DNA of 37,394 bases from an uncultured euryarchaeote (GTDB lineage: Archaea > Thermoplasmatota > Poseidoniia > Poseidoniales > Poseidoniaceae): assembly GCA_937897365.1 (NCBI GenBank), contig CALCOP010000094.1:1-37394 (forward strand), read 5' to 3'. Position 1 is the stretch's first letter. Each line of letters starts with the position of its first letter. Both the position numbers and the translations under genes were made by a program. Shown piece after piece: positions 1 to 37,394 of the stretch. The notes beneath the pieces were generated by a model, which made no database searches, was not told the DNA's origin, and worked only from the letters and a program-made list of their open reading frames with translations.

Positions 1-1
1 C

Positions 2-1135
2 CCTGCTCCTCTCAGCAATTTAAATCTCTATGACCGTCCAAATGATGATGGGAGCGCTCTGCTTCTTGACTTTGAATTAAGCAATGAAAGTGACGTTGCT
101 ACATACGAAGTCTATGCTGCAACTTGGTCATTTGACGCCATTGGTATGGGAAGTACCGGTCCTGCCACTCCGATTGCGACTCTTTCCCGCTTACCTGACC
201 TTCCACTTACTATCGAAGTCGTTGCGGGTGACACTCCGGTCATCGAGGGACTCGAAATCTGGGTAGCTGTCGTCGTTCGAGATACTGCTGGAAATGCTCA
301 AGAAATCAACCTCGCTACTGTTTCAGCGCAGTCTGTAGATGACGATGTCGATGATTTAGGCGGATATCTTGATGAAATCGAAAACATCGTGCTTTCTTGG
401 AACTCTGAAGAAAATATTCTGGTGGAATGGAGCCACTCCGATGATTCGAGTGTCCGTGGATATCGTGTATACATTTCATCGAACGATTTCACATCAAATT
501 CAGATGCTGATTTCGTAGCCGAGGTGAAAGCATCAAATTCATTCCTTATTACGCCAAATAATTACAATCCATTGGTAAACACATCTGCGTGGTATGTAGC
601 CGTTACACCGTTTGACGACCTCTTTGAACGGGAAGAAGTTGAAGCGATAATGCTTGATGTATATGGAAAAGAAAATACGAACGGAGATGGTAATCAAGAT
701 GCTACAAATGAAAATGATTTCTCGTCACTCCTTACCACACCAAACCTTCTGGCTGCAGGACTCTTGTTCATTGCAGTACTGTTACTTGTTGCCATTGTTC
801 GTTCTCGTGGAGGACAGCGACGACGCGATCAAACACTCGAATTACAGGAAGCAACTTGGGGGATACAAGATGACGGCTGGGGATCTGATATCCCACCAGC
901 AATGCCTCAGGTTGCGAGTAAAACTGTGCCAAATATCGAACAAGAAAATGACATCTATGCAGCAGCACAACGTATCGAGAATCAAGACATCTACGGACGT
1001 CCTGCATACCAACCAGCACAACCTGTTATGCAACCTGCACAGAACAATGCATTGATGAACGACCTTTCGGGACAAAACTCACCACAGCTACCTGAGGCGA
1101 GCATTGATACATCATTCTTGGATGACTTGCTTTGA
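2..1135 (+). CDS. C-terminal part of a large cell-surface protein with FN3-like repeats, one TM anchor and a Q/P-rich cytoplasmic tail. The 5' end lies outside the window.
   Basis: Frame 2 is open from nt 2, with no stop before the ATG at 146, so the listed 146..1135 ORF is truncated by the M-start rule. Repeated FN3-like pattern: SALLLDFELSNESDVATYEVYA and LSWNSEENILVEWSHSDDSSVRGYRVYIS. Hydrophobic helix LLAAGLLFIAVLLLVAIV is followed by RSRGGQRRRD and a PAYQPAQPVMQPAQ tail. Confidence 0.7.
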   Translation, partial: PAPLSNLNLYDRPNDDGSALLLDFELSNESDVATYEVYAATWSFDAIGMGSTGPATPIATLSRLPDLPLTIEVVAGDTPVIEGLEIWVAVVVRDTAGNAQEINLATVSAQSVDDDVDDLGGYLDEIENIVLSWNSEENILVEWSHSDDSSVRGYRVYISSNDFTSNSDADFVAEVKASNSFLITPNNYNPLVNTSAWYVAVTPFDDLFEREEVEAIMLDVYGKENTNGDGNQDATNENDFSSLLTTPNLLAAGLLFIAVLLLVAIVRSRGGQRRRDQTLELQEATWGIQDDGWGSDIPPAMPQVASKTVPNIEQENDIYAAAQRIENQDIYGRPAYQPAQPVMQPAQNNALMNDLSGQNSPQLPEASIDTSFLDDLL

Positions 1136-1138
1136 GGC

Positions 1139-1933
1139 GTGCCAATGGGTGATGAACAAACCAGTAGCCCCCGTAATGCGGTCTTTACAACCGCCCTGTG
1201 GGATGGAGGTTTCTGTTTAGCAGATTGGAATCTGCATCTTGAAAGATTGAGAGCTCATGCTAAACTCTTGCGTATTGAATTACCAGATGATTTTTCACTG
1301 CGTATCGCTACTTTTTTCCAAAAGGTGGCTCAAGAAGGTCTCTATCAGCATTCTCGAAAACCAACTTTCTTGCTCCGTGTTGAATGTTCCAATCTTGGAG
1401 AACTTTCTTTTGACATCCGTAAACTTGAGTTGAGAAATGAAGAAATCGACGCAATTACACGACCAGCACCACGATGGTCGATGAAAATTAATGGAACAAA
1501 ACACGGTGATTGGCAACCATACCTCGATGCACATGCAGTTGCTAAAAAACAAGGTGCAGATTTGGCCTTTCACGTTCATGATTTTGCAATTGTTGATGCG
1601 GATCGGGCTGCACCAATTGTGCTGGATGAAGACGGTGTTGCATGGGTCGCAGCCCCGAGCGAAGGTGGCGTTACAAGTATTACATTGCAAACGCTTCTCA
1701 GCGGTATCGAATCCGCAGGCATACCAGTTCAGTTTGGCCGATTGAATGAGCGTTTGGTCGCTCGGGCAGCAGAAGTTGTTGCCATTGGAAGTGGAATTGG
1801 AGCATGCCGTATACTCTCACTTGATGGAGAGGCACTTGGAGAAGGCGAAGCACTTACCATGCTTTGTCAGTCACTTTTAGAATTACATTACCGAGACCAA
1901 ACAACCTGGATTGATGTGAGGATGATCCAATGA
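1139..1933 (+). CDS. pabC: Aminodeoxychorismate lyase-like protein (class IV PLP-dependent aminotransferase fold)
   Basis: 264 aa. Class IV fold pattern: HLERL near the N-terminus, INGTKHGDW (candidate PLP lysine), GADLAFHV, GVTSITLQTLL and EVVAIGSGIGACRILSLDG. The stop overlaps the downstream pabB-pabA start (ATGA at 1930-1933). The track start is a GTG at 1139; an ATG at 1145 is an alternative. Confidence 0.6.
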   Translation: MPMGDEQTSSPRNAVFTTALWDGGFCLADWNLHLERLRAHAKLLRIELPDDFSLRIATFFQKVAQEGLYQHSRKPTFLLRVECSNLGELSFDIRKLELRNEEIDAITRPAPRWSMKINGTKHGDWQPYLDAHAVAKKQGADLAFHVHDFAIVDADRAAPIVLDEDGVAWVAAPSEGGVTSITLQTLLSGIESAGIPVQFGRLNERLVARAAEVVAIGSGIGACRILSLDGEALGEGEALTMLCQSLLELHYRDQTTWIDVRMIQ

Positions 1934-4164
1934 GCCGAGATTTTCTTTCGTTAAACGCCCATTGGAAAAAAATGGGTCTGCTTGGCGAGAAGGCTGTCCA
2001 TTTTGGTGGACCTGATGAATTACTCCTTTATTCCGGCGGACCACACACGCACCTCGCTCAATTTTCAATAATATGCGGACCTTCACGCAAAAGAGTGCTT
2101 GTTCGGCAACCGAACAGAAACAAGATCCCAGCCGGTAAAAAACACAGCCCTCTCAGCGGAGAAGTCGTCTTGGTGAAAGAAAAATCTCCTTTTGTTGCTG
2201 AACTTGAAGAGTGGAAGCACGGGTGTTGGTATCACTCGACTTCGATATTTGCAAGCTCTCTTTCCGAACTTCTCACAAAACTCAAAACCCATACGCCGTA
2301 CGAAAACTTCGAAACATCACCAAATCCTGCATTACCCCAACGTCCATTTTGGGCGGGTGCATTCGCATATGACATGGTTCAATGGACACAACCCGTTCAG
2401 CTTCAACACCTTCCAGATGAAAAAGAATTACTCACCATTTTGTGGCTTGTGGAAAGGATCGTAATTCATGATAAGGAACACGATCGTATCGAAAATTATG
2501 CTCTTCCAGGCGATACATGGGGTGTCAAAATTTCTGAAAATATGGAAACGTATGAGCCGCTAAAAGAATTGCAGAAACCGTCACCGTCGGCCGAAACAAG
2601 TTCAATGAGTGACGAAGAACATGAGAATACGATTGAAGCAATATGTGAAAGTATTCGCGCAGGACAAATGTATCAAGTCAATGTAGGACGATGGTGGAGT
2701 GGAGAAATTAAAGAACACCCTCGAAATGTTTTCCAACGACTCAATGAAAAAAATCCTGCACCGTTTTCAGCCTATCTTGAGGTACCGGACCTTGGTTTTT
2801 CATTAGTCTGCTCTTCACCAGAATCCTTACTCAAGAGTGACGGAGTCTCCGTTTTCACTTCACCTATCAAGGGTACTCGGCCACGAGGTGCAAACGTTGA
2901 GCAAGAAAAGGAATTGCGTTTAGAAATGGTGAACGATGAGAAAGAACGTGCTGAGCACCGAATGCTGGTCGATTTGATGCGAAATGATATCTCCGCCGTT
3001 GCTGAAGTGGGGAGTGTCAAAGTTGAACGATTTGATGTTGAAGCCTATTCGCAAGTCCAACACCTTGTTTCGCATCTTTCCGCTGTACTAAAAGAAGGCT
3101 CAAACGGATTAACCGCACTTCAAGCAGTCTTCCCTGGAGGGAGTATCACGGGTTGCCCACGGACAGTTGTTTGCGCTGCAATTGATGAGTTAGAAAAACG
3201 TCCTCGCTCTTTCTGGACCGGTTCAATCGGTTGGATTGACGTCTTTTCTGGAGCGAGTTCATGGAACATCCTCATTCGAACTTTAATCGCACAAAAGCGA
3301 AAGGAAAAATGGTTCGCTGATGTTGCAGCAGGAGGAGGGATTACCATTGGTTCGCATCCTAAAACAGAGGTGCAGGAAGCCAAATGGAAGGCTGCTGCAC
3401 TTCGTAAAGCATGCGGATGGATTGAAGGAGATGATAAGAAATTACCAACAGGTGAACTCAAAAGCTATCGCTTAGATATCGAAGGAGTACCACCTGCAAC
3501 ACTGAAAGCAGAGGTACGATTTGTAGATGGAGATACGGATGCGAAAGGCTGCGTCTTACTTATCGATAATCTCGATTCCTTTACACTAAACATTGCACAT
3601 GCAATTGCCGGTTTAGGGCATGAAGTACTCATTTACAGGGCTCGCGAGGGGGAGACTGATATTTGGGATTCTGGCTCATGTTGTGCGTTCATTGATCGAT
3701 TACAGCCCAGTCATATTGTCTTGGGACCTGGACCAGGTGTTCCGACTGATTCACCTCTGACAATGGAATTAGCACACGCTGTTTTGAAACAACAGATCAA
3801 AGTACCTCTTTTGGGTATTTGTCTCGGCCATCAAGCTCTTGGTGTCGCTGCGGGAATGGAACTCATACGGGCTCCGAATGGTCCAGTTCACGGCGCTCCA
3901 CGTTCATGCGAACATACCAGGGATGGCGTTTTCTCAACATTACAATCACCTACCTCATTCACCCGTTACAATTCATTAGCGGTATCTACTACAGGTGCAT
4001 CACCCTTCATCGAAACCGCACATGAAGCGGTTACCGGAGCAATCATGGCCATCCAACACCCCGTTCTGCAAATTCATGGAGTACAATTCCATCCTGAATC
4101 CGTTGGTTCAAGAGAAGGCCTTGAATTACTCAAGAGTTTTCTCGCCTGTAAAGCGGATGCTTGA
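1930..4164 (+). CDS. pabB: Aminodeoxychorismate synthase with component I (chorismate-binding) fused to a C-terminal component II (class I glutamine amidotransferase)
   Basis: 744 aa. Chorismate-utilising core: GQMYQVNV, SPESLL, TSPIKGTRPRG (Lys-type PIKGT as in PabB, not PIAGT as in TrpE), EHRMLVDLMRND, FPGGSITGCPR, GSIGWID. The C-terminal GATase has LLIDNLDSFT, LGICLGHQAL (nucleophile Cys) and VQFHPES. Confidence 0.85.
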   Translation: MSRDFLSLNAHWKKMGLLGEKAVHFGGPDELLLYSGGPHTHLAQFSIICGPSRKRVLVRQPNRNKIPAGKKHSPLSGEVVLVKEKSPFVAELEEWKHGCWYHSTSIFASSLSELLTKLKTHTPYENFETSPNPALPQRPFWAGAFAYDMVQWTQPVQLQHLPDEKELLTILWLVERIVIHDKEHDRIENYALPGDTWGVKISENMETYEPLKELQKPSPSAETSSMSDEEHENTIEAICESIRAGQMYQVNVGRWWSGEIKEHPRNVFQRLNEKNPAPFSAYLEVPDLGFSLVCSSPESLLKSDGVSVFTSPIKGTRPRGANVEQEKELRLEMVNDEKERAEHRMLVDLMRNDISAVAEVGSVKVERFDVEAYSQVQHLVSHLSAVLKEGSNGLTALQAVFPGGSITGCPRTVVCAAIDELEKRPRSFWTGSIGWIDVFSGASSWNILIRTLIAQKRKEKWFADVAAGGGITIGSHPKTEVQEAKWKAAALRKACGWIEGDDKKLPTGELKSYRLDIEGVPPATLKAEVRFVDGDTDAKGCVLLIDNLDSFTLNIAHAIAGLGHEVLIYRAREGETDIWDSGSCCAFIDRLQPSHIVLGPGPGVPTDSPLTMELAHAVLKQQIKVPLLGICLGHQALGVAAGMELIRAPNGPVHGAPRSCEHTRDGVFSTLQSPTSFTRYNSLAVSTTGASPFIETAHEAVTGAIMAIQHPVLQIHGVQFHPESVGSREGLELLKSFLACKADA

Positions 4165-4200
4165 AGAATCGGGAGCGTATGGGTTGACTGAGGGAGTGCC

Positions 4201-4587
4201 ATGCCGATATGCAGACATTGTTCAAGCACCTATTCTCGGGAGCAGTTTATCCATGGAAATGGACCTCGAACTCAAGTTTGTGTCCGGTGTGGATTGGAAC
4301 TGGGACTCGTGACGAAAGAGGAGGCTGCAAACATGTTTGACGACCCACTTCGAAGTGCACGGTTGCAAATAATGGCCCGCCGATACAGCATTTTCATGTA
4401 TATCCCCCTGCTTTGGACACTTTGGATTATGGTACTTAGCGATGTGAATCCGTGGGGTTGGTATTTCCTCGGACTCCTCATTATATTGACATTGATTGCT
4501 CCTGTTTGGTTCATTTATCGCGGTGGACAATACTCAGGCGACATGGCTCGTCTTACCCCCTCATATGACCGTCCAGAAGGACACTGA
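4201..4587 (+). CDS. Small zinc-ribbon membrane protein of unknown function
   Basis: 128 aa. N-terminal CRHC...CVRC (CxxC x19 CxxC) is followed by two hydrophobic helices (IFMYIPLLWTLWIMVL, WYFLGLLIILTLIAPVWFI). GGGAG lies 6 nt upstream of the ATG. Confidence 0.55.
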   Translation: MPICRHCSSTYSREQFIHGNGPRTQVCVRCGLELGLVTKEEAANMFDDPLRSARLQIMARRYSIFMYIPLLWTLWIMVLSDVNPWGWYFLGLLIILTLIAPVWFIYRGGQYSGDMARLTPSYDRPEGH

Positions 4588-5871
4588 TCACGTTTTAGCG
4601 TGGATTTTGAGGACGTCTCCGTCGCTCATCTCATGTTCAGCACCAACGACCCGGCGGCTACGTCCGTCGACACCTCGAATAAAACCGTCACCAAGATCAC
4701 TGTGGACTTTGTAAGCAAGATTTTTTGCTTGTATTCCGGAAGGCACGACAAATGCATCTGGAAGTACTTTACCATCCCCATCTGTCCAGTGCGTTTCATC
4801 TTGAACAGGATAAACGACAATATGGTTCAATTCGTCAAATAGAACGGTATCAATAAGTGTTGAAACCCCCGTACCACCGTGGGTGGAAAGTCGTTCCAGC
4901 ATGTGATTCAAGGCTATCATCTGTGGTTCAGAAAGGGCATCTTTGTTGACAAAATCAAATGATTTTTGCCCCGGAATATACGCAATCAATTCAGCGGAGG
5001 AAGCCCGACGGAGTGCCAATTCGACATCAGCCATACATGGCATGAGCGTGCCATTTGCAGAAATACCGTCGAGAACGCCTTCAGGTGCGATGTCATACTT
5101 ATTAGCGGCGATGTGGATGGGGAAAAGCAATGTTCGAACATGGAAAGCGAGCGATGCAATAACCTCGGAGTTCCAATCCCATGGACTACCTATGTCTCCA
5201 TTTTTTTCTTTGAATGCCTCAAAAGAAGTTGCAATGGATTGTGGTGTGGATCCAAGACCGGTTAGCCGTTCATGGATGTACGTTACCAGACCTTTCTCCC
5301 CTTCTGCTTGTACGCGGCGAACGCCTCGTGTCCAGCCATCGTTGAGTAATCCTGCAATCCATGCATCTAATTCTCCACCAAGAAATTCAATCTCCTCACG
5401 AATACGTTGCTGTGCTACTTCTTTAGGTTGATTTGCACCTTGAGGATTTCCTTCAATATCGGTCGTACCTGCAGCATCAATTACCTGAACCAATGCATCA
5501 CAATTCGCCAAATCGGCAAGGAATGCATTGCCTCTACCTCGTCCTTCGCTGGCGCCTGGAACTAATCCTGCGATGTCGACCAAAAAACAGGGTACAAGAC
5601 GTCGATGGGCAATACATGAGCCCGTCCGTGGTTCACATAAACTCCCTTGACGCGGGTCATCTGGTGATGCAGCGTCAAGTCGTCCTTCAGCCTCGAGACG
5701 TTGTCGTATATCTTTGCAAGGACATTGGATTCTTGCGGCTACAAAAGCGACACCAACATTGGGTTCAATGGTACAAAAGGGATAGTTTGCGATGTCCACT
5801 TTCGCTAAGGTTGCTGCGCTGAAAAAGGTAGACTTACCTACATTCGGTTTACCAACAAGTCCGATTTTCAC
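4588..5871 (-). CDS. Obg-like GTPase of the YchF/Ygr210 branch with a C-terminal TGS domain
   Basis: 427 aa. G1 GKPNVGKST at residue 7, G2 YPFCTIEPN, G3 DIAGLVPGA followed by a Gly-rich SEGRGRGN, G4 NKYD. The C-terminal TGS-like segment ends in DGDVLKIHAKT. GTG start with GGTGGA 6 nt upstream. Confidence 0.8.
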   Translation of the reverse strand: MKIGLVGKPNVGKSTFFSAATLAKVDIANYPFCTIEPNVGVAFVAARIQCPCKDIRQRLEAEGRLDAASPDDPRQGSLCEPRTGSCIAHRRLVPCFLVDIAGLVPGASEGRGRGNAFLADLANCDALVQVIDAAGTTDIEGNPQGANQPKEVAQQRIREEIEFLGGELDAWIAGLLNDGWTRGVRRVQAEGEKGLVTYIHERLTGLGSTPQSIATSFEAFKEKNGDIGSPWDWNSEVIASLAFHVRTLLFPIHIAANKYDIAPEGVLDGISANGTLMPCMADVELALRRASSAELIAYIPGQKSFDFVNKDALSEPQMIALNHMLERLSTHGGTGVSTLIDTVLFDELNHIVVYPVQDETHWTDGDGKVLPDAFVVPSGIQAKNLAYKVHSDLGDGFIRGVDGRSRRVVGAEHEMSDGDVLKIHAKT

Positions 5872-5895
5872 AGTGATTCCACCATGTGAGCGTGG

Positions 5896-7863
5896 TCATT
5901 CTTCCTCGGAGTCGAGAATATCGTTTCGAATCTTTGCAAGCATAATATCCAATTCAGGAAGATTAAGACGCCCATCTCCGTCAAGGTCGACAGCAGAAAC
6001 CAATCGTTCCATTTCCCAAGGAGGGAGGTTTGCGATTTTCGACTTTGCTAACGCTTGTTGAAATTCATATCCGTCTATTTCCCCAGATTCATCTAAATCA
6101 ATGGAACTGAAAAATTCAAAGATGGATTGCTTTGTCTGCTTGAGGAATTGGGCGAGCATTACCAGTTCTTCTGGAACTGGGAATTCCGTCACTTCATCAT
6201 TATGGAGTTGAGCAGATACTTGAATGATTGAAGAGCCGCCTTCGTCTTCTTCAACCTCGCCAATGTGAAGTGCTGTGTCAACACCGACTCCACGACCAAG
6301 GAGCACTCGAATAGAGGTTGTTCCTTCGACAAGCGTGTAGGAATCAATATCGCTCTTTGAAGACAAATCAGAATATGCTGCATTGTTTGGACGTCCGGTA
6401 TGAATCATTGAGAGAGCCGCAAGCATACTCGCAATGGTAACCAAGTAGAATGTTGCAGCTGAGGTCAAAAAGAAGCCCTCGGTAGATGCGATTGCATCTT
6501 CTATTCCAGATTCAGATACAGCATATGTGGTAAAGTCACCTATGAGTGCAGAAATGGTTGAAGCAACTCCACCTATGATGGTGAGCCAAACTGCGAGTTG
6601 AGCATTCGAGGCTTTTGCTAACTTCTTGCGTGCGGCAAGAGGATAAGATGTGAAGAGGACTGCGAGCATCATCAAACTTCCAATCGTAGAGACAAACCCG
6701 GTATCAATGGTGTGTGCCATAGACCCGAGTTTATCCATTCCAACGAATGTGTCCATTCCGGTAAAGAAACCACCAATGGCATAAATTGGCAAGAGCATCA
6801 TAGCTGCCGTTGCTGCAAAAGCACCGGGGCTTTTGACAATTCGCTCTGGATTTGTGGCTGCAGTAGCAACCATGTTGAAAGAACCTGCAAGAATTGGCAG
6901 AAGGCCGAGCGTCATGAGAAGAGCACCAACGTTCTGCAAGAGTTCTCCACTGTTTGCCGAAGAGAGGAAAAACGGCGGTACGGTGATAAAGAGGAACAGC
7001 AAGTTGGTTTTCTGCATCGATTCAGACCAAACGGGCTTACCTGCCGTATACGGGATGATGTGGTAGGCAGCAGCGAAAATCAACGCAAGTGGAACCCACC
7101 CAGTAACGACGCGCTCGGCCATCCAAACCGTTTGTGTGGAACCCAAAAGTTCTCCAAAGAAGATAAACAGCATACCCAGAATCTTAGCAACCAATGCCAG
7201 AACAAGGAACCATGTTGTCGGGGAGAGGTCATCGTGCTCTCGGTCTCCAATCGTGATGAGCACGTTGATGAATAAGGCAATATGGAGCATCGAGGAGACG
7301 AGAAGCAGTGAGACATTCTGTAGAGTCTCCAAAATGACCGCTTCGTTTTCAAGAGTAACAAACGAGAATATTGCAGGAAGCAGAAGGACACCAATTGTCG
7401 ATGCAGTGAGAAGAACGGCGACCATTGAAGCGCTGGCCTCACTTGCAAGTCGGCCTTGAGAGGAGCGCGAAATTGCAATCAAAGCAGCTCCAATCAACAA
7501 ATAATTCATTGCTGTTGAAAAGAAAATTTCTGTATAATCGGTGAGCATTGAGCCGTCATCATAACTCCACCCGACGCTGGAAAGAGAATTGAGCGCAGTT
7601 GGATCATAACGATGCCATATGCCAAGGAACATACCGAGACAAGCCATGAAGAACCAGCCCATTCCAAAGCGCATCCATGTTTTGGTACCGCTACCTGGTT
7701 TATCGTTGAACAAATCGATTAAACCTGCAGGCGCCTTGTTCAACAAGAACATACCAATTTGACGAAGGGAACTGGCCATTCCTCCAATGCCTCGAACCAG
7801 ATAGTTCGAAACGAGACCGAGGACACCGACCATGAGAGCAGCTGAAATGAATACGGTTTCCAT
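5896..7863 (-). CDS. Polytopic membrane protein (about 12 TM, possibly a heme-copper-oxidase subunit I-like scaffold without metal ligands) with a C-terminal pair of EF-hand Ca2+-binding motifs
   Basis: 655 aa. About 480 aa of hydrophobic helices are followed by a soluble tail with two canonical 12-residue EF-hand loops, DLDESGEIDGYE (6064..6099) and DLDGDGRLNLPE (5953..5988). The segment VWMAERVVTGWVPLALIFAAAYHIIPYTAGKPVWSESM resembles the cbb3/NOR helix VI-VII region (WWYGHNAVG...YYFVPK...RPVYS), with the CuB His position replaced by Glu. A strong AGGAGGTG sits 6 nt upstream of the ATG. Confidence 0.75.
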   Translation of the reverse strand: METVFISAALMVGVLGLVSNYLVRGIGGMASSLRQIGMFLLNKAPAGLIDLFNDKPGSGTKTWMRFGMGWFFMACLGMFLGIWHRYDPTALNSLSSVGWSYDDGSMLTDYTEIFFSTAMNYLLIGAALIAISRSSQGRLASEASASMVAVLLTASTIGVLLLPAIFSFVTLENEAVILETLQNVSLLLVSSMLHIALFINVLITIGDREHDDLSPTTWFLVLALVAKILGMLFIFFGELLGSTQTVWMAERVVTGWVPLALIFAAAYHIIPYTAGKPVWSESMQKTNLLFLFITVPPFFLSSANSGELLQNVGALLMTLGLLPILAGSFNMVATAATNPERIVKSPGAFAATAAMMLLPIYAIGGFFTGMDTFVGMDKLGSMAHTIDTGFVSTIGSLMMLAVLFTSYPLAARKKLAKASNAQLAVWLTIIGGVASTISALIGDFTTYAVSESGIEDAIASTEGFFLTSAATFYLVTIASMLAALSMIHTGRPNNAAYSDLSSKSDIDSYTLVEGTTSIRVLLGRGVGVDTALHIGEVEEDEGGSSIIQVSAQLHNDEVTEFPVPEELVMLAQFLKQTKQSIFEFFSSIDLDESGEIDGYEFQQALAKSKIANLPPWEMERLVSAVDLDGDGRLNLPELDIMLAKIRNDILDSEEE

Positions 7864-7869
7864 ACATCA

Positions 7870-7877
7870 CACCTCCT
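7870..7877 (-). promoter_or_regulatory. Shine-Dalgarno-like ribosome-binding site (AGGAGGTG) for the EF-hand membrane protein gene
   Basis: The minus strand reads TAGGAGGTGTGATGTATG. The TAG stop of the upstream small gene overlaps the AGGAGGTG, which lies 6 nt before the ATG at 7863. Confidence 0.6.
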
Positions 7878-8148
7878 AATCGACAACGACCTCGCTAAGA
7901 ATTGAGGCAACAATAGCACCAAGGCCAACCAAAATCCCGATCAAATAATACCAAATTCCGCTACCACCAAGGTTTCCAATCAATGGAACGAGTTCTCCGA
8001 GCAGAGGGAGGTTATCCCAGCCAAAGACATTTGAGAAGAGTGCGAGGATGCCAAGTATGCCAACAGCAAACAACGTCAAGAAAACCCTACTGCTCGACGG
8101 TTCCCCGGTTCCAACAGTCACATCTGGTAAAGTTGCTTCATTCGTCAT
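7876..8148 (-). CDS. Small two-helix membrane protein, probably co-transcribed with the EF-hand membrane protein
   Basis: 90 aa with an ATG start. Two hydrophobic stretches (FLTLFAVGILGILALFSNVF, IWYYLIGILVGLGAIVASIL). Its stop overlaps the RBS of the downstream gene. Confidence 0.5.
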   Translation of the reverse strand: MTNEATLPDVTVGTGEPSSSRVFLTLFAVGILGILALFSNVFGWDNLPLLGELVPLIGNLGGSGIWYYLIGILVGLGAIVASILSEVVVD

Positions 8149-8166
8149 CTCGGTTCACCCATAGTT

Positions 8167-8181
8167 GACCCCGTAGGGGTC
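8167..8181. other. Perfect inverted repeat GACCCC-gta-GGGGTC in the 106-nt spacer between two minus-strand genes
   Basis: Read directly from the sequence (gaccccgtaggggtc). It lies 19 nt upstream of the ATG at 8148. It could be a 5' leader hairpin, an operator, or a processing or termination structure for the upstream radical SAM gene. Confidence 0.35.
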
Positions 8182-8254
8182 ATTCCTGCGAACAGTGGAG
8201 CGGTGATAAAGATTCACTCCTCGCTGCGAGCGTTTTAATCATTAAAAACGGCAG

Positions 8255-9424
8255 TTATGGCGAACGAAGGCGTTCAAGAAGATTACCTCGACGATGTTTT
8301 GAGATACCCAAAGGAACTGGTAGGGTTTGCTCCAACTGAATTTCTTCCCACCATGCCGCTTCGCAAGAACAAGAAAGACCTTCAAATTCATCAAGTTCTC
8401 CTGATACTGCATACCTTTCGATGGCAGCAACCACCGCTGAATCACATGAGCCGCAATTGTGAGCACCTCGAACACGCCCACCAGCAGTCGGATGAATGAT
8501 AAGACGACAAACTTGGTCGGCATCTCCGTTCTTACCGCCGTTTGGATGAATTGTTGGATGAACTCTGCGGATCATCTCGACCAAAGACCAAAGCCAGGGT
8601 GGGCGGTATTCGTTATTTCGATGAAGTCTGTCGATAATTGTCCCACGTTGGATATTCATCGGGTTAACCGAGACTTCATCACTCCTCTGTGCGACATCCT
8701 CAATCCATTTTACGCCGTGAATTAAAGCGTCTGCCTCGCTCATAAAAGGCGGCTTAAACATCAGATAAGTCTTAATCCGAATATTGAACTTTTTCAAGTT
8801 CGCCACCGCTCTATCCCATGATTTGGTTGTGAATCCCTTGTTAATATGGAAACGAAGAACTTCGTCATCGTAAGCCTCAAGCCCGACAGCAACAGCGAAG
8901 CTTTGGTTGATTTTCGTAGCCCAAGCGAGTTTCTTTTCGGTCAATTGTTCACAACGACTTTCGACAATCAATTCCTTCCCGAGTTCTTGACAATCACGTA
9001 ATACTGTTTCTTGGAACTCTATTGGGATTTCTCGGTCTTCCAAGAGTGACCCGCTGGTATAGACCTTTACCATCGCATGGTCTTTGAAATCGTCGTACTT
9101 TTCCTTCGCGTATGCCCACTGCGCATGTAAATCATCATTGGTAACATCGTCTCTCGTGTCGTTGAAATATCCACAAAATGTACAGCCACTCGACCACCAC
9201 CAATGACAACCCTTGGTGCGCAAAATAACCGTTACAGCACTGCATGGAGTCCCATTGGCAAGGGTTTCAGGAGTGTAATAAACAGTTGCAGGCTCATTTG
9301 CGTCCCATGATTGCTGTCGTGCTCGGGCCCATGGAGTATTTGCGGGTGCCTTGACCAAGTCATGGATACGGGCACCTTTGTTGCCCTCTCCAACTAAAGT
9401 CAATGGTTTTGGCCCCGACATCAA
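8255..9424 (-). CDS. Radical SAM family protein, TIGR01210/COG1244-like (the family that includes the archaeosine-synthesis partner RaSEA)
   Basis: 389 aa. Cys triad GCHWWWSSGCTFCGY (CX7CX2C, 9173..9208) is followed by a TIM-barrel-like alternating pattern (VYTSGSLLED, ELIVESRCE, AVGLEAYDD, IKTYLMFKPPF). The track start is a TTG at 9424. The ATG at 9421 is more likely and has AGGGGA upstream. Confidence 0.55.
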   Translation of the reverse strand: MMSGPKPLTLVGEGNKGARIHDLVKAPANTPWARARQQSWDANEPATVYYTPETLANGTPCSAVTVILRTKGCHWWWSSGCTFCGYFNDTRDDVTNDDLHAQWAYAKEKYDDFKDHAMVKVYTSGSLLEDREIPIEFQETVLRDCQELGKELIVESRCEQLTEKKLAWATKINQSFAVAVGLEAYDDEVLRFHINKGFTTKSWDRAVANLKKFNIRIKTYLMFKPPFMSEADALIHGVKWIEDVAQRSDEVSVNPMNIQRGTIIDRLHRNNEYRPPWLWSLVEMIRRVHPTIHPNGGKNGDADQVCRLIIHPTAGGRVRGAHNCGSCDSAVVAAIERYAVSGELDEFEGLSCSCEAAWWEEIQLEQTLPVPLGISKHRRGNLLERLRSP

Positions 9425-9484
9425 GTTCCCCTATGTGAAGTGGCTCGGCTTTGAGGTTTCAAACCACCGCACAGAAAAATCAAA

Positions 9485-10336
9485 TCAATTCCCTATGGGA
9501 GTGAACAAAATAGAGCTACCTGCTTGAACGAATTCCCCCTTTGGAAATTCAGGATTTTGTTCCTCTGCAGAACATACATTCGGGGTGAAAAATGCTGCGC
9601 ATACTCGCAAATCAACACGAGAACCAAGTCGAATCATTCCGTAGCGTTGTCCTCGACGAACCTCGGAATCAACATCAAGCCATGGAACGATGGTTCGTGC
9701 CAAGGCACCAGAAATTTGAGTAACTTCGACGAACAGTCCTTCCTTGCTTTTGAAAACGCTACGGACTCGTTCGTTATACTGGCTTTCCTTTTTGTACGCA
9801 GCAACAAATGGACCTCGGCGCAATCCCTTTCCGGCCCTATGTTCCATTCGATGTAACGTGCCTGCAAGTGGCGCACGATTGACATGAACGTCTAAGGGTG
9901 ACATGAAAATGGCAACTCGGAAAACATCCGTATCTGATTCTTGTCCCTTTGGGACTGCATCAAAGCGTTGCTCAGTTTCAAATTGAAGGGGATTTGACGT
10001 TGGCTCTGGAAACCAATCCCCGGTTAAGGCGTCCGTCACACACATTCCAGATTCAATCTCTGATTTTGAGGGGCGGCGACCGGTGGCGCGCTCACGTCGA
10101 ATGAACATAACACGTCCATCGGCAGGACTGACCAGCACTCCCTTGTCACGAGGAATTGGCCTGTCTGGGTCTCTCCAAAAATTAGCGAAGAAGGCTGAAA
10201 GCATGAAACAAAAGATGCCAAAAAAGGGAATGAGTCCATACAGGGGGTCGATTACTGCACCAATAATGAGTGCACTACCACCCATGAGAATTGGGATGAG
10301 AACTGGAGCGTGGCCACCATGGGCCAAACCTGCCAT
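9485..10336 (-). CDS. psd: Phosphatidylserine/archaetidylserine decarboxylase proenzyme (short Psd/Asd type) with N-terminal TM helices
   Basis: 283 aa. Family motifs: FWRDPDR, VSPADGRV, IFMSPLDVHVNRAPLAGTL, NERV, QISGALARTIV, and the self-cleavage site context GMIRLGSRVDL. An insert of roughly 50 aa lies after VSPADGRV. Confidence 0.85.
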   Translation of the reverse strand: MAGLAHGGHAPVLIPILMGGSALIIGAVIDPLYGLIPFFGIFCFMLSAFFANFWRDPDRPIPRDKGVLVSPADGRVMFIRRERATGRRPSKSEIESGMCVTDALTGDWFPEPTSNPLQFETEQRFDAVPKGQESDTDVFRVAIFMSPLDVHVNRAPLAGTLHRMEHRAGKGLRRGPFVAAYKKESQYNERVRSVFKSKEGLFVEVTQISGALARTIVPWLDVDSEVRRGQRYGMIRLGSRVDLRVCAAFFTPNVCSAEEQNPEFPKGEFVQAGSSILFTPIGN

Positions 10337-10345
10337 AAAAAACCC

Positions 10346-11254
10346 TCAATCAGTAGCCCAAGGATCTTCGCCGTCTGCCCAAGTAGCAGCTGCTGTCGTT
10401 CCAGAACTGGCTTTCTCTTCAACAACTTCTTCAGTAGCCTTTTCGGTTACTTCTTCGGTCGATTCTTCGGTCGATTCTTCAGATGCAGGAGTTGCTTCTT
10501 CTGCGGTGGTTTCTTCCACCACTTCCGGAGATTCAGCGCTTTCTGAAGAGTTAATCGATTCTGCTTCTTCAATCGTCATTTCAGCTGCACGAGATTCAAC
10601 CATTTCTTCGATTCTTTCGGTGAAGGCACGAGCCATGTGTTGTGATTTTCGTTCTGCTTCAATTGCGCTTTCAATCATCTCATATCGTACCTTAATCGCT
10701 TGATTAAGGTCCTCAAAAATCTTCATGTGGTCGACATACCAGTCGTCACGAGCCTTCATCTCTTTAACAGCAAGGTGAAGGTCGTTGTCAAGTTCTTCGG
10801 CAATTGAATAGACCTTGCCAAGACGGTCTTTTTCTCGAGTATACTTCTCTTCCATTTTCTCGAGTTCAGGTTCAAGCCGTTCAACGGTTTTACTCGACAT
10901 TGCCGCACGAAGTTCAAGTTCGCGAACACGGTTGTCTTTTTCATCAAGCAAACTCTGCAGGGAATCCTTCTCAACTGCGGCTTCAATAATTTCTTTTTCA
11001 AGGACTTCGATTGTAGCAAGTGCATCGTCTAAATCTTGTTGAGTGCCTTGAAATGCCTCATACAGAACTTCAATTTTGACTTTCAAATCCTCAACGGTTT
11101 CCGTTGACGTGGTGTCGGCTGGGGGAATGGCTCCTTCTTCGGTCATTGTTTCACCCGGAGGCAAGCCTCCATGAACAGCCACACACCTCCACCCTATCAA
11201 GCCGACGCCTGAAAGCGTAGATAAAAGACCAAGATATTCAACGACTGGAATCAA
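10346..11254 (-). CDS. Membrane-anchored coiled-coil protein with an acidic low-complexity C-terminus, function unknown
   Basis: 302 aa. N-terminal helix YLGLLSTLSGVGLIGW is followed by long heptad-like E/K/L-rich stretches and then the tail ESTEESTEEVTEKATEEVVEE. That tail is encoded partly by a 12-nt tandem repeat ttcttcggtcga x2.5 at 10451..10480. The track start is a TTG that overlaps the pip stop (TTGA). The start is uncertain. Confidence 0.5.
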   Translation of the reverse strand: MIPVVEYLGLLSTLSGVGLIGWRCVAVHGGLPPGETMTEEGAIPPADTTSTETVEDLKVKIEVLYEAFQGTQQDLDDALATIEVLEKEIIEAAVEKDSLQSLLDEKDNRVRELELRAAMSSKTVERLEPELEKMEEKYTREKDRLGKVYSIAEELDNDLHLAVKEMKARDDWYVDHMKIFEDLNQAIKVRYEMIESAIEAERKSQHMARAFTERIEEMVESRAAEMTIEEAESINSSESAESPEVVEETTAEEATPASEESTEESTEEVTEKATEEVVEEKASSGTTAAATWADGEDPWATD

Positions 11255-12213
11255 CGAAAAGAGTCGGTAATTGCTACGAGTTCTCTTGCAATACTCACTT
11301 CTCCCATTGAGTGCCCGGCGTCTTGAACGATTATCAAATTACTACTGGGTAATGCTTTGTGCAACTCCCATGCACTGCGAGCAGGACAGACGACATCGTA
11401 TCGACCTTGAACGATGTTACATGGAATCTCCTGAATGGTATCAACGTGGTTGAGAATATGCGCTTCATCCAGAAAAATACCATTGATGAAGTAGTGGCAT
11501 TCTATTCTCGCAAAAGCAACGGCAAAATCGAGGTCTTCGGCTTTTTCAAGGTAGGAAGCATCGGGGAAAAGCCGGCTTGTAGCCATTTCCCAGCGCGTCC
11601 ATTCTTTTGCTGCTGCACGGCGAATTTCAACATCATCGCTGGTTAAACGAGTGTGATATGCCTGGATGAGATCGCCTTGTTCCTGCTTCGGAATATGTTC
11701 GCGATAGGATTCAAAGGCATCGGGAAAGATATGACTGGCTCCATCTTGATAAAACCAGTGTAACTCACTTTTACGACACATAAAAATGCCCCGAAGCATC
11801 AAACTCTCAACTCTCTTTGGGTATTCTTGGGCATATACGAGCGACAGTGTTGAGCCCCACGAGCCTCCAAAAACATGCCACTTCTCAATTCCAAATGCCT
11901 CTCTAAGTTGTTCAATATCGCTAACAGAGGCTTGCGTATTATTTTCTGTGAGTTCTGCATAAGGCGTAGACTTTCCACAACCTCGTTGGTCAAATTGTAT
12001 GATGTTATACACTGCTGGATCGAAATATTGTCGGTATGCTGGTTGACCTCCACCGCCAGGCCCACCGTGAATGACAATTACGGGTAAACCACCTGGATTA
12101 CCGCTTTTTTCCCACGCAATGGTATGCATTTCAGAAACGCTGAGCATTCCGGAATCATAGGGTTCAATTGGAGGATAGAGTACGTCATCGAGCGTCGTGG
12201 TAACATCGAGCAT
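11251..12213 (-). CDS. pip: Proline iminopeptidase (prolyl aminopeptidase, alpha/beta hydrolase)
   Basis: Motifs VIHGGPGGG, FDQRGCGKS, nucleophile elbow GGSWGSTL, and C-terminal DAGHS. I place the start at the ATG at 12213 (MLDVTTT), which has GGAGGG 4-9 nt upstream and gives 320 aa. The longer 12315 ORF start would overlap the divergent gene. Confidence 0.85.
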   Translation of the reverse strand: MLDVTTTLDDVLYPPIEPYDSGMLSVSEMHTIAWEKSGNPGGLPVIVIHGGPGGGGQPAYRQYFDPAVYNIIQFDQRGCGKSTPYAELTENNTQASVSDIEQLREAFGIEKWHVFGGSWGSTLSLVYAQEYPKRVESLMLRGIFMCRKSELHWFYQDGASHIFPDAFESYREHIPKQEQGDLIQAYHTRLTSDDVEIRRAAAKEWTRWEMATSRLFPDASYLEKAEDLDFAVAFARIECHYFINGIFLDEAHILNHVDTIQEIPCNIVQGRYDVVCPARSAWELHKALPSSNLIIVQDAGHSMGEVSIARELVAITDSFR

Positions 12214-12230
12214 GAACCCTCCATCACGAG

Positions 12231-12908
12231 GTGAATGATGTTCCTTTCGCAATGGACATCTTCTTGGAATGGTTCGGCTCAAAGCCAAACATGGGCCGGA
12301 GAAAAGCAACTGCATTGTTCAGCGAGTGGGCAATGAAAGGAAAAGATGAGGGGATGGAGCGCGGACATGCAGCTTCAGTTCAAGAAATGTTACAACTCGC
12401 CCAAATTCCCCGAGCAAGCCCGTACTCTGCTATCGATGTTGGTTGCGGAAACGGATGGGTGTGTCGAAAAATAAATGACGACCCTATGTGCCAAAAAGTG
12501 GAAGGCGTCGATGGTTCGGCTACGATGATAGAAAAAGCAAAGGAAACGGACCCTGCTGGGTTTTACTTCCACGGAAACCTCCCTGAGTGGGAGCCCACAG
12601 AGGGCGTCGATTTCATTCACAGTATGGAGTTTCTCTATTACCTCAAAGACCCTGCAGCAATGCTCAAAATCTTTCATGATTCATGGCTCAACAGCGATGG
12701 AATGTTGGTCGCTGGCGTCGACCATTATCTTGAAAATCAAGACAGTTTAACTTGGCCTGATGCCCTCGATGTGCACATGACTACAATGAGCGAAGAGCAG
12801 TGGCATGAAGCGATGTTAAAGGCTGGTTTTGTCAATGTAACAATGCACCGTGTCGGATTGAAAGAAGGCTTTGTTGGGACCCTGGTGATGGTCGGACACA
12901 AACAATAA
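12231..12908 (+). CDS. Class I SAM-dependent methyltransferase
   Basis: 225 aa. Motif I AIDVGCGNGWV, then an acidic post-I residue, then VDFIHSMEFLYY. The start is ambiguous: GTG at 12231, ATG at 12252 or ATG at 12291. Confidence 0.7.
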   Translation: MNDVPFAMDIFLEWFGSKPNMGRRKATALFSEWAMKGKDEGMERGHAASVQEMLQLAQIPRASPYSAIDVGCGNGWVCRKINDDPMCQKVEGVDGSATMIEKAKETDPAGFYFHGNLPEWEPTEGVDFIHSMEFLYYLKDPAAMLKIFHDSWLNSDGMLVAGVDHYLENQDSLTWPDALDVHMTTMSEEQWHEAMLKAGFVNVTMHRVGLKEGFVGTLVMVGHKQ

Positions 12909-12909
12909 C

Positions 12910-15900
12910 TCATTTCCTTAAGGGGCGAGGGCCGAGTGTGTCACCTTCTCCAACACAGAGGCGAATATCTCCACGACAAAATGAGCACGATGGACAGGTA
13001 TTGTTGCTTCCTTCGCCTCCAATTGGTGGCTCACTGACTGTTTCGGGCGCAGCAGATAGCTGAGCCATCCATTCGAGATGTTGTGAAAACACTGCCTTTG
13101 CATCATCAAATTCTGTGCTCGTCATTTGAAGAATCCTTCCGGACGCCCCCATGAGTAGAGAGGGAGGGAGTATGGTTCGACGTTCAGATTCAGGTTTTTG
13201 TTGCTCCATTGATTCAAGTGCAAGTGAATACAAAGTAAGTTGGAGTTTATGTTGCTCAAGAATCGATCTCTCGGCTGGTGTTGAAGGAAAAGGACTGAGA
13301 ACATCGCCTTCATATTGTTGTAAAGGACTTCCCTCCATCGGGTTTTCAGGATTAAACGAATCACGGCAACCTTTGGTTTTCAAATCAACAACTTGCAAAA
13401 ATCCATGGCCCTCACTGTTGCGTAAGGCGAGAACAAGGTCGGCTCTACCATCAAATACAATATCGACATGGTCAACCTTTGAAAGCGCAACCGGCCCATT
13501 AACGGAAAATCCGGTTCGATAGAGTTCCTCAAATACAACTTTATTGACGTAATAAAAGGGCAACTCCGTTCTTAAACCTTCGACGACATAACCATGATAT
13601 TGTCCTCCATCGGCGTATTTGCCAAGTAACCCGTCACGAACTAATCGGCCCAATTCAGCTAACCTTTGCGCCGTTGCTTCAGCGATTTCCAAATCCGAAT
13701 TTTCAACCCCGATTCCCTCTTCAGCCATGACCCGGCGAATGGTTTCTCTATCATCGAGCATGTCTTTTCCTTCATACACCCATGCGGGAGGCAAAACAGA
13801 AACCGCTGGAGCATTTTTCGACGCTGGATTGGCAAGACCAATTTCAATCAAACGATGCATGAGCGTCCCAAATGTAGTAGCTTCTGGAAAAGATGACGGT
13901 GATTGGTGTTTCATATTTGGATTCGGTGAGAAGAAGTGCAGTGGCTCTGGATTCCATCCTTTGACTTCTGTGAGCCAATGTTGACGAGGAGAATTATAAC
14001 TTGAATCAAGGCTATGCGCAGGCATTCTCATGATTTGACTAACCTTCGGAAGGGGGGTCGGGGCCAATTTGGGTTGCGAAAGTGCATTCATACGCTGTTC
14101 AATTTCATACCAGTGTTGCAGAGGAGTGAGGGTTTGTAATGTTGGGAAACATTGTGGAGAATGATAAATGTGGATTCCTTCCAACGACGAAATACCGAGT
14201 TTTGAGGTATTCGATAATGAAAACGGGTCCAATGACAGAACTGTTTCCGAGTATGTTGCTAAAGGCGTTGCAAAGTCATCGCTTTCCAATAACCAAGGCG
14301 AGTCTTCGACCGAGTTTTGATGGGAAAGGCTTCGTAGACCATCGAGTAACATTCCTCCCATCGTCTTAAGTGAAGGGCGAACGTTGACATTCAATTTCTG
14401 AGTTTTTGTATCTATTTCTGCAGTCCGATTCGGAGACCCGACCAAAATAAGCCGATCTTTTACTCGAGTGAGGGCAACGTAAAATTCTCGACGGCGCTCT
14501 GCTTGACGTTGAGCGTGGTCAATCCTTTTCGCAAATTCCCAAAGCCCATCATCAGGGCGTTCTCGGGAATTCCAAGGATTAATTCGACCTGCTACAACTT
14601 GAGGGGTGACCAAAACATTGCTTTTTGCTGCGAGAGAAGAGTCTGACTTTCCTGCATGGAACAATCCAGCAACAACAACAACTGGGGCTTGGAGTCCTTT
14701 TGCCCCATGAATTGTCATGATTTGAACTGCACCCCCTGAAGGAGTGGCAATAGCGGATGGGCCTTTCGTTCCAAGACCATCGAGATCCTTGATTCGATTG
14801 TACAGAGCGGCCGGTTCATGTCCCAGCTCATTGCCTATATTGACCAACAATGCGCATAATGATTCTGCGTTTTGGCGAGATGTGTCATCAGGGTAAGCGA
14901 CAAGAAGATCTGAATGATCCAAGATGATGTCAAACACATCGTGAACGGCGCCACAGTGCGCTAAATGTTCCAGATGCAAAGCAAGTGTTCTTACAGATTC
15001 GGTTGGAGCAAAATGCTGTATTTTCTGCCACCAATTCCCTTCAATTTCTTGCGTCATCAAAGCATGACATTGAACATCACTGAATCCCATTATAGGCGAG
15101 CGTGCAAGCGTTAAAGCGGCGTGTCGAGATGTAGGATATGCAAGTAATTCGAGACATGAAAGAAGTGGCAAAACGACCGGTTGAGCAAGCAGTGCACCTT
15201 GGCGATCAGCCATTACGGGTACACCGCGTGACTGAAGTCGAGAAATGAGGTCTGGAATGTGTTTTCGCGAGTGAACAAGAACGAGAATGTCTTCCGGAAG
15301 AACCGTGGTGGCTTGCGGGGAGAGTTGGGTAAATGACCCCTGTTCAGCATTCCAAACCTGGGTTGGTTGTTGAGAGAGTAAAGCCTGGAGTCGAGATGCA
15401 ATTAATTCATTTTCTAAGTGAGTATTCGATGCCTTAGGAGAGGTGAAGGTGTCGAAATATTCGTCCAGCTCAAGACTCGGTTCCTGTGCATCGATTTGTA
15501 ACGGTAAAAGCCATTCTAAAACCCCCTGTTGTTGTGTTTCTCGAGCAGCGCGAAGATGCTGGTGTTCAGCATGCCAATCGCCCGGCAAAAGGTAGTGTCT
15601 CGGGGCAAAGACATCTTGGAACATACCGTTCATGGTATCCATGAGATTCGACAATGTTCGGTGATTAGATGTCAAATCGATGTGCCCCATTGCACGGCGA
15701 TTCTTGCGTTGCTCATCGATAAGATTGAATGCTTTTTCATCATCCTCGAATGCAAATTCAACATGTTCCCAAGGCTGTGAAGGAATCGTTGATTCCTGGA
15801 CTTCTGTCCCGACGATGAACGACCCACTCTCTCCGCCAGCGCCAACGGGGCGGGGGTCACGACCATGCCCATCTCGTCGCAGGTGATCCAGTCGAGGCTC

Positions 15901-17880
15901 GACCGATTCAATCTCATTAGCGGTTTTAATTGCTTCAACAGTACGGCGCATGACCGTTACTTCGGCTTGTCTAAAACGGTAGATACTCTGCTTCATATCG
16001 CCAACAATACAAACAGTAGGGTCCCAAGGTCCAAGCGGTCTTTCAGGGTCATCGGGCTTTAATCGCCGAGCCCCCCAGAGTCGAGCGAGAAGCCTGAAAT
16101 GTGCGGGGTTCGTATCTTGATACTCGTCAATAATGAACGCTCTGAATTGGCGGCGTATCGTCTGCAATACAGCATATCTTCGGTTTAAGTCCTCAAAGCA
16201 ACTTTGATCTTCACCGGCAAGCCTCATTGCGCGTGCAATATGTTGATCTAACCATGGCTCATCGCCAATACGGTCCAATGCTTGTACAACTTCATGTGGA
16301 TAAGAGTGACGGACAATGTCTGGACAGCGGGCGAGAAGTAAGTCTGCGGCTAAGCGCTGTATATCATCATAGTCATGGACGCCTTCTTGGGCTTTCATCA
16401 ATGCAAGTATATCTTGGCAGCCTCGGTGAACAAGAAGTAAATCATTGAGAACACTGGTTTGCAATTCACTGGAGATTCGAAGGTTGCCTTGAGGAGCGAT
16501 GTCGTCGAATACCGGTTCAATTGGTCTTGAACGAAGTTCGCAATCTTCAGGCATGTATGGCATATCGGATAAGGGGTCAAGTAAGAAAGAGCATTTTCCA
16601 AGTAAACGAACGAGGAGCCCTTGACGTGAATTCATGTGTTCACGTAGATTTCTTGCGAGAACTTCGGCGTGCTGATAAAGTTCATCTCGAATCCCTTTGG
16701 ACAATGTTTTCGCAGCTGTTTTACCACAAAGACCTGAGGGCCAACCATTGCAATGATTGGCTTGTGGAAGGACGCCTTTCGGGAAAAAATTAGGCTTGTC
16801 CTGTTTTTCTAACTGGTTCCAAGAAGACGCAGCCATGGCAATTTGCCAAACACGTTGAATACAAGTTGCAGGACTGTTTGGGACCGGCTCACGAGCAAGA
16901 TGAGTCAAATGATTAAACCGGGTTTGAGTCGGGTTCATTTCCGGTTCACAGGGCAGAACACAATCAGCCGAGTGGGTCAAAAAAAGGTCAACCCACTGAG
17001 AGAGCAAATCTTGCAAATGCTGCGTATATTGAATTGCAATATCTTTTACAGGTCCCACAAACATATCCAGCAAAACCTCGTGAGGCATAGGTCCTTGACC
17101 TGCCCAATCATAACCGTTTGATTCTGCACGAGCAACCATAGCATGGTGCGCTTCTTCAACGAAGAGAGACTTACCGAGCATTCCACTGAGCACAACTGCT
17201 GCTCGTTCTTGTCCACCGAGCAGTATTGCAAGACGATTCCGTGCAGAAATAAACGCTCCAACATTTCCTCTAACCCCCGCTTCAAGAGCATCGGAAATCG
17301 TACGAATTCGCCATGCAGATTGAAGTGTCTCTTGAGTAAGTAAAGGCGAGCGTTCCTCTGCAATTTGTTCACGACTTGGATGAACTGCAACAAGATCAAG
17401 ATGAGGCGATAGCAATTGTGAAAGGAAGGCGTCAATGGTTGAAATTGGCGCTTCATCGAGCGAAGAAAGAAGCATTTCCACATCTGCTTGGTCACGAACT
17501 CGTGGATCGTAAATACCATCCAAGTCATCATGGTGAAGGGGGCCGGCGCGAGTTTGTCCAACTCTCAAACGTATACGTGCTTTCAATTCTGATGCTGCTT
17601 TTTTAGTAAAAGTAATTGCAACGACTTCGCTGGGAAGGAGACCCATCCACTGTTTCTGTTCAGTTCGCTGGCGAGGCGGGGAACGAAGCGAGCCATGCCC
17701 ACTCAATGGTTCTCTCGGGCCTAAGGGGAGAAGATGGGTTGCTCGTTGCTCATGAGAGAGAAGATGCTGAACATAACGTTCAGCCATCACAGTCGTCTTT
17801 CCCGTTCCCGCTCCTGCATCAAGAGCGATGTGTTTATCGAGGTCCAAACCAAGGCGCTGGCTTCGATTGAATACAATCAT
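12910..17880 (-). CDS. addA: AddA/RecB-like UvrD-family (SF1A) helicase with a C-terminal PD-(D/E)xK nuclease domain and a terminal Cys cluster
   Basis: 1656 aa. Helicase motifs: I DAGAGTGKTT, Ia ITFTKKAASELKARI, II FIIDEYQDTN, III VGDMKQSIYRFRQA, IV TSNHRT, V MTIHGAKGLQAPVVVV, VI FYVALTRVKDRLILVG. Nuclease motifs: GTLMHRLIE, GRADLV, VVDLKT, QLTLYSLAL. The terminal cluster is CPSCSFCRGDIRLC. The ATG overlaps the addB-like stop (TAATG). Confidence 0.8.
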   Translation of the reverse strand: MIVFNRSQRLGLDLDKHIALDAGAGTGKTTVMAERYVQHLLSHEQRATHLLPLGPREPLSGHGSLRSPPRQRTEQKQWMGLLPSEVVAITFTKKAASELKARIRLRVGQTRAGPLHHDDLDGIYDPRVRDQADVEMLLSSLDEAPISTIDAFLSQLLSPHLDLVAVHPSREQIAEERSPLLTQETLQSAWRIRTISDALEAGVRGNVGAFISARNRLAILLGGQERAAVVLSGMLGKSLFVEEAHHAMVARAESNGYDWAGQGPMPHEVLLDMFVGPVKDIAIQYTQHLQDLLSQWVDLFLTHSADCVLPCEPEMNPTQTRFNHLTHLAREPVPNSPATCIQRVWQIAMAASSWNQLEKQDKPNFFPKGVLPQANHCNGWPSGLCGKTAAKTLSKGIRDELYQHAEVLARNLREHMNSRQGLLVRLLGKCSFLLDPLSDMPYMPEDCELRSRPIEPVFDDIAPQGNLRISSELQTSVLNDLLLVHRGCQDILALMKAQEGVHDYDDIQRLAADLLLARCPDIVRHSYPHEVVQALDRIGDEPWLDQHIARAMRLAGEDQSCFEDLNRRYAVLQTIRRQFRAFIIDEYQDTNPAHFRLLARLWGARRLKPDDPERPLGPWDPTVCIVGDMKQSIYRFRQAEVTVMRRTVEAIKTANEIESVEPRLDHLRRDGHGRDPRPVGAGGESGSFIVGTEVQESTIPSQPWEHVEFAFEDDEKAFNLIDEQRKNRRAMGHIDLTSNHRTLSNLMDTMNGMFQDVFAPRHYLLPGDWHAEHQHLRAARETQQQGVLEWLLPLQIDAQEPSLELDEYFDTFTSPKASNTHLENELIASRLQALLSQQPTQVWNAEQGSFTQLSPQATTVLPEDILVLVHSRKHIPDLISRLQSRGVPVMADRQGALLAQPVVLPLLSCLELLAYPTSRHAALTLARSPIMGFSDVQCHALMTQEIEGNWWQKIQHFAPTESVRTLALHLEHLAHCGAVHDVFDIILDHSDLLVAYPDDTSRQNAESLCALLVNIGNELGHEPAALYNRIKDLDGLGTKGPSAIATPSGGAVQIMTIHGAKGLQAPVVVVAGLFHAGKSDSSLAAKSNVLVTPQVVAGRINPWNSRERPDDGLWEFAKRIDHAQRQAERRREFYVALTRVKDRLILVGSPNRTAEIDTKTQKLNVNVRPSLKTMGGMLLDGLRSLSHQNSVEDSPWLLESDDFATPLATYSETVLSLDPFSLSNTSKLGISSLEGIHIYHSPQCFPTLQTLTPLQHWYEIEQRMNALSQPKLAPTPLPKVSQIMRMPAHSLDSSYNSPRQHWLTEVKGWNPEPLHFFSPNPNMKHQSPSSFPEATTFGTLMHRLIEIGLANPASKNAPAVSVLPPAWVYEGKDMLDDRETIRRVMAEEGIGVENSDLEIAEATAQRLAELGRLVRDGLLGKYADGGQYHGYVVEGLRTELPFYYVNKVVFEELYRTGFSVNGPVALSKVDHVDIVFDGRADLVLALRNSEGHGFLQVVDLKTKGCRDSFNPENPMEGSPLQQYEGDVLSPFPSTPAERSILEQHKLQLTLYSLALESMEQQKPESERRTILPPSLLMGASGRILQMTSTEFDDAKAVFSQHLEWMAQLSAAPETVSEPPIGGEGSNNTCPSCSFCRGDIRLCVGEGDTLGPRPLRK

Positions 17881-20800
17881 TACGAATTCCCTCCAAACAT
17901 GTCCGGGTATACGTGACGAATTGAGTTGTATGAATAATGACGACCGGGCGTGGCATTAACAAGACCGTTTCGTGCTGTATCAATAGCTCGACTTGAAGTG
18001 CGTAGACGTTCGGCTATCAGTGCTCTGAATCCATTCTGTACAGATGAAGTCGAATTTGGGAAGCGGTAGAGTTGTTGTGAAGAGGATGTTCGTTCACCCA
18101 AATCAGAGTTTTCAAGATAATGCGCTACTGATTCGTCTATTTCGAGATAGTGTTCGGTGGATTCTCCGATTTCAGTGACACCAATTCCGACCACCCTGTC
18201 GCCGGGGTGATGCAGTTCCCATGCTCGAGCATACAAAGCAAGTTGCACTTCATCAAATAATCCTCGGCGATGCCGATTACCTCTATCTCCAGATTTTGGC
18301 CCATTTATGGTCTTGAGGTCGCGAATGACAACCAATCGATTGGCTGGCGGTAATGGGTTGTCGGATAACGACATAGGGTCACTCACACTACTTGCTGATA
18401 GAACACCATCAGCAATGGCCTGAGCCAACATTTCGGGCTCAAGAACGACTTCGTCAACACGATCAATTCGACCTCGAATCTTGAAAGGTGATGGCTCCCC
18501 CTCATCATTGCAAGCGTCCAAAACAACCGGTTGATTACCATCTAAACCGATACCAAACTCACAGGCAATGGGCGCTGCGTGAGTGAGTGAAAAATCCGCC
18601 ATTAGCATTCGACCAACACGCCCACCGATAGAAATTTCAACTTCACCTTCCAAGTAACTTCGCCATACATCCGGAGTCACCCCCAACATCTCTCGGCATC
18701 GATGAACCGCAACTGCATCGTTACGAGTGAGCCAAGGTACCTCGTCTTCTAAATATTGTAAAATCGAAAGCCAAAGTTGGTCGATTGAACCTGAAAGGAG
18801 AGGAGAGGGGGAAGAGACAGGCGCACTCGCAGTAGGGACGCCATGTGCTCGAAGAAGAGCTGCCTCTGAATCGTGTAATATCGTTCCACGCGTCCGGTTG
18901 TCGAGATCTTCTGATTGCGAGTCTTGAGGTTGAACTTTGAGATGATTTTTCATCCATGATAATCGAGGGCATTCAAGCCAAGACTGTATACGACTTGGCG
19001 ACCATACATCGACTTCGATTGGTGAGGAAAAGCCCATGACTGAATTGAGGATTTCACTCTGCGTATCATATGCTGGAAGCGGTCGTGGGTCAATAGCAGG
19101 TCCCGTACTCCTCGAACCCTTCATGCCAAGATGGGGCCATTCACCGTGCTCGTTGCTACCCAACGACACTTGACCTTTCTTAGGACGGAGAACGAGCCCA
19201 TCAGTACTGACCAGATTCTTTCGCAAGCTCCAAGGCAAATACTCATTTTTCCCCAGATTCTTGTGTGTGGGTTGACGGTGTACACGGTCTATTTGGAGTG
19301 GAACTTCATGTGCCATCGCAACACCGTTCATGGAAAGTACACTTCCTGAGACTTGACTTCCATCTTTGAGAGCTAACCCTAGACGTTGCCTCTCATCACG
19401 TCCACGATGACCAGCACGCTCTCCAAAGATTGCCCCATTTTTTGCAGTCATTGTGAATGGGCGCGGAGTGAGCCAAGCGCCACCGAATTGGTCCGATGTC
19501 CAATGCCAACTTCGATGAGGATTGCCCGATTGATGGGCGGCCTCGGGGATAAAATTTGGTGCTGCTTGTAAGGAAATAATCTCTCCGGTTTGACGTAATT
19601 CGGTGAACCACTCAGCTAAAGGTGCGCTGGGCCCACCTCCTTCTTCCATGCTGGTGTCGAATATGATAACGGTCGATGCGGCATTCAACAAATGTCGCAG
19701 ATGGTGGCGTCCCTTACGTATTGTCAAGTCAGAGTGAAGCATGCCTAAGCGCAGTTTGGCGGGAGCGTCGAGCCAAGGTACGTTTGATGACTTCATAGGC
19801 CATGAACCAACATCTAATCCAACAAGGAGAATTAAATCAGCCTCAACCCCTTGTGCTTGTTCCGGTGAGAGAATTTGTATTTGCTTTCCTTTACTTCGAG
19901 AACGTGGAACCTTCGTTAATTGCAGTAAATGGTCGAAATAACTGAAGAAATCCTGGCCTCTTGAAGGAGGTTCTAGGCCAACTTTCTCGAGGATTTTAAC
20001 GGTTAATTTATGTGATTCGCGTAGATGTTGCAAACCTGCAATAGAGCGGTCGAAACCTGCAGTACGGTTTGATAGGGAGCTCCAATCGAGTTGCGAGAGC
20101 ACCCTATCAAGCCAATGAAAGCCGTCCTTGGGACGCGGAGGAAGGGGGAGTTTTTCGCCTGATGAGCAACCGAACAATTCGGATTCCAATACTTCTTGAG
20201 TGGGTGTCTCAAGAAGAGGATACCACATTTCTGCAATACACCGCAACCACCACTGAGTCTCTTCAAGCTCTCGAAGAGACCGTTCTCGATTTCCACCAAG
20301 CTGAGGGGTTGCCTGAGAAAGCGTAGCAAGCCACCTGCGTAGTGCACCTTGTCCGCCACGAACATGGAAAGAACGGGCGATGTTTTCAAGAACATGTATG
20401 TGTGGCTGAGGGCGCCAGTTTTCTTCGCTGGGATGCAAAATCTCATCTACTCCTCCATTGGGCAACGGAATGCTTTGATGCTCGAATAATGATCTTAACT
20501 TCTCAATAGACCAAGCCTCAAGGCCATCTCCAATCCTCATAATTTGAGCAAGTCCAGCGAGTGCAGGTATCTCAGTAAGAAGTTGCTGCTCTGTTCCGGT
20601 AAGGTATCCCAAAGACTGGAGTCTTGAAGACCACACCTTTCGATTACTGTCTGCTGAACCATCGATAATGAGGACTTCTCCATTTGAAGACTGACTGTAA
20701 GCGTGGAGTATCTCGAATGCAGCGTCAATACAATGATTTCGACGGCGAACATTGACTCTGTGATACGTTGTTCCTCGTTCAATTGAACGAGACGAACGCC

Positions 20801-21611
20801 ATGAATTAGGATTGCTGGATTGCCACACAGTATGTTGAGGAACCCAAGACGGGAGCGTGTCTTGTGTCACATAGTCCCAGTCTCCATCGAGCAAATATGA
20901 ACCGTGGTGACCGAGTCGGAACGACCCAGGCACACATAACTGGTGCACAGGTCGTTGTTGAGCAATGCATTGAAGGAAAGTCCGTTCTACTTCAGTAAAA
21001 TCAGGTGCAGAATCGAGAACGAATATTCCTTCTACATCATGAAGAGTAAAAGGCAGGTGTTCTGCTTTACCAATCTGTTGTATGAGTGATTGCAAAGCAT
21101 GGTGTGGGTGAGTGCCACCGAGTTGTTCTCCAACTTTTTTCAGAATGAAATCAAACTGTTGAGCACCAGGGTCTTCATCCCAGACCCAAGGTTCATTCAG
21201 TTCAGTCAGTGAACGATGGAGAGACAAGAGCCTCTCTGTCTGATAAGCGGTCCATTGTCGCTGTGCTTGTGGGGCAAACAGTAACGGCAATTCACCGGAC
21301 TCTGCAGCGCTCTTCGTGCGATTGTGAATCGAGAGAAAGAGCCCTGTACTGTTCGAAAGAAGTGGTGGGAGGCCGAGATCAAGAATCATAAGAGGAATGA
21401 GACGTTGTAAGGTAAGGTGGTGCGTTGTGTCAACGGGGACATTTAATTGAGCAAGGCGGTGAAGTATCTGGCTTCTACTGCCTTCATTTGGATAAAGAAA
21501 AAGATGATTGTCGCAGTCACCACTGCACAATGCGTCGAATAACCAAGCAGGGATATTGTCTCCTGAAGCAACCGCTTCAATCGAAATATCTCCACCTTCA
21601 TGGCCAGTCAT
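17880..21611 (-). CDS. addB: AddB/RexB-like helicase-nuclease subunit (degenerate helicase-like N-terminus without a Walker A motif, C-terminal PD-(D/E)xK nuclease)
   Basis: 1243 aa. No GxGKT is visible. AddB-like segment QILSPEQAQGVEADLILLVGLDVGSWP. Nuclease domain: WLECPRLSW, GTILHDSEAALL, GRIDRVD, VIRDLKT, QLALYARAW. It is translationally coupled to the addA-like gene, in the addB-then-addA order seen in Firmicutes. Confidence 0.7.
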   Translation of the reverse strand: MTGHEGGDISIEAVASGDNIPAWLFDALCSGDCDNHLFLYPNEGSRSQILHRLAQLNVPVDTTHHLTLQRLIPLMILDLGLPPLLSNSTGLFLSIHNRTKSAAESGELPLLFAPQAQRQWTAYQTERLLSLHRSLTELNEPWVWDEDPGAQQFDFILKKVGEQLGGTHPHHALQSLIQQIGKAEHLPFTLHDVEGIFVLDSAPDFTEVERTFLQCIAQQRPVHQLCVPGSFRLGHHGSYLLDGDWDYVTQDTLPSWVPQHTVWQSSNPNSWRSSRSIERGTTYHRVNVRRRNHCIDAAFEILHAYSQSSNGEVLIIDGSADSNRKVWSSRLQSLGYLTGTEQQLLTEIPALAGLAQIMRIGDGLEAWSIEKLRSLFEHQSIPLPNGGVDEILHPSEENWRPQPHIHVLENIARSFHVRGGQGALRRWLATLSQATPQLGGNRERSLRELEETQWWLRCIAEMWYPLLETPTQEVLESELFGCSSGEKLPLPPRPKDGFHWLDRVLSQLDWSSLSNRTAGFDRSIAGLQHLRESHKLTVKILEKVGLEPPSRGQDFFSYFDHLLQLTKVPRSRSKGKQIQILSPEQAQGVEADLILLVGLDVGSWPMKSSNVPWLDAPAKLRLGMLHSDLTIRKGRHHLRHLLNAASTVIIFDTSMEEGGGPSAPLAEWFTELRQTGEIISLQAAPNFIPEAAHQSGNPHRSWHWTSDQFGGAWLTPRPFTMTAKNGAIFGERAGHRGRDERQRLGLALKDGSQVSGSVLSMNGVAMAHEVPLQIDRVHRQPTHKNLGKNEYLPWSLRKNLVSTDGLVLRPKKGQVSLGSNEHGEWPHLGMKGSRSTGPAIDPRPLPAYDTQSEILNSVMGFSSPIEVDVWSPSRIQSWLECPRLSWMKNHLKVQPQDSQSEDLDNRTRGTILHDSEAALLRAHGVPTASAPVSSPSPLLSGSIDQLWLSILQYLEDEVPWLTRNDAVAVHRCREMLGVTPDVWRSYLEGEVEISIGGRVGRMLMADFSLTHAAPIACEFGIGLDGNQPVVLDACNDEGEPSPFKIRGRIDRVDEVVLEPEMLAQAIADGVLSASSVSDPMSLSDNPLPPANRLVVIRDLKTINGPKSGDRGNRHRRGLFDEVQLALYARAWELHHPGDRVVGIGVTEIGESTEHYLEIDESVAHYLENSDLGERTSSSQQLYRFPNSTSSVQNGFRALIAERLRTSSRAIDTARNGLVNATPGRHYSYNSIRHVYPDMFGGNS

Positions 21612-21740
21612 TTGCGTCGCCTCAACCTCACCACAATAGTCGACTGTTCTTGAAGGCTCTCGGCATATTTCCTGGAAAAAGGAATGTACTTTTTACGGAA
21701 AGTCGGTTTTTGGGCGATTTTGTGAAGTTTTCTTGCTTTC

Positions 21741-21748
21741 TTTATATA
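21741..21748 (+). promoter_or_regulatory. Candidate TATA box (TTTATATA) in the 354-nt divergent intergenic region
   Basis: This is the only strong TATA-like element between the addB-like start (21611) and the TFB-like start (21966). It lies about 218 nt upstream of the TFB-like ATG and about 35 nt upstream of a 23-codon small ORF (21783..21854). Confidence 0.35.
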
Positions 21749-21965
21749 CTGTGGAAGTGAATAGTAGTCGTGGTTCCCAAACATGAAGCATTCTTGTTCC
21801 GTGAAAAATACTCATGATGACCGAAAGTTTCAAATATTGGGCCTTACCATATAGATACGTTGGGCGGCAAAAACCGGCTGTAATGTTCATTTCGCCTCTG
21901 GCGGACGGTCCATAACACCGGCGGAAACCGCTCACGAATCCACAACAAGAAGGGAGTTTATTAAG

Positions 21966-23177
21966 ATGAAAGATAACAAGACAGGAAAAAAGCAAGAACT
22001 GACACAATGCGACGAGTGCTGCAGCAAAGAGCTGAAGAACGTACCCGAAAAGGGCGAAGTATGGTGTCTCGACTGCGGCCTTGTACACAAGAGTCAAGAA
22101 ATCGATGCGAACGACAACGGAGCCATCCTCTTTGGAGAGAATGCGCATTATCAGGCAATCCGAAACGATGCTGACCGTAATCGCATGATGGGTAATACTG
22201 GACCGAAGATGAAGTTCGGCTCTGCTGGCGTCAAAGACCGTCGCAAGTACTACTTGCTCGAGAAGATTGACCGCAGTTCTGTCCGCAACCCTCACCCTTT
22301 CGCCCGCAGAGTCAAAACGGTGATAGAAACATTGTATGGTCGTCATGCATTGCATATTCTGGAATACTTGGTTGAGATGTCTTGCAAACCATTATCTGCA
22401 GAGCAAGAGGCAATCCGTAAGAAGCAGGGCAAGTCAATGTACACACGCCTTGGTATGCCAAAGCAATCCATCTGCCGCAAGAAGAAAGGCATCAAAGGAA
22501 GTTCTGATGAACAAAACGCTGTCATCATTGCGGCTGCAATTGTTGAACTTGGCGGTGAAATTGGAATCATGCCTAAGTTTGACCGTCGTGCTACCATGGA
22601 ACAAAACGGTATCGTTCCGAAGCAAATCATGAATGCACGAATACGTATCCTGTCCCACTGGAAGGCACGCGTATCAATGGGTTGGGCTGCAATGCCCCCA
22701 CGAAAGAATGCGGACGATCGTCGCGAAGACGCCATTGTTCAAGCAATGGAACACATTTTTGACATGCTTGGAGACTACCTTGATGTCGCTGATTTTGAGC
22801 AGGTACTGTACGAAACTGAGGCACGACTGGCATTACTTCAGGAAGGAACAGGTGAAGCACTATCGATTAACATCGAAGAGCGTATGCTGGTATCGGTTGC
22901 CGTATATGCAAGCCTCACATCATTCGGCCTCCAGTCTGGAGCTGCTGACCTGCTCGCTGATGTCTTTGGCCTTACCAGCAGTGGCATACGTTCACGCTTT
23001 GACGCACTCGTGAAAGAATCTGAATCGGGAAAGTTCATCGATAACGGTGCCTTTGACATGACCGTTACTTGCGCTGAACAAATCAATGAGTCGCAGAAGC
23101 AGAATGCCTTGATAGCCAAGTTCCGCTTGGCCAGAGTATGCGCGAAGCAAAACTCCTCATCGCAATCCTCATCCTAA
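21966..23177 (+). CDS. Divergent TFB/TFIIB-family transcription factor paralog (zinc ribbon plus two cyclin-like repeats, non-canonical B-reader/linker)
   Basis: 403 aa. The N-terminal Zn ribbon CDECCSKELKNVPEKGEVWCLDCGLVHKSQEID (22008..22079) matches the TFIIB ribbon pattern CPxC...GExVCxxCGxV...ID. Two cyclin-repeat-like ends: AVIIAAAIVELGG...GIVPKQIMNARIRIL and LVSVAVYASLTSFG...GLTSSGIRSRFDAL. AGGGAG lies upstream of the ATG. Confidence 0.7.
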   Translation: MKDNKTGKKQELTQCDECCSKELKNVPEKGEVWCLDCGLVHKSQEIDANDNGAILFGENAHYQAIRNDADRNRMMGNTGPKMKFGSAGVKDRRKYYLLEKIDRSSVRNPHPFARRVKTVIETLYGRHALHILEYLVEMSCKPLSAEQEAIRKKQGKSMYTRLGMPKQSICRKKKGIKGSSDEQNAVIIAAAIVELGGEIGIMPKFDRRATMEQNGIVPKQIMNARIRILSHWKARVSMGWAAMPPRKNADDRREDAIVQAMEHIFDMLGDYLDVADFEQVLYETEARLALLQEGTGEALSINIEERMLVSVAVYASLTSFGLQSGAADLLADVFGLTSSGIRSRFDALVKESESGKFIDNGAFDMTVTCAEQINESQKQNALIAKFRLARVCAKQNSSSQSSS

Positions 23178-24094
23178 CTTCGTTAAGTTCTGGAATTACT
23201 GTTGCTGCACCAGCAACTGCAACACCTGAAGAAACGGGACCACTCTTCGGCGGTCAGTCATTTGATGCAAACCTGACAGGTACGACCACCGTTAATCTCA
23301 GCGACTTACCACCGATTGCAGAAGTCTATACCGCAACCTGGTGTTCGAATTGTGTTGATGTTGAGCATGCTCTTGAAAACATCGAGAACGAAACTCACCT
23401 TCAGCAATATCACATCCATCGTGCCATAAATGAGGCTCAAGACCCGCTTGGAAGTATTGAAATTGATCAACGAGTCCATGACAGATATGGTATACATGCC
23501 CCTCCTATGGTCATCATAAACGGCTCCCTGATGAAAGTTGGTAGCGTCACAGATTATGACTCACTTGAAAGTGAATTTACCGATATGACGCAAACGATGG
23601 ACACCTTCGGTCTTGGAAACCCCATGAACGGTACATCGATCTTCTCGTGGAATCCAACCAGTGCTACAACTGGCATGGTGTCTTGGGCATTGGAATTGAA
23701 TGGGCATTCACTTGACTCAAATACATCACATACGCTCTCTGCCTATGCATGGATTGTCGAACATTCAGCCAAATTCGAAGAAGGGACCAACGGATTAGGT
23801 GACTATCCTGATGTGGTTCGCGGAATTATCGAAGTGGGCAACATTACAATTGATTCCGGACAAATAATTGGCTCTGGCAATACGGAGATCTCCCTACCTG
23901 CAGCATATGACGGAAATGATTTGTCGGTTCATCTCATCTACCAATTCAACACACCAGTCGAAGAGCCTCTTGAAGAAGATCAAGAAGAATGTCTCATTCC
24001 AGAGGGCTGTGAAGAAGATGAAAGTCTTCCGGCAACTTCGCTCATAGCGAGCCTATGTGTTGTTCTTGGAGCAGCTCTGAGCCGCAAAAAGTGA
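23138..24094 (+). CDS. Exported thioredoxin-fold (DUF1223-like) CxxC protein with a C-terminal membrane anchor or sorting signal
   Basis: 318 aa. Signal peptide MREAKLLIAILILTSLSSGITVAAPA. Redox motif EVYTATWCSNCVDVEHAL followed by PPMVIINGS (cis-Pro-type thioredoxin-fold pattern). C-terminus DESLPATSLIASLCVVLGAALSRKK. It overlaps the TFB-like gene by 40 nt. Confidence 0.65.
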   Translation: MREAKLLIAILILTSLSSGITVAAPATATPEETGPLFGGQSFDANLTGTTTVNLSDLPPIAEVYTATWCSNCVDVEHALENIENETHLQQYHIHRAINEAQDPLGSIEIDQRVHDRYGIHAPPMVIINGSLMKVGSVTDYDSLESEFTDMTQTMDTFGLGNPMNGTSIFSWNPTSATTGMVSWALELNGHSLDSNTSHTLSAYAWIVEHSAKFEEGTNGLGDYPDVVRGIIEVGNITIDSGQIIGSGNTEISLPAAYDGNDLSVHLIYQFNTPVEEPLEEDQEECLIPEGCEEDESLPATSLIASLCVVLGAALSRKK

Positions 24095-24096
24095 TT

Positions 24097-26481
24097 TTAC
24101 GGGAAGAAACCGTTTCGGCCATCTCGTGGGTTCTGGTCTCGCAGGTCTTGTTCAAGTTCCCAGCGGAATTCAAAAGGCGCTGCAACCATCGGCGCTTCAA
24201 GTATTTCGGCATAATGCCACCACCATGGAGGTGCCCCTCGTGCACCAAGGTCTTGTTGAGTCCTGTTAAGCAAGAGGGTGAGGTCTCTACGCGCATTGTT
24301 ACGTGGATAGTCGCGCCGGACGAACTGGATGATGTTTTCATGCTGACTGTGTTCGACATATCCCAATAGCAATGAAAATCTTCGAATCATTCTGCGCTCC
24401 TGTGCGGTTCGAATAGTCACTGCGAGATGGCAGTGTTCAAAGGTTAGATTGCCACCATCGAATACAGCCATTCTGAATGTGGCTCCAATTGGGTGATGCA
24501 TGAGCGCCTCCCAAATCCGAGGGAAAACCTCGCAGTATCTTCGCTCACCGTTGCGTATGTCGCCAATCGGAAACTCGTTTTGATCTCGCCCGGGGTTACG
24601 AATAAACATCCACTCATTTCTTCCGCGCACCTCATTATACAAATTGTGAATATTTGGTTCCCGGTTATCTGACAGCATTTCATCAAAGGATTTGTGCCAG
24701 AGTTCGATAAATTGCGGATGAGGTAAAGCAGCATCCGCAGCTAAAGCGTGTTCAACCAACATCTCAGTACGATACGTGCGGGTCGCTCTGTTATTGTCTG
24801 CACCTTGCTGCCACATTCGCCGGTTTTGAGCATGGTTTCTGCGGAAAAGATGCATCATGTTTCGGCGCATCATGAACTCTCCCTGGTTATTCACGTCTCG
24901 TGTTCTGCTTTGTGGCAACCAGCGTATGTGTTCAAATTCTCTGGAATGGCTCTCACGGACGATTCGTTCAAGCAGCTGCACATCGTTTTGGTTGAGGAAA
25001 CGAAGATGTTTTTCGGTCGCTCTGGGTGGGAACCCTAATGGAGAATTTTGAGAGACATGGTGGCGAAGGCTGTCTATTTGCGCCGATGTGTTGATGTCGT
25101 CAAGTAACGACAGGATGACTGAAACGAGGGTATCTCCAAGTGGAACGGTCGAGTGAAAGTTTCCATCGTGAATACAAATGGGATGGGTAATTCGTGATTC
25201 AAGGGAATCGATAGATTCTATGATAAATGGGGCATTGTGAGCACCTCTACCGATTCGGACATCGTAGAAATGCCCTAAACGGCCAATGACGAGAATGTGT
25301 TCATCATGAACGAATACACGGTCTGGATTGCTATCGATAACCTCTCGCAAAAATTGTATTGAACGTCGCAATGGTGCGGATATCTGGACTTGGTTTATCT
25401 CATGACAGGACCAGTTACACTGCAGAGCATAGAGAAGTTCACCTGCGTTTGAAGTGAGAGGGGACAGAGCACTTGCAAGTAAGAAGGCCCAAATCCCTGG
25501 ATCTTCGGGGACAGAAGTTTTTCGTGTTGCATTGTTCTTTGAACGGACTAGAATTTTGAGTTTGTCGCCAACGATGACGAACGGCCACATCTGTTCAGAA
25601 TTGTTCTGCGTAGTTGCCAAATAAGAATACCACCGTTCAAGCCATGGAAATCCATTCAATCTTTCAAGCCCAGATGGATGTTCTTTGAAAGCATCACTGA
25701 GAAATTCCTCAAATTTATCTCGAGAAACCTTCCCTAAACGGTCGCGCACATCCCGAGCCCAAACCCCTATTGGATTAAGAGAATAGTTTTCTGGAGGTGT
25801 AAGATGTTCCTCTGCCATCCATTGAATCCAAGTAAAAAGTGCCGATGCTCCGGGTTTCTGAAGAGAGGGACGGAAATTGCGGCGGCGAAAATGCCTCGGA
25901 GCTCTCGCACGATCGACAAGAGCGATATTCTTGGTATTCAGACAACCAAAGGCTACGAAGAGTTTTGACAAATCCCACCCCATGCGCGCTGACTTTGATG
26001 CAAGAATATTGAGCATAGATACGAGTGGAATTGCAGCAGGCATGGTTCTTCCATTGACAAGGATGTCTTTGCCGACAAAAGAAATTTGCACGCCATCATG
26101 CAACAGGAACCCACTCACAAGGTGGAGGCGTTGTAAGGTTGTAAGGCGAACACCGTCAGATATTCGCTTACTGATAATCTTCAGTTCTGCAACAGAACAA
26201 GGCGAAGATAGTACGGGGTCGATTGTTTCATCATCCAATTTCGCCCATTCAACATCAGGCATTGCAGACGTATTTGTTTTGAGGTTACGCCAGCGTTGCT
26301 GGGATGTTTGATGCGCACCACCGAGAAGTTCTCGTGCGCGTTGATGTGCTGAATTTGGGACATTATATGCCCATTTTTTCTTTTTGTTATTCACAGTAAT
26401 TGAGGAACAGAGCCGACAAGGACTTTCCGTTGCTTGATGCTCACAAATCTCACAAACTGTTGATTGAGAGCGTCTCGCCAT
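24097..26481 (-). CDS. Large orphan protein, Arg/His/Asn/Trp-rich, with an N-terminal CxxC...CxxC zinc ribbon. Function unknown.
   Basis: The long uninterrupted ORF has a start at the ATG at 26481 (MARRSQSTVCEICEHQATESPCRLCS), giving 794 aa. A TATA box lies about 24 nt upstream. The longer ORF start at 26616 would overlap ltaE. I recognise no catalytic motif. One internal segment, GHFYDVRIGRGAH...ICIHDG...PLGDTLVSVILSLLDD, is discussed in the findings. Confidence 0.6.
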   Translation of the reverse strand: MARRSQSTVCEICEHQATESPCRLCSSITVNNKKKKWAYNVPNSAHQRARELLGGAHQTSQQRWRNLKTNTSAMPDVEWAKLDDETIDPVLSSPCSVAELKIISKRISDGVRLTTLQRLHLVSGFLLHDGVQISFVGKDILVNGRTMPAAIPLVSMLNILASKSARMGWDLSKLFVAFGCLNTKNIALVDRARAPRHFRRRNFRPSLQKPGASALFTWIQWMAEEHLTPPENYSLNPIGVWARDVRDRLGKVSRDKFEEFLSDAFKEHPSGLERLNGFPWLERWYSYLATTQNNSEQMWPFVIVGDKLKILVRSKNNATRKTSVPEDPGIWAFLLASALSPLTSNAGELLYALQCNWSCHEINQVQISAPLRRSIQFLREVIDSNPDRVFVHDEHILVIGRLGHFYDVRIGRGAHNAPFIIESIDSLESRITHPICIHDGNFHSTVPLGDTLVSVILSLLDDINTSAQIDSLRHHVSQNSPLGFPPRATEKHLRFLNQNDVQLLERIVRESHSREFEHIRWLPQSRTRDVNNQGEFMMRRNMMHLFRRNHAQNRRMWQQGADNNRATRTYRTEMLVEHALAADAALPHPQFIELWHKSFDEMLSDNREPNIHNLYNEVRGRNEWMFIRNPGRDQNEFPIGDIRNGERRYCEVFPRIWEALMHHPIGATFRMAVFDGGNLTFEHCHLAVTIRTAQERRMIRRFSLLLGYVEHSQHENIIQFVRRDYPRNNARRDLTLLLNRTQQDLGARGAPPWWWHYAEILEAPMVAAPFEFRWELEQDLRDQNPRDGRNGFFP

Positions 26482-26499
26482 AGCGTGAATCGTCTGCGA

Positions 26500-26511
26500 G
26501 AATATATAACT
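26500..26511 (-). promoter_or_regulatory. TATA box (minus strand GTTATATATTC) for the orphan 794-aa gene, probably giving a leaderless mRNA
   Basis: The plus strand reads aatatataac at 26501..26510, just downstream of the ltaE stop (26513). It is centred about 24 nt upstream of the ATG at 26481. Confidence 0.55.
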
Positions 26512-26512
26512 C

Positions 26513-27553
26513 TCACAAAGTTGCAAATGTTTCGATAATTCGCTGAATGTCCTCATCTGTGATGTGCAAATGAACCACGATTCTGCATGCGTGAGGTTGG
26601 ATATCCATGACATCAATGCCAGAACTTTGTAATTTTTTCATAACCTGAGTTGCAGGTATTTCGGATTGGAAATAAACCATGTTGGTTTCGACTGTGTCCA
26701 TATCGACATCGAATCCATCAATTTCCTGAATCGCCTCAGCGAGCTTCTTTGTTCGACGATGGTCGTCTTCAAGCCGTTGAATATTGTTGTCAAGAGCATA
26801 CAAACAAGCAGCTGCTAATATTCCAGATTGCCTCATACCACCGCCAAACATCTTTCTCCAACGATGTGCACGAGCGATGAAAGTTGAAGAGCCAACCAAG
26901 ACTGAACCTACTGGAGCACCAAGCCCTTTTGAAAAACAAATCGAAACCGAATCATAGTCTCGAACCATACGATCGACTGGTGTTTTGGTCGCAATAGCGG
27001 CATTAAAAATTCGGGCGCCATCCATATGGGTTGCACAATCATTGGCTTTGGCAAGTGCTGCAATTTGGTCCAGTGTCTCTTGAGAGTAACACGCACCACC
27101 ACCGCGATTTGACGTGTTTTCGACGCAAACAAGTGAACCATCGGGGTAATGGGATAGTGAACCTGCCTGCTTTCGTATAGCATTCTCTACATCTTCAACT
27201 CGCATCAAACCTCCATGCACGTCAACTAAGGCAATTGAAGCACCGCACAGGGCAGCATAACCTCCGCCTTCATAGAGATAAATATGGCTGTTTTTGGCAG
27301 TGATAATCTCATCGCCAGGCGAGGTGTGCGCTCGTAGTGCAATCGCATTTGACATGGTCCCGGAGGGGACAAAAAGACCGGCTTCTTTCCCACACATTTC
27401 TGCGAGTCGCTGCTCAAGAAGTGTGACTGTTGGGTCATCACCGAGAACATCATCACCAACCGCAGCCAAATTCATTGCTGCTCGCATTTCAGGAGTAGGT
27501 TGAGTGACGGTGTCTGAACGCAAATCAACACGGTCCGATGAGTAGTCTCGCAT
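26513..27553 (-). CDS. ltaE: Low-specificity L-threonine aldolase (PLP-dependent, fold type I)
   Basis: 346 aa. N-terminal DLRSDTVTQPTPEMR, GDDVLGDDPT, SGTMSNAIALRAH, MDGARIFNA, and the PLP-lysine context SICFSKGLGAPVGS. Confidence 0.85.
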   Translation of the reverse strand: MRDYSSDRVDLRSDTVTQPTPEMRAAMNLAAVGDDVLGDDPTVTLLEQRLAEMCGKEAGLFVPSGTMSNAIALRAHTSPGDEIITAKNSHIYLYEGGGYAALCGASIALVDVHGGLMRVEDVENAIRKQAGSLSHYPDGSLVCVENTSNRGGGACYSQETLDQIAALAKANDCATHMDGARIFNAAIATKTPVDRMVRDYDSVSICFSKGLGAPVGSVLVGSSTFIARAHRWRKMFGGGMRQSGILAAACLYALDNNIQRLEDDHRRTKKLAEAIQEIDGFDVDMDTVETNMVYFQSEIPATQVMKKLQSSGIDVMDIQPHACRIVVHLHITDEDIQRIIETFATL

Positions 27554-27596
27554 ACCACTCGCAAAGCGCCTCTCTTCATCAAATCGATGGAAGTGC

Positions 27597-28013
27597 TTAG
27601 AGCAACTTCAAATGGCCTGTGACCTGTTCAAGGAGAGGTTCTGTATCGGGTCCGAGCGCCAGTACCGTAAGAGAGCCGGCGGGTATTTGCGTATGTCCGG
27701 CATCACGAACGAGTGTCGTGGAAATTCCTGCTGCTTTCGCTTGCTTTTCGAGTTCTAAAAGATGATCTGCATCAAGAGCTTTGAGACAGACTTTCTTCTG
27801 ACCAGTAGCAAGCCATTGCTCAAGGTACAATGGCTTTTCAGCACCTGCTTGCATTGTTGCCATGACAGCACCATGACCTACTTGTGCAGCAATTTTACCC
27901 TTGCCCATTTTCAATTGGTGGTTGACGATACAGACCATTTTACAAGGTGCATCAGGGAAATTACCCGAGACAGTTGGCGCAGTAATTCTATGAAGAAATG
28001 AACGGAATCCCAT
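27597..28013 (-). CDS. pth2: Peptidyl-tRNA hydrolase, archaeal/eukaryotic Pth2 type (paralog 1)
   Basis: 138 aa. LKMGKGKIAAQVGHGAV, KKVCLKA and VRDAGHTQIPAGSLTVLALGP. The ATG at 28013 has AGGTG 6 nt upstream. A shorter 113-aa form starting at the ATG at 27938 is possible. Confidence 0.85.
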   Translation of the reverse strand: MGFRSFLHRITAPTVSGNFPDAPCKMVCIVNHQLKMGKGKIAAQVGHGAVMATMQAGAEKPLYLEQWLATGQKKVCLKALDADHLLELEKQAKAAGISTTLVRDAGHTQIPAGSLTVLALGPDTEPLLEQVTGHLKLL

Positions 28014-28021
28014 AGCAGCAC

Positions 28022-28390
28022 CTAGTAAGGTTTCAATTCCGAAACTAAAGCATCGATTGCTCGACGAGGTGCGGGACCAATACCGAGAACTGTGACTGTT
28101 CCGGGTGGTATTTCGGTATGGCCTGCATCTTTTACCAAATATGTAACGAGTCCAGCAACTTGTGCCTGACCCGCAAGTCGTTGAAGAGTTGCTAAGTCTT
28201 CTGCACGCAAACAGACCTTACGAGCACCTGCATTTCTCCAGCGTTCGACAAGACGAGCGTGGGACTTACGAGCATTCAGAGTGCAAGAAACAGCAGCGTG
28301 AGAACACTGAACTGCGAGTTTTCCTGCTGACATCTTTAAATCATGCCGGGCGACAAGAACCATCGTTGGCTCGTCAACCATCGATGCCAT
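28022..28390 (-). CDS. pth2: Peptidyl-tRNA hydrolase, Pth2 type (paralog 2, more basic)
   Basis: 122 aa. LKMSAGKLAVQCSHAAV, RKVCLRA and VKDAGHTEIPPGTVTVLGIGP. GGTGGTGA lies upstream of the ATG. It sits immediately upstream of paralog 1 with an 8-nt gap. Confidence 0.85.
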   Translation of the reverse strand: MASMVDEPTMVLVARHDLKMSAGKLAVQCSHAAVSCTLNARKSHARLVERWRNAGARKVCLRAEDLATLQRLAGQAQVAGLVTYLVKDAGHTEIPPGTVTVLGIGPAPRRAIDALVSELKPY

Positions 28391-29045
28391 GGCCGTTCAC
28401 CACCGCAAATTCGATTTCTTCAAGCGTGGGTTCCTCTTCTAAGAGATTGTAAAACCATCTTCCAAGCCAAACGGTAAATGTTAGATTGCCAATCACATGG
28501 AGGAAGTCAAACGGCAAACCATGGCCGAGATAAATCATAAACTCGTAAAGACCAATTGTTCCATCAAGAAGTGATAAAGATACAAAGAAGTCAAACCATA
28601 GAGCTGCTATAACAGATGCAATGCACACCCGACCCAAATTCAAACCTGCTGAAGTGACCAGAGGGAGACGGGACCCTGCAACAGCAATGCTCGCCCATCC
28701 AATTGCTTGGAAGGCAGTCCACCATCCGTCGCCCATGAACATGTTCGATATCATCGCAACAAGAACTGCGAAAGCAGCACCGCGTCGAGCACCGAGTTGG
28801 GCACCGACCAAAAGCGCAGCAACCGTAACCGGTTGAACATTGGGGAGTGGTTCCATAACGACTCGGATTAACGAGACGGAAACGACCAAACAAACCATGA
28901 ACAAAGAATCGAATACGGGTCTCTTCGTAGGACGAGAAAGAAGAATGAATGCAGTGCCAAGTAAAAGAGCATCCAACAACAACTCTGAGAGAGGTGAAAG
29001 AACCGGGCCGTGGACGCCCATTGCTTGGAACATAAAACAACCCAA
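28374..29045 (-). CDS. Integral membrane protein resembling a solitary ECF-transporter S component (DUF6580-like)
   Basis: About 220 aa with 5-6 hydrophobic helices. The pattern EPLPNVQPVTVAALLVGAQLGARRGA followed by SNMFMGDGWWTAFQAIGW resembles the PNf-P...A..l.G signature of vitamin S components, recalled from memory. The track start is a TTG at 29045; an ATG at 29033 is the alternative. It overlaps the pth2 paralog 2 start by 17 nt. Confidence 0.45.
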   Translation of the reverse strand: MGCFMFQAMGVHGPVLSPLSELLLDALLLGTAFILLSRPTKRPVFDSLFMVCLVVSVSLIRVVMEPLPNVQPVTVAALLVGAQLGARRGAAFAVLVAMISNMFMGDGWWTAFQAIGWASIAVAGSRLPLVTSAGLNLGRVCIASVIAALWFDFFVSLSLLDGTIGLYEFMIYLGHGLPFDFLHVIGNLTFTVWLGRWFYNLLEEEPTLEEIEFAVVNGHGIDG

Positions 29046-29074
29046 GAGGGTTGATGATTTGAGGCTTACCTAAG

Positions 29075-30775
29075 TTAGACTGGAGTCCAGCGAACAATTG
29101 TGGAAGATTCTATGCTAGCGGAATCAACGGACATTACGCCTTTTGAGCCATCTGTGAAGTATTCCCACCCTTTGGCCTCAACGCCATTAATTGATTCGAT
29201 ATAATAGCCAAGTTCGGTAAACTCACCATCGATTTCAAAACCGAGCTCATCACATGCTTCTTGAGTAAGAGAATATACGGTCAGATGGCCAGTTAAACCG
29301 CCAACGGCATGCTCTTCTCCATCCATCTCTATGATGACAATTTGCGTATCGAGCCAAGAGTCTGGCCATTGAGCATTCCATAGCTCCTCCTCTTGTTCAG
29401 TCGGGAATTGTTCATCAAAAATCTTCGACCACTGGGTAGATAAATCTGGAAGAATGAGAAGAAGAATAATGAGGAAAAACAAGCTTGAAGTTCGGTAAAA
29501 CCAATCCATTTTCCCATTCAAAAAGAGAACAGTAGACGAACCTATCAGCATAAAGATGATGAAAAGAAGACCTTGAGTACCCCAATCAAAATCTGCTTGG
29601 TGTTGAATCAATGGTTCATCAACTTCCACAATGGCTCGAGTAAAAACTCGTAAGAGTGCTTGATCGTTACCAAAAACAGTGAAGACCTGGTCATTGGCAG
29701 TAAATTGCAGCGGAGCCGCAGTCCCGAATCCATAAATCCCAACATCAAGCGAAGTGTAAGTGAGATTTTCACGTTCGTCAAAAGTAAACAATCCCCAGTT
29801 CGAATCAGGGGTATTTGAAGGAGCAAGAATAACACCGTCATCAAGCCAACGTAATTCACCGTTGGTATGAAACGGTAAATCTCCAACTTGACGACAAAGT
29901 GCAGTACACGAGAATATCTGAAGAGAAGAAGAGTCTCCTGTAACTAAAGAGGTCCCATGTAAACTTGGCTTTGCGGGAGACGGGCCTCCTGGAAATTGTT
30001 GAATGACACTCCCATTTGAAACATCAATAACCGCAATCGTGCTTGAGGAAACAGCCTGTGCGTGAACGACCAGTCCAGCACCAGTCAAAAGAGGTGAATG
30101 GCGAATTTTCCCAAGACCGAGTGGATAGGAAAGTGATTCTCCCGTCCTGTCTACATGCCAAAGTACTCCATACTCATCACCTAAAAAATATCCAGATTCG
30201 CTTACGGAAACGCCATTTCTCCAACCAAGTCCAGTCTGAGTCCACCACTGTTGTTCCCCATCGGCTAAACAATACTGACCTACTCCCCGACGGGTTGGAA
30301 CGATGACATATTCACCATCCAAGGCAAATTCTCCCGTCACCCCCCATCCAGCAACCTCGGATTGAACTGACCAGAATAACGTACCATCCGAAGGCAGAAG
30401 AGCCTCAATCCGACCATCTGTCCATCCAACAAGAACCATTTCTGGCCATTCGCCACAGTCACCTTGCCCCGCAGATACGTGGATGAGAGGCGACATGTCA
30501 TTACTCAATGAACGATTGTTAATACGTTGCCAAAGTTTCTCTCCAGCAAGGTCAAAAGCGGTGACTGCGGGTTCTCCGTTGCCAGATGTTCGAACAAGGA
30601 TCTCTTCGCCAGTAAACAAAGCCGATGTCGATATGAAACCTGAATCAAATCCATATTCCCAAGCAAGTGAGTTTTCATTGCCCCACTCACTTTGTTGATA
30701 TTCTGCTGACGCCAAAGGAAGCAGGAGAAGACTGAGCAACAGTAACGCCGGAAAGCGTCGAGACACGTGACTCAC
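29075..30775 (-). CDS. Exported PQQ/BamB-like beta-propeller protein with two central TM helices and a C-terminal DUF4430-like domain
   Basis: 566 aa. Signal peptide RRFPALLLLSLLLLPLASA. Repeated propeller pattern (GEKLWQR, DGTLFWSV, DGEQQWWTQ, GVLWHVD). TM pair GLLFIIFMLIGSSTVLFL and SLFFLIILLLILP. The C-terminal YIESINGVEAKGWEYFTDGSKGVMSVDSASIESSTIVRW fits the DUF4430 pattern (sI.G....gW.y.vNG...g.d...l..gd.i.W). The GTG start overlaps the gatE stop (GTGA). Confidence 0.6.
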   Translation of the reverse strand: MSHVSRRFPALLLLSLLLLPLASAEYQQSEWGNENSLAWEYGFDSGFISTSALFTGEEILVRTSGNGEPAVTAFDLAGEKLWQRINNRSLSNDMSPLIHVSAGQGDCGEWPEMVLVGWTDGRIEALLPSDGTLFWSVQSEVAGWGVTGEFALDGEYVIVPTRRGVGQYCLADGEQQWWTQTGLGWRNGVSVSESGYFLGDEYGVLWHVDRTGESLSYPLGLGKIRHSPLLTGAGLVVHAQAVSSSTIAVIDVSNGSVIQQFPGGPSPAKPSLHGTSLVTGDSSSLQIFSCTALCRQVGDLPFHTNGELRWLDDGVILAPSNTPDSNWGLFTFDERENLTYTSLDVGIYGFGTAAPLQFTANDQVFTVFGNDQALLRVFTRAIVEVDEPLIQHQADFDWGTQGLLFIIFMLIGSSTVLFLNGKMDWFYRTSSLFFLIILLLILPDLSTQWSKIFDEQFPTEQEEELWNAQWPDSWLDTQIVIIEMDGEEHAVGGLTGHLTVYSLTQEACDELGFEIDGEFTELGYYIESINGVEAKGWEYFTDGSKGVMSVDSASIESSTIVRWTPV

Positions 30776-32829
30776 TCCGAAAGTTTCTGAATAGCTTCGC
30801 GAAGCAGAGCACTAACGACCTTCCCATCTGCAGCGCCAACTGCCTGCATGACAACACCCATGAGAGGCCCCATGGCACCCATCCCACGCTCTTTGACAAA
30901 GTCAGCCCGTTCGGCAACAATTGATTCAATAATTGCCCCCAGATCACCCTCATCTACAGGTTTGAAGCCTTGTGCCTCTCCAAAAGCGGCGATTTCTTCA
31001 CTGCTCGGTGTGCGGCCGTTAAAGTGTTCAATGATTTCATTCATCGATTCACGAGTAACGAGTCCTGCTTCTTTGACCGCCATGACATTAGCACACAGTT
31101 CAGGGTCTGCAGCATCGTTCTCAAGAACGACACTTGCCCAGCCTTTGTGAGGTAATTGAGATGCATATGCAACAAAAACATCGTCTAATTCCCTCGCCAA
31201 TAATTGGCTTGCTTGGTCATTTGACACTTCGTATTGTGAAATCCTTTCTTGCCTTTCATCATCCGTCATTGGAAGTGATTCAAGCGTTTTCTGCCAGCGG
31301 TCTGGATGAATTGGATAGACAGGAACATCTGTTTCGGGATACATTCGTGCACCCCCGGGCAAAGGGCGCATCGGGGAAGTAGTACCATCTTCTGGAGCAC
31401 CTTTCTTAACAACAACATTTCGAACTTCCTGAGGGATTCGATGCCACGCCATACGGGCGCGAGCAAGCACGCTTTCAAGAGCCAACTCTGCCTGCCATGA
31501 CGGTGCTAAACACAACACAAATCCATCACTTGATTCAAGTGAAAGATGGTTTCGAACCGCATCTACATGCTCAGTTTCAATCCCGTAAGCAGGTAATTCA
31601 TCAGAATGAAAAACCCCTTTGACGCCGGCCAATTTTGCTGCTCCAGCCAACTCACGACCGAGGCGAGGTAATTGTGCGCCTTCCTTATCTTCTGATTTAA
31701 CACCGAATTTGCCAGCGAGGCCCTGCAGAGGGAGTGCAAGCATAACCGAACCACTGCTCAAACCTGTTTGAACCATTTTTGATTCACAAGATGTAAATTG
31801 TTCGCTGACATTTTCTAAGGTAAGTGGGAGATACTCTGCTACAGATTGAGCAACCTCAGCTTCAAGAGATGCATCATCACTTCTGCGGTCTGGTGGAAGA
31901 GGTGGTGAGGAAGTTAACGTTCGTAATTCATTGGCGAGACGATAAAAGTGCAACTGCCTTGACATTTCAAGTCGGATAATACGAGGAATCCAGGAAAGGT
32001 CTTGACAACCTTTGATCTCTACACGGTCTCCACATGCCAATGACACATTGAGATCTTGTCGAATGCTGCCAAGACCTCTGCGAACTTTACGCGTTTGACG
32101 CAAACATCTTCCCAGCGCCATGGAGGTTTCTTTTGCATGTTCTGGACTCTGTACATCAGGTGCAGTGGCAATCTCAATCAACGGCAGCCCTAAGCGGTCA
32201 AGGTTGTAGATGACTTGCTCTCCATCGCCTGTTGAAACCGTTTCCAATTTTCGAGCACTGTCTTCTTCAAGGCACAATACATCGATGCCTACAGGTCCTG
32301 TTTCAGTTTCAAGAACGCCATCAATGGAAACCAAAGAAGTACGCTGAAAACCGCTGGTGTTCGAACCATCAACAACGGTTTTTCGCATCGTTTGGAGAAG
32401 TGTTACGGGCTTAGCATCAAGCAAGGCAGAGACCGTTAAAGCAATAGAAACAGCATCTTCATCGTGGGGAAGTGGTGGCTGCTCATCGAGCTCGATTAAG
32501 CCTGCATTTGGGGATTGGACATAGACAAAAGAACGGTTACGCCGTGTTTCAAAGCGGGCCGCAATATCAACTGCGCCACCTTCTCCACGTGCTGCACGTA
32601 GACGGCGGTCGAATCGCTTCCATTGTTCTGGAACGGTGTCAATCGTCACATCATAAAGTACGCCGGGTTGACGAGAATGTAACTTCCCAGTGGCGAGTTG
32701 TTGGTGAACTTCAATGCCGCACATAAAGCCTAATTCTGACGGAATGAGCGCTTCTGCATCAGCGACTTCGCCGACCGGTTCTGTGCGAATTGGGTCGGCC
32801 ATGCTCCAGCGGAGGCGTTCATCATTCAA
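30772..32829 (-). CDS. gatE: Glutamyl-tRNA(Gln) amidotransferase subunit E (archaeal GatE)
   Basis: GatB/GatE N-terminal signature GFMCGIEVHQQLATGKLHSR, a central AspRS-like insertion, and a C-terminal YqeY-like tail (GMGAMGPLMGVVMQ). The track start is a TTG at 32829. The ATG at 32802 (MADPIR), with GGAG upstream, is more likely. Confidence 0.85.
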   Translation of the reverse strand: MNDERLRWSMADPIRTEPVGEVADAEALIPSELGFMCGIEVHQQLATGKLHSRQPGVLYDVTIDTVPEQWKRFDRRLRAARGEGGAVDIAARFETRRNRSFVYVQSPNAGLIELDEQPPLPHDEDAVSIALTVSALLDAKPVTLLQTMRKTVVDGSNTSGFQRTSLVSIDGVLETETGPVGIDVLCLEEDSARKLETVSTGDGEQVIYNLDRLGLPLIEIATAPDVQSPEHAKETSMALGRCLRQTRKVRRGLGSIRQDLNVSLACGDRVEIKGCQDLSWIPRIIRLEMSRQLHFYRLANELRTLTSSPPLPPDRRSDDASLEAEVAQSVAEYLPLTLENVSEQFTSCESKMVQTGLSSGSVMLALPLQGLAGKFGVKSEDKEGAQLPRLGRELAGAAKLAGVKGVFHSDELPAYGIETEHVDAVRNHLSLESSDGFVLCLAPSWQAELALESVLARARMAWHRIPQEVRNVVVKKGAPEDGTTSPMRPLPGGARMYPETDVPVYPIHPDRWQKTLESLPMTDDERQERISQYEVSNDQASQLLARELDDVFVAYASQLPHKGWASVVLENDAADPELCANVMAVKEAGLVTRESMNEIIEHFNGRTPSSEEIAAFGEAQGFKPVDEGDLGAIIESIVAERADFVKERGMGAMGPLMGVVMQAVGAADGKVVSALLREAIQKLSE

Positions 32830-32870
32830 GACTACAACCCTTCAATCGAGAAGAAAGAGTCTTTCAAATA

Positions 32871-35831
32871 TCACTCAATCCGTGTTCGACCAACAAATGC
32901 AGAGGCACATAGAAGACCGAGCAAAGTGAGTGCTGCACTGAGACTTGGTAGAGAATCAGATACAGATTCCAAATCAGGTTCTACCTCTGGATTACCTTCG
33001 CAGGGGATCCAGTGGCCATCAGTTCCCGGCTCTACAGATCCTGTTAGTCCGCCTGCTTCAGACAGATAGAGCATGCCTGAACCAGCAGGCCATTCAACAA
33101 CAGAGTTCCCAGAATAGAACATTATTGTATCATCCCATACAGGCTGTCCATTTGCCACCCAAGTTGATTTACAAGGACACGAATATGGCGTCCAAAACTC
33201 GTAGTCTTGGGCATCGCCAGGGGCAGTTGCTACCAATCCATTATTGTCCACATATATTGCTTGATAATACATACCTGAATTCGCTGGATATTCGAAAATA
33301 TCGCCAACGGAAACTGGAGTTGTGCTGTTCCAAACACCCGAAGTCGTAATTCCTTCACAAGGGCCTGGATTTGCACCGTTTCCATTGCATAGAACCCAGT
33401 GGATATCTACACCAGGTTCACCGGCGCTGTTAGAGACTCCAGTCGGTTCTAAAGGAATATACAAGTTGCCAGATCCAGCTGGATGTTCAACAACATAGTT
33501 TCCTGGATAAGCAGTATTAGCAACCCATACAGGTTCTCCATTAGCGGCCCAAGTTTCCTTGCATGGACAGTCTATTGGTGTCCAGAATTCATAGTCTTGG
33601 GCATCGCCAGGGGCAGTTGCTACCAATCCATTATTGTCTACATATATTGCTTGATAATACATACCTGAGTTCACTGGGTATTCGTATACCTCACCAACTG
33701 TAACGTTCATGGTCGATTCCCAAACGCCAACAACATTCAATCCAGCACAAGGGTTTCCTGAAGGTTCTTCTCCTTCACACAGAACCCAGTGTGAGTCAAC
33801 GCCTGGTTCACCAGCACCAGTAGAGACTCCGGTCGGTTCTAAAGGAGTATACAAGTTGCCTGATCCAGCAGGATGTTCAACAACATAATTTCCAGGGTAA
33901 GCGGTTCCATTCATCCATGTCGGTTGTCCATTTGCAACCCATGTTTCCTTACATGGACAGTCAATTGGTGACCAGACATCCATATCGAGATTCGGAGCAC
34001 TTACGCTCCAGAAAGGACTGCCAGCATTAACTTGATAATAAACTCCAGAATTCGCAGGATACTCGTAGATTTCACCGGATGTAACGTTCATTGAAGCGTC
34101 CCAAACACCAACGACTGTAAGTCCTGCACAAGGAGAGCCATTCGCTGGTTCTTCGGATGAATTGCATAGTTTCCATTCAGAGTCTGTTCCTGGCTCGTCT
34201 CCAGCGACTATGGCGGGTGAGTTAATGTAGAGCATCATAGAGCCTGCTGGCCATTCTACGACTGAGTTTGGAGGATATGTTACCGAAGCATCCCACACCG
34301 GTTCACCATTGAACGCCCATGTTTCCATACATGGGCAATCGACTGGCCCCCACATATCGTTGTCATCGTGAGGGGAGTTTACCTCTAGATCGACGACGCC
34401 TTGCCAGATGACTTCGTAGTAATTTTGTGAACCAGCTGGATACTCGTATACTTCACCAGTTGAAACTCTTGAAAGGTTATCCCAAACACCTACAACAGTA
34501 GCACCACAAGGGCCACCAGTGGAGTTGTCCTCAGGACCGCATAGTTCCCATTGATTACCATCAGCAAAGGGTTGATCAGGAGTCACACCGGTTGTTGTTT
34601 GGCTAACAATCGCCATCCAAATATCGCCAGTTCCTACAGGATATTCAACGATAGCTCCAACCGAGTAAACCGTGTTTGAATCCCATACTGGATTCGAGGC
34701 TGCTTCCCAAATGTCTTCGCAACTACAGCTATCTTTCGACCATGATTGGAAATCAGAACCTGGAGCACCGACTGTTTGGTTGGAGAATCCAGGTGCTACT
34801 GCATGGAAGACTCCGGAACCTGCAGGGAATTCGTAAATCTCCCCAGTTGTGACAAGGGTTGAATTTGTCCAAGGCATACCTCCGTAGCCATTCATATCGT
34901 CGCATAGATTGCCGCTTGGTTGTTGTCCATCACAATTTCTCCATAGATATGCATCAGGGCTACCTGGTTCAACTCCGACACCATGGTCGACTGAGATGTA
35001 CAGAATATTGGAACCTGCAGGCCATTCGACAACTGCCTGTTGAAGATAGTCGATTGTGGAATCCCACACAGGTTGTCCGCTGTCATGCCAGATGTCTTTA
35101 CAATCACAATAGTCTTCTTCCCAAGCATCGAGGTCAACACCCGGTTCCCCTACTGTTTGATTATTGATGAGTGGAGCAACCATGTAAAATTCTCCCGAAC
35201 TTGCAGGATACTCGTAAATCTCTCCTTCACTGACCAGTACCGTCGAAGACCATACACCGACGTTTTGCATTCCAACCAATTCATCACAAGGTGTAGTGTC
35301 TTCATCCATGCATTGAACCCAGAGGTCAGAGCCCACAACTGGTTCATCTCCTGCCATGGTTCCTGCGTCCTGTGCAATCCAAACACTGCCATTGTGAAGG
35401 ACGATTTGCCATGGATCGAAATTCGTGGTCGCATCCCAAGTAATGCCACTATAGTCGGCGATTTCGGCGCATGTGCATGGGCCTTCCCAGTGGCCTTCTT
35501 CTACAGACCCACCGGATGAATTAATTTGAGTTTGATAAAAATGACCCGAGTTTGCTGGCCACTCGACTATTGAATACATATCATAATTGCTGTTATTCTC
35601 CCAAACGGGACCGCCGAGGCCATCTGCTGGGTTCTGCCATTTAGAGAGCTCACAACTTGAATCTGCAGTAGTATTTCCACTCATTCCGTTGCTCTGCTTA
35701 CCTGAAAACTTTACTTCGACCGTATTCTGTTCTTGAAAGTCACTTGTTTTTTCTTCTGAGAAATCAATTCCTAAGAGCGATACTTGTAATGTAAGTAAAG
35801 CCACAATCATCCAGCATAGTGTATTGCGCAT
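32871..35831 (-). CDS. Large exported surface protein made of about 13 alternating CBM5/12-like (chitin-binding-type) small domains, with a C-terminal hydrophobic sorting or anchor signal
   Basis: Start placed at the ATG at 35831 (MRNTLCWMIVALLTLQVSLLG signal peptide), with a TATA box 23-29 nt upstream; 986 aa. Alternating modules: VGVWxSxxxVxxGE(I/V)YEYPAxSGxYY and CPCKETWxANGxPVW...VVE(W/H)PAGSxxLY. C-terminus SDSLPSLSAALTLLGLLCASAFVGRTRIE. The listed 1094-aa ORF extension overlaps the mcm 3' end. Confidence 0.75.
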   Translation of the reverse strand: MRNTLCWMIVALLTLQVSLLGIDFSEEKTSDFQEQNTVEVKFSGKQSNGMSGNTTADSSCELSKWQNPADGLGGPVWENNSNYDMYSIVEWPANSGHFYQTQINSSGGSVEEGHWEGPCTCAEIADYSGITWDATTNFDPWQIVLHNGSVWIAQDAGTMAGDEPVVGSDLWVQCMDEDTTPCDELVGMQNVGVWSSTVLVSEGEIYEYPASSGEFYMVAPLINNQTVGEPGVDLDAWEEDYCDCKDIWHDSGQPVWDSTIDYLQQAVVEWPAGSNILYISVDHGVGVEPGSPDAYLWRNCDGQQPSGNLCDDMNGYGGMPWTNSTLVTTGEIYEFPAGSGVFHAVAPGFSNQTVGAPGSDFQSWSKDSCSCEDIWEAASNPVWDSNTVYSVGAIVEYPVGTGDIWMAIVSQTTTGVTPDQPFADGNQWELCGPEDNSTGGPCGATVVGVWDNLSRVSTGEVYEYPAGSQNYYEVIWQGVVDLEVNSPHDDNDMWGPVDCPCMETWAFNGEPVWDASVTYPPNSVVEWPAGSMMLYINSPAIVAGDEPGTDSEWKLCNSSEEPANGSPCAGLTVVGVWDASMNVTSGEIYEYPANSGVYYQVNAGSPFWSVSAPNLDMDVWSPIDCPCKETWVANGQPTWMNGTAYPGNYVVEHPAGSGNLYTPLEPTGVSTGAGEPGVDSHWVLCEGEEPSGNPCAGLNVVGVWESTMNVTVGEVYEYPVNSGMYYQAIYVDNNGLVATAPGDAQDYEFWTPIDCPCKETWAANGEPVWVANTAYPGNYVVEHPAGSGNLYIPLEPTGVSNSAGEPGVDIHWVLCNGNGANPGPCEGITTSGVWNSTTPVSVGDIFEYPANSGMYYQAIYVDNNGLVATAPGDAQDYEFWTPYSCPCKSTWVANGQPVWDDTIMFYSGNSVVEWPAGSGMLYLSEAGGLTGSVEPGTDGHWIPCEGNPEVEPDLESVSDSLPSLSAALTLLGLLCASAFVGRTRIE
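33190..33970. repeat. Two tandem, nearly identical 390-nt coding repeats (130-aa units) inside the surface-protein gene
   Basis: The run tagtcttgggcatcgccaggggcagttgctaccaatccattattgtc[c/t]acatatattgcttgataatacatacctga occurs at about 33202 and again at about 33592, 78 nt with one mismatch. tagagactcc at 33431 and 33821 gives the same 390-nt period. Copies further upstream, to about 35500, are progressively more diverged. Confidence 0.85.
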
Positions 35832-35851
35832 ATTCTTTGACTCGCTATGAG

Positions 35852-35868
35852 AGTATATATTATTATTC
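35852..35868 (-). promoter_or_regulatory. TATA box for the surface-protein gene (minus strand AATAATAATATATACTC), probably giving a leaderless mRNA
   Basis: The plus strand reads gagtatatattattatt at 35851..35867, within the 82-nt spacer between the mcm stop (35914) and the ATG at 35831. The core TATATAT lies 23-29 nt upstream of the ATG. Confidence 0.55.
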
Positions 35869-35913
35869 ACAGCATAGAAATGCAAGCAGTGAATTGCAGT
35901 CGTAAAGTGAGAA

Positions 35914-37394
35914 TCAGACGACCTGTAAGGTGTCATAACCTGAAGGACGAAGCATTCTTCCGTGTTGAACAAGTTTCTCGATGACGTCCTCTGCGATTGA
36001 GCGGGAAATATCATAACGTTCTGCTTCATTGAATACGTCGAGTAATTGAGCGACACCGCCGTTGTTCGCTGCAAGTCCAGCGACGATTTCAAGAATCGCC
36101 TTTTCGCGGTTGCGCACAGTTCCCTTCTTGCCCGTAACAAGGGTTGTCTCGTCAAAGTTGCCGCCCATCAAATCTTCTCGCCAAAGCCGAGTCATTCGAA
36201 CAGCTCGCTCTGCGTCTTCAAGTGTAGCAACTTGTGACAATCGAATACGAGCACTTGCTTCTGCCAAACGTGCGAGGGCTTCAAGTGAACGTGCAGTAAT
36301 AGCAACGCTGTCGTTTGAATCACCTGTTTGCTTTCGAGTTTCAACATAAAAATTGACAATTGTATCGCGTGCATCTTGCTCAAGACTTGGATGAACTGTA
36401 CGCTTCGAGTACGCGATATACTTCCGAATGAGATCACGCGTCAACGTTTCTCCATGCTCGGAGTTCTCAACACCAGAGCGGGATGTGGATTTAGTGGGGT
36501 CTGGAGCATTACCCTCACTGACAAGCAATTCACTTGTGCCTTGCAAACGGTTCCCAATAATGTGCTGAGCAATCTTCGCATCTTTTTCTGATTCAGGGTC
36601 GTCTGTTAACAACCAAATGATGTCAAAACGAGAGACGAGGGGTGGTGCGAGATTAATTTGGGCTGTGAAGGGTACCTCAGAAACAGGTTCAAAGCGGCCG
36701 TTTTTTGGATTGGCAGCAGCTAATACTGCACATCGAGTACGAAGACTTGCATTAATTCCTGCTTTCGATATCGAAATCTTCTGCTGTTCCATTGCCTCGT
36801 GCATACTTGAACGATCACCTTCATTCATTTTGTCGAATTCGTCAATGGCCGCTAGTCCAAGGTCAGCAAGAACCAATGCTCCAGCCTCAAGAGTCCAGCG
36901 CCCATCAGCGGCAGAATCTTGAACAGCAGCTGCGGTTAAACCCGCTGCTGAAGCAGATTGTCCAGATGTGAAACGCCCTCGGGGGGAAATGGTCGACATG
37001 TAACTGAGCAATTGAGATTTAGCAACACCAGGGTCGCCCATAAGGAGGATGTGGATGTCACCACGATTTCTCGTCCCATCTGGATTAAGGCGTGCCACTC
37101 CCCCAAATAATTGAAGCATGAGGGATTGTTTGACATAAGGCATCCCAAAAATGGATGGAGCGATACTCTTGGCAAAAAGTTCGTAAATATCTGGTCGACG
37201 TGCTAATTCTTTGATTTCGAGTTCCTCATCTTCAGTTATGACAATTTCTTCCAGCGGTATGTTTTGTCGTTCGAGCGAATGAATTCGTAGGAAAATATCG
37301 AAAACAGGCGTGTCTTTACCGCCTTTTCTTTGCGAACGAATGAAGAGAACTCCGTTGCCTTTGACGCGGTCTCCTGGATTGAGTTTACCAGATC
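35914..37394 (-). CDS. mcm: MCM replicative helicase, AAA+ and C-terminal winged-helix parts. The N-terminus lies outside the window.
   Basis: The frame is open from 37392 down, confirmed by hand translation: ...GDRVKGNGVLFIRS...FDIFLRIHSLE...ELARRPDIYELFAKSIAPSIFGMPYVKQSLMLQLFGG. Walker A IHILLMGDPGVAKSQLL, Walker B AAIDEFDKM, sensor 1 CAVLAAANP, Arg finger SRFDIIWLL. No intein interruption is visible. Confidence 0.92.
   Translation of the reverse strand, partial: SGKLNPGDRVKGNGVLFIRSQRKGGKDTPVFDIFLRIHSLERQNIPLEEIVITEDEELEIKELARRPDIYELFAKSIAPSIFGMPYVKQSLMLQLFGGVARLNPDGTRNRGDIHILLMGDPGVAKSQLLSYMSTISPRGRFTSGQSASAAGLTAAAVQDSAADGRWTLEAGALVLADLGLAAIDEFDKMNEGDRSSMHEAMEQQKISISKAGINASLRTRCAVLAAANPKNGRFEPVSEVPFTAQINLAPPLVSRFDIIWLLTDDPESEKDAKIAQHIIGNRLQGTSELLVSEGNAPDPTKSTSRSGVENSEHGETLTRDLIRKYIAYSKRTVHPSLEQDARDTIVNFYVETRKQTGDSNDSVAITARSLEALARLAEASARIRLSQVATLEDAERAVRMTRLWREDLMGGNFDETTLVTGKKGTVRNREKAILEIVAGLAANNGGVAQLLDVFNEAERYDISRSIAEDVIEKLVQHGRMLRPSGYDTLQVV

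What the first reader, a model, noticed from the sequence alone, without database searches (positions are those of the whole stretch)
12910..21611. Bacterial-type AddB-AddA helicase-nuclease operon inside an archaeal gene neighbourhood
Seen in the sequence: two very large, translationally coupled minus-strand genes share a TAATG stop/start overlap at 17878-17882. The downstream one has all SF1A UvrD motifs, including the AddA/RecB-typical DEYQD and GDxKQSIYRFR, plus a RecB-type nuclease (GTLMHRLIE, VVDLKT, QLTLY). The upstream one has no P-loop but carries an AddB-like degenerate helicase body and a second RecB-type nuclease (GTILHD, IRDLKT, QLALY). Established knowledge: AddAB/RecBCD-class end-processing machines are bacterial, and archaea normally resect DNA ends with Mre11-Rad50 plus HerA-NurA. 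The surrounding genes here (mcm, gatE, pth2, TFB-like) are archaeal. Inference: this is either an acquired bacterial double-strand-break or anti-foreign-DNA machine working in an archaeon, or a diverged lineage-specific derivative. The AddA-like subunit is about 400 aa longer than typical AddA, with about 440 aa between motif Ib and motif II.
Basis: partly seen in the sequence, partly recalled or inferred. Interest (0 to 1): 0.7.

Follow-up and report, generated by a model that had tools for sequence, protein, structure and literature searches.

The report
Archaeal AddAB-like DNA-end helicase-nuclease pair
Two overlapping giant genes in this Marine Group II (Poseidoniales) archaeal genome encode a very diverged version of the bacterial AddAB DNA-break-processing machine, and the pair is an old, order-wide core feature of these abundant ocean archaea, not a recent import or an assembly error.

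Summary
Two minus-strand ORFs, B (17880-21611, 1243 aa) and A (12910-17880, 1656 aa), overlap in TAATG and carry every quoted motif.

A has intact SF1A helicase motifs and a RecB-type nuclease. Its best profile and fold matches are AddA. B has no P-loop. Its predicted fold matches B. subtilis AddB over its full length, and its nuclease catalytic residues are invariant across the family.

The window is from a Marine Group II (Poseidoniales) archaeon. It is neither a mis-assembly nor a recent transfer:
- 370 GTDB species genomes encode a B relative, and A follows B in 76 of 79 loci examined.
- The flanking genes are syntenic across the order.
- A and B identities co-vary (r = 0.985) and dN/dS is 0.04-0.08.

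Both proteins score far below the curated AddA/AddB cut-offs. Distinctive features are expanded helicase domains in A, a four-cysteine pattern in both nuclease domains, and loss of those cysteines in the window's own subclade.

Haloarchaeal megaplasmids also carry AddAB-like pairs, so "AddAB is bacterial only" is too strong.

I found no paper describing either archaeal pair.

Verdict: a new, deeply diverged archaeal variant of a known machine. Function is inferred, not shown.

The parts
17880..21611 (-). Gene B: AddB-like subunit, 1243 aa (inactivated UvrD-like body plus C-terminal RecB/Cas4-type nuclease)
   Evidence: ORF. PDDEXK_1 3e-10. addB_alphas 1.1e-9, 37 bits. AF2 model pLDDT 85. Foldseek top five hits are B. 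subtilis AddB chains: E 2e-18, TM 0.54/0.56, about 1300 aligned columns.
12910..17880 (-). Gene A: AddA-like subunit, 1656 aa (active SF1A helicase plus C-terminal RecB-type nuclease)
   Evidence: ORF. UvrD-helicase, UvrD_C and PDDEXK_1. addA_Gpos 159 bits, recB 138, addA_alphas 117. PDB 3u44_A at 3e-16. Foldseek of residues 1-1200: AddA 4cej_A at 3e-29, TM 0.53/0.54.
17878..17882 (-). TAATG stop/start overlap that couples B to A
   Evidence: Sequence. A follows B directly in 76 of 79 related loci. Called genes overlap by 4 nt in L080 and L081.
21474..21497 (-). B residues 39-46, LYPNEGSR: the place where AddB of Firmicutes has its Walker A. No P-loop anywhere in the family.
   Evidence: P41, E43 and R46 are invariant in 16 homologs. 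A bona fide alpha-type AddB (P0187) has VLVPTRRGARAL here.
19686..20000 (-). B residues 538-642: degenerate helicase 2A-core segment, the stretch with detectable sequence similarity to bacterial AddB
   Evidence: addB_alphas match at B 546-664. hhalign against alpha-type AddB gives 91% probability, B 538-642 to AddB 555-659.
17883..19034 (-). B nuclease domain (residues about 860-1243): C881 in WLECPR, H913, GRIDRVD (1047-1053), IRDLKT (1096-1101), QLALY (1123-1127)
   Evidence: These residues are invariant in 16 and in 50 homologs. Pfam PDDEXK_1 covers 870-1054.
17904..17939 (-). B residues 1225-1236, HYSYNSIRHVYP: the site where other family members have C-x2-C-x5-C (iron-sulfur ligands). 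All three cysteines are lost here.
   Evidence: Alignment. Locus table: lost only in the window, L001, L002, L003, L005 and L029.
17794..17814 (-). A Walker A, GAGTGKT (residues 23-29)
   Evidence: Invariant in 13 and in 45 homologs.
16156..17412 (-). A residues 157-575: enlarged, mostly helical stretch between motif Ib and motif II (about 430 aa; by position it corresponds to domain 1B)
   Evidence: Motif positions. The AF2 model shows mostly helices, with 10-residue block pLDDT mostly 70-95.
15964..16128 (-). A motif II, DEYQDTNP (585-592), through motif III, GDMKQSIYRFRQA (627-639)
   Evidence: Invariant in homologs. Coordinates.
14437..14718 (-). A motifs V-VI: MTIHGAKGLQ (1055-1064) and RRREFYVALTRVKDRLILVG (1129-1148)
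   Evidence: UvrD_C match at 1050-1146. Conservation.
12913..14013 (-). A nuclease domain (residues about 1290-1656): FGTLMHRLIE, GRADL (D1481), VVDLKT (D1499, K1501), QLTLYS (Q1547, Y1551)
   Evidence: PDDEXK_1 at 1328-1634. Catalytic residues invariant.
13975..13998 (-). A residues 1295-1302, YNSPRQHW: other family members have a Cys at 1297 (LDxSxxCxRxxW). The window has Ser.
   Evidence: C1297 nearly invariant. (lost in the window, L002, L005 and L029).
12955..12996 (-). A C-terminal cysteine cluster, CPSCSFCRGDIRLC (1629-1642). The family pattern is C-x2-C-x9-C. The window has an extra Cys at 1635.

Best explanation
B and A encode the two subunits of an AddAB-type helicase-nuclease: one motor and two nucleases.

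Inferred mechanism, by analogy with B. subtilis AddAB:
1. The heterodimer binds a double-stranded DNA end.
2. The SF1A motor of A moves 3'->5' on one strand and unwinds the duplex.
3. The nuclease of A cuts the 3'-ended strand. The nuclease of B cuts the 5'-ended strand, which passes through B's dead helicase-like body.
4. The product is resected DNA with a 3' single-stranded tail. In an archaeon this would be handed to RadA for recombinational repair. The same activity would also destroy linear foreign DNA.

The pair was fixed in or before the common ancestor of Poseidoniales (both Poseidoniaceae and Thalassarchaeaceae carry it) and has been inherited vertically as a core gene pair.

Shown here: the domain architecture, intact catalytic motifs, fold matches, operon structure, lineage-wide conservation and purifying selection.

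Inferred: complex formation, strand polarity, end resection, the hand-off to RadA, and an ultimately bacterial origin.
For: Architecture and motifs.

Profiles: A scores best on addA_Gpos, then recB, then addA_alphas. B hits only addB_alphas.

Folds:
- B model (pLDDT 85) matches AddB chains first: E 2e-18, TM 0.54/0.56 over about 1300 columns. This is ahead of AdnA (TM 0.39/0.48) and RecC (0.41/0.43).
- A model (pLDDT 81.5) matches AddA first (3e-29, TM 0.53/0.54), ahead of RecB (7e-22, TM 0.44).

The only hit outside the family in the B homolog search is a bona fide alpha-type AddB, scoring 930 bits on TIGR02786. hhalign gives 91% probability for the match.

Operon and inheritance:
- TAATG overlap.
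- A follows B in 76 of 79 loci.
- A and B identities correlate at r = 0.985 over 67 loci.
- Relatives are found in 370 GTDB species genomes, and flanking synteny is conserved.
- dN/dS is 0.04-0.08.

The AddAB mechanism used for the analogy comes from PMC3321194.
Against: Both proteins are far below the curated equivalog cut-offs: 159 bits against 708 for A, and 37 bits against 486 for B.

B lacks the Walker A that helps stabilise the Chi complex in B. subtilis AddB.

The window's B lacks three of the four iron-sulfur ligands. That cluster is reported as essential for DNA-end binding in B. subtilis AddAB.

Sequence-only searches of B against PDB chains find nothing for the single sequence, and only a Cas4 at E = 0.11 for the profile.

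There is no biochemical, genetic or expression evidence. Complex formation was not modelled. Whether the genome also has HerA, NurA, Mre11 and Rad50 could not be checked.
Confidence: 0.78

Rival explanations
1. The same machine acts mainly as innate defence, as RecBCD does. Its main job would be to degrade linear viral or plasmid DNA that enters the cell, not to repair chromosomal breaks.
For: This is a known second role of RecBCD/AddAB-class enzymes (established knowledge; phage inhibitors bound to RecBCD appear among the fold hits 8b1r, 8b1t and 5mbv). A shows weak similarity to GajB-type UvrD helicases in PADLOC.
Against: - The PADLOC hits are generic UvrD-core matches of at most 59 bits, and B has none.
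- The pair sits at a fixed, syntenic, housekeeping-like position in every genome. It is not in a variable island.
- It is universal in the order and under strong purifying selection, unlike typical patchy defence genes.
- The two roles are not mutually exclusive.
Confidence: 0.2
2. A and B are two independent enzymes that are only co-transcribed. A would be a stand-alone UvrD-Cas4-type helicase-nuclease fusion, and B a separate nuclease.
For: UvrD-Cas4-like fusions that act alone are described in bacteria and mesophilic archaea (PMC5704561). Complex formation was not tested here.
Against: - B matches AddB, the partner subunit, over its full length, not just its nuclease domain.
- B and A are adjacent, in the same order, in every locus that extends far enough.
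- Start and stop codons overlap.
- Their divergence is tightly correlated.
- An 860-aa dead helicase body with many invariant residues has no obvious role without a motor partner.
Confidence: 0.1
3. It is an AdnAB-like machine with two motors and two nucleases.
For: AdnA chains are the second-best fold matches of B, at 1.7e-15.
Against: AdnA keeps Walker A and B motifs (PMC3321194). B has no P-loop in any of the 50 homologs aligned. TM scores to AdnA (0.39/0.48) are lower than to AddB (0.54/0.56).
Confidence: 0.03
4. The 8.7-kb block is a bacterial fragment mis-assembled or mis-binned into an archaeal contig, or a very recent horizontal transfer.
For: The family type is best known from bacteria. 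One related locus (L040) is labelled Verrucomicrobiales.
Against: - G+C is uniform across the junctions.
- The same pair, with the same flanking genes, occurs in tens of independent assemblies. These include the CM001443.1 MG-II chromosome (L037) and a 3.0-Mb contig.
- L040 itself carries a homolog of an MGII flanking gene, so it is probably a mis-binned archaeal contig.
- All 150 hits listed from the search of 1.84 billion representatives are family members or fragments.
Confidence: 0.01

Closest known systems
Bacillus subtilis AddAB (Firmicutes type; PDB 3U44, 3U4Q, 4CEH, 4CEI, 4CEJ)
   Same: - Gene order addB then addA.
- One active SF1A motor plus a RecB nuclease in A.
- A dead UvrD-like body plus an active RecB-family nuclease in B.
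- Best fold match for both subunits.
- In most family members B has a first Cys about 330 residues upstream of a C-x2-C-x5-C, as in AddB.
   Different: - Only about 11% (B) and 16% (A) identity in the fold alignments.
- B has no Walker A.
- A is about 420 aa longer than the 1232-aa AddA chain 3u44_A, and has a 430-aa stretch between motifs Ib and II.
- A has its own four-cysteine pattern, which a haloarchaeal AddA-like protein lacks. Its absence from B. subtilis AddA is from my own knowledge.
- The window's B has lost three cysteines.
- The host uses RadA, not RecA (established knowledge).
Alphaproteobacterial-type AddAB (TIGR02784 / TIGR02786; genetics in Rhizobium etli, from my own knowledge)
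   Same: - addB_alphas is the only curated model that B hits.
- An alpha-type AddB (P0187) is the only protein outside the family found by the B homolog search.
- Like B, it has no Walker A: an 'hhhPxxxxR' N-terminus.
- Like the window's B, it has no C-terminal cysteine cluster.
   Different: - The match is only 37 bits against a cut-off of 486, and covers about 120 residues.
- Most MGII B proteins keep the cysteine cluster.
- A scores higher on addA_Gpos than on addA_alphas.
AddAB-like pairs on haloarchaeal megaplasmids (e.g. Salinirubellus salinus NZ_CP104004.1, Haloferax lucentense pSVX82-3). Uncharacterised, generically annotated.
   Same: - Archaeal host.
- A PD-(D/E)XK nuclease gene (about 1100 aa) directly followed by a UvrD-helicase gene (about 1250 aa).
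- The B-like protein has no Walker A and has C...C-x2-C-x5-C.
- These plasmids give the best plasmid-database matches of A.
   Different: - Plasmid-borne and apparently accessory, not chromosomal and core.
- Much closer to bacterial AddA: 328-341 bits on addA_Gpos, against 159 for the window's A.
- Normal AddA length, with no cysteine cluster in the A-like protein.
- Only 27% identity to A over its helicase core.
- The B-like protein is barely alignable to MGII B: hhalign probability 35%.
RecBCD (E. coli)
   Same: - RecB is the second-best fold and profile match of A.
- RecC is a weaker full-length fold match of B, TM 0.41/0.43.
- Same overall task.
   Different: - No RecD-like third gene in the operon.
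- B keeps an intact nuclease site, whereas RecC's is dead (established knowledge).
- The pair therefore has one motor, not two.
HerA-NurA with Mre11-Rad50 (the archaeal end-resection system)
   Same: The same presumed cellular task in archaea (PMC3326311).
   Different: Unrelated proteins and architecture: a hexameric HerA translocase with a NurA dimer. Whether Poseidoniales also have them was not testable here.

Membership tests
AddAB helicase-nuclease | Two adjacent, co-oriented genes, addB upstream of addA, apparently co-translated | tested here: met
   TAATG overlap. B-to-A order in 76 of 79 loci. 4-nt overlaps in L080 and L081.
AddAB helicase-nuclease | AddA: complete SF1A (UvrD/PcrA-like) helicase motifs | tested here: met
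   GAGTGKT, DEYQDTNP, GDMKQSIYRFRQA and motifs V/VI are invariant in 45 homologs. Pfam UvrD-helicase 2.7e-32. The fold matches AddA first.
AddAB helicase-nuclease | AddA: C-terminal RecB-family nuclease with catalytic H...D...D-x-K...Q-x3-Y | tested here: met
   H1342, D1481, D1499, K1501, Q1547 and Y1551 are invariant. PDDEXK_1 match.
AddAB helicase-nuclease | AddB: UvrD-like four-subdomain fold with degenerate helicase motifs | tested here: met
   Foldseek top five hits are AddB chains: E 2e-18, TM 0.54/0.56, about 1300 columns. No helicase Pfam hit.
AddAB helicase-nuclease | AddB: active C-terminal RecB-family nuclease | tested here: met
   H913, D1050/D1053, D1098, K1100, Q1123 and Y1127 are invariant in 50 homologs.
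AddAB helicase-nuclease (Firmicutes type) | AddB N-terminal Walker A nucleotide-binding site | tested here: not met
   LYPNEGSR replaces it. No P-loop in any homolog. Alpha-type AddB also lacks it, so this does not exclude the wider AddAB class.
AddAB helicase-nuclease | AddB 4Fe-4S cluster ligands: one Cys, then about 300 residues, then C-x2-C-x5-C. Present in 'many' AddAB complexes (PMC3321194). | tested here: not met
   The window's B keeps C881 but has HYSYNSIRHVYP in place of the three C-terminal cysteines. All loci outside the window's subclade keep the full pattern. Cluster binding itself was not tested.
AddAB helicase-nuclease | Score above the curated equivalog cut-offs (TIGR02785/02784 for AddA; TIGR02773/02786 for AddB) | tested here: not met
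   A: 159 bits against 708, and 117 against 861. B: 37 bits against 486, with no addB_Gpos hit.
AddAB helicase-nuclease | ATP-dependent unwinding and dual-strand degradation from dsDNA ends, modulated by a Chi sequence | not testable with these tools
   Needs biochemistry. No Chi candidate could be derived from the data in hand.
RecBCD | Third subunit RecD (SF1B motor) and a RecC with an inactive nuclease-like domain | tested here: not met
   No RecD-like gene in the window. B has an intact nuclease site. A recD elsewhere in the genome cannot be excluded.
AdnAB | Both subunits carry ATPase motifs (Walker A and B) | tested here: not met
   B has neither. The fold match to AdnA is weaker than to AddB.
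Stand-alone UvrD-Cas4 fusion (PMC5704561) | A single helicase-nuclease polypeptide found alone or in non-conserved contexts | tested here: not met
   A is paired with B in a fixed context in every locus that extends far enough.

The most novel reading that the evidence does not exclude
Poseidoniales, the most abundant planktonic archaea of the surface ocean, may use this bacterial-type one-motor, two-nuclease AddAB derivative as their main DNA-end resection machine. It would feed an archaeal RadA recombinase, in place of or alongside HerA-NurA. It might also read its own Chi-like sequence through the highly conserved dead-helicase body of B. Ancestrally both nuclease domains would carry an iron-sulfur cluster, and one open-ocean subclade, which includes this window, is discarding these cysteines in both subunits while staying under strong purifying selection.
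Probability: 0.3. Interest if true: 0.75.

Novelty: new variant of a known kind. Interest (0 to 1): 0.55.

Why it matters
Textbook accounts assign RecBCD, AddAB and AdnAB to bacteria and HerA-NurA with Mre11-Rad50 to archaea (PMC3326311). HerA-NurA are described for thermophilic archaea, which leaves open how mesophilic archaea resect DNA ends.

An order-wide, syntenic and strongly constrained AddAB-like pair in Marine Group II gives a concrete, testable candidate. It raises several questions:
- How does a bacterial-type resection machine hand DNA to RadA?
- Does a Chi-like regulatory sequence exist in an archaeon?
- What do iron-sulfur clusters contribute to these nucleases? Natural cysteine-less variants are available within one clade for comparison.

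It would also improve annotation. Hundreds of MAG proteins now carry only generic names: 'PD-(D/E)XK nuclease family protein', 'UvrD-helicase domain-containing protein' or 'hypothetical'.

Tried and rejected
- **Sequence searches of B against PDB.** The single-sequence search found nothing. The 16-sequence profile found only a Cas4 at E = 0.11. Only the fold comparison showed the AddB relationship.
- **hhalign of the B profile against a haloarchaeal B-like protein.** Probability was 35%, too weak to claim a common archaeal clade.
- **tblastn of B against plasmids.** No match.
- **PADLOC.** Only generic UvrD/GajB core hits for A and nothing for B, so I did not file the pair as a known defence system.
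- **Search of 1.84 billion representatives with a B profile.** All 150 listed hits are family members or fragments. The nearest bacterial relatives lie beyond the listed range, so the donor lineage could not be identified.
- **The A homolog search.** It lists only its best 120 hits, all about 1650-aa relatives at 46-100% identity, so it gave no outgroup either.
- **Literature.** Nine full-text searches and targeted reading of Marine Group II genome papers found no mention of AddAB, RecB or UvrD in Poseidoniales or haloarchaea.
- **Mis-assembly or recent transfer.** Rejected on composition, synteny and distribution.
- **A suspected MCM interruption at the window edge.** Rejected: the reading frame is open to the window end.

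Full report
**1. The observation**

The ORF scan lists two large minus-strand ORFs. I call the upstream one B (17880-21611, 1243 aa) and the downstream one A (12910-17880, 1656 aa).

On the minus strand the junction reads ...TCG TAATG ATT... The stop of B and the start of A therefore share TAATG at 17878-17882.

- In A: GAGTGKT, DEYQDTNP, GDMKQSIYRFRQA, FGTLMHRLIE, VVDLKT and QLTLYS.
- In B: GTILHD, IRDLKT and QLALY. B has no P-loop.

About 430 residues separate motif Ib from motif II in A. G+C is flat at 0.44-0.49 across the block and both junctions.

The neighbours are archaeal: two PTH2 genes, GatE, MCM, a TFB-like zinc-ribbon protein and a YGR210-type GTPase.

**2. What the two proteins are**

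*Profile evidence.* Pfam assigns UvrD-helicase, UvrD_C and PDDEXK_1 to A, and only PDDEXK_1 to B.
- Against NCBIfam, A scores best on addA_Gpos (159 bits), then recB (138) and addA_alphas (117).
- B hits a single model, addB_alphas (37 bits, residues 546-664).
- All scores are far below the curated cut-offs (708, 696, 861 and 486 bits). These are therefore not ordinary members of the curated families.

*Sequence against solved structures.* A finds B. subtilis AddA first (3u44_A, 3e-16). B finds nothing, even as a 16-sequence profile.

*Fold evidence.* This settles B.
- An AlphaFold2 model of B residues 44-1243, built on 50 homologs (pLDDT 85.2), matches the five B. subtilis AddB chains first. 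The values are E = 2e-18, TM 0.54/0.56, over about 1300 aligned columns.
- AdnA follows at TM 0.39/0.48, then UvrD-type helicases. RecC is weaker on E-value (2.6e-6) with TM 0.41/0.43.
- A model of A residues 1-1200 (pLDDT 81.5) matches AddA first (4cej_A, 3e-29, TM 0.53/0.54). RecB follows at 7e-22 and TM 0.44, then UvrD/PcrA and AdnB.

*Nearest outside relative of B.* The only protein outside the family that the B homolog search returned, P0187, is a bona fide alpha-type AddB. It scores 930 bits on TIGR02786. hhalign aligns B 538-642 to its residues 555-659 with 91% probability.

*Catalytic sites.* Both nuclease sites are intact and invariant across the family.
- B: H913, D1050/D1053, D1098, K1100, Q1123 and Y1127.
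- A: H1342, D1481, D1499, K1501, Q1547 and Y1551.
- All SF1A motifs of A are invariant.

The architecture is therefore that of AddAB: one motor and two nucleases. It is not RecBCD, because there is no RecD-like gene in the operon and B's nuclease is intact. It is not AdnAB, because B has no ATPase motifs.

**3. Where it occurs**

*Host lineage.* The full-length homologs of A (46-100% identity, all about 1650 aa) that carry a source name come from Poseidoniales or Poseidoniaceae MAGs. Those of B are mostly unnamed or 'hypothetical'. Cluster look-ups add the names Poseidoniaceae, Thalassarchaeaceae and Thermoplasmatota.

*Distribution.* A scan of one genome per GTDB species found B relatives in 370 genomes.
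- The best 80 are essentially all Marine Group II. They include the CM001443.1 MG-II chromosome.
- The one locus labelled Verrucomicrobiales (L040) carries a homolog of an MGII flanking gene. It is probably mis-binned.

*Operon and synteny.*
- A follows B directly on the same strand in 76 of 79 loci. The other three loci end at B.
- The flanking genes are conserved too: the TFB-like gene in 54 loci, the methyltransferase and the alpha/beta-hydrolase in 69 each, and phosphatidylserine decarboxylase in 65.
- The most distant full-length family members found among 1.84 billion representatives keep the pair, with PTH2 upstream and PSD downstream. Two of them (L080, L081/L082) also show MCM and GatE further upstream. 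One lies on a 3.0-Mb contig.

*Constraint.*
- A and B identities to the window co-vary across 67 loci (r = 0.985). B evolves faster, by 9 identity points on average.
- dN/dS is 0.04-0.08 for both genes.

Together these results exclude mis-assembly and recent transfer. The pair is an old, vertically inherited core feature of the order. An ultimately bacterial origin is plausible, because early bacterial transfers into the core genome of this lineage are documented (PMC4122925). It was not demonstrated here. No donor could be identified, because all 150 listed hits in the representative search belong to the family itself.

**4. How it differs from known AddAB**

(a) *No Walker A in B.* B has LYPNEGSR, with P41, E43 and R46 invariant, where Firmicutes AddB has its nucleotide-binding site. 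Alpha-type AddB lacks the Walker A as well.

(b) *Cysteines in B.* Most B proteins carry the AddB-type ligand pattern. C881 is followed about 330 residues later by C-x2-C-x5-C, which matches the spacing described for B. subtilis AddB.

(c) *Cysteines in A.* Unusually, A carries an analogous pattern: C1297 and then C-x2-C-x9-C at the C-terminus, in nearly all loci. A haloarchaeal AddA-like protein has no such cluster. That these cysteines bind a cluster is inference from position only.

(d) *Cysteine loss in the window's subclade.* This is the group with at least 71% identity in B.
- B has lost all three C-terminal cysteines (HYSYNSIRHVYP) in the window, L001, L002, L003, L005 and L029.
- A has lost C1297 in the window, L002, L005 and L029. 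In the last three it has lost most of the C-terminal cysteines as well.
- The window's A keeps three and has gained a fourth, C1635.
- These variants remain under strong purifying selection: L005 against L029 gives dS 0.20 with omega 0.07 (B) and 0.06 (A).
- The cluster is reported as essential for DNA-end binding in B. subtilis AddAB, so the loss is notable. Alpha-type AddB shows that cluster-free AddB proteins exist.

(e) *Size of A.* A is about 420 aa longer than the 1232-aa AddA chain 3u44_A.
- It has an enlarged, mostly helical stretch between motifs Ib and II (residues 157-575).
- Residues of A between motifs III and IV have no counterpart in the alignment to the haloarchaeal AddA-like protein.

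**5. AddAB-like pairs in other archaea**

The best plasmid-database matches of A are haloarchaeal megaplasmids. There, a 'PD-(D/E)XK nuclease family protein' of about 1100 aa is directly followed by a 'UvrD-helicase domain-containing protein' of about 1250 aa.
- The A-like proteins score 328-341 bits on addA_Gpos. The B-like proteins score 45-55 bits on addB_alphas.
- The B-like protein has no Walker A and has a C...C-x2-C-x5-C pattern.

The premise that AddAB-class machines are confined to bacteria is therefore too strong. The haloarchaeal pairs are plasmid-borne, much closer to bacterial AddA, and only distantly related to the Marine Group II pair. I cannot say whether they share an archaeal ancestor.

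**6. Mechanism**

By analogy with B. subtilis AddAB (PMC3321194), I infer the following.
1. A and B form a heterodimer that binds dsDNA ends.
2. A's motor translocates 3'->5' and unwinds the duplex.
3. A's nuclease cuts the 3' strand. B's nuclease cuts the 5' strand, which threads through B's inactive helicase body.
4. The product is a 3' tail, used by RadA for recombination.

Degradation of linear foreign DNA would be a by-product or a second role. The many invariant residues in B's dead-helicase body are compatible with a sequence-scanning (Chi-like) function, but nothing here tests that. PADLOC gives no specific defence assignment.

**7. Novelty and limits**

Nine full-text searches and targeted reading of Marine Group II genome papers found no mention of this pair. 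They also found no mention of AddAB-like systems in archaea generally. Reviews assign AddAB, RecBCD and AdnAB to bacteria and HerA-NurA to archaea. Public annotation is generic.

I rate it a new, deeply diverged variant of a known kind of machine.

Not tested:
- complex formation and biochemical activity;
- iron-sulfur cluster binding;
- the presence of HerA, NurA, Mre11 and Rad50 in the same genomes;
- the donor lineage;
- any Chi-like sequence.

Noticed in passing
window 17904-17939 (B) and 13975-13998 / 12955-12996 (A); loci L001, L002, L003, L005, L029: The putative iron-sulfur cysteine ligands of both subunits are being lost within one Poseidoniaceae subclade that includes the window. The genes stay under strong purifying selection (dN/dS about 0.07). 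An iron-sparing adaptation is one possible reason, but this is untested.
   Followed up: partly
L084 2538-9607 (Salinirubellus salinus plasmid NZ_CP104004.1); L085 2277-9322 (Haloferax lucentense pSVX82-3): Haloarchaeal megaplasmids carry AddB-like and AddA-like gene pairs annotated only as 'PD-(D/E)XK nuclease family protein' and 'UvrD-helicase domain-containing protein'. At least eight haloarchaeal genera appear among the plasmid hits. They sit next to large helicase-related or DEAD-box helicase genes.
   Followed up: partly
L040 (NZEQ01000040.1, labelled Verrucomicrobiales bacterium ARS100): This contig carries the B gene (41% identity to the window's B) and a homolog of the Marine Group II flanking 839-aa ORF. 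It is probably an archaeal contig mis-binned into a bacterial MAG.
   Followed up: partly
window 27597-28013 and 28022-28390 (minus strand): Two tandem PTH2 (archaeal peptidyl-tRNA hydrolase) paralogs of 138 and 122 aa, both with full-length Pfam matches. The same duplication is seen in L083, whereas L080 and L081 show one copy.
   Followed up: no
window 24097-26616 (839 aa, minus) and 32871-36155 (about 1000 aa, minus): Two large ORFs with no Pfam match. The first has homologs in 50 of the 79 related loci. A similar unannotated protein of about 1000 aa lies between gatE and a DUF4430 gene in L081 and L082. Function unknown.
   Followed up: no
window 5896-7863 (minus strand): A 655-aa protein whose only recognisable feature is a C-terminal EF-hand pair (residues 579-638), an uncommon calcium-binding module in archaea.
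   Followed up: no
window 21693-22355 (minus) versus 21966-23177 (plus): Two ORFs overlap just upstream of B. The plus-strand TFB-like ORF (403 aa, weak TFIIB zinc-ribbon hit) is conserved in 54 loci. The minus-strand 220-aa ORF matches in only 14 loci and is probably not a gene. B is therefore divergently arranged with a TFB-like gene.
   Followed up: partly
window 1139-4164 (plus strand): A class-IV aminotransferase gene is followed by a fused chorismate-binding plus glutamine-amidotransferase gene (744 aa). This looks like a PabC / PabB-PabA-type arrangement.
   Followed up: no
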